IMG/VR virus record: IMGVR_UViG_3300007735_000776
Span: 1-62,893 of that record
Strand: one strand, 5' to 3'
Origin: a virus
Taxonomy: Duplodnaviria > Caudoviricetes
DNA: 62,893 nucleotides
In this document: positions 1 through 62,893 of the stretch, piece after piece
Position numbering within the stretch: the stretch's first letter is position 1
How the letters are laid out: each line of letters opens with the position of its first letter
The notes under the pieces: generated by a model
Databases searched by the model: none
Told to the model about the DNA's origin: nothing
What the model saw: the letters and a program-made list of their open reading frames with translations, nothing else
Program-made: the position numbers and the translations under genes

Positions 1-127
1 CTTTAGCTTGCTTGCGCTGTTGCTCAGCCTGCTTCAACTGCAACTCTTGCATCTGCATCTGGACTAGTGGGTCTTGTGCTTGCTGCTCTGCCTGCTGCTG
101 AGCTACCTGCGCAGAGTTCTGCTGGAA
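1..127. repeat. Exact 127-bp direct repeat of 62767-62893 (circular assembly overlap)
   Basis: The first 127 nt are identical to the last 127 nt. The length matches a common assembler k-mer and the repeat lies inside the portal ORF. Confidence 0.95.
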
Positions 128-2272
128 CAGTTGTTGTGCTGCTTGCGCCAGCATCGGTGCCAACCGTGCCTCGACTTCTGGGTCCATGTGTTTCTCTTCA
201 CCGGACTCATCTTTAGCGGGCGGCAAGTTAAAGCCAAGCTGCAACTCTATCTGCTTGCGATACTCCATACCTAAGTGCTCGTTGATGTGAGCCATCATCG
301 CAGCTTGCATCTGTCCAGCCATCGGGTTGTTCTGCAACAACTGACCAATCATCGGGTCCTGCATAGCCGACATATGGACAGTGATGTGAGCGCGGTGATC
401 TTGGTACTCGAACGCTTTGACAGGCTTACCCATCAATATGTTCTGGTTCTCAGTTACTGGATCAGTTGGCTTCTGGTCCTCATCCATCGGCACAAGTTTC
501 TGTGCGTCCTTAATACCCAGCACGTCTAGCATCTGACGATGTAAGAGCGGCATGTTGTACAGATTAGGAGATGTCTGCGCTAACTGAAGCACTGCTTGGT
601 ACTGGACAATCTTCTGCGCCATAGTGCTGGCGTTGGGGTCTGACACAGGTATGACATCCACGTTGTCATAGTCGCTGCGCTTAGCTCTGCGGTTGCCTTC
701 TTCTGGCTCGTAGTTGTACTCGTCAGGTGTGTAGGCTGCGATGATTTCTTTTAGCAGACCCAGTTCCTGCTTCATGCTGTAGTGCACGCGAGCCTGAACC
801 GCCGACATTGTCTTTAGTGTGCGCTCAAGAATAGCCAGCGTAGTACCTACTGGAGCCTGTGCTGACATGTCACTGATCTGAAGATCAGCGGTATTAGCGA
901 AGCGACGACCTTCCTCGATAATGTTCTGGAACAACAAGAACAAAGTCTGGCTTGGTTCTTTGTACGGCAGTGGCAGCAGGTTATCTCTGATCGACCCACT
1001 CGGCACATCCACATCACGGAACTCACCCGGAGCGATAGGTGTGTCGTCGCCCTTGACTCGCAAACCTCGTGCTTTAAAACCACCCGGCAAGTTAGCTAAC
1101 GTACCTGCATCGACCAACTGACGAATTAGCGATGTGCCTGATTTAGCAAACGCACCGACCAAGTGGATCAGACCAAAATAGTAGAAGCCAAAGCCCGGCA
1201 CGTAGCCGTAGTGCACGAAGTGTTGACGTTTGCGATGTGTATCGTCATCAGGCTCCCAGTTACGACGAATGGCAAGAATCTCTGCTGAGCCCTTCTCAAT
1301 CGTCACAACATAAGGCAGTGCAATGCCTGTTACTTTGCCGTCCTCATCTTTATGCTCGAAGCCTTCTAAGTCCAGCTCGACGTGCATCTCAAGGATTTTG
1401 TAGCGATGATCTGTCGTAGCTCTAAAGCCAAGCTTCTCGGCGATCTTCTTCTCGACCTCATCCAAGATGTTGTTCGGCTCACCGAGGTCTACATCACGAT
1501 AAAAGCCAGCATGCTGCAAGCGCGTCAACTCATTCTCAGTCTTACGCATCACGTGTGTCACACGCTCTGCGGACTCCAAGTCACTCGCGCCATACGGCAC
1601 TACCATATCTTCTGCCGGGACATACATCGACACCTGACGCTCAAGATGCGGGTCAAAGTAAATCTTCTTGAACGCATTACCCGCTAGTCCCAAGCCCCAC
1701 AGCATGCGCTCGTGCTCTGGGCGATACTCTTTCATCACGTCCATCAACTGGTAGTTCATATCCGCCTGCACGCGCTGCGCCGCGTCCTTCTTCTCAGGCG
1801 TTTCTTTACCGATGATCTGTGTCTTAACTGGACCCGCAGCAGGGAACGTAGAGAGCATAGTCTCGGACTGGAACTTCACCAGCGCTTCAGACAGCAGTGG
1901 GTGATACACACCACACGCACCCTCCCACGGCTCGGCACGTTCTTCGAGTTTCATACCCAACAGCTCAAGCCCATCTACGTAAGTCTGTATCCAGTCTTTG
2001 CGGCTAGCGATGTCCTCATCAAAGTCACCAATCAACTCAGACGCGAGTGTTGCCAGCTCTTTCTCGTCGATGTACTCGGCAAGGTTAGCGTTGAAGTCAT
2101 CCTCGGTTTCTTTGGCTGGCTCGATCTCAATCTCAAGCCCATCCATGCCAATTGATACCGACTCCGGGTCCTCAATCTCAATCTCGATGTCCGGTTGAAT
2201 AGATTGCGCAATAGCCAAGTCATTCTCGGTCAGCCCCTCGGGTGCGCGGTTTAGTGCCTTATCAATAGCCAT
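1..2272 (-). CDS. Portal protein, N-terminal part (continues across the join to 62513; ~841 aa total)
   Basis: Missing from the ORF track because it runs off the edge. My translation from ATG 2272 gives MAIDKALNRAPEG...ERAEPWEGACGVYHPLLSEALVKFQSE...GFGFYYFGLIHL...LVDAGTLANLPGGFK, which is P22-like portal sequence. It lies directly downstream of terL. Confidence 0.88.
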   Translation of the reverse strand, partial: MAIDKALNRAPEGLTENDLAIAQSIQPDIEIEIEDPESVSIGMDGLEIEIEPAKETEDDFNANLAEYIDEKELATLASELIGDFDEDIASRKDWIQTYVDGLELLGMKLEERAEPWEGACGVYHPLLSEALVKFQSETMLSTFPAAGPVKTQIIGKETPEKKDAAQRVQADMNYQLMDVMKEYRPEHERMLWGLGLAGNAFKKIYFDPHLERQVSMYVPAEDMVVPYGASDLESAERVTHVMRKTENELTRLQHAGFYRDVDLGEPNNILDEVEKKIAEKLGFRATTDHRYKILEMHVELDLEGFEHKDEDGKVTGIALPYVVTIEKGSAEILAIRRNWEPDDDTHRKRQHFVHYGYVPGFGFYYFGLIHLVGAFAKSGTSLIRQLVDAGTLANLPGGFKARGLRVKGDDTPIAPGEFRDVDVPSGSIRDNLLPLPYKEPSQTLFLLFQNIIEEGRRFANTADLQISDMSAQAPVGTTLAILERTLKTMSAVQARVHYSMKQELGLLKEIIAAYTPDEYNYEPEEGNRRAKRSDYDNVDVIPVSDPNASTMAQKIVQYQAVLQLAQTSPNLYNMPLLHRQMLDVLGIKDAQKLVPMDEDQKPTDPVTENQNILMGKPVKAFEYQDHRAHITVHMSAMQDPMIGQLLQNNPMAGQMQAAMMAHINEHLGMEYRKQIELQLGFNLPPAKDESGEEKHMDPEVEARLAPMLAQAAQQLFQQNSAQVAQQQAEQQAQDPLVQMQMQELQLKQAEQQRKQAK

Positions 2273-2281
2273 GATTAGTCC

Positions 2282-3796
2282 TTAATAGAACGGCTGGTTG
2301 CGCCGCTTGAAAAATGGTTGTTCCTCGTCCTCATCCAAGAGGGTGCGTATGTATCCACCACGCCTAAATCGCATCAATGCCAAAGACACCGAGTCAACAT
2401 AGTCGTCATGCTCCCCCGCAGGGAAGCTTGCTACCTCATCAATAACTTCTTCTGCCCACTGTGTGTTGGGTGCCCAGACACGGCCTGACGCGAACAGGTC
2501 AGACACCGCATTAAGTCTTGAAATCTTGTCGTTACCCCTGACCGGCGTGAACTCCTGTACCGGTATACCCATCGCTCTCATCTCGTAGATGAGTGGGGCA
2601 CCTGACGCCTTTTTCTCCACAATGATCGAATCGGGCTCCCACTCCTTACACTCCTCAATAGCTTTCTTTTTAAGCGCTGGAAACTCAAGACGATCCCTAA
2701 ACGCATTGAGGAGGATGATATTGGCTTGTTTGACACCGGTATCGTCGTCCATATAAAAGACGCCCCACGTGGTGCAGGCGCTATAGTCAGCACGGTTAGT
2801 TTTTTCAAACGCCGTATCCCAAGCTTGCAGCACAAAATCACAATATGGCGGGTTATCCTCTTCCCATATCTGCCACCATTCACGTTTGACGATAGCAGAG
2901 GACTCAGATGTGGGGTTCTGCTGGTACTGAGCCATCCATTTAGCGTTGGGAAGCTCGTTTTTTAGCGCCTCTAATTCTTTTTTAGACCAAAACTGAGGCC
3001 AAAGCGGTTGGCCTGACTCAAAAAGCGCCGGAAACTCGATCACTTCCCACTCTTCACCACTTCTTTGGGCTGCGGACTTCAAAACTTGGCCTGTTAAGTC
3101 CTTTTTAGACCATCTCGTCATCACTATGACGATGGCTCCCCCCGGTTGCAGACGCTGACGAGGGCCAGATGTGTACCACTCGTAGGTCTTATCGTAGATT
3201 TCGGGGTTCACTTCGGCAAGTGCTGCCTCTTGTTCGCTATGTGGATCGTCAATAATGAGCAAATCAGCGCCCTTACCGGTAACAGCACCGCCGACACCAA
3301 TAGCAAAGTACTCACCAGCGTAATTTGTAGCCCAACGCCCAGCGGCTTTCGAGTCTGCTTGTAGCGCAACATCGGGAAAAAGGTCCTTATAACGGTCTGA
3401 GTCCACTAAGTTACGAACTTTTCGACCAAAACCTACCGCTAATTCAGCAGTGTGGGAGGTCTGGATCACTTTTTTGCTAGGAAATTTTCCCAAAAACCAA
3501 CTCGGCAATAAATACGACGCAAACTCCGACTTAGTGTGACGTGGCGGCATGTTGATAATCAGGCGTTTTACCTTGCCTTCTGCCACCCGCTCGAACGCAC
3601 GTGCCATCTTCTCGTGATGTCTGCCGTGGATGAAGTTAGGCCAGACGTACTTCACGTACTCCATGAAGTTACTTTTAGCGACATCCTGCGCTTTAGCTCG
3701 CCGGGCCTCGGCGATGAGTGCCCCGACCTTCTGTTGTACAGCCGGTGGCAGGTTGGGGAGAGCCTCTTGTGCTTTACGAAGGAGTTCCGGACTCAT
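2282..3796 (-). CDS. terL: Terminase large subunit
   Basis: NMPPRHTKS Walker A variant, LLIIDDP Walker B, QAWDTA and HDDYVDS RNase H-like nuclease motifs. Start trimmed to ATG 3796. Confidence 0.95.
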   Translation of the reverse strand: MSPELLRKAQEALPNLPPAVQQKVGALIAEARRAKAQDVAKSNFMEYVKYVWPNFIHGRHHEKMARAFERVAEGKVKRLIINMPPRHTKSEFASYLLPSWFLGKFPSKKVIQTSHTAELAVGFGRKVRNLVDSDRYKDLFPDVALQADSKAAGRWATNYAGEYFAIGVGGAVTGKGADLLIIDDPHSEQEAALAEVNPEIYDKTYEWYTSGPRQRLQPGGAIVIVMTRWSKKDLTGQVLKSAAQRSGEEWEVIEFPALFESGQPLWPQFWSKKELEALKNELPNAKWMAQYQQNPTSESSAIVKREWWQIWEEDNPPYCDFVLQAWDTAFEKTNRADYSACTTWGVFYMDDDTGVKQANIILLNAFRDRLEFPALKKKAIEECKEWEPDSIIVEKKASGAPLIYEMRAMGIPVQEFTPVRGNDKISRLNAVSDLFASGRVWAPNTQWAEEVIDEVASFPAGEHDDYVDSVSLALMRFRRGGYIRTLLDEDEEQPFFKRRNQPFY

Positions 3797-4370
3797 CCGT
3801 ATCCCCCGACTCACCAAGCTCCTCATCGATATCGATGTCGGCAATACTCTTAGGAGCGTCTTCCTTAAACGTCACATCGGTAACACCGCCGTACAGCTCT
3901 AACGTCTTCATCAAATCCGTCTCAATATCTTGTACGGTGCGATGCGTAATGTTGATGTCAATGCGTTCAGAGAACAAGCCAACACCTGCAATCCGCCCTA
4001 AGTTTTCCAGTGCCTTCATGCGCTGGCGAGGATCAGGGTCAACGGACTCAACGAGCAACTTGTTGGTCACGTAATTTCTAAGACGGCGGGATACGTCCAG
4101 CACCTCTTGGTCCCATTCATCAAGAATGGCTTCCAGATTCAGTATGGTGCCGGGGGTTAGCTGTTTGGCAGAAGGAATCTTTTTGGTAGCGAAGATTTCG
4201 TGGGACTTCGCCTTGTCGTCGGGAGTGATGTCTACTTGCGCCCCTTGGCTTATAAGTTCTTGGACTGTTTCAAAGAGGGCGTGCGCCTTCTGACGAAAGT
4301 CGTCGATTTCCTCCGGCGTGGTGTCGAAGGGAAGTGGGATACCCACTTCAGGCGTTGCGAGTATAGGCAT
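3774..4370 (-). CDS. Probable terminase small subunit
   Basis: Immediately upstream of and overlapping terL; helical with an acidic C-terminus; contains RMKALENLG. Confidence 0.6.
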   Translation of the reverse strand: MPILATPEVGIPLPFDTTPEEIDDFRQKAHALFETVQELISQGAQVDITPDDKAKSHEIFATKKIPSAKQLTPGTILNLEAILDEWDQEVLDVSRRLRNYVTNKLLVESVDPDPRQRMKALENLGRIAGVGLFSERIDINITHRTVQDIETDLMKTLELYGGVTDVTFKEDAPKSIADIDIDEELGESGDTDESGTPS

Positions 4371-4405
4371 GTGTTCCGTAGCGTTTGTGGCCCAGATTGT
4401 CCGCG

Positions 4406-4434
4406 AAGATAAACACCTTGTATAAATTTGTCAA
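4406..4434 (-). promoter_or_regulatory. Sigma70-type promoter for the late (- strand) arm
   Basis: TTGACA (4434-4429), 17 nt, TATCTT (4411-4406), about 35 nt upstream of the terS start. Confidence 0.7.
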
Positions 4435-4692
4435 TGTATATACCCCGACATTGCGCATAGGACCCAAAAATGCAACGGGGGGTGTTTCTATAAAAGTATA
4501 TGCCTTAGACCGTATAAATTTTGAGGTGGGGCACCCCCTATGTCTATCCTTGACGTCTTGTTAATAAAACAACAAGCTGAAGGTGCCCCTGACTCATTGT
4601 AATGCGATTTGGGATTTTGTTATCTGATGTGCAAATTACTAAGGCATGGCAGGCGATGGTACCAAATCCAGAAATCGGGGGGTGGGGTGTCG

Positions 4693-4710
4693 TATTAACA
4701 GCTGTTAATA
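4693..4710. promoter_or_regulatory. Perfect 18-bp palindrome TATTAACAGCTGTTAATA, first of 11 TTAACAnnTGTTAA sites
   Basis: Seen directly. Further copies start at 4873, 5659, 6212, 6901, 8123, 9266, 10638, 11543, 12615 and 13183. Confidence 0.8.
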
Positions 4711-4741
4711 AATCGAATGGTGTACCCTGTCAAAAAATGCT

Positions 4742-4770
4742 TTGATTATTCGAACACTCCGCTATATTAG
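4742..4770 (+). promoter_or_regulatory. Putative early promoter
   Basis: TTGATT at 4742 followed by TATATT/TATTAG at 4763-4770, a hairpin at about 4775-4795 and a GGAGG RBS before ATG 4822. Confidence 0.45.
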
Positions 4771-4821
4771 AACCATGTCGAGCGCATCTCGGCATAACTA
4801 ATCTAAACAACGGAGGAAATT

Positions 4822-5325
4822 ATGAAATACGAAACACTTACCAAAAACGTAATCGACGCGGTTCGCAACGAGTTAACAGGTGTTAATAAATGGCAAGTCG
4901 CGGGAACTAGCGTGCGCGAGTTCTACGGCACTGAAACGGCACTGACCGAAGTCAAGGCGCAATTCATTGCGGATGCCATCTTGCCAGCGCTCGACAAAAA
5001 ACACGCCACTGCACTCGCCGCCGAGTTACCTCGTAAGGGTAGCAAAGAATATAACGCGCTCGATGCCGCTGGGGTTGCCAAGTGGGAAATTCAGAATCAA
5101 GCGAAAAAAGATGCGCGCTCGACTGCGGCGACGATGTTCTCGCGCATCGTTGGCTACGCTTTCCCGAAAGAAAAAACCGAGAGCGCACCGAAATCGCTTG
5201 AGACTAAATTGCTCGAACTTATCAACGATGCAATTGGCAAAATTGAAAAGGCTGAAAGTCCCGAGTTCGATGCACTCGCGGCACTGACCCACTTGCGCGG
5301 CGCGGTTTCAATCATTGCCAAGTAA
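4822..5325 (+). CDS. Hypothetical protein, first early gene
   Basis: 167-aa ORF with a strong RBS (GGAGGAAATTATG). No family recognised. Confidence 0.8.
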   Translation: MKYETLTKNVIDAVRNELTGVNKWQVAGTSVREFYGTETALTEVKAQFIADAILPALDKKHATALAAELPRKGSKEYNALDAAGVAKWEIQNQAKKDARSTAATMFSRIVGYAFPKEKTESAPKSLETKLLELINDAIGKIEKAESPEFDALAALTHLRGAVSIIAK

Positions 5326-5331
5326 TCACTC

Positions 5332-5349
5332 GCCCCCCGCAAGGGGGGC
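5332..5349 (+). other. GC hairpin GCCCCCC-GCAA-GGGGGGC without a U-tract
   Basis: 7-bp stem with a GNRA tetraloop between genes; possibly an mRNA stabiliser or processing site. Confidence 0.5.
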
Positions 5350-5369
5350 ATCACTCAAGGGAAAATGAA

Positions 5370-5546
5370 ATGCACCACACAATCACTCTGGAATTCGACG
5401 GCATCGAGCGGCGCTATGAAACTCAGTCTTACAACGATGCAATCGTTTTAGTTGACGCATTAACAAGAATTCATTCCGGCGCTCGTGTTTGTCTGTTAGA
5501 TCAGCATGGTCACGAAACCTACGTTTATGATCCGCACTTCGCATAA
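5370..5546 (+). CDS. Small hypothetical protein (58 aa, MHHTITLEFDG...)
   Basis: My translation. AAGGGA RBS upstream; ends just before a terminator. Confidence 0.65.
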   Translation: MHHTITLEFDGIERRYETQSYNDAIVLVDALTRIHSGARVCLLDQHGHETYVYDPHFA

Positions 5547-5564
5547 CCAACCTTGCCCCACTCG

Positions 5565-5590
5565 CCCCGACTTCGGTCGGGGTTTTTTAT
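5565..5590 (+). terminator. Rho-independent terminator
   Basis: CCCCGAC-TTCG-GTCGGGG followed by TTTTTTAT. Confidence 0.9.
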
Positions 5591-5694
5591 TGTCCGCTGT
5601 TTCCATCATCTTTGATGATAGTAGCTGTAGCTGATGAAGATGATGATGCAACAACTTATTAACAGGTGTTAATGCGGATGAGGCACAGCGCAGC

Positions 5695-6030
5695 GTGTTC
5701 CAAGCAGGGCAGACCTTTGTTCCGTTTGTTCCAGCTTTGTTCCGTTCGCTGGAACAGCCAAAACCGTTGGTACGCCTACGTTTTGAGGCTTTTTTATATG
5801 TTTGTTCCATTGTTCCACATATATATAACACCTTCCCAAAAATTCTTTTTCACTTTACATTGTTAAGTATGGGATTCTCCCTGCCTTCGTGACTTCGTCG
5901 GCAGGTGTATTTTTGCGGAACATGGAACAGAACCCACAACCAATCACGCAACACGTTGATTTTAAATACATTTCGTGCGTTTTAAAACGCGGAACAAAGC
6001 CAGAACAAGCGGAACAAAACATGGAACAGG
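5695..6030. repeat. Nested inverted-repeat locus of TGTTCC/GGAACA units (candidate replication origin)
   Basis: 30-bp imperfect inverted repeat 5715-5744 vs 5990-6019, inner inverted repeat 5803-5816 vs 5917-5929, and an AT-rich core. Confidence 0.65.
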
Positions 6031-6037
6031 AGAACAC

Positions 6038-6250
6038 GTGACAACAAACACGAAATTTTGTCGCTTATGTGGTAGCTCAATTACTCCACCTGAGCGACGT
6101 TCCATAACATCTTTGTGTATGACGTGTGGAGAAGCAGAAGCGCGGAAGGTAAAGCACTGCATAGTTCCGATGCACAAGTCGAACTATATTGCAGTTTTCG
6201 ACAAAGATGTATTAACAGGTGTTAATCAAAAGGGAGGAATCGTCAAATGA
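6038..6250 (+). CDS. C4 zinc-finger protein (DksA/TraR-like)
   Basis: GTG start after AGGAGA. CRLCG..I...R......LCMTC spacing is typical of DksA/TraR zinc fingers. Confidence 0.55.
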   Translation: MTTNTKFCRLCGSSITPPERRSITSLCMTCGEAEARKVKHCIVPMHKSNYIAVFDKDVLTGVNQKGGIVK

Positions 6251-6417
6251 AGTACAAAGGCATAGTGAAATTCACCTACATCCAAATGATCGAGGTAGAA
6301 GCTGCAACCCAAGAGAGTGCGCAGGAGATCATCTGGGAAAAACTCGATAGGTCAAGAGCGGTGGAGGATGGGGTCGAACTCTACGATATATGGGAGGTTA
6401 CTGATGGACAGGTTTGA
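6247..6417 (+). CDS. Small acidic hypothetical protein (56 aa)
   Basis: My translation MKYKGIVKFTYIQMIEVEAA...; ATGA coupling and GGAGG RBS. Confidence 0.65.
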   Translation: MKYKGIVKFTYIQMIEVEAATQESAQEIIWEKLDRSRAVEDGVELYDIWEVTDGQV

Positions 6418-6490
6418 CGTTGTTGGCTTGATATGTTTTTGTATGCTAATCGTGATGCTGTTTGCTGAATACATGGAGTTACTCGAATGA
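6404..6490 (+). CDS. Small single-pass membrane peptide (28 aa)
   Basis: MDRFDVVGLICFCMLIVMLFAEYMELLE; GGAGG RBS; ATGA overlap with the next gene. Confidence 0.5.
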   Translation: MDRFDVVGLICFCMLIVMLFAEYMELLE

Positions 6491-6693
6491 AACTAATTAA
6501 CCGCAAGACAGGTAAAGAGGTGCAGATTGGCGACACCCTGATCCGCAAGAACTACAAAGGTTTCAAGCATCGGTTCGAGGTGCTTGCGATTGGCAAAGAG
6601 TTGATCCACGTCAGAAAGTTGGGTGCAGATGACCAGTGGATTTACTTGAACGTGCATCCCGAATCCTTGCAGTTGGATTGGGTGTTGGTGTGA
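6487..6693 (+). CDS. Hypothetical protein (small beta-rich domain)
   Basis: 68-aa ORF, translationally coupled. Confidence 0.7.
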   Translation: MKLINRKTGKEVQIGDTLIRKNYKGFKHRFEVLAIGKELIHVRKLGADDQWIYLNVHPESLQLDWVLV

Positions 6694-6748
6694 AAACAAG
6701 TTGGTAGAAGTTAATTTAGGTACGTTTTAACGGACACAAGGAGGGTCT

Positions 6749-6904
6749 ATGACTGAAGCAGAATGGGATGAGCATATCGATGCGCTGTACGCGCGGTGGG
6801 TGGCAGACAACGAGGCGTATGCGTTCGAGGACAACTACGAGCCGTTTGAGATTAAAACGCAACCGCAGAAATCAAACGATGAACTACTTACCAAAACAAG
6901 TTAA
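6749..6904 (+). CDS. Small acidic, aromatic-rich hypothetical protein (51 aa)
   Basis: My translation MTEAEWDEHIDALYARWVADNEAYAFEDNYEPF...; GGAGG RBS; the stop codon is supplied by the palindromic motif. Confidence 0.55.
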   Translation: MTEAEWDEHIDALYARWVADNEAYAFEDNYEPFEIKTQPQKSNDELLTKTS

Positions 6905-6917
6905 CAGGAGTTAATAA

Positions 6918-7790
6918 ATGCGAAATTACTACCAAGACTACAAGAACCTGCACGACTCGATCACACCGATACGTGGCAGGGCGGTTGACGTGCGGCCCAT
7001 CGGAGAGCGCAGGAGGGATTGGGAAACCATACGTATGGATGGAGATGTTGTGGCATGCCGCCTACACAACACGGACGTGGTGCGCTACTACCCAGATGGC
7101 AAAATCGGGTTGCAATGCGATGGCTGGCACACCCCATCAACGGCAGACTTCATGCACATCCACTCGCCGTGGTCATGCTTCAAACGGAACAATAAGTTGT
7201 GGGTGATGGCGCGTAACGAGGAACAGAAAGCCATGCACTACCCCATACCCAACAAGGGAGAGATTGTGTTTGAGCGTATACCCGATGCACTGCACAGTGG
7301 TTGGCGCCCCGTCGGAGATATTGTCGTGGAGAAACGTGTTGTCAATCGTGCGAAAGCAAGGGAAGCGCGGACACCATACCAACCGTTCCTGCAATGGGCT
7401 AAGACATTCTTAAAGATGTCCGATGGTTGGATCATGCACGAGACTAGGAAGCAGGTGCTACCGATGGAGAGGAACTACTTTCAGTATGACAAGTACCCTG
7501 ATGCGAAGGTGATGGAGTTAACTAGATCGGGCGATGACATGCGGTACTTGGAGGCTTTGTGTGTGCTGCTAACAAGCGGGGCGATAGAAAAGCGGGTTGC
7601 GGAGGTGATCCAGCCGGAGCCAATGATTATTCAAGGAGTTAACTACGCGATACCAACAACCCACTACGACTTGCGGTACGACTACGAGTCACTACGCACA
7701 CGCCTATACAAGATGGTGGAGAAGGTGTCGGAGATACATGACAGGGTGCGCGTGGGTGTGTCCGAGCGTGCCCAAACGAACGTGGTGTAA
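6918..7790 (+). CDS. Hypothetical protein (290 aa)
   Basis: Long ORF; its AGGAG RBS is embedded in the palindromic motif. Confidence 0.85.
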   Translation: MRNYYQDYKNLHDSITPIRGRAVDVRPIGERRRDWETIRMDGDVVACRLHNTDVVRYYPDGKIGLQCDGWHTPSTADFMHIHSPWSCFKRNNKLWVMARNEEQKAMHYPIPNKGEIVFERIPDALHSGWRPVGDIVVEKRVVNRAKAREARTPYQPFLQWAKTFLKMSDGWIMHETRKQVLPMERNYFQYDKYPDAKVMELTRSGDDMRYLEALCVLLTSGAIEKRVAEVIQPEPMIIQGVNYAIPTTHYDLRYDYESLRTRLYKMVEKVSEIHDRVRVGVSERAQTNVV

Positions 7791-7794
7791 AAGC

Positions 7795-7823
7795 TTGACA
7801 ACCAGTAACAGTTATGTTATAAT
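7795..7823 (+). promoter_or_regulatory. Consensus sigma70 promoter
   Basis: TTGACA, 17 nt, TATAAT, with an extended -10 TG. Confidence 0.9.
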
Positions 7824-7897
7824 ATGTCTTACAGTGGTAGTAGCGAGAAGTAAACCAGCGGTACTTGCGAAGCAACATCAACTAAAAGGAGAAACAA

Positions 7898-8995
7898 ATG
7901 AGTGCAATCAACTTTGGTCATTCCGTATCTTTGCAGGAGTTCTCGAAAGCAATCGGGCAGGTAGGGCGTAGTGTCACCATCATCGGACAGGGCGAGCCGG
8001 GCATTGGCAAGTCTGCCATGCTGAAAGTTCTTTCCAAGCAACACCCAGACTACGCAACGGCGTACATCGACTGCACCCTGCTGGACTTGGGCGACTTTGC
8101 CCTGCCATATACAGAGAGCGTATTAACAGATGTTAATACAGAGGGCAGCGTCACGAAGATCACTAAGTTCGCACCAAACGCACGGTTCAAGATGCACGAG
8201 GGCAAGCCGGTGATCGTGATGCTTGACGAGATCGGCAAGGCAATGAAGGCGGTCAAGAATGTGCTGCTGACTTTGATGCTGGAGCACAGGATCGGTGACC
8301 ACTATCTGCCCGAGGGTAGCATCGTGTTCGGTACTACAAACTTGTTGACAGATGGTGTTGGTGACATGCTCGAAGCTCATGCAAGGAATCGTGTGTGCTT
8401 TGTGACCGTGCGCAAGCCTGATGCAGACGAGTGGATCGAGTGGGCAATCAGTAACAACATTGATCCAACCATCATCGCGTGGGTCAAGCAGTTCCCGCAT
8501 GCACTGGCAAGCTATACCGACGGATCGCAGAAGGAGAACCCATACATATTCAACCCGACGCGTGCCGGTAACGGTGCGGTGGTTACACCAAGAAGTTTGG
8601 AGAAGGCATCGAACATCGCTAAGCAACGTGGCGAACTAGGTGACGCACTAACAATCAGTCTACTCACAGGCACTATTGGTGAGAGCGCAGCGCGTGACAT
8701 GCAAGCCTTCTTTACTGTGGTGGACAAGCTGCCGACATGGGATGCCATCCTGAATGATCCGAAGAACGCGAAGCTGCCGGACGATACGGTTGCCAAATGT
8801 ATCTTGGTGTTCTCTGCGGTGACACGTGTGACTAAGGATACGTTGGACAAGTGGATGGGTTACATGCAGCGCATGGACATGGAGTGGCAAGCCTTGTTCG
8901 CAACGAGCGTGATGAAGTCCACTGACAAGCAGTCGTTCTGTGTCATGAACAAAGAGTTCAAGGACTGGGCACTGAAGAATCAGTGGTTGTTCTGA
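7898..8995 (+). CDS. AAA+ ATPase (MoxR/dynein-related type)
   Basis: GEPGIGKS Walker A, VMLDE Walker B, sensor TN, R-finger NR, and TPRS motif. Confidence 0.9.
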   Translation: MSAINFGHSVSLQEFSKAIGQVGRSVTIIGQGEPGIGKSAMLKVLSKQHPDYATAYIDCTLLDLGDFALPYTESVLTDVNTEGSVTKITKFAPNARFKMHEGKPVIVMLDEIGKAMKAVKNVLLTLMLEHRIGDHYLPEGSIVFGTTNLLTDGVGDMLEAHARNRVCFVTVRKPDADEWIEWAISNNIDPTIIAWVKQFPHALASYTDGSQKENPYIFNPTRAGNGAVVTPRSLEKASNIAKQRGELGDALTISLLTGTIGESAARDMQAFFTVVDKLPTWDAILNDPKNAKLPDDTVAKCILVFSAVTRVTKDTLDKWMGYMQRMDMEWQALFATSVMKSTDKQSFCVMNKEFKDWALKNQWLF

Positions 8996-8996
8996 T

Positions 8997-9269
8997 ATGT
9001 GGAACCTGAAAGCGGGTGGGTTTGATACTGCGCTGGAATTGTTTGGAAGCGATAGTTTTATCGTGCAAGCACTTTCGATTCTTCCAAGGTATCAAGTCGA
9101 GGTGATGAAATTCTCAAGCGTGGAAGGAAACAAGTTTAGGATTATTCGTCTTGAGGATGACCCATCAACACCGAAACATGTACCTCGCAAAGTGTTGCTT
9201 GCTGAGTTCGATGATGCAAATGAGTTTGTTGCAATGGCGAGATTGATCTTGGCAAGTGAAACAAATTAA
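8997..9269 (+). CDS. Hypothetical protein
   Basis: 90-aa ORF filling the gap between the ATPase and vWA genes. Confidence 0.65.
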   Translation: MWNLKAGGFDTALELFGSDSFIVQALSILPRYQVEVMKFSSVEGNKFRIIRLEDDPSTPKHVPRKVLLAEFDDANEFVAMARLILASETN

Positions 9270-9282
9270 CAGGAGTTAATAA

Positions 9283-10479
9283 ATGACCAAGCTAAGTGCC
9301 GAGCAGCGTGTGCAACGTGCGCACGTGTGGCTCATGAAACATCCGAACTATTGTTTGTACTCCGGCATCTTCATGTTGGGTAAGACAAGCGTAGAGGATG
9401 ACGTGTCAACTGCATGTACCGATGGGCGCAACGTCGAGTACGGTCGGGCGTTCACGGACAAGCTAAGCGAAGCAGAGCTACGTGCTGTTGTATTGCACGA
9501 GAATTTGCACAAAGCTTTCCGTCATCTGAGCATGTGGAAACATCTTTACAAAGAGCATGCACAGCTTGCGAACATGGCGTGTGACTACGTGATCAACCTG
9601 ATGATCGATGATTCTGATCCGTCGAACACCAACGTGAAGCTACCTGACTGTGGCTTGCTTGACCCGAAGTATCGTGGTTGGGATTCGCAGCGGGTGTTCA
9701 ACGACTTGAAGCAACAAGCTGACGAGGGGAGCGTCAAGATCAAGACCAAAGGTGACCCGATTGGTAAGGACGTGCCAGTGGTAGACGTGCCCGACTTAGA
9801 TGCTCATGACTGGGACGGCGCTGAGGGGATGAGTAACGAAGAGAAAGAAGTTCTTGCGCGTGACGTTGATCAGGCGTTGCGTCAAGGCGCGATACTCGCG
9901 GGGAAGATGAAGGGTAATGTTCCACGTGAAATCACTGACGTGCTGGAGGCGAAGGTTGATTGGCGTGACGCATTGCGTGAATTCATCACGTCGTTCTGTA
10001 TGGATAGAGATGAATCGACATGGCGTCGTCCTTCACGCAGGTGGATAGGACAAGATGTTTACATGCCTAGCTTGATCGGCGAGTCGGTCGGTCGCATCGT
10101 GGTAGCTATCGACATGTCAGGCTCTATCGGTGCGGAGGAGATCGGTCAGTTCTTGGGCGAGGTGCGAAGCATTTGTGATCACGTCAAGCCCGAGGGTATC
10201 GACTTGTTGTATTGGGATACTGAGGTATGTCAGCACGAGAAGTATGAACAAGATCAACTGGACAACTTGTTATCAAGTACCAAGCCCCGAGGTGGTGGCG
10301 GCACTGATCCGCAGTGCATCGTCAACTACATGAGCGATCACAAGATCAAGGCTGAGTGTGCAGTGATATTGACCGATGGCTATGTAGGTTCATGGGGCAA
10401 AGACTGGCAATGTCCTACGCTTTGGGGCATTACTAGTGACGTAGTGAGCGCGGTTGGTAAGACCGTGAAGGTGCAGTGA
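9283..10479 (+). CDS. HExxH metallopeptidase-like plus vWA domain protein (DUF2201-like)
   Basis: TACTDG, HENLH, NMACDYVIN; MIDAS motif DMSGS, GGGGTD, ILTDG. Confidence 0.85.
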   Translation: MTKLSAEQRVQRAHVWLMKHPNYCLYSGIFMLGKTSVEDDVSTACTDGRNVEYGRAFTDKLSEAELRAVVLHENLHKAFRHLSMWKHLYKEHAQLANMACDYVINLMIDDSDPSNTNVKLPDCGLLDPKYRGWDSQRVFNDLKQQADEGSVKIKTKGDPIGKDVPVVDVPDLDAHDWDGAEGMSNEEKEVLARDVDQALRQGAILAGKMKGNVPREITDVLEAKVDWRDALREFITSFCMDRDESTWRRPSRRWIGQDVYMPSLIGESVGRIVVAIDMSGSIGAEEIGQFLGEVRSICDHVKPEGIDLLYWDTEVCQHEKYEQDQLDNLLSSTKPRGGGGTDPQCIVNYMSDHKIKAECAVILTDGYVGSWGKDWQCPTLWGITSDVVSAVGKTVKVQ

Positions 10480-10658
10480 AGCCGTTAAAGCCAAGCACGT
10501 ACGCAGTATTGAGGGATAAAGATGGACACATTCGCTACGTCAGCGAGTACGCCATGAAGAACTTCAAGCACATACGGCAAGGCGATAAGGTGATAGGGCG
10601 CGGGTTAACCGTGGAAGAAGTAAATGCGTTACTTAAATTAACACCTGTTAACAAATAG
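10476..10658 (+). CDS. Small hypothetical protein
   Basis: GTGA-coupled 60-aa ORF. Confidence 0.55.
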   Translation: MKPLKPSTYAVLRDKDGHIRYVSEYAMKNFKHIRQGDKVIGRGLTVEEVNALLKLTPVNK

Positions 10659-10667
10659 GAGAGTGCC

Positions 10668-11537
10668 ATGATTCAGAATAGTTCAATGTTGGTTGACCTA
10701 AACATCTCGGTATGGACAGGTCGCAAGCAAGACAAACGTGTGTCCGATGAGATCGATGCCGCCAAGAGTACCAAGACGAGGGCTGGCAACTATCATAAGA
10801 AATTGCTGGCAGGTACACAGAAGCTAGATGACTTGCAAAAGTTAACTACAGGTATTCGTACGTGGCACTACACGCAGACGTTGCCGTGGTCGGATGGTGG
10901 CTCACGCCTACTACCCATGAAGAACTTCTTTGACTACAAAGCTACGTTGTCTGACTTGGAGACGCAGTTCAATGATGCAGTGGAGTCGTTCCTAGTTGAT
11001 TACCCTACGCTGGTATCCGCTGCGGCGTTTCAGTTGGGTGACTTGTTCGATGCCTCAGAGTATCCAGATGTCGAGCGACTACGTGACAAGTTCCGCTTCC
11101 GCTTTGTGTTCTTGCCAGTGCCTGACGTGGGTGACTTCCGCATCGATGTTAACGAGCAGCACAAAGCCGAGTTGGTTCAACAATACGAATCGTTTTACCA
11201 GAACAAGTTGTCAGAAGCAATGCAGGACGCTTGGGATCGGCTGCACGATTGCGTATCTAAGATGAGCGAGAAGCTGGCGAACGCACCTGCACCACGACTG
11301 ACCAAAGATGGTGACGAGAATTACACACAGATATTCCGTGATTCGCTGGTGACTAATGCGGTGGAGTTGTGTGAGTTGCTGACCAAACTCAACGTGACTA
11401 ATGACCCGAAGCTGGAGAACGTACGTAAGAATCTGGAATCCACTATCGATGGTGTATCGGCTAAGGAGTTGCGTGAGGATGATGGCTTGCGCTTGGTCGT
11501 AAAGGCAGAGGTAGACAAGATTCTGTCTATGTTCTGA
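10668..11537 (+). CDS. Conserved hypothetical protein (DUF3150-like), usual partner of AAA/vWA pairs
   Basis: W.GRK.D, TLPW.D.G.RLLP and F...YP motifs; gene context. Confidence 0.6.
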   Translation: MIQNSSMLVDLNISVWTGRKQDKRVSDEIDAAKSTKTRAGNYHKKLLAGTQKLDDLQKLTTGIRTWHYTQTLPWSDGGSRLLPMKNFFDYKATLSDLETQFNDAVESFLVDYPTLVSAAAFQLGDLFDASEYPDVERLRDKFRFRFVFLPVPDVGDFRIDVNEQHKAELVQQYESFYQNKLSEAMQDAWDRLHDCVSKMSEKLANAPAPRLTKDGDENYTQIFRDSLVTNAVELCELLTKLNVTNDPKLENVRKNLESTIDGVSAKELREDDGLRLVVKAEVDKILSMF

Positions 11538-11574
11538 ATAAGTTAACACGTGTTAATAAATCAAGGAGAGTGCG

Positions 11575-12378
11575 ATGTTAAATTTTGTAGATGTTGAGAA
11601 AGCCGATGGAACTCCGCTACTGAGTATTGTGAAAGAGTTCCGGCGTGTGCAGGTCAGTCGGTTCCCAATCAACGTGGTGTTCACATCGGGGATACAGGCT
11701 AAGTTCTACGACAGCAGGTTTCCTAACCTAAAGCCTGTTGCTAACGTATGGCAAGACTCTGATAGGGAGGGTGACTATTGGGTTATTGAATCTCGCAACA
11801 TAGTCAACGAGAAGTACAGGAACGAGCGTCGGCATCGTAAGCAAACGAAGGATGATAAGAAGCTGTTTCGGTTCATGCGTGAATACATCAAGCCAGTCTC
11901 ATCCCAAGATGTTGCTATGGATAAGCTATCTACCTTCCAACACCACATTGAAGAGTGGAAGCGTGATGCAGAGATGAAGATGCGAAACGTCACAGACATT
12001 TCCAGAAACGACGTGATGGCTGAGATTATCCGTATGAAAGCAGTTGGGTATCAACCACAGACAGAGAAGTTTGCACGAGTTATGGATAGCGGTATCGAGG
12101 CGTGGGTAGAGTATCGTCGCAGACGTGAGCGCAGGATCATGCAGGTGCACGTGCTCATCAACCCTGATGATTCTGTCGAGGTTTACTGCCCTGACTTGCT
12201 TGGGTATGGCGGCATACAACAAGGCAACAACAACTACAACTCGATGGACGAGGCACCAATGTGCGTTCAACAACAAGTTGCCATGCTGCGCATGATCGAG
12301 GACAAGGCGTTCATTCCTGAAGTGGGCAGCAAGATAAACAGCCATCAGTATTGGATCGAGGTGATGCCTGAAGAATAA
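11575..12378 (+). CDS. Hypothetical protein (267 aa)
   Basis: Long ORF with a GGAG RBS. Confidence 0.8.
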   Translation: MLNFVDVEKADGTPLLSIVKEFRRVQVSRFPINVVFTSGIQAKFYDSRFPNLKPVANVWQDSDREGDYWVIESRNIVNEKYRNERRHRKQTKDDKKLFRFMREYIKPVSSQDVAMDKLSTFQHHIEEWKRDAEMKMRNVTDISRNDVMAEIIRMKAVGYQPQTEKFARVMDSGIEAWVEYRRRRERRIMQVHVLINPDDSVEVYCPDLLGYGGIQQGNNNYNSMDEAPMCVQQQVAMLRMIEDKAFIPEVGSKINSHQYWIEVMPEE

Positions 12379-12393
12379 TCTTTGTCATAGTGC

Positions 12394-12422
12394 TTGACAC
12401 AGTTCGAAAGCGTTTATATATT
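12394..12422 (+). promoter_or_regulatory. Sigma70-type promoter
   Basis: TTGACA, 17 nt, TATATT. Confidence 0.75.
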
Positions 12423-12443
12423 ACAAGAACGAAGAAGGTTACT

Positions 12444-12734
12444 ATGACTGAGATTGAATTGGCAACATTACGATTTTTCATTTGGGTAAAGCTTGACGCG
12501 ACAGGTGACGTGATTGAACTCATTCTTGGAGACAACGCATTACTTGATACCGTGAAGCTACCCGATATTTCTGAAGTACCACAGTTCGTGAGGGATAGAC
12601 TTGCGTTACTTAAATTAACAGGTGTTAATAGATCAAACATCAAAGACATTGTAGGTAGAAAGATGTCTGACGAGATGATGATTCTTTACTTAAACCGTGA
12701 TGAGTACGATCAAATAAAGGAAGAGTGCAAATGA
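12444..12734 (+). CDS. Hypothetical protein
   Basis: Start trimmed to ATG 12444, downstream of the promoter. Confidence 0.65.
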   Translation: MTEIELATLRFFIWVKLDATGDVIELILGDNALLDTVKLPDISEVPQFVRDRLALLKLTGVNRSNIKDIVGRKMSDEMMILYLNRDEYDQIKEECK

Positions 12735-12907
12735 AAAAGAAACTTTCAGCGCAGGACGAGATAGCTAACTTGGAGAATCGATTAGCCAAAGCACGAGCCG
12801 AGATCGACAACCTACAACATCAACTACAGCAACTAACCATCAAGTACTACGACACGGCAGCAGTGCTGAAGTATTTGGAATCTAAACTAAGCATCACGAG
12901 AAAGTAA
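12731..12907 (+). CDS. Small coiled-coil protein
   Basis: Heptad pattern; ATGA coupling. Confidence 0.65.
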   Translation: MKKKLSAQDEIANLENRLAKARAEIDNLQHQLQQLTIKYYDTAAVLKYLESKLSITRK

Positions 12908-12909
12908 CC

Positions 12910-13242
12910 ATGCCTACCCCTGAGAGCAAAGTTAAGGATAAGGTAAAGAAGTTGTTAGCTGAGCATGGAGCCTACTACTTCATGCCAGCTACGCATGGTT
13001 ATGGATCGTCGGGTGTGCCTGACATTGCAGCTTGCATAAACGGAAGGTTTATCGGGATAGAGTGCAAGGCCAACGGCGGTAAGGCCACCGCTCTCCAGTT
13101 GAAGAATCTGCGGGAACTATCATCGGCGGGGGGCATAGCAGTCCTCATCGACGAAACCGGATTGGACGATTTGGAAGCTTTATTAACAGGCGTTAATAAA
13201 TTAAACGATGGCATCTTTCTTAGTTTTTTAAAAGGAGACTGA
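12910..13242 (+). CDS. VRR-NUC family nuclease
   Basis: PESKVK...G.PD......G.F..IE.K...G..T.LQ motif set. Confidence 0.85.
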   Translation: MPTPESKVKDKVKKLLAEHGAYYFMPATHGYGSSGVPDIAACINGRFIGIECKANGGKATALQLKNLRELSSAGGIAVLIDETGLDDLEALLTGVNKLNDGIFLSFLKGD

Positions 13243-13243
13243 C

Positions 13244-13426
13244 GTGCTGAAGAACGGATATTTCATCAAGGAAGACCCACCCAAGATCGGGGCGCATTAC
13301 ACACGTGCTTACAAACCCAATACGATTAGCAAAGAAGAACAGTTTATACAGAACGTGTTGTTGGGCATACGTGAGCAGAGGCAATCCTTTCTTTCCAAGA
13401 TTCTTGGCTTTATGATTCGCATATAA
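13244..13426 (+). CDS. Hypothetical protein
   Basis: GTG start after AGGAG. Confidence 0.6.
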   Translation: MLKNGYFIKEDPPKIGAHYTRAYKPNTISKEEQFIQNVLLGIREQRQSFLSKILGFMIRI

Positions 13427-13435
13427 GGAAACAGA

Positions 13436-13648
13436 ATGAACGCATTTATACCGCACTCAGTTGTCGATACACTGATCAAAGAGTTCAACTTGAAGAACGA
13501 CGCGAACGTAGCTAAGTTTTTAAAAGTACCACCAAGCACTATTAGTAAGTGGCGGCACGGCACTCAGCAAGTAACTGCTGAGAAGATACTGACGATCTAT
13601 GACAAAACAGGCTGGTCAATTGAGAAGATAAGGGGGTTACTCGAATGA
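13436..13648 (+). CDS. Cro/CI-type HTH protein
   Basis: LKNDANVAKFLKVPPSTISKWRHG helix-turn-helix pattern. Confidence 0.75.
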   Translation: MNAFIPHSVVDTLIKEFNLKNDANVAKFLKVPPSTISKWRHGTQQVTAEKILTIYDKTGWSIEKIRGLLE

Positions 13649-13752
13649 TAGCGATGATGATGGGTATCTTACTTATGGGTGCTGGCGTTGCAGTATTAGC
13701 ATTTGGATTGGCAGCGGCACTGGCTATGTTTTTAGACGAGGAGCGTAAATGA
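13645..13752 (+). CDS. Small membrane peptide (35 aa)
   Basis: My translation MIAMMMGILLMGAGVAVLAFGLAAALAMFLDEERK; ATGA overlaps on both sides. Confidence 0.55.
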   Translation: MIAMMMGILLMGAGVAVLAFGLAAALAMFLDEERK

Positions 13753-13952
13753 CTATTGAAGCAATCAACTACAAAGTAATTTGGGAATGGATTAACACGG
13801 TGTGGTCGAAATCATTCGTATCAATAGGTTGCCTGTTGATTGGGCTAGGCGTGGGTGGTGTGATGGCAGAGAGCCGGATCGTATCTGACTGCAAGTTTGC
13901 CAATTCGTTTCGCGTAGACATACAGGCGTTTAGCTGCCAGAGAAAATTATGA
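13749..13952 (+). CDS. Small membrane protein
   Basis: Single hydrophobic segment and a C-terminal Cys pair. Confidence 0.6.
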   Translation: MTIEAINYKVIWEWINTVWSKSFVSIGCLLIGLGVGGVMAESRIVSDCKFANSFRVDIQAFSCQRKL

Positions 13953-14137
13953 GCGGCGTGAATGACACTAAGTTTTGTACAAGCTGCCAAACAACACGGT
14001 CAGTGGAGGGTGGAGAACTCAGAGTTACACGAGGCGTGAACAGGTGGATATGCTTGCCTTGTATACAACGCAGATCAGAGAGCATCTACAAAAGCCAAAG
14101 AGAAGATGCCGTTAAAGCGAGGGAGAAGAACAAATGA
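13949..14137 (+). CDS. Small zinc-ribbon protein
   Basis: CTSC...RWICLPC. Confidence 0.65.
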   Translation: MSGVNDTKFCTSCQTTRSVEGGELRVTRGVNRWICLPCIQRRSESIYKSQREDAVKAREKNK

Positions 14138-14373
14138 ACAGAGACGAATACAGCACACTATTCCACAGGCTTCAGTTAAACCTTGTGGCGTTTAAACGGT
14201 TAATGGATTGTGATGAAGAAGTTTTAAAGCTTGTGAACGCAGCGATAGAAGCGGAGCGCGAGGCGTGTGCGAAGATGTGTGATGAACGAGCCGCAAACGC
14301 ACCGATAGGCAGCGATGAGCAGTGCGAAGCAGAAGACTGTGCCTTCGCTATCCGCGAGAGAGGTGCGCCATGA
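14134..14373 (+). CDS. Hypothetical protein (EREACAK-type small phage protein)
   Basis: Coupled ORF with the EREACAK..C motif common in proteobacterial phages. Confidence 0.65.
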   Translation: MNRDEYSTLFHRLQLNLVAFKRLMDCDEEVLKLVNAAIEAEREACAKMCDERAANAPIGSDEQCEAEDCAFAIRERGAP

Positions 14374-14714
14374 CTGACCGAAAACTGATGCAGATGGCGC
14401 TGCTGAAGATGGAATACATGCTGAATAACGGCGAGTGGTACAAGCCAGAAGAAACCATAGAAGCACTCCGCGCCCGACTAGCGCAGCCTGAACCGGATGA
14501 TGGCTATTGCCAAGCCTGTGACGGGGATAGCTGCACAGCGAAAGAAGGCTGTGTTGCCCGTGACAATCCCCCACCACAGCGCGAATGGCAAGGGCTGACG
14601 GATGAGGAAGTGATAAAACTGGGCAGGTTAGACAAGGACAGCGACTATTTTGGTCTTTGGTACGACTTTGCCCAAGCCATCGAAGCCAAGCTAAAAGAGA
14701 AGAACTGTGGATGA
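14370..14714 (+). CDS. Hypothetical protein
   Basis: Start trimmed to ATG 14370; REWQGLTDEE and AIEAKLKEKN motifs. Confidence 0.65.
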   Translation: MTDRKLMQMALLKMEYMLNNGEWYKPEETIEALRARLAQPEPDDGYCQACDGDSCTAKEGCVARDNPPPQREWQGLTDEEVIKLGRLDKDSDYFGLWYDFAQAIEAKLKEKNCG

Positions 14715-14931
14715 CGAGCAACTACACCTACAGGCAGCGACCTATGCAACCAACCGCAAAAATGCCTACGTTGAAGGAATGAAAAGCGGCGAAGTAGACC
14801 ACATGAGTGAAGAAGCATTGAATGGCAAGTGGCTTGCACACTACGAGGGATACAAAGAAGGCTATTGGGTGGCAACGGGAGATGATCGATACACAACAGA
14901 CCCAGCCAAGCTGAAGGAGAAGAACACATGA
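14707..14931 (+). CDS. Hypothetical protein
   Basis: Coupled ORF. Confidence 0.6.
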   Translation: MDDEQLHLQAATYATNRKNAYVEGMKSGEVDHMSEEALNGKWLAHYEGYKEGYWVATGDDRYTTDPAKLKEKNT

Positions 14932-15242
14932 TATTAAGCAAAGAATGTCATGAGCGAGGCTGCGCTGCCTATGATGACAGAGTAGATGAAGGCGTTGTAA
15001 TTAAAGGAGACGAAATGAAAGCATTTCCAAACATGACCGGCGAGAAGGGCATGGACTTGCGGGATTACTTTGCGGCGAAGGCGATGCCGTTGGCGATGCA
15101 GTGGTTAAAACACAACTACGATAGAGAAATAGGAAATACGTGGATGTGGAACGAAGAAGATTATGAGGACGACCCAAAAGAAATTGCCGAACTTGCTTAC
15201 AAAATGGCAGACGCGATGATAAAAGCAAGAGAGAGAAGTTAA
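14928..15242 (+). CDS. Hypothetical protein (LRDYFAAKAM motif)
   Basis: MDLRDYFAAKAM...AY.MADAM motif. A possible internal start lies at about 15015. Confidence 0.65.
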   Translation: MILSKECHERGCAAYDDRVDEGVVIKGDEMKAFPNMTGEKGMDLRDYFAAKAMPLAMQWLKHNYDREIGNTWMWNEEDYEDDPKEIAELAYKMADAMIKARERS

Positions 15243-15272
15243 GCCAACATTTGAAACACACGGAGAAGCACG

Positions 15273-15491
15273 ATGGTAATTGCAAGAAAGGCTGAACGAT
15301 TTGCAAATGCGTTAATGGAAATGCCAAGAGGGGAAAACGATTTAGAAATAGCAGCGGTGCTGAAAGACTTATCTAAAGTATACGAAGCAGCATTTGATAT
15401 GGTGTACGCAGATACCCACGAGCAAAGCAAGAAGGCTTATGTTGACATGATCAACCTGATCAAAGGCTTGAAGAATGAACGGCAAAATTGA
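15273..15491 (+). CDS. Hypothetical protein
   Basis: GGAG RBS; 72 aa. Confidence 0.6.
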   Translation: MVIARKAERFANALMEMPRGENDLEIAAVLKDLSKVYEAAFDMVYADTHEQSKKAYVDMINLIKGLKNERQN

Positions 15492-15675
15492 TCCAAAGGA
15501 CGAGAAGATTTTTACGTACGTGGTAAATAAAAATGCGCCGGTCACAATCAAACAAGTTATGAAAGCTTTGACGATCAGTGAGACGCATGCGAAACGTGCG
15601 CTGGATTTTTTTGTGTCGGTTGGATTGGCAGAGTTGTCTAAACAAGGTAGCACTCGCTTCTACAAAGCAAAATGA
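15475..15675 (+). CDS. Winged-HTH-like protein
   Basis: VTIKQVMKALTISETHAKRALDFFVSVGLA followed by a wing-like beta hairpin. Confidence 0.6.
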   Translation: MNGKIDPKDEKIFTYVVNKNAPVTIKQVMKALTISETHAKRALDFFVSVGLAELSKQGSTRFYKAK

Positions 15676-15893
15676 AACCAAGAGCTAAACCGAGTGATGC
15701 CACAGTAGTCCGGCTGCAAAGAGCACTCAAGGGTTTGTATTCGTTTAGCGTCAAAGATGTTGCACGTATTCTGAAAAGAAGTATCCGTAGTGCCGAGCGT
15801 TACATAATTAAGTTGAGGGAACTCGATGTAGTTGAACTACGGTATCGCGGGGCAGATCGTTATTACTACTATAGGATCAGGAGAAACAAATGA
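15672..15893 (+). CDS. Winged-HTH-like protein
   Basis: FSVKDVARILKRSIRSAERYIIKL. Confidence 0.6.
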   Translation: MKPRAKPSDATVVRLQRALKGLYSFSVKDVARILKRSIRSAERYIIKLRELDVVELRYRGADRYYYYRIRRNK

Positions 15894-16189
15894 AGTTGGA
15901 AAAATTAGCGCAAGCTTTGAATGATGTGCGTAACAAGTTCAAGATCGACAGTACCGACCTGCTGATCATCAACTATATATTGGAGATGAAGAAGCATGGT
16001 GACGTGCTGACCATGCAGTTCGTGAAAAACTTTGAAGGCGCGTCGGAGGCAACTACCCATATGCGTATGAAGAAGTTAATCAAGCGTGGCTTACTCGCAC
16101 GGGTGGGCGATGATCAAAACCTACGTATCAAGAAGTTGGAGCCGACAGGTAAGACCAACGAATTACTCAAGTACCTTGCGGAGATTTAA
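15890..16189 (+). CDS. MarR-like winged-HTH protein
   Basis: SEATTHMRMKKLIKRGLLARVGDDQNLRIKKLEPTGK. Confidence 0.6.
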   Translation: MKLEKLAQALNDVRNKFKIDSTDLLIINYILEMKKHGDVLTMQFVKNFEGASEATTHMRMKKLIKRGLLARVGDDQNLRIKKLEPTGKTNELLKYLAEI

Positions 16190-18012
16190 TGATAATCACC
16201 GTAGACTTTGAGACGTACTACGACAAAGAGTTCTCGCTATCGAAGCTGACCACCGAGGAATACATACGCGACGATAAGTTTGAGGTCATCGGGGTTGGTG
16301 TAAAAGTTGATGGTGCAGAGACATCTTGGTTCAGCGGAACTAAAGACGAGACACGCAAGTATCTACGTCAGTTCGATTGGGCAAACTCCCTTGTGCTGGC
16401 ACACAACACCATGTTTGATGGAGCCATTCTGTCTTGGCATTTCGGCGTAACTCCGAAGGGCTGGTTAGATACCCTGTGCATGGCACGTGCGCTCAATGGT
16501 GTGGATGCAGGAGGGAGCCTCAAAGCATTAGCAGAGCGGTATCAGATCGGGGTCAAAGGCGACGAGGTTATCAATGCATTGGGCAAGCGTCGCACTGACT
16601 TTGATTCGGATGCGATGGCGAAGTATGGCGAGTACTGCAAGAACGATGTGGACTTGACGTATACCCTGTTTAATATCCTGATGGAGTCGTTTCCTAAGAA
16701 AGAACTTAAGGTTATCGACACTACTCTAAAGATGTTTGTAGAACCAGAGTTGGAGTTAGATACCGCACTACTGGAGCAGCATCTTGCCGATGTGAAAGCC
16801 AAGAAGGAAAAGCTACTGGCAGCGGCGGCAGCGGACAAAGATATATTGATGTCCAACGACAAGTTCGCAGAGTTGCTGATCAGTCTGAAGGTAGAGCCGC
16901 CACGGAAGATCAGTGCGCGTACAGGCAAGGAGGCGTGGGCATTTGCTAAGACTGACGAAGAGTTCAAAGAGTTAGCTACCCATCCTGACCCCAGAGTACA
17001 AGCGCTAGTGGCAGCACGGCTTGGCACCAAAACAACTTTAGAAGAGACGCGGACGCAAAGGTTTATTGATATTTCCAATCGGGGTAAGCTGCCTGTACCC
17101 ATCAAATACTACGCCGCACATACTGGACGGTGGGGTGGAGATGACAAGATCAACCTGCAAAACCTACCAAGCCGAGGGCAGAACGCAGGTAAGTTAAAGA
17201 CATCCATCAAGCCGCCAGAGGGCTACGTCATCATCGACTCGGACTCATCGCAGATCGAAGCACGGACAGTTGCATGGCTGGCAGGGCAAGATGATTTGGT
17301 TGAGGCGTTCGACAAAGGCGAGGACGTGTACAAGATCATGGCCTCTGCTATCTACGGTAAAGAAGTTGCAGACATCACCAAAGAAGAACGGTTCGTGGGT
17401 AAGACTACGATTCTTGGTGCAGGTTATGGCATGGGGGCTGAGAAGTTCCAAGCACAACTTAAAACTTTTGGGGTCGAAGTCTCACTGGAAGAGTGTAAAA
17501 GAATTATCGCGGTGTATCGACAGACCTACGACAAGATTCCAGCACTGTGGAGACAAGCACATAGTTGTTTAAGCGCCATCATCAGCGGTAGTGGTGCGGC
17601 GTTTGGTGCGGTGGATGCAGTTCAGTTTGACCCAACCGAGCGTGGGTTCCTGCTACCAAGCGGACTATGGCAGCGGTATGAGGGGTTGCAAAAGGTGTAT
17701 GACCCCGAGGGCAAGGAGCAGTACCAGTACAAGACCCGCAAGGGGATTGTGAAAATCTATGGTGGTAAGGTGGTCGAGAACATCTGCCAAGCAGTTGCTA
17801 GATGTGTAATTGCAGAGCAGATGCTCAAGATTGCTAAGAAGTACAAGGTGGTGCTCACCGTACATGATGCTGTGGCGTGTATCGCACCGATGGAAGAGGC
17901 TCGTGATGCAAAAATTTACGTAGAAACTTGTATGCAGTGGCGTCCTGATTGGGCTGCCACATTACCTTTGAACTGTGAAATTGGTATTGGAGAAAACTAT
18001 GGAAGTTGCTAA
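16189..18012 (+). CDS. Family A DNA polymerase with 3'-5' exonuclease
   Basis: Exonuclease DFET and HN..FD; motif A DSSQIEAR; motif B KTTILGAGYG; motif C VHD. Confidence 0.95.
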   Translation: MIITVDFETYYDKEFSLSKLTTEEYIRDDKFEVIGVGVKVDGAETSWFSGTKDETRKYLRQFDWANSLVLAHNTMFDGAILSWHFGVTPKGWLDTLCMARALNGVDAGGSLKALAERYQIGVKGDEVINALGKRRTDFDSDAMAKYGEYCKNDVDLTYTLFNILMESFPKKELKVIDTTLKMFVEPELELDTALLEQHLADVKAKKEKLLAAAAADKDILMSNDKFAELLISLKVEPPRKISARTGKEAWAFAKTDEEFKELATHPDPRVQALVAARLGTKTTLEETRTQRFIDISNRGKLPVPIKYYAAHTGRWGGDDKINLQNLPSRGQNAGKLKTSIKPPEGYVIIDSDSSQIEARTVAWLAGQDDLVEAFDKGEDVYKIMASAIYGKEVADITKEERFVGKTTILGAGYGMGAEKFQAQLKTFGVEVSLEECKRIIAVYRQTYDKIPALWRQAHSCLSAIISGSGAAFGAVDAVQFDPTERGFLLPSGLWQRYEGLQKVYDPEGKEQYQYKTRKGIVKIYGGKVVENICQAVARCVIAEQMLKIAKKYKVVLTVHDAVACIAPMEEARDAKIYVETCMQWRPDWAATLPLNCEIGIGENYGSC

Positions 18013-18187
18013 GGTAGTTGATTACGCCTATCCCACGATGATGGCAGAGAAAGCATTGAAGAACCTGCACGAAGCCATGCTTGAGGGGAATCTTGATGAA
18101 GCTTTAGAGCACGCACGTAGAGCGCAAGCGGAGTGCAAGCTGGCGTACCACGCCATCCTAGTCGCGAAAGAAAAACACAATGGCTAA
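17999..18187 (+). CDS. Hypothetical protein
   Basis: Start trimmed to ATG 17999 after GGAG. Confidence 0.6.
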   Translation: MEVAKVVDYAYPTMMAEKALKNLHEAMLEGNLDEALEHARRAQAECKLAYHAILVAKEKHNG

Positions 18188-18854
18188 TGTATCTTGGTCG
18201 TACTCATCGCTGGACTTGTTCAAGCTTTGTCCGCACAAGTATTACAGACTGCGGGTCAAGAAGGATGTCGTTGATCCCCCACAAGACCACCTGAAATTTG
18301 GTTTGGCTGTGCACAAAGTAGCGGAGGATTACATAAGAGATGGCACTCCCATCCCCCCGCAGTACAGTGCCATGCTGGAGCCGCTAAAACGTATCCGTGC
18401 AATGGAAGGGGAGAAGCTATGCGAACAACGGCTTGGGCTGACTAGAGATTTGCAACCTTGTAAGTTCGGGGCAAAGGATGTCTGGTGGCGGGGTGTCGCT
18501 GACCTGATCGTGCTGCGTGGCAACAAGGCATACGTATTGGATTACAAAACAAGTAAGTCCTCTAAGTACGCCGACACCAAGCAGCTTGAGATACTGTCGC
18601 TGGCTTTGTTCAAGCACTTCCCGCAAATACGGAAGATTAAGGCGGGTCTGCTGTTCGTGGTGGCAAATGATTTTGTGACAACAGAGTACGAAAAAGACAG
18701 CGCGGGAACCTACTGGACGAGGTGGATTGATGATGTTAATCGGCTGGAAAAAGCCGTAGAATTAAACGTATGGAACCCGCGCCCGAACTTCACCTGTGGG
18801 CAGTGGTGCCCTGTTAAGGATTGTATCCATAACGGTAAGGAGGGTTACAGATGA
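18180..18854 (+). CDS. PD-(D/E)XK Cas4/RecB-like exonuclease
   Basis: SYS.L..F..CP, G...H, D...DYKT, and a C-terminal C..WC....C. Confidence 0.85.
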   Translation: MANVSWSYSSLDLFKLCPHKYYRLRVKKDVVDPPQDHLKFGLAVHKVAEDYIRDGTPIPPQYSAMLEPLKRIRAMEGEKLCEQRLGLTRDLQPCKFGAKDVWWRGVADLIVLRGNKAYVLDYKTSKSSKYADTKQLEILSLALFKHFPQIRKIKAGLLFVVANDFVTTEYEKDSAGTYWTRWIDDVNRLEKAVELNVWNPRPNFTCGQWCPVKDCIHNGKEGYR

Positions 18855-19162
18855 GAACAGATTTGGCAGTCCGTTTAAGCGATCTTCCAGAAGAGGAAGG
18901 CGCACCGTGCTTCATGGATGTTGGGTACTTCACAGACCAAGACGTTGGTAACAGCGCACAGACGATGCTTACTTTATCTGACGTTGGCGGCGCATGTATA
19001 AACTTGTACATTAAAAACAAGTACAAGGAAGATGAGGTGATTAAGATCGAAGACGTAGACAGCATTACCGTTGAGTTCTACGGAAGTGTTGAGCGTAGTG
19101 AATTTTTGCGTGGTCTACAGATGATCCTAGCCGCAGAGAAGATCACAGAAATTCTTACGTAG
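18851..19162 (+). CDS. Hypothetical protein
   Basis: Coupled acidic 103-aa ORF. Confidence 0.6.
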   Translation: MRTDLAVRLSDLPEEEGAPCFMDVGYFTDQDVGNSAQTMLTLSDVGGACINLYIKNKYKEDEVIKIEDVDSITVEFYGSVERSEFLRGLQMILAAEKITEILT

Positions 19163-19172
19163 CGAGGCTACC

Positions 19173-19469
19173 ATGCCGTACAAAAACAAAGAGGATCGGA
19201 ATTACAAACAAGAGTATGCGACGTATCAGGGCACTGACGTACAGAAAAAGCAACGTGCCGAACGTAACGCAGCAAGACGCAAGTTGTTGAAAGATGGCAA
19301 GGTTCACAAGGGCGATGGCAAAGATGTAGCGCATAAGAAAGCCATCGACAAAGGGGGTTCCACAAAAGATGGAGTCCGTGTAGAATCAAAATCAGCAAAT
19401 AGATCGTTTCGTCGTGACAGCAAAGGGAACTTGGTTTCCGAGAAGAGCAAGCGCGAAGCGAAGAAGTAA
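19173..19469 (+). CDS. Small HNH-like endonuclease
   Basis: RN.ARR...GDGKDVAHKK....GG......V.S.S.NRS. Confidence 0.6.
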   Translation: MPYKNKEDRNYKQEYATYQGTDVQKKQRAERNAARRKLLKDGKVHKGDGKDVAHKKAIDKGGSTKDGVRVESKSANRSFRRDSKGNLVSEKSKREAKK

Positions 19470-19543
19470 GTAGTTTACAAAGTTTTGTTCGTTAGGCTGC
19501 GAGTGGAAATACCACTTTCGGCCTATCGGCGTCTGGAGAAAGA

Positions 19544-21091
19544 GTGCAAATCATAGACAACAAGGCGTTGCTGCTGCGAGTAAAAGAACCAAACCGCATC
19601 ACAACCGTTATACCAAAAGCAAAAGTCCTAGACACAGGCGAGGTGCTTGTGAAATGGGGGTTGGAAGAAGCGCAGGTGCTGAAGAACTTGCGCATCAAGA
19701 ATGTTCCATCACCAATCAAAAACAAGTATTCGTGGCCCGGACTTTATAAGCCGTTCGACCATCAGAAAGAAACCGCTTCATTCCTCACCCTGCACAAACG
19801 AGCGTTCTGCTTCAACGAGCAGGGTACTGGCAAAACATCGAGCGTTATCTGGGCGGCAGACTATCTGCTGAACGAGGGAGCCATCAAGCGGGTGTTGGTG
19901 CTGTGTCCGCTATCCATCATGCAGTCGGCGTGGGAGACAGACTTATTCAGGTTTGCCATGCACCGCACGTGCGCAATCGCACACAGCTACTCCAGAGAGA
20001 AACGAGCCGAGGCAATTAACAGCGAAGCTGAGTTCGTGATCATCAACTACGACGGAGTAGAGATAGTCAAAGACGAGATCATTAAAGCTAACTTTGACTT
20101 GATCGTGGTGGACGAGGCCAACGCCTATAAAAATATTCAGACAAAACGCTGGAAAACTTTTGCGTCCATCATCAAGCCGAACACATGGGTCTGGATGCTG
20201 ACCGGAACCCCTGCCTCGCAATCCCCAACGGACGCATACGGCCTTGCCAAAATTATCAATCCGGGCGGCGTACCTAAGTTCTACGGTGCTTTCCGAGACA
20301 TGGTGATGCAGCGCATTACGCAGTTCAAGTGGATACCGAAGCCCCGCTCAGAGCAGATAATCCACGAGGTCTTGCAGCCAGCCATACGGTTTACCAAAGC
20401 TGAGTGCCTCGACCTGCCAGACATGACATACGTAACGAGAAACGTGCCACTGTCCGCACAGCAAAAGAAGTTCTACGAGATCATCCGCAGAGATATGATG
20501 ACCGTAGCCGCAGGAGAAGAAATTACCACAGTCAACGCAGCCGCAAACTTAAACAAGTTATTGCAGTTGTCATGCGGTGCTGTGTACTCAGATACAGGTG
20601 AAGTCGTAGCGTTCGACGCCAAGAACCGGATGGCTGCTTTGTTAGAAGTTATTGAGGAAGCCAGCCACAAGGTCATCGTGTTCGCACCGTTCAAGCATGC
20701 TATCGAGATCGTCGCTGAAGAATTAAAGAAAAACAACATTAGCACCGAAGTAATACATGGCGGCATCAGTGCTACAAGACGCACGGAAATCTTTGCAAAT
20801 TTCCAAACAGAGACAAACCCACAAGTGCTGGTCATCCAACCACAAGCTGCTGCGCATGGCGTAACACTACATGCTGCAAACGTCGTTGTGTGGTGGGGTC
20901 CGATTACATCTATTGAAACATACTTACAAGCCAACGCTCGTGTTCATCGGGCCGGACAACGTAATCCATGCACCGTAGTACATCTTCAGGGGAGTCCAGT
21001 GGAGCAACGCATCTACAAGATGTTGTCTGAAAAAGTAGACATACATTCGAAGCTAATCGACCTGTATAAAAATGTGATGCAAGACGCTTGA
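19544..21091 (+). CDS. SNF2-family (SF2) helicase
   Basis: QGTGKT, DEAN, TGTP and QANARVHRAGQ motifs. Confidence 0.92.
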   Translation: MQIIDNKALLLRVKEPNRITTVIPKAKVLDTGEVLVKWGLEEAQVLKNLRIKNVPSPIKNKYSWPGLYKPFDHQKETASFLTLHKRAFCFNEQGTGKTSSVIWAADYLLNEGAIKRVLVLCPLSIMQSAWETDLFRFAMHRTCAIAHSYSREKRAEAINSEAEFVIINYDGVEIVKDEIIKANFDLIVVDEANAYKNIQTKRWKTFASIIKPNTWVWMLTGTPASQSPTDAYGLAKIINPGGVPKFYGAFRDMVMQRITQFKWIPKPRSEQIIHEVLQPAIRFTKAECLDLPDMTYVTRNVPLSAQQKKFYEIIRRDMMTVAAGEEITTVNAAANLNKLLQLSCGAVYSDTGEVVAFDAKNRMAALLEVIEEASHKVIVFAPFKHAIEIVAEELKKNNISTEVIHGGISATRRTEIFANFQTETNPQVLVIQPQAAAHGVTLHAANVVVWWGPITSIETYLQANARVHRAGQRNPCTVVHLQGSPVEQRIYKMLSEKVDIHSKLIDLYKNVMQDA

Positions 21092-21116
21092 CAATGTAAC
21101 ACTGTAAAGTTAAACT
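21088..21116 (+). promoter_or_regulatory. Sigma70-type promoter
   Basis: TTGACA, 17 nt, TAAACT. Confidence 0.65.
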
Positions 21117-21122
21117 GGGCAC

Positions 21123-21542
21123 ATGAGATATAGACTATCGATCCCAACCGCGACAGAACTACACAGCATCCTCGAATACCACGATGGCTGCTTGTATTGG
21201 AAGGTTACTGCGCATGGTAAACCTACTGACGAACGAATACGTGCTGGCTATCTAAATAGAGTCAGTGGGTATAGAGGAATTACCATCAACGGTACTACAT
21301 ACGCAGAACATAGAATTATTTGGAGAATGTTTCATCCACGAGGACCAATGCCTTTCGTTTTAGACCACATAGATGGTAATCGTAGTCACAACCGCATCGA
21401 AAATCTTCGAAGATACACCGAGAGCGGTAATCAAAATAATCGGCACCTTGGCATGGCACCAAAGGTACGAAGCTCGGGAAGATTAAAACGCCTTTTACAA
21501 ACGAAGGAGAGTGCAAATGTCAGACCCCATCAACGCCGATAG
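21123..21542 (+). CDS. HNH homing endonuclease (free-standing)
   Basis: G.LYW, HRIIW, DHIDGNRSHNRIENLR. Confidence 0.9.
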   Translation: MRYRLSIPTATELHSILEYHDGCLYWKVTAHGKPTDERIRAGYLNRVSGYRGITINGTTYAEHRIIWRMFHPRGPMPFVLDHIDGNRSHNRIENLRRYTESGNQNNRHLGMAPKVRSSGRLKRLLQTKESANVRPHQRR

Positions 21543-21900
21543 ACTTGCAAAGGTCTACGTCAAAATACGCGAGAAGCGTCGCGAACTTGCCAAGCAAGAT
21601 AAAGAACTCGAAGAGCAACTAGATGCAGTTGCTAGACAGTTGCTTGAGATTTGCAAAGAGCAAGGAGCCGCAACGATACGCACATCACACGGAACCATCT
21701 CACGCAGAACCACGAAGCGATTCTGGCCTACCGATTGGGATGAGTTCTATAAATTCATCAAGGATCAAGACGCGATGTCGCTTCTTTATCAACGCATCAA
21801 TACAGCAAACATGGAACAGTTTCTTGAAGAAAACCCCGATCTCCATCCGCCGGGGCTGAACGCGGATGTTTCTCAATCCATTGTTATCGTTAAACGCTAG
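21517..21900 (+). CDS. Conserved hypothetical protein of the replication module
   Basis: ATG 21517 after GGAGAGTGCAA; YVKIR and DWDEFYKFI motifs. Confidence 0.75.
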   Translation: MSDPINADRLAKVYVKIREKRRELAKQDKELEEQLDAVARQLLEICKEQGAATIRTSHGTISRRTTKRFWPTDWDEFYKFIKDQDAMSLLYQRINTANMEQFLEENPDLHPPGLNADVSQSIVIVKR

Positions 21901-21910
21901 GAGAGTGCAA

Positions 21911-22801
21911 ATGAGTAACGAACTTGCAGTGCTTGACCAAGGTCTGCCTTCATACCTTAAAAATGCTGAACTGGATGCCACAACTAAAGCCCTCATGGGT
22001 GGCGGTGGTGGTGAGTCAAAACGTATCTCCATCAAGGGCGGTGTATGGCGCATGATGGTCAACGGCAAAGAGATTGCTAAGAACGAAGACCGCTCGATGA
22101 ATGTAGTTGTCGTAGCGGCTGCGGAGAAAGTATCGCGCACGTTCTATGCAAAGCAGTATTCGGAAGGCAGTGAAGTGACTGCACCTGACTGCTGGTCTGC
22201 CAACGGCGAAATGCCTGACGCAAAAGCCAAGAACCCACAGGCTAAGCGTTGCCTAGACTGCCCACAGAACGAGCGTGGTTCTGGTCAAGGTGACAGCCGT
22301 GCTTGCCGCTACAGCCAGCGTCTTGCAGTCGTGCTTGCCAATGACATCAGAGGAGACATCTTCCAACTGACGCTTCCTGCTGCTTCTATCTTTGGTGCTG
22401 GTGAAGCTGGTAAGTGGCCTTTGCAAACATACGCCAAGATGATTGGTAGCAAGGGTGTTCCCATCACTGCTGTGGTGACTGAGATGCGCTTTGATACTGA
22501 CAGCGCTACACCGAAGCTGACGTTCAAGCCAGTACGTGTTCTGGAGCCACAAGAGCACGAGGCGGCTATTACTCAAGGCAAGAGCCCCGCTGCGTTACGT
22601 GCCATCACCATGACGGTTGCTGAAGCAGATGGTGTGAAGATTCCTGAAGTTGAGTTTGAAACCGTGAAGCCCAAAGCTAAAGCGGTAGAAGCTGTAGAAG
22701 CCGTGGTTGAAGAAGAGCCTGTCAAACGAGTAGCGAAGAAAGAAGAAGCACCGACTGAAAAGAAAGACCTGTCAAAAATCCTTGACGAGTGGGATGACTG
22801 A
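21911..22801 (+). CDS. Probable ssDNA-binding protein (Cys-containing, acidic tail)
   Basis: PDCWS..G, CLDCPQN, RACR and an acidic LDEWDD C-terminus; located in the replication module. Confidence 0.55.
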   Translation: MSNELAVLDQGLPSYLKNAELDATTKALMGGGGGESKRISIKGGVWRMMVNGKEIAKNEDRSMNVVVVAAAEKVSRTFYAKQYSEGSEVTAPDCWSANGEMPDAKAKNPQAKRCLDCPQNERGSGQGDSRACRYSQRLAVVLANDIRGDIFQLTLPAASIFGAGEAGKWPLQTYAKMIGSKGVPITAVVTEMRFDTDSATPKLTFKPVRVLEPQEHEAAITQGKSPAALRAITMTVAEADGVKIPEVEFETVKPKAKAVEAVEAVVEEEPVKRVAKKEEAPTEKKDLSKILDEWDD

Positions 22802-22802
22802 T

Positions 22803-23033
22803 ATGGCTAATGGATATTCGCTACTCACCATAGAGGAAATCCGAAGGGCTGATCAAAGACTACTTGGAGTGCAGTTAGGCAAGATTTGTCTCAGGGATAA
22901 CATACCTGTTACCGATGTTGCTGAGTTCTTTAAGGTCAGTCGGGTGACTGTTTACAACTGGTTCAAAGGTAAAGCAGTCGTCTCCGGTAAACATGCAGAC
23001 CGCATGCAAAAGCTAATCCAAAAGTTAGCTTGA
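22803..23033 (+). CDS. Cro-like HTH protein
   Basis: VTDVAEFFKVSRVTVYNWFKG. Confidence 0.75.
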   Translation: MANGYSLLTIEEIRRADQRLLGVQLGKICLRDNIPVTDVAEFFKVSRVTVYNWFKGKAVVSGKHADRMQKLIQKLA

Positions 23034-23042
23034 TAAGTTGTA

Positions 23043-23123
23043 GGGGGGCTAGGTTAGCTACCGAAGAGGGCGTTACCGTCACGCCTCTGCCCATCCTCTT
23101 TTGACGGTTTGTTAAGGACGGTT
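23043..23123 (+). ncRNA. Candidate structured cis-regulatory leader (pseudoknot) of the primase gene
   Basis: Stem 23065-73/23081-88, with the loop complementary to both 23102-08 and 23117-22. Confidence 0.45.
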
Positions 23124-26000
23124 ATGCTCTCTCGCAAAGAATTTTTTGCACTGGTGCTACCACCTCTTGAAGAAGGTGAACACTACTGCAATTGGGGCAA
23201 TAAAAAAGAACTAGTAGAAGAAGATGGCGAGTCAAAGCTAAAAGATGTTGTACGGCAACGGTTTGCTGGAAGTATTGACGCTCTCAGTGATCAAGCTGAT
23301 GCGCTTCAGGCGAATGGCTTTAACTCCTTCTTTGCATTAGCAAAATTTGGTGCGATTAAGAACGGACGCTATGCGGCTAATGCAATTGCGTTGAAGTCGT
23401 TCTTTATAGACCTCGACTGCGGGGAGAACAAGCCGTACCCCACTTTAGATGACGGTCTAGCAGCACTCAAAAATTTCTGCAAACAAACTGGGCTACCGAA
23501 GCCGACCATTCTTAGGTCTGGGCGCGGTGCGCATGTGTACTGGATTCTGGAAGAGGCCATCTCCAAAGAAGAATGGAAGCCGATGGCTGAGCAGCTAAAG
23601 CGGCTGTGCACAGAAAACAAGTTTGATATTGACTACGCTGTACCAGCGGACGCGGCACGTGTATTGCGGGTTCCTGAAACAAACCACCTGAAAGACCCGA
23701 CCAACCCGATACCGTGTGAGATTCTGTATCTGGCATCCACCGTAACTAACGAGGACATAAAAGAATTATTAAAGCCTTCCGAGTCGGTGCTGGATGAGAT
23801 TGCCAAAGAGTATGGCAAGCGTCCGTTAGACCCAACTACGCTGGCGTTGATAGGCGCAAGTCAGTCGCGCTTCAAGACAATTCTGCTTAAGTCCATCGAA
23901 GGCAACGGCTGCGCTCAGATTCTAAACATCTACAACAACCAAGACACCATCGAAGAGCCGTTGTGGAGGGGAGGGCTGTCAATCGCGCAGCAGTGTGTTG
24001 ATCGTGATAAAGCCATTCACAATATTAGTAAGCGGTATCCGGGGTACTCAGCTTCAAATACAGAGAAGAAAGCTAACGAGACTAAGGGTCCTTACACTTG
24101 CGAGACATTCAAAAAGTTAAATCCTGTTGGCTGCGAAGGATGTGAGCACAAGATTACGTCACCGATCCAGCTTGGAAAAGAAATTGTAGAAGCTACCGAA
24201 GAGGATAGCGTCGTCACAGGCGTAGTGCCGCAGACGCAAGAGGTGAAAGAGTATGTAATCCCCAAGTATCCGTTTCCATTCTTCCGTGGCAAGAACGGTG
24301 GGGTGTTTATACGCGCCAAGAACAAGGACGATGAAGAGGTTGAGGAAGTTGTATATCCATACGACTTCTACGTAGTGAAGCGTATGACTGACCCGGACTT
24401 GGGGGAAACAATCCTGCTACGTCTCCATCTACCGAAAGACGGTGTGCGTGAGTTCATCTTGCCGCTGTCCTCGGTGTTGTCAAAAGATAAGTTCAGGGAA
24501 GCCATAGCACAGCAAGGGATAGCCGCCTTGAGTAAGCAGCAAGACACTCTTATGTGGTACGTGACTAAATGGGTAGAAGATTTGCAAATGAAAACTCAAG
24601 CAGAAAAAGCACACAAACAGTTTGGGTGGATAGAAGACGAGTCCGGCATCATCATTGGGGATAGGGAGATCAGACCAACTGAAACGGTATATAGCCCACC
24701 ATCTGCACCGACGCTGCCGCTCATACCGCTCTTCACCCCCAAAGGCGACTTCCACATCTGGAAGGATGTCATCAACGCCTACGGTAGACCGGACATGCAG
24801 AATCGGGCGTTTGCCTTCTTCATGGGGTTTGGCACTCTGCTACTTCGCTTGACCCCGCTAGATGGGTTTCTGGTGAACTTGATGAGCCGCGAGTCTGGAT
24901 CAGGAAAGACCACAATTTTACATGCCATCAACAGCATCTACGGCAGACCCAAAGAGTTGATGCTTGCGCCTAAAGATACGTACAACTCGCGGATGCAGCG
25001 GCTTGGCACTATGCAGAGTCTTGCAGTCACGATGGACGAGATCACTAACATGCCGCCGGATCAGATGTCACAACAAATTTATGACGTGACTTCTGGGCGG
25101 GGTAAGAACCGCATGAGCCGCCATGAGAACGCAGAACGTATCAACCACACCAAGTTTGCAACTGGCTTGATCACATCGAGTAACCGGTCCGTGCCCGACG
25201 CGCTACTTTCTATAAAAGGTTTTCCTGATGGTGAGTTGAACCGTATCTTGGAGATCAACGTAAAGCCAGACCCCCACAATGATCCTTTGTGGTCACGCAG
25301 CCATTTCAGTCGGCTGTTAGACAACTATGGGCATGCGATTGAGCCTTACTCCAAAGCGGTGCTTGGGCAGTTGCCTATGGTTAAGCAGAAGATGGAGGAG
25401 TTTCTAACCCGAATAGAAACCGCAGCGGATATTAGAAGCACAGAACGCTACTGGTCAACTATGGTCATGCTGAGTGTTACTGGAGGAGCGATTGCCAAAC
25501 AGCTAGGACTGCACGACATTGCCATCAAGCCTGTGTTTGATTACGGTGTAGAACTAATCAAGACAACTCGTACTCACATCAAAGAGAACATGCTCGACGC
25601 CGAGGACTATCTAGGTGGGTTCTTGCAGCGGCACTTTCATGAGATTCTGGTCATCAATGGCACTCGTGATAAGCGTACTGGGTTGGAGCATGGCCCGATA
25701 CGTGAGCCACGTGGGGCGCTTAGCATCCGCTACGAGCCTGATACCAAGATGCTATTTATCGTCACGAAAGTTTATCGGGATGACTGCGCCAAGTCGCTCA
25801 CCAACTTTGAAGAGTCCTTGATACCGTACCGCAAGAACAAGGCTTTGGTTGAGATCAAGAAGAAGCGCATGACATCAGGAACTGTTGCCAACACGCAAGC
25901 ACCGGTTAGCGCCTTGTGCTTTGATACATCTAAGCTGGAATACTTCAGCGACACTGTGTTGCTTAAAGATGAAGATACTGGGTTTGCCGCTACTGATTGA
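23124..26000 (+). CDS. Primase (RepB/AEP-like) - DUF927 - helicase fusion
   Basis: FIDLD, SGRGAHVYW and D.ARVLRVP primase motifs; Cys cluster; SGSGKTT Walker A; TMDE Walker B. Confidence 0.85.
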   Translation: MLSRKEFFALVLPPLEEGEHYCNWGNKKELVEEDGESKLKDVVRQRFAGSIDALSDQADALQANGFNSFFALAKFGAIKNGRYAANAIALKSFFIDLDCGENKPYPTLDDGLAALKNFCKQTGLPKPTILRSGRGAHVYWILEEAISKEEWKPMAEQLKRLCTENKFDIDYAVPADAARVLRVPETNHLKDPTNPIPCEILYLASTVTNEDIKELLKPSESVLDEIAKEYGKRPLDPTTLALIGASQSRFKTILLKSIEGNGCAQILNIYNNQDTIEEPLWRGGLSIAQQCVDRDKAIHNISKRYPGYSASNTEKKANETKGPYTCETFKKLNPVGCEGCEHKITSPIQLGKEIVEATEEDSVVTGVVPQTQEVKEYVIPKYPFPFFRGKNGGVFIRAKNKDDEEVEEVVYPYDFYVVKRMTDPDLGETILLRLHLPKDGVREFILPLSSVLSKDKFREAIAQQGIAALSKQQDTLMWYVTKWVEDLQMKTQAEKAHKQFGWIEDESGIIIGDREIRPTETVYSPPSAPTLPLIPLFTPKGDFHIWKDVINAYGRPDMQNRAFAFFMGFGTLLLRLTPLDGFLVNLMSRESGSGKTTILHAINSIYGRPKELMLAPKDTYNSRMQRLGTMQSLAVTMDEITNMPPDQMSQQIYDVTSGRGKNRMSRHENAERINHTKFATGLITSSNRSVPDALLSIKGFPDGELNRILEINVKPDPHNDPLWSRSHFSRLLDNYGHAIEPYSKAVLGQLPMVKQKMEEFLTRIETAADIRSTERYWSTMVMLSVTGGAIAKQLGLHDIAIKPVFDYGVELIKTTRTHIKENMLDAEDYLGGFLQRHFHEILVINGTRDKRTGLEHGPIREPRGALSIRYEPDTKMLFIVTKVYRDDCAKSLTNFEESLIPYRKNKALVEIKKKRMTSGTVANTQAPVSALCFDTSKLEYFSDTVLLKDEDTGFAATD

Positions 26001-26220
26001 GTGGGATAAGTTCAAGCCGGGAACTTCGTTCTTTGTACCGTGCTTGGATCGGAAACTCACCCAGCGATTCGTTGAAGCGGAGGCAAAACGCTTGCGACTA
26101 AAGGTCATCTGTAAGCAAGTTGTGGAGAAGGGGAAGTATGGTTTACGGGTCTGGAGAGTTGAGGATATAATTCCCTCGCACTCTTCTTCTCCTTCGCTCC
26201 CTGTTGTTGAGAAGACTTAA
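25969..26220 (+). CDS. Small hypothetical protein
   Basis: W..F.PG.SFFVPC...GLRVWRV. Its low-complexity tail overlaps the candidate sRNA. Confidence 0.65.
   Translation: MKILGLPLLIEWDKFKPGTSFFVPCLDRKLTQRFVEAEAKRLRLKVICKQVVEKGKYGLRVWRVEDIIPSHSSSPSLPVVEKT
26142..26171 (+). promoter_or_regulatory. Putative promoter for the candidate sRNA
   Basis: TTTACG (26142-47), 18 nt, perfect TATAAT (26166-71). No + strand gene starts downstream. Confidence 0.5.
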
Positions 26221-26247
26221 CCCCCGGCAGGTCCGGGGGTCTTTTTT
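26178..26247 (+). ncRNA. Candidate trans-acting small RNA (~70 nt)
   Basis: Lies between the TATAAT and a terminator; 5' GCACUCU seed, internal hairpin, terminator hairpin. Confidence 0.5.
26220..26247 (+). terminator. Rho-independent terminator at the convergence of the two arms
   Basis: ACCCCCGG-CAGGT-CCGGGGGT followed by CTTTTTT. Confidence 0.85.
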
Positions 26248-29200
26248 AGTCCTCATCCTCATCCAGCAGGGCGTTAATCTCCGGCATCAGGTTCTTGTTA
26301 AACCGTATGCCATTGATCATATTCTTTTCAGCGGCTTCCCTTGCTCTCATAGAGCGATCCAAAGTGTCTCTGGTAATCTTGGCCTTCGGATCAATCCTAC
26401 GTTCGTTGAAGCTGGCAATCTCTTCCCGAACTTCTTCCATCAAATCAGAATCCCCAGAAACTTTAGCCATCTCGTACTTGTCGAGCAGCTTGGAGCGACG
26501 TGCCATGACTTCCCGTTCGAAGCCTTTCTTTATGGCAGTTTCTTCGTAGATGTTAGACAGGTTGGCTGGCGAGAAGCCGATCACTTGCATAGCTACGTTG
26601 TACGCAGAAATATCTTCCACGATAGGGTCACCCTTCAGAGTGAGTGCGCCTTCTGATCCAAACCGCATAGCCTTCATACCGTTGCGGACAAAGCTTGGCA
26701 CCATAGCTTCAATACCACGCCATACTTCGCCTTCGCTTACCAACTTCGCGCCGTTGCCTACGCCCATAGCAAACGATCCAGCAGGACCAAATGCTTGCTT
26801 CATGGCGGTCAGCACATAACCATCTTCGGCAACGCCACGGCGGTCATCACGGAAGATCAAATCGTTAGCTACACCCACACGGTTAGCAATCTCCAAATTG
26901 GTTGCGTAGTTCACAAGACCTTTGTAGAGCAGCTCGTTAGTCCAGTTACGCATCATCGTGTCGAAGTCGTACGGCTCGTCATCATCTCCTAGCAACGCGT
27001 TGATCATTGTTACTAAAGTAGATGTGGCCCCCATGAATGGTAGACCCTTGATGCCAGCAAACGCCATCGCCATGCCGTAAATACCAACAAGCTGTCGGAA
27101 GGCTTCTTTACGAAGCGCCGGGCTTTCACCTTTGGTTGCCTGATGGAAGGCACGTGCCACCACAAAGGCTGTGTTCCATACAAAAGACTTAAACGTGAAG
27201 AACACACGACCCAACGGATGCTGCATATAGCGGGGGGCCGTTGAAGATAAGCCTGATGTGTTGATTTCTTTTACCGTGCGCAGCGCATACTGTATGGCGT
27301 CTTGCTCATTCATACCACTACCACGCGCCAGATCATAAGCAGCAATAGCAGTAGCACCACGGTTCAAGACTTCAGTCTTTTGGAACGGTATGGAGAGCGT
27401 GTCAAGTACACGTGCTTTGAGTCCGATGTAGTCGGAGGTAGTTTGTCTACGCCCTTCCAACACTTCCCTTGCCAGCGTGTGTTCCAACTGCGCATGGTCG
27501 TTCAACGTCTCGAATAGCTTTGCGTACTTAGGAGGTACCTTGTTGTTAAAAATGTAGTCGATTGTGGTTTTAGATGCGGATAGCAACGCACCGGAAGATT
27601 TGTCGAAGCCAAACTTCGCGCCAAGAATCGACCACGAAAACATAGGCAGCGTAGTCAAGTTAACTAATGCCGACGATACGTTGCCTGCAATGTAGTTAAA
27701 GTAACTGATCGTGGTTGCTGCGCTGGTAAAGTTGTTATACGTCGGGTTATGGAAGAACTCAGCTTGGTTCTCTATGTTCTGTGCAGCAACATAGACACCC
27801 TCCCCATCTGGTCGGGCTGAAGCAGCCTCACCTTGAGTAGCAATCTCACTTAGAGCACGGTCGATCTCAGGGTTGTACTTACTTGCCGACAGCTTGCGTG
27901 CCCACTTGATCATGGTTTCGCCATAACCGCGCACGATGTCGCGCTCCATGCCCCGGACGTTATCCGCTTTCATGAAGTTCTTTGCCAAAGATTCCGCAGG
28001 GAACAGGGCAAGATACGACTGGTATATGTTGTCTTTAAGCGTTTGGCTGGCACCCTGCTTATTTAGCTCGTTCATCAAGCCGACAATAAACGAAGAGGAA
28101 GGCAGTGTGCTTTGGTTGAACGTAGCTTTATTTATGTTCTGGTAAGCCTTGTGGGGTTTACCTTTGAGTTGCGTCTCGATGAATCTCTGGCGCTCACGCT
28201 GCGATTGGAACGCTTGTACTGCACGCTCACCATTCTCGTCATACTCAACCCAGAAGTCTCCACGACGCAGGAACGGAATATATCCAATCTGGCGTTTCCG
28301 TGCCTCGTACTGCGCCTTTAGCTTACGACGTGCAGATGGGTCTTCGACCGAGTTAATTAGGATGTCCTCGTACTCGTTAATGGCGGAGTCGTAGGCATTA
28401 CGAACATCTTTATAAACTTGTTGTACGTCGGCAGGCAGAGCGTCGTAGATATTTTTTAGGCGACGGTACTCAGCTTGCTGCGCAGGTGATGGCTTAAATT
28501 TGGGATCAAGCAGATCGACCTGTTCCAAACGCGCATCATAGGCCATGTCGTTCATACGGTTCATGGCTTGCGGGTAGCGACGCTCTACATCTAAGAACCG
28601 CTTGTAATCTTTGTTGATTGCCTTGATGCGTTGCTCTTCTGTACCGTTGCGAAGCTCCAAAGCATTTATAAGCTTTTGCAGTGATGGCAGCTCTTTGCCG
28701 TAAATCGTATTAATGTTGTCTAGCCGCAACAGTCCCATGGCTATGGACTTGGCATCACCGGGCACGTTAGACAAGTAGTTTCTAGTAGCCTCTGCGGTAC
28801 GCTCGCCAAGCTCCGGCATCGCTTGACCTATACGTCCAACAACACCAAACCCTGTATTTGCACCATTAGGCGTACCCAAGAACAGCAAGTCTCCAACCGA
28901 CGGGTCTACATCAGTCGAAATGTCCAGCGCATCACTAATTAACTTCAAGCCTTTGTCGTAAGCGTTAGTGCCTTTGCTAAACCCAAAGAACTCTGCCAAT
29001 GTCTGCATGAAACGTACAAACATGTTCTTGCTCTTGGGGGCCTTGATGGTCTTGAGTAGGGCTTGGAACTCTGGATTGCTAACCAGTTCAGCAGCAAACT
29101 CTTGCAGGTCTTTGGCACCGTAAGCAGTCCCCATCTGATTTTGGAGTTGCTCAAACAATGCGGTTAGTTGTTTGGTAACTGGCAGGTTGGGGTTACGCAG

Positions 29201-32182
29201 CACGTGAGAGATAGCAGCGTGCATGAGTTCATGCAGCACCGTGTGCTCGTTCATCCCCAAATTCGGGTCAATCGTTATTGTGTTGGTGCGCGGGTCAAAC
29301 GATCCGGCTTGGTTATTCTCTACTGCGCCGACCACAATCTTGGTCTTGAGGTTCAAGCTCTTAACTTTGGCAAGAATCATCCGCAGTGGCTTGCTGGTAG
29401 TCGTGTTGCGTAGGTTGTCCAGCAGCCCGTTGATGTTACCGTCTTGTACAAGTTGTTTGCCAGCGTCGTCTAAGTCAGGCCCACGATGCACTGGTAGGAA
29501 TAGCTTCTTGCCAGTTCTCTCAAACAGCTTGTCATTAAACTCGTCTGCAAGTTGATCTAACTCAGCATCTGAAAGTTGTCGTTTAGCAGGACGCGCTTCT
29601 TTTTCTTCCGAAGCCTTAATGTTTGCGATGCGTTCTTTAACCAAAGGCTCAAACTGCGTCATGGCCTCACGGTTAATTTCAGACAGAAGCTGCCCGCGTT
29701 GTGCAGCAGGCATCGTGTCAATAGCTTGTAGGAACTGCATCATGTCCGGGCCAGACCCTACGATAGCCTCGGTGATCAGGTCAAACTCTTGCCGGTTACG
29801 ATCTGCTTGTGCGCGTTCGGCAGCGTTAGTAGGAGGGATAGCAAGCACGTCTTTCAACCGAACGTACTCGTTTATCAGCCCCGGCAAGCGTAAATATGTA
29901 TGCGCAGGTGTGCCACGTAAGTCCTCAGACTCCATGAACTTGGGGTCTATACCGGCAGCGGTAGCGGCTTCCCGCATCTTGCCAGTCAGGATGTTGTTGG
30001 CACGTGCGTCATTCTGAGCAACGAAGTCAGCCTGTTCCTTAAGTGCTTCCTCAGTAGCAGCCTCGGCCTTTAGTACATCTTGGGTTTCTTTAACGCCTAG
30101 TGGACGCCCAACATCTTCTTCTCTGACATCAGCGACGCCAGTAGCAGGTCCAGCCTCATCCAATCCTCCGCTGATAGGTTCTGTAATGTCTCCGGCACCT
30201 CTATCTCCAACTGCTGATTCTCCAGTAGTGAGATCACTTGGAACGCTAAGCTCAGCTCTTCCGACGTCAAATTGTGCAGTAGGCTCACTTGGCACCTCCG
30301 TTGGGGCGACTTGAAACTCAGGACGCTTTAGAAATTCTTCGATTTTGGCAGCAGCACCTTCGGCTGGCTTGCCTGATGCGTAAGCCTCCAGTATGCGTTT
30401 GACTTCGGCAGCTTGTGCAGGATCAGACAAATCTTTGCCCGCTAGTGGGCCATCTTCCCGCAATATCTTTGCAGTACGTCCTATGCCAAGTTGTTTACCA
30501 AGAGCGGCAAGTCCCGTCTTATCGGCGCTGATGATAGTACCCTCTATACCAGAAGGAACTGCTTTCTCAACTTTGGTTGGTTCGGGCGTAGGAACTTCTA
30601 CGGTTGGTACAGCAGGCGCAGGTGCAAATAAGTCGCCCTGCCCAGTTGTTTTTATTTGCTCTTCAAGCTCTGCTTGACGCTGTTGTGTTGCAGCCGTTTC
30701 TTCAGGCGACAGGCCCGGCAGCGTTAGTTGCTTGGCACCTAGAAACTTCTTTAGGTTGTCTTGGTACGCTTTGAGTTCAGCCGCTTCTTTCTTCTCTTGT
30801 TGACGCGCAATATTGGCAGCACGCTTCTCATCAGCGGTTGCAGCTTTCTCGGATTCTTTGGTTAGCTCACCTTCTGGGCCAAACATCTCTAACTGTTTAC
30901 CAGTCAGTTTGCCTTTTGCGCCCTTCTCGGCTTTATTAATAACTTCTTCAGGTTTGAACTGCGCTGTATATACGCCAGTCTCTAACCCCGGCAACTCCAT
31001 CTGTTCTCGTTTGGATTCCAGCTCAGCGATCTGTGCTTCAGCCTCGGCAACTTCTTTACGTAAACGAGCCGCCTCTTGGCGCTGCCCACGTCTTTCATAG
31101 GCTTCAGCTAACTGCGTTTTACGCTCTGCGGCTTCCCGCATGCGCTGCACTGACCCACCTGCAACACCAAACCCACCACCAGCGATAGCACCGCGCACGC
31201 TGGCTTCCATGATCCGATCCCACTCTTTACTCTCAAAGACTTGTGGGTTCTTAGCAACAAAGTTTTCTGCTGCAATACTTATTGCTTCTTGTGCGCCTTC
31301 GGTCAGACCTTCGCCAGCAGTGCCTTTGATAAGCCCAGACGTAACACTACGTAGTAGGCTTCGATCCATGCCGGATTTCTCCAGCACTTTCTCCACGATG
31401 CCAGTCTTAAGTGGGCCAGTCATTTGCCGTGCTAACTGTGCAGGCAACACCGAATCTAAGGCAGCGGCACCAGCACCGAAAAGCAGTGACGTGCCTACAT
31501 CCATCTCCCCAGTTTTCTCAAAGACGTTTTGGAAAATCTCTGGAGCGTTCTGCGCGTACGAACCTAAAAACACACCCACGTCCGATCCAAGCTGCGCTTT
31601 AGCAGCGATCTGTGGGGCAGCGCGTTTCATGCCCTCGGCGATAAAAACAGTGGCAGCTTCACCAGCTAGACCGCGTTCGGCAGCTTGAGTTGCAAGCGAC
31701 TTACCTACTGTAGATAAAGCAGCACGACCTGCAAAAACACCACCCCCTAGACCGGGGATAAGGGCTGTAGCGATGTTGGGTATCTGTTCGCCAATTACTT
31801 GAGCGCCAAATTGAATCCCTTGATATACGGACTCAGGCTCTTTGTACGATTCAAAAATTGGGGGTCGTGCAGCAAATATCTCTTGTTGAGACTTCGCAGC
31901 TTCTTCCATCTGCCGCTTGGCGTAGTCCTCAAAGCCAAAAGCCTTACCCACCATTGCGGGTACAACGTCCCCACCAAGCACACCAAGCTGCTGCGCACCA
32001 CGGACAGCAGACTCTCCTAACGTGCCAAGCAGACCGGGGCCGTATTCTTTACGTAGCCGCCTATTCTCATCCTGCTCATACAACTGATTGGCAGTTTGAA
32101 ATAGCGCGTTTTTATCTGCGTTTTCCGGGCCTTCGATACGGTATGTCTTACCGTTAGGAGCTTGTACCTTATATATGGGCAT
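26246..32182 (-). CDS. Large internal virion/ejection protein (1978 aa) with an HExxH metallopeptidase-like domain
   Basis: Last gene of the late arm; HELMH...EFAAE...NPEF; helical C-terminal region like large polyvalent or ejection proteins. Confidence 0.7.
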   Translation of the reverse strand: MPIYKVQAPNGKTYRIEGPENADKNALFQTANQLYEQDENRRLRKEYGPGLLGTLGESAVRGAQQLGVLGGDVVPAMVGKAFGFEDYAKRQMEEAAKSQQEIFAARPPIFESYKEPESVYQGIQFGAQVIGEQIPNIATALIPGLGGGVFAGRAALSTVGKSLATQAAERGLAGEAATVFIAEGMKRAAPQIAAKAQLGSDVGVFLGSYAQNAPEIFQNVFEKTGEMDVGTSLLFGAGAAALDSVLPAQLARQMTGPLKTGIVEKVLEKSGMDRSLLRSVTSGLIKGTAGEGLTEGAQEAISIAAENFVAKNPQVFESKEWDRIMEASVRGAIAGGGFGVAGGSVQRMREAAERKTQLAEAYERRGQRQEAARLRKEVAEAEAQIAELESKREQMELPGLETGVYTAQFKPEEVINKAEKGAKGKLTGKQLEMFGPEGELTKESEKAATADEKRAANIARQQEKKEAAELKAYQDNLKKFLGAKQLTLPGLSPEETAATQQRQAELEEQIKTTGQGDLFAPAPAVPTVEVPTPEPTKVEKAVPSGIEGTIISADKTGLAALGKQLGIGRTAKILREDGPLAGKDLSDPAQAAEVKRILEAYASGKPAEGAAAKIEEFLKRPEFQVAPTEVPSEPTAQFDVGRAELSVPSDLTTGESAVGDRGAGDITEPISGGLDEAGPATGVADVREEDVGRPLGVKETQDVLKAEAATEEALKEQADFVAQNDARANNILTGKMREAATAAGIDPKFMESEDLRGTPAHTYLRLPGLINEYVRLKDVLAIPPTNAAERAQADRNRQEFDLITEAIVGSGPDMMQFLQAIDTMPAAQRGQLLSEINREAMTQFEPLVKERIANIKASEEKEARPAKRQLSDAELDQLADEFNDKLFERTGKKLFLPVHRGPDLDDAGKQLVQDGNINGLLDNLRNTTTSKPLRMILAKVKSLNLKTKIVVGAVENNQAGSFDPRTNTITIDPNLGMNEHTVLHELMHAAISHVLRNPNLPVTKQLTALFEQLQNQMGTAYGAKDLQEFAAELVSNPEFQALLKTIKAPKSKNMFVRFMQTLAEFFGFSKGTNAYDKGLKLISDALDISTDVDPSVGDLLFLGTPNGANTGFGVVGRIGQAMPELGERTAEATRNYLSNVPGDAKSIAMGLLRLDNINTIYGKELPSLQKLINALELRNGTEEQRIKAINKDYKRFLDVERRYPQAMNRMNDMAYDARLEQVDLLDPKFKPSPAQQAEYRRLKNIYDALPADVQQVYKDVRNAYDSAINEYEDILINSVEDPSARRKLKAQYEARKRQIGYIPFLRRGDFWVEYDENGERAVQAFQSQRERQRFIETQLKGKPHKAYQNINKATFNQSTLPSSSFIVGLMNELNKQGASQTLKDNIYQSYLALFPAESLAKNFMKADNVRGMERDIVRGYGETMIKWARKLSASKYNPEIDRALSEIATQGEAASARPDGEGVYVAAQNIENQAEFFHNPTYNNFTSAATTISYFNYIAGNVSSALVNLTTLPMFSWSILGAKFGFDKSSGALLSASKTTIDYIFNNKVPPKYAKLFETLNDHAQLEHTLAREVLEGRRQTTSDYIGLKARVLDTLSIPFQKTEVLNRGATAIAAYDLARGSGMNEQDAIQYALRTVKEINTSGLSSTAPRYMQHPLGRVFFTFKSFVWNTAFVVARAFHQATKGESPALRKEAFRQLVGIYGMAMAFAGIKGLPFMGATSTLVTMINALLGDDDEPYDFDTMMRNWTNELLYKGLVNYATNLEIANRVGVANDLIFRDDRRGVAEDGYVLTAMKQAFGPAGSFAMGVGNGAKLVSEGEVWRGIEAMVPSFVRNGMKAMRFGSEGALTLKGDPIVEDISAYNVAMQVIGFSPANLSNIYEETAIKKGFEREVMARRSKLLDKYEMAKVSGDSDLMEEVREEIASFNERRIDPKAKITRDTLDRSMRAREAAEKNMINGIRFNKNLMPEINALLDEDED

Positions 32183-32195
32183 GGTACTTCCCTAG

Positions 32196-33875
32196 TTAAT
32201 CTTCTGTACCGAGTAAATTAAACCCCTGCGGTAGCCTGCTTCCAGACGTTCCCCCAAGTCTTCCTGCTACATAGTCTTGAATTTGTTTTTCGTAAGCTTT
32301 TCTAACTCGGTCATCAAACGACTTATCTACGCCCGGATCAGGGATTTTGCTAAGTTTTAGTTCTTTTTTAAGCTGCCCTCGAACGCTATCAGGGGTAATT
32401 TCTTTCATAGCGTCTTTATAAATCTGAGACATTTGATATTCGGTAATTCCACCACGTCCACCGCCACGCGCAAGAATAGCCGCCAATCTATCTTTAGCAA
32501 TATCTCTTTGGGCGGCAATTTGTTTGTCACTAATTCTCTCTTGTGCGCCTATTGTTTGTTTGGTCTTCCACTCATCAAACGTACGAGCGTATTGATCTTT
32601 CCACATGTCACGAGCCGCATCGTACTCTTTTATGCCAGCGCTCATAAGGGATTGTGTTCCAAACTCATCCTGTCTTCTAGCCGCATCAGATGCCCGCATG
32701 AGTAAATTGTCACGGCGTTCGATTTCACCTCTCTCTTCGGCACGACGTGCCTGCTCGATAAGTGCAAACTCTTTGGTGCGTTCGCGTTCAGCTTTACGTA
32801 GGTCTTTGTATGCTTCTTGGTAATCAGCAGCACCCACCATCGCGCCCTTACCAATGTTTTCCAACGCATGTCGTGAGGTACCTGACATCATAGCCAGACC
32901 AGCTTTGAGCATAGCCATATACTTGGCTTGATCTTTATCGAGGCCAGCCTGTTCAGCTTCTTTTTTAAGCGATTGCTCGTAGGTGTCAAAAGCTTTTCCT
33001 TGTAGTCGATTCTTACTGAGTTCGTCGGTAAGTCTTTTCTCTCGCTCTACGTTTCTAGCGAAATACCCTTCTGGACCTTCCAAAAATCCTTTAGTTACAG
33101 TTGTAGCGGAAGGACCAGTGTATTCTGGGGCTTTTGGCGCTGGAGGGATGCCCGCTGCTATTCCCGCATCGGCAGTAGGTGCGGCAGTTCTTGGTGCTGT
33201 TGACGCAGTTTTTGGAGCGGCTGGAATCGCAGGTGGAGCCACCGCTGTATCAGGAAGTCTGGCATCAACCTTTGGAGGCTCAATACCGGTATCGGCAGGT
33301 GTAGGACGTGTAGCGCTACCAACTATAGGAGCCATCCCAAGTGCCGTGCGTAGTTCATTACGCTTGTTCTCTAAAGACGCCCGACCACGTCCGGCAGGTG
33401 TAGCGTTAATCTGAGCATCGATCTGAGCAAGCTGTCTTCTAAGGTCTTCAGGATCGGCTTGTTGTGTTACAAAGCCACGCCCCGGTACGCGCTGGGTTTC
33501 AGTCGGAGCGTATGGGTCTTTGACCAAGCTTCCATAGTAAGGACCGGCATAACGCGGAACTTCCCCACCTTCTCCAAACGCAACGATGCCGCCACCAGCA
33601 TATTCCCGTGTAGGTGTTAAGTTAGTAGGTAGTCTATCAATACCGGGACCCATAGCTGCACGCTGCATAAGACGATCCACGATTGGGGCCTGCTGCTGTT
33701 GTGCTTGTTGTCGCATCATTGCAGACTTCTGCATGCGTTCTTGCATGTTTAGCTTTTCTTCAAGCAGCGGTGCCGCGATGTAAGCAGGAAGCGTTTTATT
33801 TTCCAGCGCTTCTTGAAGCTGCGACACAGACATTTTTTCAGCCATAGCAATACGGCCTAATCCGGTTACGCTCAT
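32196..33875 (-). CDS. Putative ejection/internal virion protein
   Basis: Position; coiled-coil; YAGGG and FGEGG motifs. Confidence 0.6.
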   Translation of the reverse strand: MSVTGLGRIAMAEKMSVSQLQEALENKTLPAYIAAPLLEEKLNMQERMQKSAMMRQQAQQQQAPIVDRLMQRAAMGPGIDRLPTNLTPTREYAGGGIVAFGEGGEVPRYAGPYYGSLVKDPYAPTETQRVPGRGFVTQQADPEDLRRQLAQIDAQINATPAGRGRASLENKRNELRTALGMAPIVGSATRPTPADTGIEPPKVDARLPDTAVAPPAIPAAPKTASTAPRTAAPTADAGIAAGIPPAPKAPEYTGPSATTVTKGFLEGPEGYFARNVEREKRLTDELSKNRLQGKAFDTYEQSLKKEAEQAGLDKDQAKYMAMLKAGLAMMSGTSRHALENIGKGAMVGAADYQEAYKDLRKAERERTKEFALIEQARRAEERGEIERRDNLLMRASDAARRQDEFGTQSLMSAGIKEYDAARDMWKDQYARTFDEWKTKQTIGAQERISDKQIAAQRDIAKDRLAAILARGGGRGGITEYQMSQIYKDAMKEITPDSVRGQLKKELKLSKIPDPGVDKSFDDRVRKAYEKQIQDYVAGRLGGTSGSRLPQGFNLLGTED

Positions 33876-35260
33876 GCTTTCACCTTTTTCATGGTTTTGC
33901 GAATGAGGATGTCATCAATACCATCCTTATCTTCAATCTTACCGCCCGCTTTTTTGTTCATCATGCCGTACATGGCAGCGCCGGTTAAGCCAAGACCACC
34001 AATCTGTGACAACGCGCTAGGCGCAGCTTGATACTGAGATACTGTTGTTGCCGGTGCTGCTTGACCACGTAACAACGCGTTGTATGCAGCCAATTGCTGT
34101 GCTGGGTATTGTTGCGCAAGTGCGTAGTTCTGAATGGACTGGTTGATAATATCTTGCTCTGCGGCTCTTTGGGTCTGACCTTGCTGTGCTTGGAAGCCCA
34201 TACGTGCAAGGTCGGATTCTTGTTGTTGTCTTGCGATGTTCGCCATGTTTTGTGCGGCTTGGTTGGTCAAGTTGTAACCAGCCTGAGCACCAGAAACACC
34301 TTGTAGGCCAGCCTGCGCACCCTGCATACCTTGTGCAGTACCAGCAAGTTGTTGCTGAACGCCTTGCAGTGCCGTGCTAAGACCAGCTTGAGCGCCTTGA
34401 AGTCCTTGCAACCCAGTTGTAGTACCGAACTGCATCGATTGCATGGCTCTGTCATACGCAGCTTGCCGCCCCGTATTCTCGATATTTTGGAGTTGAGCGT
34501 TTAGATTACGCTGGGCTTCAGCAGCTTGGATAGCTTGACGTGAGCCACCATATGCCCCGCTTCGTGCCGCTTGTGCCTTGAGGTTCTGTGACTGTATGTC
34601 GTAATCACGGATAGCAGCTTGTTTCTGCATGTCGATTACGTTTTGCTGATAAGGCGACATGAAAGCCTGAACGGTACCCGGAGTAGTTGCCATGCTCTCG
34701 TACCGACCGCCCATACCAGCAGACTGCAAGCCAAGCCCAGCGCCCAAATTGCCGAACATACCGCCGCGACCTACAGCAAGTTGTTGCCCTAACTGACCTG
34801 CACCGAAACCAGCCTGCCCGTATCCAAACCCTTTACTAGCGCTCTCAAGCCCACCTAATCCAGCGATACCGGCTAACTCGGAACCATAACCAAACCCAGC
34901 AGGCCGCTGCATGTTCGCCGATTCAGAAAACACCTGTTGTTGCATTGGGCTAAACCCAGCAACATAATCTCTGGCATTGACGCTATACGGTACGTACGGT
35001 TTGATCCCTTGGATTTCAAAAGTGCTAGGCTGATTTCCGGTGCCGGGAATTTCTTTGGTTTGAAAGAACTCTTTAGTCGCACCACCAAGCAGTGCCTCTG
35101 TCTGCGGACGCAACCAGTCTGGGATGTTTTGCTGAGTTACCGTGCTAGTGGTATGCCCACCGCCACCGCTTCCATAAATACGACCCCCCGGTTTAACCCG
35201 CGTGATGGATTCCCCCAATGGTTCCCCAAGGGCTTCTAACTGGCGTCGTGAGTAGTTCAT
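33872..35260 (-). CDS. Putative ejection/pilot protein (Gln/Gly/Ala-rich)
   Basis: Position; GAYGGSRQAI motif; hydrophobic C-terminal segment. Confidence 0.65.
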   Translation of the reverse strand: MNYSRRQLEALGEPLGESITRVKPGGRIYGSGGGGHTTSTVTQQNIPDWLRPQTEALLGGATKEFFQTKEIPGTGNQPSTFEIQGIKPYVPYSVNARDYVAGFSPMQQQVFSESANMQRPAGFGYGSELAGIAGLGGLESASKGFGYGQAGFGAGQLGQQLAVGRGGMFGNLGAGLGLQSAGMGGRYESMATTPGTVQAFMSPYQQNVIDMQKQAAIRDYDIQSQNLKAQAARSGAYGGSRQAIQAAEAQRNLNAQLQNIENTGRQAAYDRAMQSMQFGTTTGLQGLQGAQAGLSTALQGVQQQLAGTAQGMQGAQAGLQGVSGAQAGYNLTNQAAQNMANIARQQQESDLARMGFQAQQGQTQRAAEQDIINQSIQNYALAQQYPAQQLAAYNALLRGQAAPATTVSQYQAAPSALSQIGGLGLTGAAMYGMMNKKAGGKIEDKDGIDDILIRKTMKKVKA

Positions 35261-35688
35261 AGTTGCACTTCCACTAAAGTAGTACGTGGCTCAAATCCAT
35301 AACGCTTCCACAGCCGAACGATTGACTCTCGACCATATCCTTGGATTTTTGTAGCCCCCCGTTGCTTCAGAATGCTCTTTAATTGCGCGAAGGTTTCTCG
35401 ATTGGAAATAAGCTTGCCGCCAATCAAGGTAATAAACGCAACGCGGTGTAATGGGTAATTCGCAAAAGACACAGCAGCCGCTCCATGTATTGCCCCATTT
35501 TCATCTGCTGCGACTAATAACAGCCATTGTCCGGTGGTTAAAAAAGCTTGAACGTGATGAATGTTGTATCCAGCACTCCATTCAATATCTTCACAACCTT
35601 TTGTTAGCGCTTCTTGCAGATAGCTTTCTACCATAGGCCATACTTGGCTTATGTATTCTGTAGAGACTGACTGTACTGTTAGATTCAT
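35257..35688 (-). CDS. GNAT-like acyltransferase-fold protein
   Basis: GAAAV.F..YP...AFI...GG...RLW.RYGF; typical position next to ejection genes. Confidence 0.5.
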   Translation of the reverse strand: MNLTVQSVSTEYISQVWPMVESYLQEALTKGCEDIEWSAGYNIHHVQAFLTTGQWLLLVAADENGAIHGAAAVSFANYPLHRVAFITLIGGKLISNRETFAQLKSILKQRGATKIQGYGRESIVRLWKRYGFEPRTTLVEVQL

Positions 35689-36812
35689 CGTCCCAATAGT
35701 GCAGTAATACCGTCATCGTCTTTAATTCTGCCCCCTCCAGCAGCAGCTACACTACCTTCTCCCGCCGCATTAGAACCGGCTTGTGCAGCAGCGTTATCCG
35801 CAAATGGATTAGTGCCGCCATACGCAAACGGATTAAACGACCCAAACCCATACCCCAAATCCTGTGGAGTCATCATAGCCGTGTTGTACATAGGCTGAGT
35901 AAATCCGGGTGATCTTGCGTAGTTTGTATAGCTACTTAAATAGATTGGTTGGTTGTACTGCCCGCTCGGACCAAACTCTTGGTAACCGGGACGGAATGTC
36001 GAAGTGTACGCACGTTGAAAATCTTGAGTTCTTTGGAACTCTGGTGAGTTTGCCAGTGCAGAAACCAGACCTTGCCCAGTTAGACCGCGCATCATTTCTT
36101 GGCTGTAGTTTGCAAGCCCTGCGGCATCCGGCTCTCTATTCAAAAGCTTTTGGTACGCCATGTTCACTAAATCAGAACGCGCATCAGACCCCTCATAGAA
36201 TGGGTTACGCACACCAGTGAACTGGGGTCGAGCGCCCAAGAACCCCGGAGGTGGGGATACCCCACCCTGATTAACTTGCTGTGTTTCTGGCTGTTGTGGA
36301 GGCACTGCCACTGGAACTGGAACTGGTACCGGTACTTGTACAACAGGAATATTATTTGTAGTTGTGCCGCCACCGCCAGTAGTTGTAGTTGTACCGCCAC
36401 CGCCAGTAGTTGTAGACGCAGCCGTTGTGGTGGGCGCTACATAAGAAACATATGCTGGTACATCTGCTTGGTACTCGGGGTTTGCGACCATATACCCACC
36501 CGGACCAGCCATACTGCCACTTCGGTAGTAATAATCGTCGCCAGAAGGTTTCCCTTCACCTGTATATGGCACGTACTCTGCGCCTTTATATTCAGGGTTA
36601 GTGACCATAAACCCAGCCGGTTGCCCGCCATATGGCCCACTTCCCATAGTACCGGTCTGGTAGTAATAATCTTCGCCGGAAGGTCTACTGCCTTCAGGTT
36701 CTGGTTCGTTGCCTACGCCATAGATGCGCCCATAGCCGCCCGGCTTTACACGAGTGGCGCAAGAACCGAACGGTTCGCCCAAAGCTTCTAATTGTCGTCT
36801 TGAATAGCTCAT
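35685..36812 (-). CDS. Putative virion protein with a DUF4214-like domain and low-complexity linker
   Basis: AYQKLLNREPDAAGL..Y......SPEF; internal PSG.DYYY repeat; T/G and VP repeats. Confidence 0.55.
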   Translation of the reverse strand: MSYSRRQLEALGEPFGSCATRVKPGGYGRIYGVGNEPEPEGSRPSGEDYYYQTGTMGSGPYGGQPAGFMVTNPEYKGAEYVPYTGEGKPSGDDYYYRSGSMAGPGGYMVANPEYQADVPAYVSYVAPTTTAASTTTGGGGTTTTTGGGGTTTNNIPVVQVPVPVPVPVAVPPQQPETQQVNQGGVSPPPGFLGARPQFTGVRNPFYEGSDARSDLVNMAYQKLLNREPDAAGLANYSQEMMRGLTGQGLVSALANSPEFQRTQDFQRAYTSTFRPGYQEFGPSGQYNQPIYLSSYTNYARSPGFTQPMYNTAMMTPQDLGYGFGSFNPFAYGGTNPFADNAAAQAGSNAAGEGSVAAAGGGRIKDDDGITALLGR

Positions 36813-36821
36813 AACAAATCC

Positions 36822-37697
36822 TTAAGCGGGCACAAATTTGCGTGGGTTAATCTCACGGCCTTGCTTCTTATTCCCTGTGCGTGCGCGGCGTACCTTGTCC
36901 ATCATGGCATAGAGTTGTTTTGCGCCAGCATCGGTCGAACCATTGCCTAAGTGCGACACCACATCAGCAGGAACCACAAACTCACCGTCAGCAAGCCTAG
37001 CAGGTTGGCGGCGACCAATACGAGCAGGAATCGAATCCGACATGCCATCTCCGGGTCCTTTCAATAACCGACCTCCATCAGAGTAGCTACCAAGATCAGC
37101 TATACCGCCACTAGCCATCATAGTAACTGGAGAGCCAGTCAGTCTAGCTGTGCTACCAAGATCAATATCAGTAATCCCACCACCGTCGGCAAACGCGGGG
37201 CGATAAGTAGATGGGTTAAAACGGAAGCGCTTTAGCGGGCCGTCGTACTCATTAGACGGTGCTGAGAAGTCAGGCTGGTTGAACATCGTATTGGCAAGAC
37301 CCGCGCCAGACATTGCGGCCTGATTTGGGTTCTGAACAATGTAATTACCGAGTCGCTGCCCAAACTCAGGCCCCCCTTCCGTGGACTTAAAAATGTCCAT
37401 GAACCCGGTTTTTGGGACTACGTTTCCGGCTGTTGATCCAGCTAGAGCGAGGTCATCAGCAACATTAGCCCCTACATTAGCCCCTACATTAGCCCCTACA
37501 TTAGCCCCCGCGCTAGTTGCAGTAGCAGCTGTAGTTCCAGCCTGTGCGCCACCCAAAGCGCTACCAAGACCAGACGTAACCCCGCCACCAAGAGCACCAA
37601 ATAGCGCACCTTTGAGCGGATCACCTCCCGTTAGGGCTGACGTACCAGCGCCCGTTGCCGCGCCAATTAATAGCGCCTCGCCTACCCCTGTGCCCAT
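36822..37697 (-). CDS. Putative ejection/internal virion protein
   Basis: Gly/Ala-rich hydrophobic N-terminus; GPGDGMSDSIPA...LADGEFVVPA motif. Confidence 0.6.
   Translation of the reverse strand: MGTGVGEALLIGAATGAGTSALTGGDPLKGALFGALGGGVTSGLGSALGGAQAGTTAATATSAGANVGANVGANVGANVADDLALAGSTAGNVVPKTGFMDIFKSTEGGPEFGQRLGNYIVQNPNQAAMSGAGLANTMFNQPDFSAPSNEYDGPLKRFRFNPSTYRPAFADGGGITDIDLGSTARLTGSPVTMMASGGIADLGSYSDGGRLLKGPGDGMSDSIPARIGRRQPARLADGEFVVPADVVSHLGNGSTDAGAKQLYAMMDKVRRARTGNKKQGREINPRKFVPA
37462..37508. repeat. 12-bp tandem repeat ACATTAGCCCCT x~4 (encodes GANV x4)
   Basis: Seen directly. Confidence 0.85.
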
Positions 37698-37741
37698 AAG
37701 AGCCTCCTAAATTCGTAACTGGTCATATTATGTTTGATCTG

Positions 37742-38911
37742 TCAAGTGATTACAATGGTTGGAACGCCCACACGCCCATAGCCAGATACCCCGATTGGGG
37801 TGATTTGAGTTAGCGAATTTACTGGGGCAGATACATAAGCCACCGTGGTAATTACTGAAGGGGTGGCAGGAATAGCTGGTGTCGTTCCAGAAGCGGCAAC
37901 CGCAGCGAGTGCTTGAACTGTACACGCTGTATTGTAGGTATGCCACATGATCTCAATATAATCGTTACTTGCTAAATCGATAAAAAAGTTTAGCGCCCCG
38001 ATCAAGTGACCATCAATAGAACCATGCTTATTTGGCACCGAAAATTGACTGTTACTGTTAGCAATATCTGCCGTTGCGCTTAGAACACCGTTCTTCCTAA
38101 ACCAGACATCAATGTCGTGAATCTGGGAATCCGTGTTTACAAACTGAGCGCTGAATTGAATGTTGTATCTACCGGGATGGGTTACTACTAACTTTGAAGC
38201 CCTTGTCCCTGTGATCGTGGTACTAGCCACCGTTTGAGAGATACTAACTTGATAAGTTCCAGTACTTCCAGCCGTGCCGGTTATCTGTCTAACAATGTAG
38301 GTATTAGCCGATACCCCAGTCCCGGTAATTACCATGCCGGGCAAAATCGTTCCCGCACTTACCGCCGATACCGTTAGGGTTGTAGTTGCTATGGAGCCTG
38401 TAAATGTTGTCGTGTGGCTCCCTATACTTACCCCGTAACTATAATCGGTGGTGTCGTAAGTCAAAGCATAAGCTGTAGCAGTGTTACCGTCGGCCTGATT
38501 TATTGTGCTGGAGAACGCCCCGTGAGGGTAGTTAAGCTGGTACCCCGCCCCTGTAAACAAACTGGCGTTGACGTTGGAGCCTGTTAGATTATTGAAAACA
38601 CCATTACCGCCTTGAAAGTTGGCGGCTGTAACTGTATTGGCCTGAAGCTGCTGTATCGCGGCAAAAAGCGCTTCTAGGTTCGTGGTGTTTACATTTGTTG
38701 CGTTTACGTTAGTGGCTTCAACCGTGTTTGCATATACCGTATCAAAAGGCCCTGTGTAATTCAGGGTGCGAATGATCTCGCCAATCGCGTTATCGATTGT
38801 GTTGAAGTACAAGCGCAGGATATTAGAGAACTGATCCTGATACCTAGCCTCATACCCTACCGTAGCTATGGGCAGATTGGGTGCTTTTGATGGGATGAGT
38901 GTAGCCATCAA
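37742..38911 (-). CDS. Tail needle/fibre-like protein
   Basis: Follows the nozzle gene; N-terminal coiled coil, beta repeats, beta-sandwich C-terminus. Confidence 0.5.
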
Positions 38912-41016
38912 CGTCTGCCGTCAGGCTTAATATCAATTCGAGGAGCACCCAACTGCCATGTAGCCCCAAGCTGGCTGGACTCAACCTTGAACGCCATTTG
39001 CCGTCCACGAACACGGATATAGACGTACTGAGTAAATGCCTCGATTGGCACCGTAGCAGTCCGTGTCACCGTACCAGAATCTGAGCCCCCAACAGATGGT
39101 GGGTTGGTATAGCCAGAGCCGGAGTTCTTTAGTGGTATCAAAGTCATCGTGGCTTGCGGCGCATCGGCTGTTGACCCACGGAATGTAATGTCTGGCACGA
39201 TACGCCAGATAAACCCAAAGTTATGCCCGTCCTCAATGTCAAATTCAGAGGATGTTATGTAAGAATCCATAGCGACTGGCGTACCAGTGGTGTTATCGTC
39301 AAGCCCATTCTCGTGATACACCAACGTATTGTCGTACGAAGCTGCAAGTGGGTAGTCAAGGATACCGCTGTCTAGCCATGCAGTGCGCCCCATCGTGCCG
39401 TAGTACCAAATATCTTCGAGGTAGTTATATACGACATACTTATCAACGACGGGGGAATCGGCGGAGCAGTAGAACCACCAGACCTCGTTAAAGCCTTCAT
39501 TAGTGCCAGCAAATATCTGAACTGCTTGCGCTGTGTTGATATCGTTAAAGATGTACTGACGAAGATCACAACGTAGTGTCTGCACCCGACCATCGTATTT
39601 GTAAAACTTGTCTATACCCATCCAGTACACGACCCCGGAAGCAATTATTGCCGCATTTTGGCTTTGTATAGATATGTTGTCCCCAAGAAGCTGAGCGCTC
39701 CAAACATAAGGCGGTCCGAGATACTGTAGCGAGTAAACAGTACTATCGGTGAAAACTACAATTTCCTGCCGAGTCTGTAGTGCAGCAATGATTTCTGAGC
39801 CGTGCGATAGTGTAAGGCTACCTGCTTGTGTGGTAGCCGCTGGTGTCCAGTTAATTGCATCTTCTTGATCAGACCACCTGATTAACATCGGGTTCTGCGT
39901 AGTGCTGGTGTAGTCGTTGCACCCAAACGCAAATACAAACCGGAAGATGTCCGATACAAAGACAAAATTCTGCACAACAGGCACGTCACTCGCCCCGGCA
40001 AAGTCTGCCAAATTAACCCCGCGTGGGGAGATATATTGCACTCCTGACCCAGCACCGCTAGTATTTACCAGCGACCCAGTTGCTGTGGTAGAGACATTAA
40101 ACGTAGTAGAACTCCCAGCAACCACCGCATTACGAACGTAATAAGTTGTACCAGTTGTTAGCCCTGTAGGTAGTGCGCCCGAAGTTGCTAGTGTAATCGG
40201 TGTACCGTCGGAAAGAGATGTTGGTGCAGTAAATACAGCAGGGGATGCGACTGTAATCGTAACCGTTAAAGGCGTAGGTCCAATGTCAGCAACCCAATAA
40301 TAAATAGCGCCCCCACGAGGTCCGAACACTAAGTCCTGTCCGTAGTTACTTTGGCTCCATACACGTAAGGCATCGGCAGCAGATTGTCCAAATCCCCAAG
40401 TACCACTACCCCAACCACCTGCACCCCATCCCGTTAGAGGTATAGCTACAGAAGGGCCAGTATTAATCTGATACACAGCACGGACGGTAGCGCCACCATT
40501 ACCGGAATCTCCACCAGTAGCATTGACCCCTACGTTTATTGTGTACGTATTAGTGGTAAGTACGGTGACCTGATGCTCAGCATTTAGAATAGCCGCAGTA
40601 ATCGCACCGCCCAGACTAGCTGCACCGTTGTAAGTAACAAAGTCTCCTGTTATGCAACCGTGTGAGTTATCGGTAACTGTAATAACTGGTGAGCCATTAG
40701 ATGCAGCGAATGGACCATTTAATGTTTCCGCAGCGCGGATTGGTGTGATGTCGTTATAAGCACCGCCTTGGCTGATATAGAATTTAAGGCTTGTACCTAC
40801 CCCAACTAGGGTGACGAACTGCAACGTGACCCATGCCCAAAGTGACCGGCACACTCCTAGAAACGTGTTTACGCTTAATGGCGTCCAACCGCCAATCTTC
40901 TCTGGCGTGCCTTGACGGAACCTGATCTTGTCGCAGTCGTAGTAGCCTCCCTCGGTGGTATACCGAGTGTTCTCGCGGTTGACGCCCGGACGGAAGAGTA
41001 GTTTTTTGAGAGGCAT
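38908..41016 (-). CDS. Tail nozzle / P22 gp10-like head-closure protein
   Basis: Beta-propeller-like [15 protein letters not shown] and GRTAW motifs; IKPDGRR C-terminus. Confidence 0.7.
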
Positions 41017-41496
41017 TTACGCACCCATAAATAATGCACGTTCGTCGTTACGCCTATTTACTAAGCCCCTGAGAATTTTTCCTCCGGCTTTTGTGTACTT
41101 TAATAACTCATCAGCCGCGCCCGTATAGTCCCCCCTGTTGAACTTTTGGCGCAAGGTGCTACGTTGCAGCGTCCCTAATCCTACGTTAAAGCTAAAGCTG
41201 ACCAAAGCGTCGAGCCAACCTTGACGATAGCCAGCAGCAGGACAAAATCTAAGTACCCCGCGCTCAAACCTCTCAAGGTCTTTTGCAAGTATGGCATCGA
41301 CTTCTTCCATAGTAAACGCCCGATCCCAGCCGGGTGGGCAAGGCAGACTTGCGCGTTGCTCAATAGGCACCTTGGCATGATTTGGGTCAATCACATGGCC
41401 TACACCAATCGTCCACAACTTAGCCGGACACCGGTACGGTCTCAATCTCACACCCTCATGGTGCCGGATCATGACCAGTGCCTTTTTGCTAATCAT
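41017..41496 (-). CDS. Endolysin, GH24 (phage lysozyme)
   Basis: HEG...PY.C.A..WTIG.GH; ALVSF.FN.G; GLVNRR..E. Confidence 0.93.
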   Translation of the reverse strand: MISKKALVMIRHHEGVRLRPYRCPAKLWTIGVGHVIDPNHAKVPIEQRASLPCPPGWDRAFTMEEVDAILAKDLERFERGVLRFCPAAGYRQGWLDALVSFSFNVGLGTLQRSTLRQKFNRGDYTGAADELLKYTKAGGKILRGLVNRRNDERALFMGA

Positions 41497-42008
41497 TTGC
41501 CAAATGCCCGACCGCCAAAATGAAAAGCAATTATTGAAGCGAACAAGGCTTGAGTCTCGTCATCCCACAGTTGATTTGCCAGCGTTGAGAAGTCAACGTC
41601 AGACACAAACCCCTTGTAAGCCAAGGTCGCGTCAATGCCCACCAGCAGCAGGAAGAATCCATAAGTAATCACAGGCCGCACAGATGCCCTGAAGTCTTTC
41701 ATCCAGCGAGACGTACCTTCGTTCAGGCTCATATCATGGGCGTAAATAGCATTCATCTCGGCTTGCTGAGCGCTAATCAAAGCCACCTTCTCATCGGATG
41801 CGGTCTGAGTTTTTATCTCATCAAGTTTGATGGCCTCAATCTGCTGTTGAGCGGCAAACCCTGCCGCAGCTAGTTGCAACTCTCGTTCGATCTGAAGCCT
41901 AGCCAAATTCAACTCATGGCTTTTGTCTTGCCGATCTTGAAAGAAATCAAGAATCTTGGGCAAACCGCCCATCAGGAAAGAAATAAAGGTAGAAAGTAGT
42001 GTCAGCAT
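41493..42008 (-). CDS. Probable holin
   Basis: VRPVITY followed by two TM segments and F.FG.R; adjacent to the endolysin. Confidence 0.6.
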   Translation of the reverse strand: MLTLLSTFISFLMGGLPKILDFFQDRQDKSHELNLARLQIERELQLAAAGFAAQQQIEAIKLDEIKTQTASDEKVALISAQQAEMNAIYAHDMSLNEGTSRWMKDFRASVRPVITYGFFLLLVGIDATLAYKGFVSDVDFSTLANQLWDDETQALFASIIAFHFGGRAFGK

Positions 42009-42268
42009 TATCTCTTCGCCCTTTCTTCCATCAGCTTGATACGCACTTGCAGGTCGTGCAAGTCTTTGTATATCTCTTCCTTCATCGCGTGGCGACGCTC
42101 GGCAGATATGGGACTGTCGGTAGGAGTGCCTTGCGGCGTGATCAAGGCAGGCATCTGACCCTCAATCTTGGTCAGGCGCGTATTAAACGAACCCACTTCA
42201 CCCAAAAGCCAAGCAAGACTGGCTACCACTATCGGGATAATTGCTTTAAGCGCGTCTGCCCAGCTCAT
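42008..42268 (-). CDS. Membrane protein of the lysis cluster
   Basis: N-terminal TM plus coiled coil. Confidence 0.55.
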   Translation of the reverse strand: MSWADALKAIIPIVVASLAWLLGEVGSFNTRLTKIEGQMPALITPQGTPTDSPISAERRHAMKEEIYKDLHDLQVRIKLMEERAKR

Positions 42269-42282
42269 GATTACCCCTTACT

Positions 42283-42726
42283 TTAGACTGGCTGAGTAGG
42301 CCACGCTACATCCCAAGGGAACCCTGACTGCGTCGGCACATCACGCAAAGCCTGACGGTAGGTAGCCCAAGCAGCTTTGTCCACAGGCGAATCTTCTACT
42401 TGCGTCCAGTCTGATTCTGCCAGCCTGCGGCTACGCTCTGAACGTATAGAAGCAGCCTGCTGCTCATCCAAAGCGGCCTTGGCTTCATCGCCCATGTCGG
42501 CTACGGCAAACTTGGTGTACCACTTGCCATCTACCTGCTCTACGCCATCACGGTAAGCAACTTGGTAGCGAGTCGGCTGCGCTTGTGGCCCGTTAAAAAC
42601 AGGATCAGCACCAAACGCATCTAAGATTTCCTCGACCAATACTTGAGGAAAACCGGTGTTTGGGTGCATTGCGCGGAACTCACTACTTGTTACTACCGCG
42701 CCAGTCTCTCGTATTCTGATTTCCAT
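42283..42726 (-). CDS. Tail fibre assembly chaperone
   Basis: R...L.ESDWTQ..D....W..YRQALRD.P...GFP....WP motif. Confidence 0.8.
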   Translation of the reverse strand: MEIRIRETGAVVTSSEFRAMHPNTGFPQVLVEEILDAFGADPVFNGPQAQPTRYQVAYRDGVEQVDGKWYTKFAVADMGDEAKAALDEQQAASIRSERSRRLAESDWTQVEDSPVDKAAWATYRQALRDVPTQSGFPWDVAWPTQPV

Positions 42727-42733
42727 GATTACC

Positions 42734-44641
42734 TCAAGCTATTGCTAAGAAAATGTATGTACCACCGTTAGCATTCAATCCTGCTGGTGCCGCTGCTGTG
42801 ACTTGGAACCCAACAGATGTTGTGTCTACATAGTTGGTATTTGTTACTTGAGCGACTGCGGTATTAAAGAAAAAGTATGGATCATTACTGCTTGTAATTC
42901 CCCGTGCGCTGTCGTATACCCACCAATCACCCGTTGAATCAGTACGCTTAATAAAAACAAATCTAGCGCCAGACGCGAAGCCGCAGTTGATGGTTTGCAA
43001 TGCGCCAGTTCCTGTATAGCTTCCTACTTTTGATACGCCGGGACAAGAAGCAAATAGATAAGCGACATAAGTTCCACCACTTCCATTTACTGCCGTGCTT
43101 GTCCCCACTGTAAATACTGAACTTGTTGGCGATGTGTTGTTCCATGAGCCTGATGATGTTGTAGGAACAGCATCATTATTTAATACCAGAAATCCTGTGT
43201 TGCCTGTAGTCGGCGTATAAACAGTCCAAGATGCGGCAGTGTCTCGGCGTTTAACAATCATCATCTCAGGAACAACAGTCAAATTATGACTAACTGTCCT
43301 GTTTGCCCCCGTACCCGTATAGCACACCACATCAAAGAAACCGGGAGCGCGGTCAAGCAAATAGAAAGCCATAGCGCTACTTGATATTCCCTGACTCGCA
43401 AATTGACTGGAGTTGAATTCTAATGCGGTTGATAAATTCTGTTCTTGAGTAGCAGCAGAAGAAACTATATACGCACCATTACCACGCAAACGATCAAAAA
43501 AAGCTGAGTTCCAATCAAAATTTTGCGATCCGGTTAGTCTGGATATTACGGTGTCTGGAGCAGACAAAGAAGTTAATGAACCAGTTGCCGTAGTCGTTTG
43601 CACACCAAAAACACTCGTACCACTCGTCGGTGTTTTCATCGGGCCGCGACGGATGGCGATGTAGATGTAGGTTCCTGCGGACACAGAAAACTGACCAGCA
43701 GGCCAAGTAAATCCAGTTGCTGTTTTTTGAATAGTAAAGTCGGCTTCAGCGTTAGAAAGATTAGGGCGCAATACTCTCGACGTAACACTATTGTTTCCAG
43801 CCAAGAATCCGCGCATGTCATCTAGCAGATTCCATTGTCCAGTGGTATTGCTCTGCTTAACCAAAACCCATTGTGGCTCATAACCAAGCGATACAGCGAC
43901 ATCAGCCGCACTCGACTGCGTAAACGACCCACAGCTAATCACATTGTCCGCACCAGTAGCACCAAAACCACCTGCGTCGTGGGCGAATAGGTAAGCTACG
44001 TAAGTGCCACCATTGGCATTGACCCATGCATCAGTGCCCACCTGAAAATAAGTGTTAGTTGGGGCGGCGTTATAAACGGTTGTGTCGTTAAATGATTGGT
44101 TTGTGCTGTTTAATGTTATGTAACTTGTTGTCGTAGACAAAGAGCGATGCCAGCAAGCCCAATCGCTAGTTGTGTCTGTGCGTTTAATAATGATAAACCC
44201 CGGCGTAGAACCAAGATTGTGAGAAATCTGCCTACCGGAAACACCATTCCCCGTATAAGTCACCACATCAAAGAACTTAGCTTGCTCGCGGAATGTCCAT
44301 GAAACGTAGGTGTTGCCGTTGGTATTAGTTCTAACCCCACCACCAGATGCGGTCAGGCCAAAACCATTGGAATTTGCGGATGTAACTCCACCGCCAGATT
44401 GTTGCGAAAGTGTCGACTCACTAACAAGATAATTCGTTATGCCAGTTGCAGTGTCAGAAAGATGATGCCCAGTTGCGTTGCTACGACTTTTAATCCACAC
44501 CAGCCCACCCTTGCCAGCCAGATCAATCCCGTTCGTGATCGTCTGTGTAGAGCCGTTACCCGTATAGAGATACGTACTGAACACTTCCTCTATGTAGTTC
44601 GCAGCACTAACAGCAGCAGATTTTCCAGCAGCAGTAAACAT
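42734..44641 (-). CDS. Tail fibre / receptor-binding protein with internal duplication
   Basis: Repeated FFDVV.YTG.G....I.HNL...P...I.KR.D...W and N.NGGTY.AYLFA modules. Confidence 0.7.
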   Translation of the reverse strand: MFTAAGKSAAVSAANYIEEVFSTYLYTGNGSTQTITNGIDLAGKGGLVWIKSRSNATGHHLSDTATGITNYLVSESTLSQQSGGGVTSANSNGFGLTASGGGVRTNTNGNTYVSWTFREQAKFFDVVTYTGNGVSGRQISHNLGSTPGFIIIKRTDTTSDWACWHRSLSTTTSYITLNSTNQSFNDTTVYNAAPTNTYFQVGTDAWVNANGGTYVAYLFAHDAGGFGATGADNVISCGSFTQSSAADVAVSLGYEPQWVLVKQSNTTGQWNLLDDMRGFLAGNNSVTSRVLRPNLSNAEADFTIQKTATGFTWPAGQFSVSAGTYIYIAIRRGPMKTPTSGTSVFGVQTTTATGSLTSLSAPDTVISRLTGSQNFDWNSAFFDRLRGNGAYIVSSAATQEQNLSTALEFNSSQFASQGISSSAMAFYLLDRAPGFFDVVCYTGTGANRTVSHNLTVVPEMMIVKRRDTAASWTVYTPTTGNTGFLVLNNDAVPTTSSGSWNNTSPTSSVFTVGTSTAVNGSGGTYVAYLFASCPGVSKVGSYTGTGALQTINCGFASGARFVFIKRTDSTGDWWVYDSARGITSSNDPYFFFNTAVAQVTNTNYVDTTSVGFQVTAAAPAGLNANGGTYIFLAIA

Positions 44642-44649
44642 ATTAGCCC

Positions 44650-45147
44650 TTACGGTGTGTAATTCTGGCCCACAGTGGTGCCGTACCAGTTAGTGCCGTC
44701 ACTGTAGAACGAATAGATGTCCATGCGGCTTGCCGTAGTAGTTACAGTGGGAGCCGTTCCGCTAGGCCATTTCACTGTTGACCATGTCACCGTATAACTG
44801 CCTGCACCTGAACGCAGCAACAAGAGGAATGACTTACCAGCAGTGGCTGTCGGCATCGTAATCGTTGCAGAGCCAGTCAACGTGATGTCTTGCATCGTGC
44901 CGTTGGCGAGGTTCAGCGTGATTGCGGTACTAGAGTTCGCTGTAAAGCGCGTCTCTGTGTAGTTCGTAACCGTCGGGTTGGTTAGCGTGGAACCAGAAGG
45001 CAGCGGCACTGCGCTGGCAAACGTCACACCAGAATTAGTTACCGTAAGCTGAGTAACCCCAGCGCCCTGCAAGGCAAGCTGACCAGAAGCATCCGCTGTG
45101 ACTACCGCGCCGCCAACTACTGTGTCTGCATTAATATTGACAGCCAT
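44650..45147 (-). CDS. Tail fibre module protein
   Basis: VKWPSGTAPT.T....D.Y.F..DGTNWYG. Confidence 0.65.
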   Translation of the reverse strand: MAVNINADTVVGGAVVTADASGQLALQGAGVTQLTVTNSGVTFASAVPLPSGSTLTNPTVTNYTETRFTANSSTAITLNLANGTMQDITLTGSATITMPTATAGKSFLLLLRSGAGSYTVTWSTVKWPSGTAPTVTTTASRMDIYSFYSDGTNWYGTTVGQNYTP

Positions 45148-45150
45148 GAT

Positions 45151-45327
45151 TTACTCCAGTGCTTGAATTTGTGCTTGAAGGGCTTGTAGCTGGGCAAGCA
45201 GTTGTTCTTTTGTTGGTGCGGGTGTTGACTGAACTTGCTGTGCGGCTGCTTCCATAGCGTCCCATTGCGCCTCTTCTTCAGAGGTGAAAGGAATGTGGCC
45301 CTCGGGAGTTTGTTTGTAACGTGCCAT
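45151..45327 (-). CDS. Small fibre-associated protein (58 aa)
   Basis: My translation MARYKQTPEGHIPFTSEEEAQW...PTKEQLLAQLQALQAQIQALE. Confidence 0.6.
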   Translation of the reverse strand: MARYKQTPEGHIPFTSEEEAQWDAMEAAAQQVQSTPAPTKEQLLAQLQALQAQIQALE

Positions 45328-45336
45328 ATTAACCTC

Positions 45337-46011
45337 TTACGATTTTTGAATGCCGTAAAGACGAAAGGTGCCGGAAGTAAACGTCCCAGTATTTGGGTAA
45401 AACCGCAAACCTGTAATTGCAGCGGCTGTGCCTTGAGTTCCGCCACCCCACCCAATCGTATTGTCTGTTCCTGTTGCGGATGCCCCGATTGCTGAAGAGT
45501 TGACGTAAAACCCTTGGGCGTGTGCCGTAGTTGAGTTTGCATTAAGCATATACAGCGTGCCGAAACGTCTGTTTGTAGAAAGCGCCGTAAACGTCAAACG
45601 TATTTGGGTATCTCCAATGCCTCCGGTAGCGCCAGTGGTACCGTTAAACACTGAATAAGTGTAGTATTGAGAGTAATCGGTTGTTTGAAAAGCCGCCGAT
45701 TTATATACGTTTAAAAACAAGCTCGCATTTGCGCTAAATGCTACATTCTCAAACAAAATTAAGTAGTCATCATATGTAGAACTGATGCCGCTTGTGATGT
45801 CCACAGTTGAAGGAGTGCCAGAAACCGTGGTAACAGAGATAAACGTCATCGCACTAGCGGCTGGAGCCGCCACCCAACTCGGCGCACTTGCCCCATTGCT
45901 CTGCAATATCTGCCCGCTCGTTCCTGCCGCAGTAGATACGTAGTTTGTGCCGTCACCATAGACGACACCTCCAGCGGTGGGTGTGTTATTTCCTACTATG
46001 GTTACCGGCAT
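45337..46011 (-). CDS. Tail fibre module protein
   Basis: GTSGQ.L.SNG..APSW linker; GTFRLYG C-terminus. Confidence 0.65.
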   Translation of the reverse strand: MPVTIVGNNTPTAGGVVYGDGTNYVSTAAGTSGQILQSNGASAPSWVAAPAASAMTFISVTTVSGTPSTVDITSGISSTYDDYLILFENVAFSANASLFLNVYKSAAFQTTDYSQYYTYSVFNGTTGATGGIGDTQIRLTFTALSTNRRFGTLYMLNANSTTAHAQGFYVNSSAIGASATGTDNTIGWGGGTQGTAAAITGLRFYPNTGTFTSGTFRLYGIQKS

Positions 46012-46051
46012 GATTTACTCCATTAAAGTTCAAAACATTAGTTTTATATTA

Positions 46052-46891
46052 CTACCACGACCATATAAATACAGCACCATCACCACCAGCCCCACCAACT
46101 CCAAAGCCGGTTGATCCAGCTGCCCCACCGCCACCGCCGCAACCGATTCCACCTTTACCGCCTGTAAGTCCGGGGCCGCTTGTAGAACTTGATGCAGCAC
46201 CAGAGCCGCCAGCACCCAACATGATTGGCTGGGTAATAAAAAATCCGTCTCTACCGTTAAGCCCTCCGGGTACAGCAACAGAACCCGGCAATACTGGATA
46301 GCCGTAAGCCGGAGTAACCGATCCTGATCCAACAGCAGTTCTCCCGCCACCAGCGCCACCGGTCAGAAATATTGTGGCGCTTGCCGTTACAGATGTGCCT
46401 GCATTACCGCCAGCCTGACCCCCTACCGATTTATAAATTCCAGCGGCGCCAAAAGGAGTGTTTGCATCTGCTGTGCCAGCTGCGCCACCCGCTGTTCCAA
46501 ACCCAGTACCTTGCCCCGGATTACCTCCGGTAGCAGTTAATAATGTGTATCCAGTGCCATTTTTAGCCTGATAAATAACGGTTGTATTTCCTCCAGCGGA
46601 ACCATTTGCACCAGAAGTTGCGCCACCAGCGCCACTAAGACCTACCGATATTCGCAGCACATCAGGAATGAAAATAGCTGGCCCAATCCATTGGGTAACA
46701 TTGCCAGAAGCCCCACCCCCAGTAGCAGCGCCAGTAGTATTCGCCGAACCCCCGCCACCGCCAGCGCCGATCAATAGTATTCTGACCATCGACGCACCGC
46801 GAGGCTTCACCCAGTCGCGTACAGTGCCGCCACCGTAAAATTCTTGGTAGTTAGCTGTTTGTGGAGAAGCAAAATTGAATACGTCTAGCAT
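46052..46891 (-). CDS. Glycine-rich virion protein, paralog 3
   Basis: WVKP.GA..V...LIG.GG.G ... GGIGCG ... C-terminal W. Confidence 0.7.
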   Translation of the reverse strand: MLDVFNFASPQTANYQEFYGGGTVRDWVKPRGASMVRILLIGAGGGGGSANTTGAATGGGASGNVTQWIGPAIFIPDVLRISVGLSGAGGATSGANGSAGGNTTVIYQAKNGTGYTLLTATGGNPGQGTGFGTAGGAAGTADANTPFGAAGIYKSVGGQAGGNAGTSVTASATIFLTGGAGGGRTAVGSGSVTPAYGYPVLPGSVAVPGGLNGRDGFFITQPIMLGAGGSGAASSSTSGPGLTGGKGGIGCGGGGGAAGSTGFGVGGAGGDGAVFIWSW

Positions 46892-46895
46892 CGCG

Positions 46896-47546
46896 TCACC
46901 ATGTAATTATTACTGCAAGGCCGGGGCCACCAGTAGCTCCCGGAGGAACAGCCGTAGCATCAGAACCACAACCTATGCCGCCCTTACTCCCGCTGCCATT
47001 AGCCCCACCAACACCGACAATAATTGGTTGCATTTGAAAAAATCCTGACCCCGGTCCGCGTGAATAACCATAGTTTGCTGTAATCGTTCCAACGCCACCG
47101 GAACCATTGCCGCCGGACAAAAAAGTTGTAGCTGAAGCGGTCTGATCAACAGTAGAACCAGATTGACCTGCAATTGATTGAAAAAACCCCATGCAAGAAA
47201 AATAATTAGAAGTAGAAGCTATTCCTCCAGTTGTTGTACTAGCAGCATTTGCCGTTAACAATGTGTATCCGGTTCCATCTTTTTGCTGATAAACAACTGT
47301 TGTATTTACGGAATCACCGGTTGAAACATTAACCCGCAAAACATCAGGAATTAAAAAAGCTGGAACCATACAATTAGTTACTGCGCCAGACCCTCCTCCG
47401 GTTGTGCTGCCATTTCCGTTTCCACCGCCACCAATTAACGTAAACCAGACAAACGAAGCACCTTGGGGCTTAACCCAATCTTGCGTTCTGTACAGCATTT
47501 GAACATTTGCGCCCTGCGGCGTTGGGTAATTTATTGGGTAGCTCAT
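46896..47546 (-). CDS. Glycine-rich virion protein, paralog 2
   Basis: Same motif set as its neighbours. Confidence 0.7.
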   Translation of the reverse strand: MSYPINYPTPQGANVQMLYRTQDWVKPQGASFVWFTLIGGGGNGNGSTTGGGSGAVTNCMVPAFLIPDVLRVNVSTGDSVNTTVVYQQKDGTGYTLLTANAASTTTGGIASTSNYFSCMGFFQSIAGQSGSTVDQTASATTFLSGGNGSGGVGTITANYGYSRGPGSGFFQMQPIIVGVGGANGSGSKGGIGCGSDATAVPPGATGGPGLAVIITW

Positions 47547-47547
47547 A

Positions 47548-48216
47548 TCACCAACTCGCTATAAGTGCAAAACCATCGCCACCAGTTCCGCTTACATTTG
47601 AACCACCACAACCAATACCCGGACGATTGATTGTATTGCTGTAGCTGCCAATTCCTACAATAATCGGCTGTAATTGAAAGTAGCCAGTCAAATTTGTTGT
47701 ATATCCATAATTTGCAGTTGAAAAACCTGAAGCACCGGGCGACCCGCCTGAAAGAAAAGTGGTGGTTGATGGAGTAATTGCCGCAGACATACCGGCTTGA
47801 CCAACGACCGATTGATAAAAACCCATCGCCTCAAAAGCACTAGTTGCAGAAGAAGCTGTACCCCCATTAATGCCACTTGCTGAGTTTGCTCTTAATAGTT
47901 CAGTAAATGCAGACGTTGAAAACCTTCCATATATACCCGTTCTATCACCATTACCACCACGATCGACTTTTACAAATAAGATGTCGGGCAAATTTTGCGC
48001 AGCGCCGTACCAAACACTTACAGCACCAGAACCACCACCTGATCCAGCACCATCACCATTACCGCCCGCACCAATTAACATGATGTACACATGACTTACG
48101 CCCGTAGGCTTATTCCAAGACAGTTTCGGTTGCAATGCTGTTGTAAATGGCGCATAAAACATCTGCACATCAGCATTAGCCGTGCGAAATTGATTCTGAT
48201 GTTGCCGAACAAACAT
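47548..48216 (-). CDS. Glycine-rich virion protein, paralog 1
   Basis: Same motif set as its neighbours. Confidence 0.7.
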   Translation of the reverse strand: MFVRQHQNQFRTANADVQMFYAPFTTALQPKLSWNKPTGVSHVYIMLIGAGGNGDGAGSGGGSGAVSVWYGAAQNLPDILFVKVDRGGNGDRTGIYGRFSTSAFTELLRANSASGINGGTASSATSAFEAMGFYQSVVGQAGMSAAITPSTTTFLSGGSPGASGFSTANYGYTTNLTGYFQLQPIIVGIGSYSNTINRPGIGCGGSNVSGTGGDGFALIASW

Positions 48217-48218
48217 AT

Positions 48219-48425
48219 TTACTCCGTATACCAGCTAGGAACGGCAGCGTTATCGTTTACGCAGGTGTACTCCACATTCTCCTCACCCAAAGGCGTACCG
48301 TCAGCACGATAAACGCCTATGTACGATCCTGATGAATCCAAATGTGCATACCCATCAGAACCGTCTGAGAATTGAAGCAGAAACCAGCTATCAGTATCGC
48401 GCCACATATTAGTAATCTCCGGCAA
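48219..48425 (-). CDS. Small hypothetical protein
   Basis: Fills the gap between fibre genes; the start may be 48407. Confidence 0.5.
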   Translation of the reverse strand: MPEITNMWRDTDSWFLLQFSDGSDGYAHLDSSGSYIGVYRADGTPLGEENVEYTCVNDNAAVPSWYTE

Positions 48426-48846
48426 TTGTCACGACCGAGTAACCAGTACCAGCAGCACCAGTCGATGTACCAAACGTCACATACAGAAGATAGTTAGGAT
48501 CAAGCGCAAAGTTCAGCGGCAATTCAAACACCGACGAGGCAGCAGTCTGAGATACCGTCACCGCAGGTAGTGTGATTTCATCGTACAACCAAGTGTTTGT
48601 TGCGTTAGTAGTTGTGCTAGTAGAAATAAATACTCGGCAGACTGTCGCGGCAGGAGAACCTACTGGACGAAAACGAATCTTCTGTACATAGGAACCGTTA
48701 GACCCCGCCGTGAACGCCTTGTATAGCGTTCCAGAGCCATCCTGTGCCGTGTTAGCGGTTGGGCCTACGATAAGACCAGAATTGTTAGTTGCAACCGAAT
48801 CAGTGGCTCCAACTATCGAATAAATAGGGCTAGTATTTGCTGGCAT
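48409..48846 (-). CDS. Virion beta-sandwich protein
   Basis: MPANTSPIY...GDY; context. Confidence 0.6.
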   Translation of the reverse strand: MPANTSPIYSIVGATDSVATNNSGLIVGPTANTAQDGSGTLYKAFTAGSNGSYVQKIRFRPVGSPAATVCRVFISTSTTTNATNTWLYDEITLPAVTVSQTAASSVFELPLNFALDPNYLLYVTFGTSTGAAGTGYSVVTIAGDY

Positions 48847-48856
48847 GATTTACTCC

Positions 48857-49159
48857 TTATGGAAGAATGCAGTTAATAGAAACGGCGCGAACAAGACCAA
48901 TTGATGTACCCGACGCAGCAGGCGCAGCAGATGTCCAAGCCGTACCATTCGATGTCAGAATATTTCCCAAAGCGCCGGGACTAGTTAGGCCGGTACCACC
49001 AGAGCCAGCCGGAAGCGCTTGAGCTAATGTAACGACTTGGTTTGTACCAATCGTGACCGCTGTGGTCGTTCCGTTGGTCTGTAATATCAACTGACCCGTT
49101 GTATCGCCACTATTAACTAGCGCGGTGCCAGAGGTCGTGCCTGCTGAAATCGTACTCAT
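48857..49159 (-). CDS. Tail fibre linker/adaptor protein
   Basis: N-terminus resembles that of 44650-45147; GNILTSNG.AW.S linker. Confidence 0.6.
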   Translation of the reverse strand: MSTISAGTTSGTALVNSGDTTGQLILQTNGTTTAVTIGTNQVVTLAQALPAGSGGTGLTSPGALGNILTSNGTAWTSAAPAASGTSIGLVRAVSINCILP

Positions 49160-49168
49160 TGCTGCTCC

Positions 49169-50158
49169 TTAGATAACAACCCAACGCTGCCCAGAACTAA
49201 CAGTCACGCTCTGCCCACTGGCTACTGTAATAGGCCCGACTGACATTGCGTTTGTACCGGTAGCGATGGTGTAACTAGCCGATACCGTAGTGCTATTGAC
49301 TACCAATCCATTGCTTGCAACTAGTTCTGATGCTTGTAATTCACCAGTGCTTGGCTTGTATAACAGCTTGGCATTGCTGGTAAAAATTGTAGTTGGAGCA
49401 CCCGTGGTCGCATTTGAAAACAACGGGAAAAGATTGCTGGTGGTGCTGGTATCGTTACTAATGGAAGCACCACTAGGTGGTGCAGCGGCCCATGTTGCTG
49501 TCGTCCCATTACTTTGCAGAATGGTACCGTTTGAACCAATACCTAATCTGGTAGCGCTGTTTGTACCGTTACCGACAATCAAGTCACCAGTTGTAGTAAT
49601 TGGAGATAACGCATTAAATGCTGCCGATGCGGTTGTTTGCCCAGTACCACCATTAGCCACCGCAAGAGTTCCTGCAACAGTAACCGCGCCAGAGGTAGCT
49701 GTATTTGGGGTTAGTCCGGTTGTACCAAAACTAATTGTTGCTACACCATCAGTAGCAGTAGAAGCAATCGTCACAAAGTCAGAGCCGTTCCAAGCTACTA
49801 CTGCTCTATCTCCGGCAGCGATTGTCGTACCAGTCGTAGCGGAACCTTTTACGACTACCGCCGCATTAGACTGATTAATTACGACATATGCTTTAGATTG
49901 GCTTGGAGCAACAATGTTACGACTGACCCCCGGTGTACCGGTTGGGATAAGAATCGCGCAACGTGCTTCATTAGCTGCACCAGAACCTGTTGTGGAAAGC
50001 GTCCAGTTGCCTGAAGTAACTGATGCGGTAGCAGTAGCGGCAATTGAGTCTTCTACTAGTTCCGTAATATTGTCGTTAACAACGGTACCCCAAGTGCCTT
50101 GTAGTTCCCCAGTAACTGGGAGGGCAAAACCCAGTAACGATGTATACGATGTAGGCAT
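49169..50158 (-). CDS. Tail fibre (proximal) protein
   Basis: GE..GTWG...N N-terminal anchor; LAVANGGTG repeats; SVGPITV.SG..VTV..G.RWVVI C-terminus. Confidence 0.7.
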   Translation of the reverse strand: MPTSYTSLLGFALPVTGELQGTWGTVVNDNITELVEDSIAATATASVTSGNWTLSTTGSGAANEARCAILIPTGTPGVSRNIVAPSQSKAYVVINQSNAAVVVKGSATTGTTIAAGDRAVVAWNGSDFVTIASTATDGVATISFGTTGLTPNTATSGAVTVAGTLAVANGGTGQTTASAAFNALSPITTTGDLIVGNGTNSATRLGIGSNGTILQSNGTTATWAAAPPSGASISNDTSTTSNLFPLFSNATTGAPTTIFTSNAKLLYKPSTGELQASELVASNGLVVNSTTVSASYTIATGTNAMSVGPITVASGQSVTVSSGQRWVVI

Positions 50159-50170
50159 GATTTATCCTCT

Positions 50171-50947
50171 TTATGCTACTAATTCTTCCTGCTCAGTATT
50201 AACTGCGTTCCAATTAGCGTTCTGGTTATTGGTAACGAGGCCCCACGTTACATTTTGGTAGTCATTAATTATGTTCCACCCTTTAAATGTAATCGTACCA
50301 ACCGCACCTGTACCTTGCACACCTGTTACTAGCTTGCTGTCGTCAACTTCAATTGCAACTGTCCCGACAGTACCTGTTCCTTGTACGCCTGTTGGGGTAA
50401 TTATTTCTCCAACAATCGCACTTACTGTCCCTACTGCCCCGGCACCGGCTACGCCAGTCGGATATACAACCCAATCATACGCTGGGATTACGGTCCCAAT
50501 CGCCCCGGTACCTTGTACTCCAGACGCAGTTACATTGCTACTAATCTGGAATGCTACGTCCCCAATACTGCCTATTCCCGCTACACCGGTCAGTAGGACT
50601 GTGTCGTTTACAGCGACGCTTACTGTTCCAACATCTCCGGTACCCTGAACTCCCGTAACCGTATATACGACACCAATCGTAAAAGTTACTGTTCCTACAG
50701 CCCCGATACCAACTAAATTGTCTGTGTCTGGTACAACAATATCGTCAACTTGTACTATGAAGCCGCCAACTTCAGCGACCCCTTGTACCCCAGTAACTGT
50801 GATGTTGCTATTAATTAGTACTGCTGGGGTACCTACTGCTCCAGTACCAGATACTCCATCAACGGCATACGCTGGGGATACCCCACTCCACGCGTTGTAT
50901 CCCCAAGCGCCATCACCCCAACCCTGATTCCAAGTTGTGGATGCCAC
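50171..50947 (-). CDS. Virion protein with VTGVQG.G.VG repeats
   Basis: About 10 short repeats; GWG.GAWG N-terminus. Confidence 0.65.
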   Translation of the reverse strand: MASTTWNQGWGDGAWGYNAWSGVSPAYAVDGVSGTGAVGTPAVLINSNITVTGVQGVAEVGGFIVQVDDIVVPDTDNLVGIGAVGTVTFTIGVVYTVTGVQGTGDVGTVSVAVNDTVLLTGVAGIGSIGDVAFQISSNVTASGVQGTGAIGTVIPAYDWVVYPTGVAGAGAVGTVSAIVGEIITPTGVQGTGTVGTVAIEVDDSKLVTGVQGTGAVGTITFKGWNIINDYQNVTWGLVTNNQNANWNAVNTEQEELVA

Positions 50948-50959
50948 ATTATTTCCTTA

Positions 50960-51424
50960 TTAGGCGATTCTAATGATGGCGGTTGCCGCTGCCGCTGCTG
51001 GAAACTGAATCTGAAAATCTCCAGAGGACACTTGCTGGTCACCGCCAAAACTTAACACCGCACAAGCAGGATTTCCCGAGGCGGTATCGTTGTAAATAAT
51101 CCCACCACAAGTTGTGAAAGTTGCCGTAGTCCAAGTGGTGTTATCAAAGTCACACACAGCGGTAGTACCATCCGCAACAGGGGTCACAGATGTCAGCGTA
51201 TTACCACCAGTCGTGTAGCCGCTACCGTTTGGTAGTTCGTCACTATTAGATGTCAAATTATCGTAGCTAGTGGTGGCTGCGCCATAAGTGCCTGATCCAG
51301 CAGCAGTGGCTTTCATCAAAGCCAGCTTAAAGGTGTTACCGGTAGAGGCAGTAAAGTTGTGAACCGCACGGAGAATCTCTACTTTGAAAGAAGTAGGCAT
51401 TGCGGTAGTTACTGAAATAGGCAT
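50960..51424 (-). CDS. Virion structural protein (paralog of 51713-52129)
   Basis: TSFK.E...HNF...FK.AL...GY..GG.TL...DF...W...T. Confidence 0.65.
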   Translation of the reverse strand: MPISVTTAMPTSFKVEILRAVHNFTASTGNTFKLALMKATAAGSGTYGAATTSYDNLTSNSDELPNGSGYTTGGNTLTSVTPVADGTTAVCDFDNTTWTTATFTTCGGIIYNDTASGNPACAVLSFGGDQQVSSGDFQIQFPAAAAATAIIRIA

Positions 51425-51425
51425 T

Positions 51426-51713
51426 TTATTTCTCCAGAAGTTTAATTAAGTCCGGGTGTCCCGCATCACGGAGACGGTTAGCAATCGTGGTGTGATTTGA
51501 TCTGACACACTGAGTACCATAATTAAGCAACACCCCACGAATACTTTTCCTAAAAGCTTCAGCTTGCTGCCGTAAAACAGGGTCTGCCGAAGCGCTTATG
51601 AAAATGATTCGATCCAACGTATTGTCAACTAACTCCTCTGGTGTGAACCCACGACCAGATACCGTAGTTGCTCTAATATCTCCCAATAGTGCGCCGCCAT
51701 TTGCTGATAGCAT
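51426..51713 (-). CDS. Conserved hypothetical protein
   Basis: RGFTPEE...I..S.....QQAEAF. Confidence 0.65.
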   Translation of the reverse strand: MLSANGGALLGDIRATTVSGRGFTPEELVDNTLDRIIFISASADPVLRQQAEAFRKSIRGVLLNYGTQCVRSNHTTIANRLRDAGHPDLIKLLEK

Positions 51714-52129
51714 TAGTTCATCCTTATGATTGCACTGTTTGCTGCGTTTGCCGGAAACTCCACCGTAAACGTCTGATTAACTACTATTTTGTCGTTACCA
51801 AAATCTAATACTGCTACCGACCGGTTGGCCTTACTTGCGTTATAAATCAAAGCACCCCGGCAAGTAAACGAGGCGTTAGCCCAGCTTGTGTTGTTAAAAC
51901 TCACGTACACCGTGGTGCCAGTAGCCTGTACCGTCGCACCTGTTAACGTGTTGCCACCAGCCACGTATCCAGTTCCTGTAATCTCGTTGGTGGTTGTGTA
52001 CGCAGTTGTGTTGGCATCCAGATCAGCGAACGCCGTATAAAGCGCGATTTTTATCGTATCCGTAAGAAGGTCATGAATCCCTTCGTACAGTTCAGCTTTA
52101 AACGACGTAGTTTGAGTTTGGACAATCAT
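51713..52129 (-). CDS. Virion structural protein (paralog of 50960-51424)
   Basis: TSFKAEL..G.H......KIALY...GY.AGG.L. Confidence 0.65.
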   Translation of the reverse strand: MIVQTQTTSFKAELYEGIHDLLTDTIKIALYTAFADLDANTTAYTTTNEITGTGYVAGGNTLTGATVQATGTTVYVSFNNTSWANASFTCRGALIYNASKANRSVAVLDFGNDKIVVNQTFTVEFPANAANSAIIRMN

Positions 52130-52812
52130 TTAACTGGGTACCTAACTTGACCATTACGATAAGCATCCTGACGGTTCTTGCCATCGCCAAGCTGTTTAGC
52201 CAGTGCTAATGCTTCGTCATACCGTTGCTGATACTTCGCCATCAAATCTGGTTCACCCTTCATAAACACATAGGCTTCGAGTAACGAGCCATACAGAAGA
52301 ACTGAATCAAAATTGTCTCCAAGCCACGACGTACCAGACGGATTGTTGATCGTGTCGGACATCGAAATTGGATAATAAAAATAGTGCAGCTCTACTGTGT
52401 AATTCGCGTTGGGTGTTGGGCCCAAAATAAACGACAACTCGTTGGTCGGCGTTACCGGTGGCACAGTCGTTGTTGTAGGCCCAAAAATAGCGTAGTACTG
52501 AGGGATGCCAGTCGCAGTTGTGCTGTTGGGGTACGACTCACGGATAAAGTTCACATCCTTATCCAAAAGGTAATAGTAGTTACCCGAACCATCAACCACA
52601 GCCAAAGAGAACACAGACAAGAAATCACTCGGGGCGGATAAGTACTTATTGCCCGACGTTAACGCTCCCGTGGAGTTCTTGCGTAGTGCTGGGAACTGTA
52701 TCGAGTTGTAGATACGCTGTTCGGCGTTTTGCACGAACGTGGCGAGTGCGGTCGCCGTGAACGTATTCTCGGTATAGTCCTCAATCGCTGCGGTTAACTG
52801 CGCGTAGTTCAT
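52126..52812 (-). CDS. Head-tail adaptor-like protein
   Basis: MNY..L..AI.DY.E; GPTP..Y; LLYG.L.EA..FMK. Confidence 0.6.
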   Translation of the reverse strand: MNYAQLTAAIEDYTENTFTATALATFVQNAEQRIYNSIQFPALRKNSTGALTSGNKYLSAPSDFLSVFSLAVVDGSGNYYYLLDKDVNFIRESYPNSTTATGIPQYYAIFGPTTTTVPPVTPTNELSFILGPTPNANYTVELHYFYYPISMSDTINNPSGTSWLGDNFDSVLLYGSLLEAYVFMKGEPDLMAKYQQRYDEALALAKQLGDGKNRQDAYRNGQVRYPVK

Positions 52813-53084
52813 CAGCCCATCTTCCCGCTAATCTTGCGACCCTTAGTTGCTGCGCCGTAACCACGCATCTCGCCAACACCGTACGGATTGACTGGGGCGT
52901 AGTTGCCTTTGCTGATACCACCAGTAGACATGTTCATCTCAGTCATAACTGCCGCACCGGTTTTGTAGCCTGAATACGTAGCCACGTTGGTGTCTTTACC
53001 GGTCATCGTATGAGGGGCAGCGTATACATCACCCGACCCCACCTCTTTACCTTTAACCTTCATACTGTATTTAGCCATGATCAA
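52812..53084 (-). CDS. Small basic protein
   Basis: MRGYGAATKG motif. Confidence 0.65.
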   Translation of the reverse strand: MIMAKYSMKVKGKEVGSGDVYAAPHTMTGKDTNVATYSGYKTGAAVMTEMNMSTGGISKGNYAPVNPYGVGEMRGYGAATKGRKISGKMG

Positions 53085-53269
53085 AGCCCCGTAGCACGAA
53101 CTTTGCGAACAGACGCCTTCTGGTTGGCAACCTTAGCCAGACCACGCCCGAGACGCTTCATTTCCTCGTTAGTCTTACCACCGGCTCGCATCTTCTTGGC
53201 AGCATGCATACGCTGCTCGTGCTTCTTGACCTCACCGACAGCCACCTTCTTCATCTGAGACGCCTTCAT
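53081..53269 (-). CDS. Small basic protein
   Basis: KHEQRMH; MRAGG. Confidence 0.65.
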   Translation of the reverse strand: MKASQMKKVAVGEVKKHEQRMHAAKKMRAGGKTNEEMKRLGRGLAKVANQKASVRKVRATGL

Positions 53270-53277
53270 ATTAACTC

Positions 53278-53706
53278 CTAAGAAATTGAGATTGTTGCAT
53301 TACCCACCGCAGTATTAGCCACAAGATCGTTTGGCGTTAGTCCTGCATCGTCACTTCTGGCCCCACCCACGGGTGCCCAACCCCACTGAAACACACGGCT
53401 ACCACCTTCAGGAAACCCAAACCCAAGTGGTGCTGTACTGTTAACCGTAAGCTCCTGCAAGCCACTAGTGCCTGATACCCGATAACTAACATCTGGGCGT
53501 GGCTCCCTAACAGCTTGTGGATCGTTCACCGGATACATACCTAACTGCAACTGTGGGTGATCCGGGTCCCAACACGTGGGGCAAACCTTAATCTTGTACG
53601 GGCGGGTCTTAACCGTCTGGATACGTAGTTGCTTGAGCATATACCGCTGAGCGCAGCGGTCACACTCTGCAATCGCGAACTTACCAGAGGCAAACCGGTT
53701 TGGCAT
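53278..53706 (-). CDS. Zinc-binding virion/assembly protein
   Basis: CDRC...CPTCWDP.HPQL; DPQA...PRPD. Confidence 0.65.
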   Translation of the reverse strand: MPNRFASGKFAIAECDRCAQRYMLKQLRIQTVKTRPYKIKVCPTCWDPDHPQLQLGMYPVNDPQAVREPRPDVSYRVSGTSGLQELTVNSTAPLGFGFPEGGSRVFQWGWAPVGGARSDDAGLTPNDLVANTAVGNATISIS

Positions 53707-53709
53707 GAC

Positions 53710-54645
53710 TTACCCGTAATAAAACATGTTTCTCGGCACAAGCCGCAGCGGGGATGTATCTCTATCTTCCGCAGACGCCAAGTCCCACTGTTCTTCGTAC
53801 GCTGCTTTAAGCATCGCCACACGGCTTGGATCAACCTCCGGCAGCTTCATGCTCAAGTAAAACGCTAGTCCCGCCACCATACATGGCAACAAGCGGAACG
53901 GAATATCCTGAACCACAGTACCGTTAAGCCCACCGTCTTGAATCCTACGCATCCTCCAATACACGAATGTGTACTGATCTCCCGGCGCGTTAGGCGTAGG
54001 CCACACGTTGATGCAAGGCAAGTTCTGCACCGTCACGTAGTTGGCTGGGGATGAGTTGTGGGACGCTGCGGTTGTGTTGTTCTGCCCTCGGGCACAGTTC
54101 ACCAGCGAGTTACCGCTGATGTTTGGATAGCTAATAGTCTCGTTGTCTAGCTTGATGAACCCTGCTGCTGGCAGTCCTACCGTGGTACTGAGTGGTATGG
54201 TTGTAGCTACAGAGTCGATGTTCTGAGCCAGCGTAACGGCTGTTGTGTACTCGGCACCCGTCTGGCGGTTAAACCACACCTGAATCGGGCGACCTTGCGC
54301 CAGTTTGTTAGGTATCGACGAATAGGTCGGCTCGGCAATCCGGCTGATGTTGATATCAATCTGCTCTAGCGTTGTAGGCTGTGTGCGGATCACATGATCC
54401 AGCAGGTCAATCGTATCGCTTGGAATTGGATAAATGGCCTGACCAGTTGTCATCGGGAACGACCCCTGCTCGACCGTCCAGAGGTTAATACCCCGGTTAG
54501 CCCACTCGATGGACATCAGGTTTAGCGACCGCCTTGCAGTACGCCAGTTGTATCCAGTACGTAACTCGGCACCGCATCGCTCAAACGCCTCTTCGATGAG
54601 GTTATTGAGGTCAAGGTTAAACTCGGCTGTACCGGAAGTAGGCAT
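53710..54645 (-). CDS. Head-tail connector-like protein with an inserted beta domain
   Basis: IEEAFER.G...ARRSLN....W.NRG.NLW; P.RL.PC..AGLA.Y. Confidence 0.65.
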   Translation of the reverse strand: MPTSGTAEFNLDLNNLIEEAFERCGAELRTGYNWRTARRSLNLMSIEWANRGINLWTVEQGSFPMTTGQAIYPIPSDTIDLLDHVIRTQPTTLEQIDINISRIAEPTYSSIPNKLAQGRPIQVWFNRQTGAEYTTAVTLAQNIDSVATTIPLSTTVGLPAAGFIKLDNETISYPNISGNSLVNCARGQNNTTAASHNSSPANYVTVQNLPCINVWPTPNAPGDQYTFVYWRMRRIQDGGLNGTVVQDIPFRLLPCMVAGLAFYLSMKLPEVDPSRVAMLKAAYEEQWDLASAEDRDTSPLRLVPRNMFYYG

Positions 54646-54647
54646 TG

Positions 54648-54890
54648 TTATTTCACTTTCCTATATGGCGCGACCTTCTGCGCTATGCGTTTTGGCTGCG
54701 CGACGAACTGTTTGCCAGACTTCTTCCCCGCCCGTTTCGCCCTCGTGGTTGCGGCATACTCGGCGGGGCTTAATGCTTTTATAGCGCTTTCTGGTAGGTA
54801 CCGCTCCCCCGTCTTTGACGACGGTTTTCCACTTTTGGTGCGCCATTTCTGCTCACCCCACGCTTTTAAACTTTGCTGCGGTGCTTTCAC
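54648..54890 (-). CDS. Small basic protein
   Basis: Q.SLK.W..Q.W.TKSGK.S...GERYLP. Confidence 0.7.
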   Translation of the reverse strand: MKAPQQSLKAWGEQKWRTKSGKPSSKTGERYLPESAIKALSPAEYAATTRAKRAGKKSGKQFVAQPKRIAQKVAPYRKVK

Positions 54891-55165
54891 TTCTTGCCCA
54901 TTTTCTTCAGAGTTTGGGCAAGTCTTGCTCTTTGGCCCAATTTCCCTGGTTTTTGGGCAGCAGAGGCTAGCTTCTTAGGGGAAATCGGCTTGCCTTCTTT
55001 TGCGCCAAGCTGAGCGCGTAGTGCGCCGGGTTTCTTGATCGCTTCCTGAATAAACTTTTTTGTGGAGCCGCCCTTCTTCATACCATCGACGCCACGGCCT
55101 TTTAGTACATCTGCTTGAGTGACCTTACCGTCGCCGGTCAGGTCAGGAAACTTACTAGCCATCAC
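54887..55165 (-). CDS. Small basic protein with an EF-hand/dockerin-like loop
   Basis: DLTGDGKVTQAD; MKKGG; IQ.AIKKPGAL...RARLA.TL. Confidence 0.65.
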   Translation of the reverse strand: MMASKFPDLTGDGKVTQADVLKGRGVDGMKKGGSTKKFIQEAIKKPGALRAQLGAKEGKPISPKKLASAAQKPGKLGQRARLAQTLKKMGKK

Positions 55166-55548
55166 ACGATCCTTCCCTTGGTCTTACCACGCTTAGCGAT
55201 ACCATCTGCGCGGGATGATGCGGACTTTACCGCCCCGCCTTTTTTCATACCGTACTGTTTTTGGTTCTCCATCGCGGCTTTATAGCTATCTGATCTTTTA
55301 TGCGCTTGCTTCATGAGGTCCAAAGCTTTAACGTCCCCTTTTCCAAGACGTTTTGCAAGTGTTTCAGAATCTGGGTCTGAAGGCTGTTTAAACTTCTCGT
55401 AGTCGGACTTCATTCCTTCTTTGTCTCTACTAAACGCGAATTCAGCACCTTTAGCACCGCTGGCGCGTTTTTTACCAGAATAAACATCCTCGTCGTAATC
55501 GGCCCACTTGTAACCTTCAAATGGGTCTTTTTTATCTTTATCAGCCAC
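55162..55548 (-). CDS. Small basic protein
   Basis: MKKGG...SASSRADGIAKRGKTKG. Confidence 0.65.
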   Translation of the reverse strand: MADKDKKDPFEGYKWADYDEDVYSGKKRASGAKGAEFAFSRDKEGMKSDYEKFKQPSDPDSETLAKRLGKGDVKALDLMKQAHKRSDSYKAAMENQKQYGMKKGGAVKSASSRADGIAKRGKTKGRIV

Positions 55549-55816
55549 GATATCCTCCTCCTGCTGCTTTGTACTTTTTAGCCACTAGCTGTGCTTTGCG
55601 GGCTGACCATTGCCCTGCCTTAGTGCCATGAGTGGCAGCGGCTTTTACTTGCGCCACGATCCGCTTGCGCAGTTCTGGCTTGGTGTAATTACCAGCAGCG
55701 TTCACCTTGCCGCCTTCTTTGTACTGCGTGAAGTCGGTGTTGTCCCGGCGAGACTTCTTCTTCGCCTTTGGCATTTTAGAAGGACTAATAGCACCCATTC
55801 CACGTGAAGCCATCAT
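55541..55816 (-). CDS. Small basic protein
   Basis: NYTKP.LR....GQWSARKAQ...Y...GGGY. Confidence 0.7.
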   Translation of the reverse strand: MMASRGMGAISPSKMPKAKKKSRRDNTDFTQYKEGGKVNAAGNYTKPELRKRIVAQVKAAATHGTKAGQWSARKAQLVAKKYKAAGGGYRG

Positions 55817-56028
55817 ACAATTTTGCCTCTCGTCTTACCGCGTTGAGCAATACCATCTGCACGAGAAGAAGCGCTACCACCTTTCGCCATCTTCTTTACA
55901 GGCGTTGGAGGTTTGGTAGGCGTAGGTTGAGTCTCTTTCTTAACAAACTCATCCTTCTTCAGATTCTCGTACTCCAAGCGCAAATTACGCTCGGCAGACT
56001 TTGGATCAGTGCCTTCGTTGGTAGCCAT
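55813..56028 (-). CDS. Small basic protein
   Basis: MAKGGSASSRADGIAQRGKTRG. Confidence 0.65.
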   Translation of the reverse strand: MATNEGTDPKSAERNLRLEYENLKKDEFVKKETQPTPTKPPTPVKKMAKGGSASSRADGIAQRGKTRGKIV

Positions 56029-56029
56029 G

Positions 56030-56452
56030 TCAGCACTTCCCGCCGTATTTCATCTTAGCCATACCGCCTTTTTTCATGCCGGTGGAGCCTGCCATCTTGA
56101 CCATCGTGCCCTTGGTCTTGCCTTTAACAGCAACACCATCACGGCTAGGAGCAGCAGTTTTCACAGCGCCCATTTTGCTTGGCATCACACCGCCGCCTGC
56201 GTAACCACCTTTAGACATCTTCTTCATACCAGCCTCCGCCATTTCGTGTTTGACCATAGACTTAGGAGCGCCCTTCTTCTTCATGAACGACACTTCCTTC
56301 TTCATCATTGCTTTTGACTCTTTCATCTCGCCTCCTCCGGCTTTGGTGAATTCGCGACCTACGCTCATTGGCACGCCTACCTTCTTGGCAAAAGACGGAC
56401 TGTGAGCGACAGCCCGCATGAATTTCTCTTGTTTGGCAGATTTAGCTGGCAT
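56030..56452 (-). CDS. Small Met/Lys/Gly-rich basic protein
   Basis: Start trimmed to MPAKSAKQ (56452); repeated MxKGG. Confidence 0.7.
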   Translation of the reverse strand: MPAKSAKQEKFMRAVAHSPSFAKKVGVPMSVGREFTKAGGGEMKESKAMMKKEVSFMKKKGAPKSMVKHEMAEAGMKKMSKGGYAGGGVMPSKMGAVKTAAPSRDGVAVKGKTKGTMVKMAGSTGMKKGGMAKMKYGGKC

Positions 56453-56453
56453 A

Positions 56454-56642
56454 TCAAACCTTGGGGAACCAACCCTTACCAACAACAAGACCGGCAACAA
56501 AAATACCGATCCAGATCAGCACTTTTTCAACCACGGTCTTACCAATCTTTTTATAAAACTCTGAAGACAATTCCTCAAGCGCAAGCTTTGCCGCTTCTTT
56601 GGCAATCTGTCTTTCGCGTTCGGTTAGTTGTATATCGCCCAT
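56454..56642 (-). CDS. Small membrane protein
   Basis: C-terminal TM segment. Confidence 0.6.
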   Translation of the reverse strand: MGDIQLTERERQIAKEAAKLALEELSSEFYKKIGKTVVEKVLIWIGIFVAGLVVGKGWFPKV

Positions 56643-56643
56643 T

Positions 56644-56889
56644 TCAGCACTTCCAAGCTCTCAAAGATTTGTTAATACGGCTATTCGGATCGTTCGCGGT
56701 CTTGGCGCTTGTCAGCTTTTTCTTCATGCCTGACATACGAGCGCAGAACGATTTTTTCCGTGCGCCGCCTTCCGGCTGGGGAGGTTTCAAGTTCATGCCT
56801 TGCGCTTTCGCGGAGGCTCTCCCTTTGGCGTTCAAGCCGCCTTTGGGATTCTTTCCCTCTTTCCTCTGCCATGCCGGAGACTTAGCCAT
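56644..56889 (-). CDS. Small basic protein
   Basis: GGLNAKGR...R.KSFCARM...SR...LR.WKC. Confidence 0.7.
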   Translation of the reverse strand: MAKSPAWQRKEGKNPKGGLNAKGRASAKAQGMNLKPPQPEGGARKKSFCARMSGMKKKLTSAKTANDPNSRINKSLRAWKC

Positions 56890-57367
56890 AGAACACCGTT
56901 GACGTTACGTTAGACACCAAGCCCACGTAGATACCATTAGGAGCCAGAATACCTTCGCCCGGAATGACTACGTTAAACGCTGTGGGGTTGTAGGTATCGA
57001 CTTCCATTAAAACGTCTGCATACATCTCGACGTTTCCGCTGGTAGTTAGCGAAGCAGTTGTGACTGTAAACGTGTTGGTACCAGTAACCGTGACGGCATA
57101 CACGTTGTCTACAGCAGTGCCGCTAGTAAAGTTTAACCAAACACGATCCCCGTTTGACAGGCCATGATTGGCGATTGTCACAGTACAGGTAGTACTGGTT
57201 GGGATGCTGTAAGTTCCTGTTTGGGCTACATTATTCGCAAACACCGTGTTCCTGCCGGTAGCGCTTGTATTCGCAGAAACTACCGCGCCTTTCAAACGGA
57301 CGCGATAGCCTACGGCAACTCCAGAAGACGTGACATGCGTTGACTTTACGTCATATTGCATTCCCAT
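56882..57367 (-). CDS. Virion protein with an inserted NHGL..GD beta domain
   Basis: IPGEGI...GIY C-terminus; insertion TVTIANHGLSNGDRV. Confidence 0.6.
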   Translation of the reverse strand: MGMQYDVKSTHVTSSGVAVGYRVRLKGAVVSANTSATGRNTVFANNVAQTGTYSIPTSTTCTVTIANHGLSNGDRVWLNFTSGTAVDNVYAVTVTGTNTFTVTTASLTTSGNVEMYADVLMEVDTYNPTAFNVVIPGEGILAPNGIYVGLVSNVTSTVFYG

Positions 57368-57380
57368 ATTAGTTTCCTAA

Positions 57381-57932
57381 TTAAGTCGTGGAGAATGGCG
57401 TAGCAACAACACCTGATCCATTTACCGTACCGCAAACCATATAAGCGTTAGCCGCGACCGCAACAATTTGAATCCATGTACCAGCAACACCGCCAGTAGT
57501 ACCGCCATTCAGGTTGATAAAATCAAATGTGTCTGCTGCAAGCGCGTTATAGGCAACTAAAGCGTCGCTAGAATCAGTATCAACCCCCATCAGCGTTCCA
57601 ATGAAAAAATCATTAGAGCCAGAAGTTGTACCGATTTTTAGGGTGGAGGTAGTGATGGTTGTAGGCACCCAAATGGTGTAAACAACACCTTCATTGTTTG
57701 CCGTATTGGGGTCCTGTCCCGGACCAGATGTAATTGGATTTGTACTGACGTTAATTGTAGGAAGCGTCAGAGTTGTAGTTGCGGCAAGAGCGCCACCAAC
57801 GGTAATAATGCGGCCACCGTGGTCTACTGGGTTAAGCGTTGTAGAAGAAGTAATATTAACAACAGCGGCTGGGCCTTGTTGGTAAATGCCGCCAAGAGAA
57901 CGAACTGGTCCTTGAAATGTAGTGCGTGCCAT
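57381..57932 (-). CDS. Capsid decoration / head-fibre-like protein
   Basis: MARTTF.GPVRS..G N-terminus; lies downstream of the MCP. Confidence 0.55.
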   Translation of the reverse strand: MARTTFQGPVRSLGGIYQQGPAAVVNITSSTTLNPVDHGGRIITVGGALAATTTLTLPTINVSTNPITSGPGQDPNTANNEGVVYTIWVPTTITTSTLKIGTTSGSNDFFIGTLMGVDTDSSDALVAYNALAADTFDFINLNGGTTGGVAGTWIQIVAVAANAYMVCGTVNGSGVVATPFSTT

Positions 57933-58020
57933 GACGATCCTTTCGTGTAGTAGCACATAACCTTATCGTCTCTACTAAGTCTGCTGGGTCAGTCGATAAG
58001 GCTGGAATATCCCAGACCTA
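57933..58020 (-). ncRNA. Candidate structured leader RNA (pseudoknot, alternative folds)
   Basis: Stem CCUUAUCG/CGAUAAGG enclosing ACUGA/UUAGU; loop CCCAGCAGAC complementary to upstream GUCUGGG. Confidence 0.45.
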
Positions 58021-58025
58021 CCGGC

Positions 58026-58054
58026 GTTTTACTCTTGATTTTGGGAGGTGTCAA
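58026..58054 (-). promoter_or_regulatory. Putative promoter in the 3' end of the GIY-YIG gene
   Basis: TTGACA, 17 nt, TAAAAC. Confidence 0.5.
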
Positions 58055-58763
58055 GGTATTCGAAAGCCCAGCCTTTATACGGCCCCCGCTTTAGCGGTAG
58101 CCCAGATTTCAACGCACGGTTAATGGTGGGTGGCTTCATCCCCGAAGCTTCCCGTAACGCTTGAATACTGTCGTACTGCAACGTCTTTTTATCTGGGCTT
58201 GTAGCTACAACACGCCTACTTACTTTAGCACCGTGGTCAGGGCGTTTCTTGCCAAACCAATAACTACCTTCGCCAGACAATGTAGCTGAGATTTTGGCTC
58301 TTGTAGAAGCAGATACATAATGCCCTCGCATAGATTTACGTCGTTTTACCTTCTCTTCTTCGGTCTGAATTCTGGCTTTTGAGGCTATTGCAATTTTTGT
58401 TTTGGCTTCCTCCGTATGAGTAAACTTCTTACCCCACATGGGGTTTTTCTCCCCGGACCAGCCTGTAGTTGGAGCGGTAGCATCTGTTGCTAAGTTATAA
58501 CAATGGTTTTTACCAACATGTTCTTTAAGCCAGACATTCTCAGCGGCGAGAATATCCACCTCATCAGATAGCTCTTCAACAATAACAAAAGTAAAAGCCT
58601 GTCCCCCATATTTCGCCCATGCAGCTTGTAAATGCTTATTGGCATGGGTGCCACGTCTAAGCATCCACCAGTGAACACGTTTACGTCGAGTAAAGTCTTC
58701 TGCGCTGCCCACATAAAACTTGTTGTTGACTACGTTAATAATCTTGTAAATGCCTCGCGCCAT
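58029..58763 (-). CDS. GIY-YIG homing endonuclease with NUMOD3-like repeats
   Basis: GIY.I......KFYVGS; R...H; GEKNPMWGK..TEE.K.KI. Confidence 0.92.
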   Translation of the reverse strand: MARGIYKIINVVNNKFYVGSAEDFTRRKRVHWWMLRRGTHANKHLQAAWAKYGGQAFTFVIVEELSDEVDILAAENVWLKEHVGKNHCYNLATDATAPTTGWSGEKNPMWGKKFTHTEEAKTKIAIASKARIQTEEEKVKRRKSMRGHYVSASTRAKISATLSGEGSYWFGKKRPDHGAKVSRRVVATSPDKKTLQYDSIQALREASGMKPPTINRALKSGLPLKRGPYKGWAFEYLDTSQNQE

Positions 58764-58830
58764 ATAGCCTCCTTGATTAGATACGGGTAACGAGAGGTAG
58801 AATACACTAAATTAACGAATAACACAATAG

Positions 58831-58863
58831 AAAATAAAAGAGGGGGCCAAAGCCCCCTCAAAA
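58831..58863 (-). terminator. Rho-independent terminator after the major capsid gene
   Basis: GAGGGGGC-TTTG-GCCCCCTC-TTTTATTTT on the - strand. Confidence 0.88.
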
Positions 58864-58881
58864 CCCGCATAAATGCTAGGT

Positions 58882-59787
58882 TTAGCCTTGCGAACCGAAC
58901 ATGCCCAACGGATCCGACCAGCCAAAGCTGTAACGCTCACGGCTCTTGTAACGTACGTTCCCTGTATCGAAGTCTCCGTCCATTGAGTTCTGGAGCGGGA
59001 CACGGATAAAGTGCTTCATACCGTTTGGTACGTCAGTCGTCAGGAACCACGCATTAGTGTCAGTCAAGAAGTGGTTGATCGTGTAGCCTTCTGGGATCGA
59101 ACCGTTGTTCTTGAGCGCGTTAATGTCGTTGTCTGCGGTACCGACACGGAGTTCGGTTTCCAACAGACGGGTCGCAACGAACTGGAGTGCCGGAGGCACA
59201 ATCAGTTTCTTCGGCTTAGCGGCAATCAGCAGACCACGTTCGTCCGTCCAAGCAGCGATTTGAATCACTGCGTTCTCAAGCGAAGTTTCGTTGAGGTCGG
59301 TTGGAGTAGTAGGGATGTTGCTGTTGGTGCCACCAGACACCAGCGGGTGGTCGTTTGCAAACAGTGCCTTGCCATCACCGCCCGGATAGGACGACGAGAA
59401 GCCGTTGTTCAGCACTGCCGCAGCTTTTACCTGCTTGGTGTAAGCCATAGCACGAGCCAGCGCCTTGGTATAACGAGCCGACAGGCTGTCATACAGGTTA
59501 TCTTCGATGGCCTCTTCGGTCAGCGAGAAACCCAGAGCGATGGTTTCGTGGTTGTATCGAGCGGTCCATGCTTCCTGCGCATTGTCATACGCAATTGCAG
59601 AACCTTCGTTTTTCACCGGAGCTGCCGAGAAGCCGGACAGCTTGGTTTCTTCTTCGAATGAACGCTCGGAAGTCTCGGTTTCGTAGATTTCCTTGTGTTC
59701 TTCACCATAACGAGCGTACTCCAGACCAAACAACGCGTTTAGGCCGGGGAGTAGCTCTTTCAGTAGTTGTGCGCGTGAAATAGCCAT
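58882..59787 (-). CDS. Major capsid protein
   Basis: MAISRAQL.KEL.PGLNALFG; S.R.FEE; DFDTGN.RYK.RERYSFG.SD; followed by a terminator. Confidence 0.9.
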   Translation of the reverse strand: MAISRAQLLKELLPGLNALFGLEYARYGEEHKEIYETETSERSFEEETKLSGFSAAPVKNEGSAIAYDNAQEAWTARYNHETIALGFSLTEEAIEDNLYDSLSARYTKALARAMAYTKQVKAAAVLNNGFSSSYPGGDGKALFANDHPLVSGGTNSNIPTTPTDLNETSLENAVIQIAAWTDERGLLIAAKPKKLIVPPALQFVATRLLETELRVGTADNDINALKNNGSIPEGYTINHFLTDTNAWFLTTDVPNGMKHFIRVPLQNSMDGDFDTGNVRYKSRERYSFGWSDPLGMFGSQG

Positions 59788-59797
59788 GTTTTACTCC

Positions 59798-60445
59798 TTA
59801 AGCACCGGTGGCGTTGTAGTACGAGTGGAAGCCAAAGTTGAATTTGACAATCAACTCGGGGTACACAATGTTCCCGCTGGAAACGTAGGATGTGTCCGGC
59901 ACCAGATCAACGATACGCATAGCGTACGTTTGAGTCGGAGCACCAGAGTTCCAATAAACACCAATACGAGAATCACCGGAAACGGTATCACCTGTGTTCA
60001 GAATGAGTTGGACGTTATTGCCCAAAACAGTCTGTTGCAGTGGAGTGACGGTCAAGCCGGAGCCATCAATAGTGTCGCCAACAGAAACAACCTTGAACAA
60101 TGCATCTGGATCGTCAAGGATGTACGCAAACGCATCGGTGACGCCCGAAGCAAAACCGGGCCAGTACTGGCTGTAGGTCGGTTGTTTAGTTACAGGATTG
60201 GTGTAGCGGCAACCTAAAAATACGCCAACAACACCCGGAACGGCAGAAGTATCGGTATCGAGCGTCGATTTAATGATCGTACCGCTGGAAGTGATTTGAA
60301 CAACATCGCCGTTGTATAGCGGAGTGTTGTAGTTCACACTAGCAGTAGTGATCGCCAATTGACGGTTCGCACCAGCAAACACCTGCCCGCCGATCAAATT
60401 GATCGGCTGCAAGCCATAGGGCTTGTCAATGGTAGGATAAGCCAT
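59798..60445 (-). CDS. Capsid auxiliary/cement protein
   Basis: PYGL.P; GVF.GC.Y; DDP...F; directly upstream of the MCP. Confidence 0.6.
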   Translation of the reverse strand: MAYPTIDKPYGLQPINLIGGQVFAGANRQLAITTASVNYNTPLYNGDVVQITSSGTIIKSTLDTDTSAVPGVVGVFLGCRYTNPVTKQPTYSQYWPGFASGVTDAFAYILDDPDALFKVVSVGDTIDGSGLTVTPLQQTVLGNNVQLILNTGDTVSGDSRIGVYWNSGAPTQTYAMRIVDLVPDTSYVSSGNIVYPELIVKFNFGFHSYYNATGA

Positions 60446-60462
60446 GTAGAACTCCTAAAAAT

Positions 60463-60912
60463 TTAGTTACCTTTACCAAAGCTATGCGAGGATTTTCTCT
60501 CTTTGAAGAGAGGCATCCTAGGATCGCTTTGACGCATTAAGTTATTGTCTACGGCTTCCGTCTGAGCTTGAGTTTGGTTCTGGTAATAACCGGAACGCTG
60601 TTCGACAAATTCTTCAGGAGCTTTACAGAGCAATAACCCGCCAATCTCAATGTTGTCTTTGAATCGACTACTGGGATCAACTAGCAGTGAAAATTTAGGT
60701 TGCTCTTCAATGCGGACCGGTTCCCAACCTTCACGAAGTTTGGTCGAAAGGTTACGGGGGTCAGCTTGACCAAGCATGGATACACGTATCCAGCGATAAG
60801 AATACCCAGCCTCTTTATCAGGCTCAGGGAGCAACTCCGGCGGCATCCACTGCTTGGGACGCTCGCTCATTGCTCGGGTTGCTAATTCGCGTTGTAATTT
60901 ATTTTCAGCCAT
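60463..60912 (-). CDS. Conserved head-module protein
   Basis: W.PP..L; YRWIR; REGWEPV; GGLLL.K.P. Confidence 0.7.
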   Translation of the reverse strand: MAENKLQRELATRAMSERPKQWMPPELLPEPDKEAGYSYRWIRVSMLGQADPRNLSTKLREGWEPVRIEEQPKFSLLVDPSSRFKDNIEIGGLLLCKAPEEFVEQRSGYYQNQTQAQTEAVDNNLMRQSDPRMPLFKERKSSHSFGKGN

Positions 60913-61900
60913 TTTGGGCCTCCAGTTTTCTGAGTTCAAGGGCGTATTGTTCCGGGGTCAATCCCAACTTCTTTGCAAGTGCAACTTGGCTCGACTTCAG
61001 CTTTATCTTGTTGGAAGCTGTACTACGAACCGCTGGGGCTACCACAGTGCTCGGTTTTGTACGAGCAGGCTCGGACCGCACCTTGTCCTCCGGCTCCTCA
61101 ATATCGAAATATTCAGGGAACCGCTTGCGGATTGTTCTGTCCAACACCGCGTAATATTCGTCTGACCCAACTACCACTTCGCCCGACTTCTTGAGTTTTT
61201 CGTGAACTCCCAAAGCCGTTGCGGTCATCTCGTCATCCGCCCCATACCACGGGTTGCGCTTTTGCCACGCTTCCAGTTTAGGGTTTAGCGGACGAGGAGC
61301 AGGTTGTTGGACCTGATCTGGTTGCGTTTGTACCGCATAATTTTCTTCTTGTAAAGTAGGCATCTTGAAGCTCTGAGCTTGCAACATCTTGTAATTTGCA
61401 ATCTGAAGAGCTTGTTGTGCTTCTACTAACTTATCTGAATCACCGCTATCGTAAGCTTCTTTGTACGCCCGCTTTGCCATCTCCATTTCAAGAGTGGCAG
61501 CATTGTTAAGAACGGCGGCGTACTCTTTCCCGCCGGTATCAAGAATGGTCTTGATCCGCTTATTCTCGTTCATTAGCTTTTGGGCTAATGCGATGGCTTC
61601 TTGTTGCTCTCTGAACGCCGCTTCTTTCTCGCGTCGCTCATCGTGATATACCTTCCTCATCTGCTTGAGTTTTTCCTTGACTGCATCGTCGTACGAGTCA
61701 AGTTCATCTCGCTCAAGCTCCTCTTTTAGATTCTGAGGTAGCGGCTGTCTGCCCCTGTCCTGCGGCGGGGTATCGTCTTCAACCTCGACCTCAAAGCCCT
61801 CCGGTTCTTCCTGTTGCTGCATAGAAACACTGAGTTCCTCCTTACCACCTTGAGGTTTCTCATCAGGAAACTGGAATTCGTCTTTCTCAAATTCAGGCAT
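60905..61900 (-). CDS. Scaffolding-like protein
   Basis: Acidic N-terminus, coiled coil, W..RNPW, QVALAKKLGL..EQYA. Confidence 0.7.
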   Translation of the reverse strand: MPEFEKDEFQFPDEKPQGGKEELSVSMQQQEEPEGFEVEVEDDTPPQDRGRQPLPQNLKEELERDELDSYDDAVKEKLKQMRKVYHDERREKEAAFREQQEAIALAQKLMNENKRIKTILDTGGKEYAAVLNNAATLEMEMAKRAYKEAYDSGDSDKLVEAQQALQIANYKMLQAQSFKMPTLQEENYAVQTQPDQVQQPAPRPLNPKLEAWQKRNPWYGADDEMTATALGVHEKLKKSGEVVVGSDEYYAVLDRTIRKRFPEYFDIEEPEDKVRSEPARTKPSTVVAPAVRSTASNKIKLKSSQVALAKKLGLTPEQYALELRKLEAQNG

Positions 61901-61912
61901 CTTGTCCTCCTG

Positions 61913-62332
61913 TTATTTACGGCGAATGCCGCGTGGGTCTTCAACTACTCCTTCTACGGAGTCGTCATTGATCAATCTAAATTCCCGCCCGTGAATGACC
62001 AGTCGGGTACCAGCGTTTGGACGCACCAAAACAAAATCTCCTTGTTTGCACCAAGGCCCCGTTGGGAACCTATTAGCATCTTTATAACAGTCAGGACCTA
62101 GATCAACTACAAAGAGAACAGTAGTCAGCAGTTCCTCGTAATGGAGGGTTGTGTCTGCTTTGACGATACCGCTGTCAAACTCCTTCTCTATTTCGGGTAT
62201 TGCACACAAGATTCTGTATCCCGATGGCTTGGGAAGTTGTGTAGCCTTTTCCGCGTCTGTAGCGTTCATCCGGTACGCCCCAACAACCTGCGGGTTACTG
62301 GCGTCTGTAGCCAGCAAAATTGAATCAGTCAT
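61913..62332 (-). CDS. groES: Phage GroES-like co-chaperonin
   Basis: P.GYRIL...SGI...V...GP.CY...PWC..GD.V...G......EFRL.NDD.V. Confidence 0.85.
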   Translation of the reverse strand: MTDSILLATDASNPQVVGAYRMNATDAEKATQLPKPSGYRILCAIPEIEKEFDSGIVKADTTLHYEELLTTVLFVVDLGPDCYKDANRFPTGPWCKQGDFVLVRPNAGTRLVIHGREFRLINDDSVEGVVEDPRGIRRK

Positions 62333-62513
62333 CCGAATCCTCCAAGTTTTTCTTAAGGTCTAATGTGTACCCCCTTGCAATGAGCAGACCCCGAATCTCA
62401 CCGCAAATCGATTTGTACTCGTCAAAAGATGTAACCCGGCCTGCTGCCAAGTGGTCTTTGAGCTGCGAAACCTTTTCGTCCGCCTGTTGGACAAGTAGTT
62501 CTAAAGCATCCAT
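62325..62513 (-). CDS. Small conserved protein after the portal gene
   Basis: L..G....EY...G.I.GL. Confidence 0.7.
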   Translation of the reverse strand: MDALELLVQQADEKVSQLKDHLAAGRVTSFDEYKSICGEIRGLLIARGYTLDLKKNLEDSDD

Positions 62514-62766
62514 TACTCACCTTTCGTTGGTTTAGGACGACCACGCTGCATAGCTTCTTGATGGCTTTGGGAAGACAACTGTTTAAGTACATCCACACCA
62601 AGCTTGACGGCATCCTTTTCACGGGTATCCCGCATTTCCGCAGCCATACGTAATGCTTCGCTCTTACGATTAGATTCCATCTTCTCCCGCTCAAGCAAGG
62701 TTTGAGCCGTGATGCGTGCGGCCTCAATCTGCTGTTGCTGTTCCTTGAGCTTGATGTCCGCTGCGT
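62513..62766 (-). CDS. Portal protein, C-terminal part
   Basis: In-frame continuation of 1-2272 across the circular join (2272+254 = 2526 nt). Confidence 0.85.
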
Positions 62767-62893
62767 CTTTAGCTTGCTTGCGCTGTTGCTCAGCCTGCTT
62801 CAACTGCAACTCTTGCATCTGCATCTGGACTAGTGGGTCTTGTGCTTGCTGCTCTGCCTGCTGCTGAGCTACCTGCGCAGAGTTCTGCTGGAA

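What the first reader, a model, noticed from the sequence alone, without database searches (positions are those of the whole stretch)
26142..26247. Candidate phage sRNA whose 5' seed targets a shared motif at the start codons of six of the phage's own genes
Seen: at the end of the early arm, a perfect TATAAT (26166-71; TTTACG 18 nt upstream) precedes no gene start, only about 70 nt ending in a strong terminator. Initiation 7 nt after the -10 gives an RNA starting GCACUCUUCUUCUCCUUCG. UCUUCUC (26185-91) can pair with GAGAAGA (26209-15), leaving 5'-GCACUCU free. Its complement AGAGTGC lies at six translation starts: 10660 (DUF3150-like), 11567, 12722, 19541 (helicase, overlapping the GTG), 21508 and 21902 (SSB-like), mostly as GGAGAGTGC(A)nATG. 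The 6-mer GAGTGC also overlaps the AAA ATPase start (7898). I saw only two other + strand copies in the early arm (6314, 13059), against roughly 1-2 expected by chance in 21 kb. The pyrimidine tract can extend pairing into the SD, e.g. CGAAGGAGA at 21502-10. Inference: one trans-acting sRNA shuts off translation of several early/replication genes, acting as an early-to-late or lysis/dormancy switch. I know of no described phage example with this multi-target design.
Basis: partly seen in the sequence, partly recalled or inferred. Interest (0 to 1): 0.88.

Follow-up and report, generated by a model that had tools for sequence, protein, structure and literature searches.

The report
Phage sRNA matching its early-gene ribosome sites
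At the end of this uncultured freshwater phage's early genes lies a short conserved RNA gene whose front end is complementary to the ribosome-binding sites of several of the phage's own replication genes, and in related phages the RNA and those sites change together, which points to an RNA that controls their translation.

Summary
26142-26247 holds a sigma-70-like promoter (10/12), a CU-rich 5' end GCACUCU, a hairpin and an intrinsic terminator. One correction: the stretch is not non-coding. It overlaps the last 26 codons of a conserved 83-aa ORF (25969-26220). In relatives GCACTCT and the -10 box persist in two reading frames and after the stop codon, so selection acts on the nucleotides. AGAGTGC is not enriched genome-wide (10 vs 9.3), but 6 of 8 +strand copies lie between SD and start of early genes, and none at late genes. 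Across 22 clades the RNA fits its own Gam-like gene's initiation region better than other clades' RNAs do (0/20000 permutations). Clades with another seed (UUCUCCAAGG) carry TTGGAGAA at the orthologous genes instead. No RNA data exist, so the transcript, repression and timing are inferred. No matching family was found in Rfam or in my paper searches. It is a new variant of the ORF-embedded 3'-end sRNA.

The parts
26142..26147 (+). -35-like hexamer TTTACG, inside the codons for the conserved G-L-R of the small ORF
   Evidence: 10 of 12 matches, spacer 18. In relatives it is constrained by the protein, so it is not informative on its own.
26166..26171 (+). -10 hexamer TATAAT
   Evidence: In an alignment of 33 non-redundant relatives, positions 1, 4 and 6 are invariant and position 2 is at least 90% conserved, whether the hexamer is coding or lies after the stop. 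The spacing to the G of GCACTCT is 6, 7 or 9 nt in 43, 5 and 8 of 56 loci.
26178..26247 (+). predicted ~70-nt sRNA: a single-stranded seed, hairpin 1, then a terminator hairpin and U-tail
   Evidence: MFE -24.5 kcal/mol, z -2.70. The same three-part layout appears in 36 relatives folded. No transcript data exist.
26178..26184 (+). seed GCACUCU
   Evidence: Exact GCACTCT is present in 56 of 76 related loci: in two coding frames (38 and 5 loci) and after the stop codon (13 loci). Conserved complementarity to the target starts exactly at this G.
26185..26196 (+). CU-rich tract UCUUCUCCUUCG. It can extend pairing into the Shine-Dalgarno region. Bases 26185-91 also form the 5' arm of hairpin 1.
   Evidence: (9-nt complement TCTCCTTCG/CGAAGGAGA at 21502-10)
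26209..26215 (+). 3' arm of hairpin 1 (GAGAAGA)
   Evidence: Relatives carry different stems (UCUACU/AGUAGA, CCCCC/GGGGG, CCUCG/CGAGG, CCUCA/UGAGG). The RNA body folds better than shuffles in 23 of 25 representatives, mean z -1.59.
26220..26247 (+). intrinsic terminator (8-bp stem with 7 G-C pairs, 5-nt loop, U-tract), shared with the early operon and facing the end of the late arm
   Evidence: Stem pairs carry compensatory changes in relatives.
25969..26220 (+). small conserved ORF (83 aa) whose 3' end holds the promoter and the RNA 5' part. Its start overlaps the primase-like gene's end.
   Evidence: In the AlphaFold model residues 1-63 are folded and the tail 66-83 has low confidence.
21502..21519 (+). 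target 1: initiation region of the Gam-like/DUF7307 gene (21517..21900), CGAAGGAGAGTGCAAATG
19535..19547 (+). target: SNF2-type helicase start (GTG 19544), GGAGAAAGAGTGC
   Evidence: The U-clade orthologue carries CCCTTGGAGAA instead.
10657..10670 (+). target: DUF3150-like gene (10668..11537), AGGAGAGTGCCATG
   Evidence: The orthologues carry TTGGAGAA in the U clade.
11563..11577 (+). target: 267-aa gene (11575..12378), AAGGAGAGTGCGATG
12719..12733 (+). target: 58-aa coiled-coil-like ORF (12731..12907), GGAAGAGTGCAAATG
21899..21913 (+). target in this clade only: 296-aa gene (21911..22801), AGGAGAGTGCAAATG.
   Evidence: No cognate-specific fit across clades.
7886..7905 (+). possible two-part target: AAA ATPase start, AAGGAGAAACAAATGAGTGC
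   Evidence: The orthologues carry AGAGTGC (G004, G007) or TTGGAGAA (G001-G003) before the start.

Best explanation
26178-26247 encodes a ~70-nt base-pairing RNA. It is made from a sigma-70-type promoter embedded in the last codons of the small ORF 25969-26220, and probably also as the 3' end of the early operon transcript, and it ends at the shared intrinsic terminator. Its single-stranded 5' end GCACUCU, extended by the CU-rich tract, pairs with the stretch from the Shine-Dalgarno sequence to the start codon of a set of early genes: Gam-like 21517, helicase 19544, DUF3150-like 10668, 11575, 12731, 21911, and perhaps the AAA ATPase 7898. Shown here by computation: the anatomy; nucleotide-level conservation that does not depend on the reading frame; and co-variation of RNA and targets across relatives. 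Inferred: that the RNA is made; that pairing blocks 30S binding and so lowers translation of these genes; and that its build-up helps shut off early replication and recombination functions as infection proceeds.
For: Anatomy: promoter-like site (10/12) and terminator; 5' seed free, hairpin, terminator in the fold.

Nucleotide selection: exact GCACTCT in 56 of 76 related loci. Of these, 38 are in frame xxG CAC TCT, 5 in frame GCA CTC T and 13 after the stop codon. The key -10 positions are invariant in 33 non-redundant sequences. The overlapped protein tail has low model confidence.

Targets: 6 of 8 +strand AGAGTGC copies lie in SD-start spacers, none at late genes. The motif is kept at orthologous starts in many relatives.

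Co-variation:
- Cognate versus non-cognate fit to the Gam-like initiation region over 22 clades: longest complement 8.31 vs 7.02 nt, 0 of 20000 permutations; duplex energy 5 of 20000. Primase-like and 296-aa gene controls show nothing.
- L011 has a 16-nt perfect complement, L076 13 nt, L082 12 nt.
- In 15 anchored clades the 7-bp core has 100 Watson-Crick and 5 G.U cells. Pairing falls to 28 of 90 cells just upstream of the predicted +1.
- Three whole genomes of a clade whose RNA carries UUCUCCAAGG have TTGGAGAA 12, 11 and 11 times on the early strand. Of these, 8, 9 and 6 lie right before starts, including orthologues of 7898, 10668, 11575, 19544 and 21517. AGAGTGC lies at no start there. In the first 20 kb of G001 there are 10 copies against 0.72 expected.
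- The cross-genome matrix is diagonal for three motifs.

Sub-threshold Rfam resemblance is only to CU-rich sRNAs.
Against: No RNA evidence of any kind: no listed run is RNA.

The promoter is a consensus match inside a gene, and its -35 is fixed by the protein.

Hairpin 1 is not significant in single sequences (z -0.5 to -1.9), and RNAalifold on the MAFFT alignment found only the terminator.

A sliding duplex-energy scan did not rank most AGAGTGC sites at the top.

Clade grouping was mine, and clades are not fully independent.

The anchoring forces pairs at five of the seven core positions and left out 7 of 22 clades. One of those, L035, has an A.C mismatch.

Some complementarity reaches upstream of the predicted +1 (L011 4 nt, L002/L005 2 nt).

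The 296-aa gene's site shows no cognate-specific fit.

The most distant clade (L084-L087) has AGAGTGC before two starts but no terminator after the small ORF.

Whether the effect is repression or activation is unknown.
Confidence: 0.72

Rival explanations
1. The conserved element is only the 3' untranslated end of the long early mRNA, possibly released by processing. It has no promoter of its own and pairs with the upstream ribosome sites in cis or after cleavage.
For: It shares the early operon's terminator. In L011 and L002/L005 the complementarity extends 4 and 2 nt upstream of the predicted start. The -35 cannot be told apart from coding constraint.
Against: The key -10 positions are invariant even where the hexamer lies after the stop codon. 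Over 15 clades, conserved pairing starts at the base 7 nt after the -10 and is at chance level upstream of it (28 of 90 cells). The two routes do not exclude each other.
Confidence: 0.15
2. The motifs act at the DNA level. Either they are a repeated intergenic cassette homogenised by recombination with one inverted copy, or they are binding sites of a phage DNA-binding protein. No RNA-RNA pairing is involved.
For: Longer shared cassettes surround the motifs: TTAACACCTGTTAAC... before 10660 and 11567, and GTACTACTTTAAC before TTGGAGAA in G001. Late genes also share an RBS cassette with no matching RNA. The 5 wobble-type and 1 mismatch-type differences are all transitions. A split of 5 to 1 is only weakly unlikely if both types are equally probable (my calculation, about 0.11).
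Against: Strong strand asymmetry: all copies at starts face one way, and the single inverted copy always sits between a -10 box and a hairpin plus terminator. The shared part is precisely the SD-to-start segment. Hairpin and terminator are conserved around it.
Confidence: 0.06
3. Coincidence. GCACTCT is kept because it encodes the tail peptide S-H-S of the small protein, and similar RBS spacers arise from selection for efficient initiation.
For: In 38 of 56 loci the motif is read as xxG CAC TCT. AGAGTGC is not enriched overall in the window.
Against: The same bases occur in another frame (5 loci) and after the stop codon (13 loci). The tail has low model confidence. The permutation test and the clade-specific motif switch cannot be explained this way.
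Confidence: 0.02

Closest known systems
sRNAs with ORF-embedded promoters at mRNA 3' ends (DapZ, MicL, MicX)
   Same: The promoter lies in the last codons of the upstream gene, and the RNA shares that gene's intrinsic terminator and acts in trans through a short seed. For DapZ the review states that a conserved promoter lies just upstream of the dapB stop codon (PMC9438474, passages seen).
   Different: Here the RNA is encoded by a probably virulent phage, and its predicted targets are genes of the same early arm. Its first 43 nt are still inside the ORF in this genome. Hfq dependence is unknown.
P1/P7 c4 antisense RNA and P22 sar
   Same: Phage RNAs that block translation of a phage gene by pairing around its ribosome-binding site (review PMC12197685, sections 2 and 7 read).
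   Different: c4 and sar control one antirepressor gene in temperate phages and serve immunity. Here 5-9 replication/recombination genes are predicted targets, no integrase was found, and no Rfam C4 match appeared in the E-value scans.
T4 RegA translational repressor
   Same: Same logic: one phage factor competes with the ribosome at the initiation regions of many early mRNAs (about 30), with sites overlapping or just 5' of the AUG (PMC3014915, passages seen).
   Different: RegA is a 122-aa protein. Here the recognising molecule would be an RNA, so specificity is written in base pairs and can be traced by covariation.
CU-rich bacterial sRNAs: Betaproteobacteria toxic sRNA (RF02278), anti-hemB (RF02837), NmsRb (RF02877)
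   Same: A short RNA with a pyrimidine-rich tract (UCUCCU/CUCC in the Rfam consensus lines), a hairpin and a terminator. RF02278 members are about 57-92 nt with terminators and were toxic when cloned in E. coli (PMC4603805, passage seen).
   Different: Scores of 20.4, 21.1 and 17.4 bits lie far below the gathering scores of 50, 49.5 and 52. The matches cover the hairpin and terminator, not the GCACUCU seed. This is resemblance in design, not membership.
VpdS (phage VP882) and PreS (lambda)
   Same: Phage-encoded trans-acting sRNAs with several targets. VpdS affects both phage and host mRNA levels (PMC12197685, section 2 read).
   Different: Those belong to temperate phages, were found experimentally, depend on Hfq and mainly reprogram the host. 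No shared RBS motif across a phage's own early genes is described in the sections I read.

Membership tests
Rfam RF02278 Betaproteobacteria toxic small RNA | Covariance-model score at or above the gathering score (50 bits) | tested here: not met
   20.4 bits at 26186-26247
Rfam RF02837 anti-hemB | Covariance-model score at or above the gathering score (49.5 bits) | tested here: not met
   21.1 bits at 26185-26248
3'-end sRNA with ORF-embedded promoter (DapZ/MicL type) | Promoter inside the upstream coding sequence, near its stop | tested here: met
   Consensus match of 10/12 at 26142-26171, inside ORF 25969-26220. The -10 is conserved across coding and non-coding contexts. This is sequence evidence only.
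3'-end sRNA with ORF-embedded promoter (DapZ/MicL type) | Shares the intrinsic terminator of the parental mRNA | tested here: met
   Terminator 26220-26247 directly follows the ORF's stop at 26218-26220.
3'-end sRNA with ORF-embedded promoter (DapZ/MicL type) | A stable discrete transcript with a primary 5' end | not testable with these tools
   No RNA run is listed for this sequence.
3'-end sRNA with ORF-embedded promoter (DapZ/MicL type) | Seed pairing with trans targets, supported by conservation or covariation | tested here: met
3'-end sRNA with ORF-embedded promoter (DapZ/MicL type) | Association with an RNA chaperone (Hfq or ProQ) | not testable with these tools
   The host is unknown. 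The terminator U-tail is present, but that proves nothing.
P1/P7 c4-type immunity RNA | Match to the Rfam C4 model, and a temperate phage with an antirepressor target | tested here: not met
   No C4 match in the E-value scans. No integrase or resolvase in the complete genome. The targets are replication and recombination genes.

The most novel reading that the evidence does not exclude
The seed and the ribosome-site motif form a clade-specific address code: GCACUCU/AGAGUGC, UUCUCCAAGG/CCUUGGAGAA, UUGCUCC/GGAGCAA. One small RNA uses it to govern a whole early replication regulon in virulent phages, as an RNA counterpart of T4 RegA. The code diversifies because it also works between phages. A resident or faster co-infecting phage would silence the early genes of any relative that shares its code, so switching the code escapes this RNA-based exclusion, much as c4 variants underlie P1/P7 heteroimmunity.
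Probability: 0.15. Interest if true: 0.9.

Novelty: new variant of a known kind. Interest (0 to 1): 0.78.

Why it matters
Few phage-encoded trans-acting sRNAs are known. The examples in the review I read come from temperate phages, and most act on the host or on a single phage gene. This case would be a widespread family: 65 viral contigs carry the linked small ORF, and near-identical DNA is held by runs from 11 further studies. It sits in probably virulent, uncultured aquatic phages and would control a multi-gene regulon. The regulon can be read from sequence alone, because seed and ribosome sites co-evolve. That gives a natural set of orthogonal sRNA/RBS pairs, a way to predict temporal control in uncultured phages, and a testable RNA analogue of protein translational repressors such as RegA.

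Tried and rejected
- Phage collection: no blastn match for 25500-26700 and no tblastn match for the small protein. The primase-like protein finds only distant relatives at 23-27% identity, so no cultured relative or host.
- Rfam: nothing reaches a gathering score.
- RNA runs: no RNA holder listed. Read laying was not used, because DNA contigs cannot show an RNA end.
- A sliding duplex-energy scan of the window with the first 24 nt was noisy. Apart from the helicase site, the AGAGTGC sites were not among the best 60 windows, while purine-rich sites at 14116 and 14896 were. Energy alone does not pick out the targets.
- RNAalifold on a MAFFT alignment recovered only the terminator, because the arms of hairpin 1 are out of register. 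I therefore built no covariance model and ran no count of structure pairs. The case for hairpin 1 rests on single folds and shuffles.
- The cognate test gave no signal for the 296-aa gene and primase-like gene initiation regions.
- The motif AGTGCTT, tried for the L036 clade, is not clade-specific.
- G008 holds only about 7 kb of the early arm and was uninformative.
- GGAGCAA in G006 is only weakly enriched (7 vs 3.0 expected; 6 of 200 shuffles reach 7).
- The small protein has no Pfam or PHROG family and no significant PDB fold match (0 at E <= 0.001). The idea that it is a known RNA chaperone has no support.
- Genome contigs gave only a 4.8-kb Nodosilinea MAG contig and one weak hit, so the host remains unknown.
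- The L084-L087 records are 28-56% complete, and I could not tell whether an RNA lies elsewhere in them.
- Supplementary files of papers were not consulted.
- Paper searches that found no description of this family.

Full report
WHAT IS THERE. The window is a complete 62,893-bp virus record with direct terminal repeats and no rRNA. Early and replication genes lie on the + strand up to about 26.2 kb. They include a family A DNA polymerase, a PD-(D/E)XK nuclease, an SNF2-type helicase, a DUF7307/Gam-like protein and a DUF927 primase-like protein. The late arm runs on the - strand from 26246. At the junction, the tool scan calls a promoter-like site at 26142-26171 (TTTACG, 18 nt, TATAAT; 10 of 12) and a terminator at 26220-26240 followed by a T-run. 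From 26178 the RNA folds as seven free bases (GCACUCU), a hairpin (26185-91 with 26209-15), and then the terminator hairpin. The MFE is -24.5 kcal/mol with z -2.70.

CORRECTIONS TO THE OBSERVATION. First, the stretch is not non-coding. ORF 25969..26220 (83 aa) runs through the promoter and the first 43 nt of the RNA. This ORF is a real gene: 66 of 84 candidate stretches in IMG/VR encode a relative, in 65 loci at 44-93% identity. Second, AGAGTGC is not enriched in the window as a whole. There are 10 copies against 9.34 +/- 3.27 expected, and 42 of 100 shuffles reach 10. The signal lies in placement. Six of the 8 +strand copies sit between the Shine-Dalgarno sequence and the start codon, mostly as AGGAGAGTGC(N1-3)ATG. 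A crude gene caller gives 6 of 33 early +strand starts and 0 of 45 late starts.

SELECTION ACTS ON THE NUCLEOTIDES, NOT ON THE PROTEIN TAIL. I examined 76 related loci that carry the conserved ...GLRVWR end of the small protein; 5 of them are second copies of a contig already counted. Exact GCACTCT follows within 60 nt in 56. It is read as xxG CAC TCT in 38 loci and as GCA CTC T in 5, and it lies after the stop codon in 13. In one further locus the ORF runs off the end, and 19 lack the exact word. A -10-like hexamer lies 6, 7 or 9 nt upstream in all 56 (43, 5 and 8 loci). In an alignment of 33 non-redundant sequences, positions 1, 4 and 6 of the hexamer are invariant and position 2 is at least 90% conserved. 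This includes cases such as TGA-TATAGT, where the hexamer follows the stop. In the AlphaFold model of the small protein (24-sequence alignment, mean pLDDT 82), residues 1-63 are folded and the tail has low confidence, with block means of 73, 52 and 47. The tail is therefore best seen as an incidental read-through into the RNA gene.

THE RNA LAYOUT IS CONSERVED. All 36 relatives folded from the predicted start show a short free 5' part, a hairpin with a CU-rich loop or arm, and a terminator. Stem sequences differ: UCUUCUC/GAGAAGA, UCUACU/AGUAGA, CCCCC/GGGGG, CCUCU/AGAGG, CCUCG/CGAGG, CCUCA/UGAGG. The hairpin is weak in single sequences (z -0.5 to -1.9). The body upstream of the terminator nevertheless folds better than dinucleotide shuffles in 23 of 25 representatives (mean z -1.59). 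These representatives are related, so this is supportive rather than decisive. RNAalifold on the MAFFT alignment found only the terminator.

THE TARGETS ARE CONSERVED AND CO-VARY. AGGAGAGTGC(N)ATG recurs in many relatives at the orthologous starts of the Gam-like gene, the next gene and the helicase. I grouped the loci by eye into 22 clades. I compared the fit of each clade's RNA to its own Gam-like initiation region (-27 to +6) with the fit of other clades' RNAs.

| Initiation region tested | Longest perfect complement, cognate vs non-cognate | Permutations reaching observed (complement) | Permutations reaching observed (duplex energy) |
|---|---|---|---|
| Gam-like gene (22 clades) | 8.31 vs 7.02 nt | 0 of 20000 | 5 of 20000 (20.2 vs 17.8 kcal/mol) |
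| 296-aa gene (21 clades) | 6.09 vs 6.04 nt | 7925 of 20000 | 2848 of 20000 |
| Primase-like gene (13 clades) | 4.92 vs 4.80 nt | 4976 of 20000 | 13719 of 20000 |

Individual cases are striking. L011 has 16 nt (CACTGCACTCTCCTTC with GAAGGAGAGTGCAGTG, including a GTG start). L076 has 13 nt, L082 12 nt, and L062, L017 and L078 11 nt each.

THE CORE HELIX. In 15 clades that could be anchored on the GCACTCT-type seed, the seven core pairs give 100 Watson-Crick and 5 G.U cells and no mismatch. Pairing drops to 28 of 90 cells in the six positions upstream of the G. The conserved helix therefore begins at the base predicted as +1. Two caveats apply. The anchoring patterns force pairing at five of the seven positions. 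Seven clades were left out, and one of them, L035, has an A.C mismatch.

THE SWITCH AT REGULON LEVEL. In one clade (L068-L076) the RNA lacks GCACUCU and carries CUUCUCCAAGG in hairpin 1. Three near-complete genomes of this clade (G001-G003) have TTGGAGAA 12, 11 and 11 times on the early strand. On the other strand there are 2, 2 and 3 copies, one of which is the RNA gene itself. Of the early-strand copies, 8, 9 and 6 lie within 13 nt of the start of an ORF of at least 40 aa. AGAGTGC lies at no start in these genomes. In the first 20 kb of G001 there are 10 copies against 0.72 expected, and 0 of 200 shuffles reach 10. By tblastn, the genes so marked are orthologues of window genes 7898, 10668, 11575, 19544 and 21517.

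A cross-genome matrix counts each motif at starts in each genome:

| Motif at starts | Genomes whose RNA carries the complement | Other genomes |
|---|---|---|
| AGAGTGC | 7, 5, 3, 4, 4 in five GCACUCU-type genomes | 0 in G001-G003 and G006 |
| TTGGAGA | 8, 9, 6 in G001-G003; 5 in G004, whose RNA reads GCAUUCUCCAAUUG | 3, 0, 1, 0, 1 |
| GGAGCAA | 5 in G006, whose RNA carries UUGCUCC twice | 0-2 |

A fourth motif, AGTGCTT, was not specific. Within the UUCUCCAAGG clade, G003's RNA has an extra G (AAGGGCA), and 5 of its starts carry TGCCCTT.

WHAT IT MOST LIKELY DOES. The complementary stretch covers the Shine-Dalgarno sequence up to or into the start codon, so pairing should compete with the 30S subunit. 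I therefore read the RNA as a translational repressor of an early replication and recombination set, with the Gam-like gene as its most constant target. Repression, its timing and any chaperone are inference. Activation or an effect on mRNA stability would fit the same pairing. No integrase or resolvase was found and the genome has terminal repeats. A role within the lytic programme is thus more likely than an immunity or dormancy switch.

COMPARISON WITH KNOWN SYSTEMS. In architecture this matches sRNAs with ORF-embedded promoters at mRNA 3' ends, such as DapZ (PMC9438474, passages). In logic it resembles T4 RegA, a protein that competes with ribosomes at about 30 early mRNAs (PMC3014915, passages). 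It also resembles the phage antisense RNAs c4 and sar, which block one ribosome site (PMC12197685, sections 2 and 7). Rfam gives only sub-threshold matches to CU-rich sRNAs. Five paper searches turned up no description of this family. I file it as a new variant of a known kind.

OPEN POINTS. There are no RNA data. The host is unknown. L084-L087 show AGAGTGC before two starts but no terminator after the small ORF. Some pairing reaches upstream of the predicted +1, which leaves room for a read-through or processed form.

Noticed in passing
window 25969-26220 (+): The small ORF is a conserved 83-aa family (KFKPGTSFFxPC...CKQVVEKGKYGLRVWR) with no Pfam or PHROG hit. Its start lies 32 nt before the end of the primase-like gene. 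The AlphaFold model (pLDDT 82) shows strand-helix-strand-strand. No PDB chain matches at E <= 0.001; the best-probability hit is ribosomal protein S8 (probability 0.92, TM 0.38), which is not significant.
   Followed up: partly
window, - strand late genes 44650..45147, 45337..46011, 47548..48216, 48409..48846 and neighbours: Late genes share their own ribosome-site cassette, (AA)GGAGTAAATCATG, in which TAA is probably the stop of the preceding gene. No complementary RNA was looked for.
   Followed up: no
window 10630-10660, 11537-11567; 6890-6920 and 9255-9285; G001 2321-2334, 3048-3061, 6540-6553: Longer shared sequences precede some target sites. TTAACAC(C/G)TGTTAA(C/T)AAAT lies before 10660 and 11567. 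TTAACAGGAGTTAATAAATG lies at the starts of 6918 and 9283. GTACTACTTTAAC lies before TTGGAGAA in the other clade. These could be promoters or operators.
   Followed up: no
L084-L087 (e.g. L085 2261-2295, 5800-5830, 6150-6420): The most distant clade has CTTAATGAGAGTGC before two starts, but no hairpin and T-run after the small ORF. The RNA is either absent or located elsewhere; the records are only 28-56% complete.
   Followed up: partly
Gam-like gene starts in relatives; window 7898-7905; L059 1549-1556: Many Gam-like genes begin ATGAGTGA, and two initiation regions read ATGAGTGC. This is a second near-complement to the seed just after the start codon, which suggests two-part pairing around the AUG.
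   Followed up: no
window 26246-32182 (-): A 1978-aa ORF at the start of the late arm carries an LPD39 domain and a weak DUF6782 metallopeptidase-like match. It is a large polyvalent protein.
   Followed up: no
L116 3001-3195: A 4.8-kb contig binned to a Nodosilinea (cyanobacterium) MAG encodes a relative of the small protein at 52% identity. Together with the Pam3 gp33-like domain of the Gam-like gene, this is a weak hint of cyanobacterial hosts for some relatives. The binning of such a short contig is unreliable.
   Followed up: no
window 14116-14136 and 14896-14930: Two further early starts (14134 and 14928) have long purine tracts, GCGAGGGAGAAGAA and GAAGGAGAAGAA. These are complementary to the CU-rich tract of the RNA rather than to the GCACUCU seed, so they are possible extra targets.
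   Followed up: no
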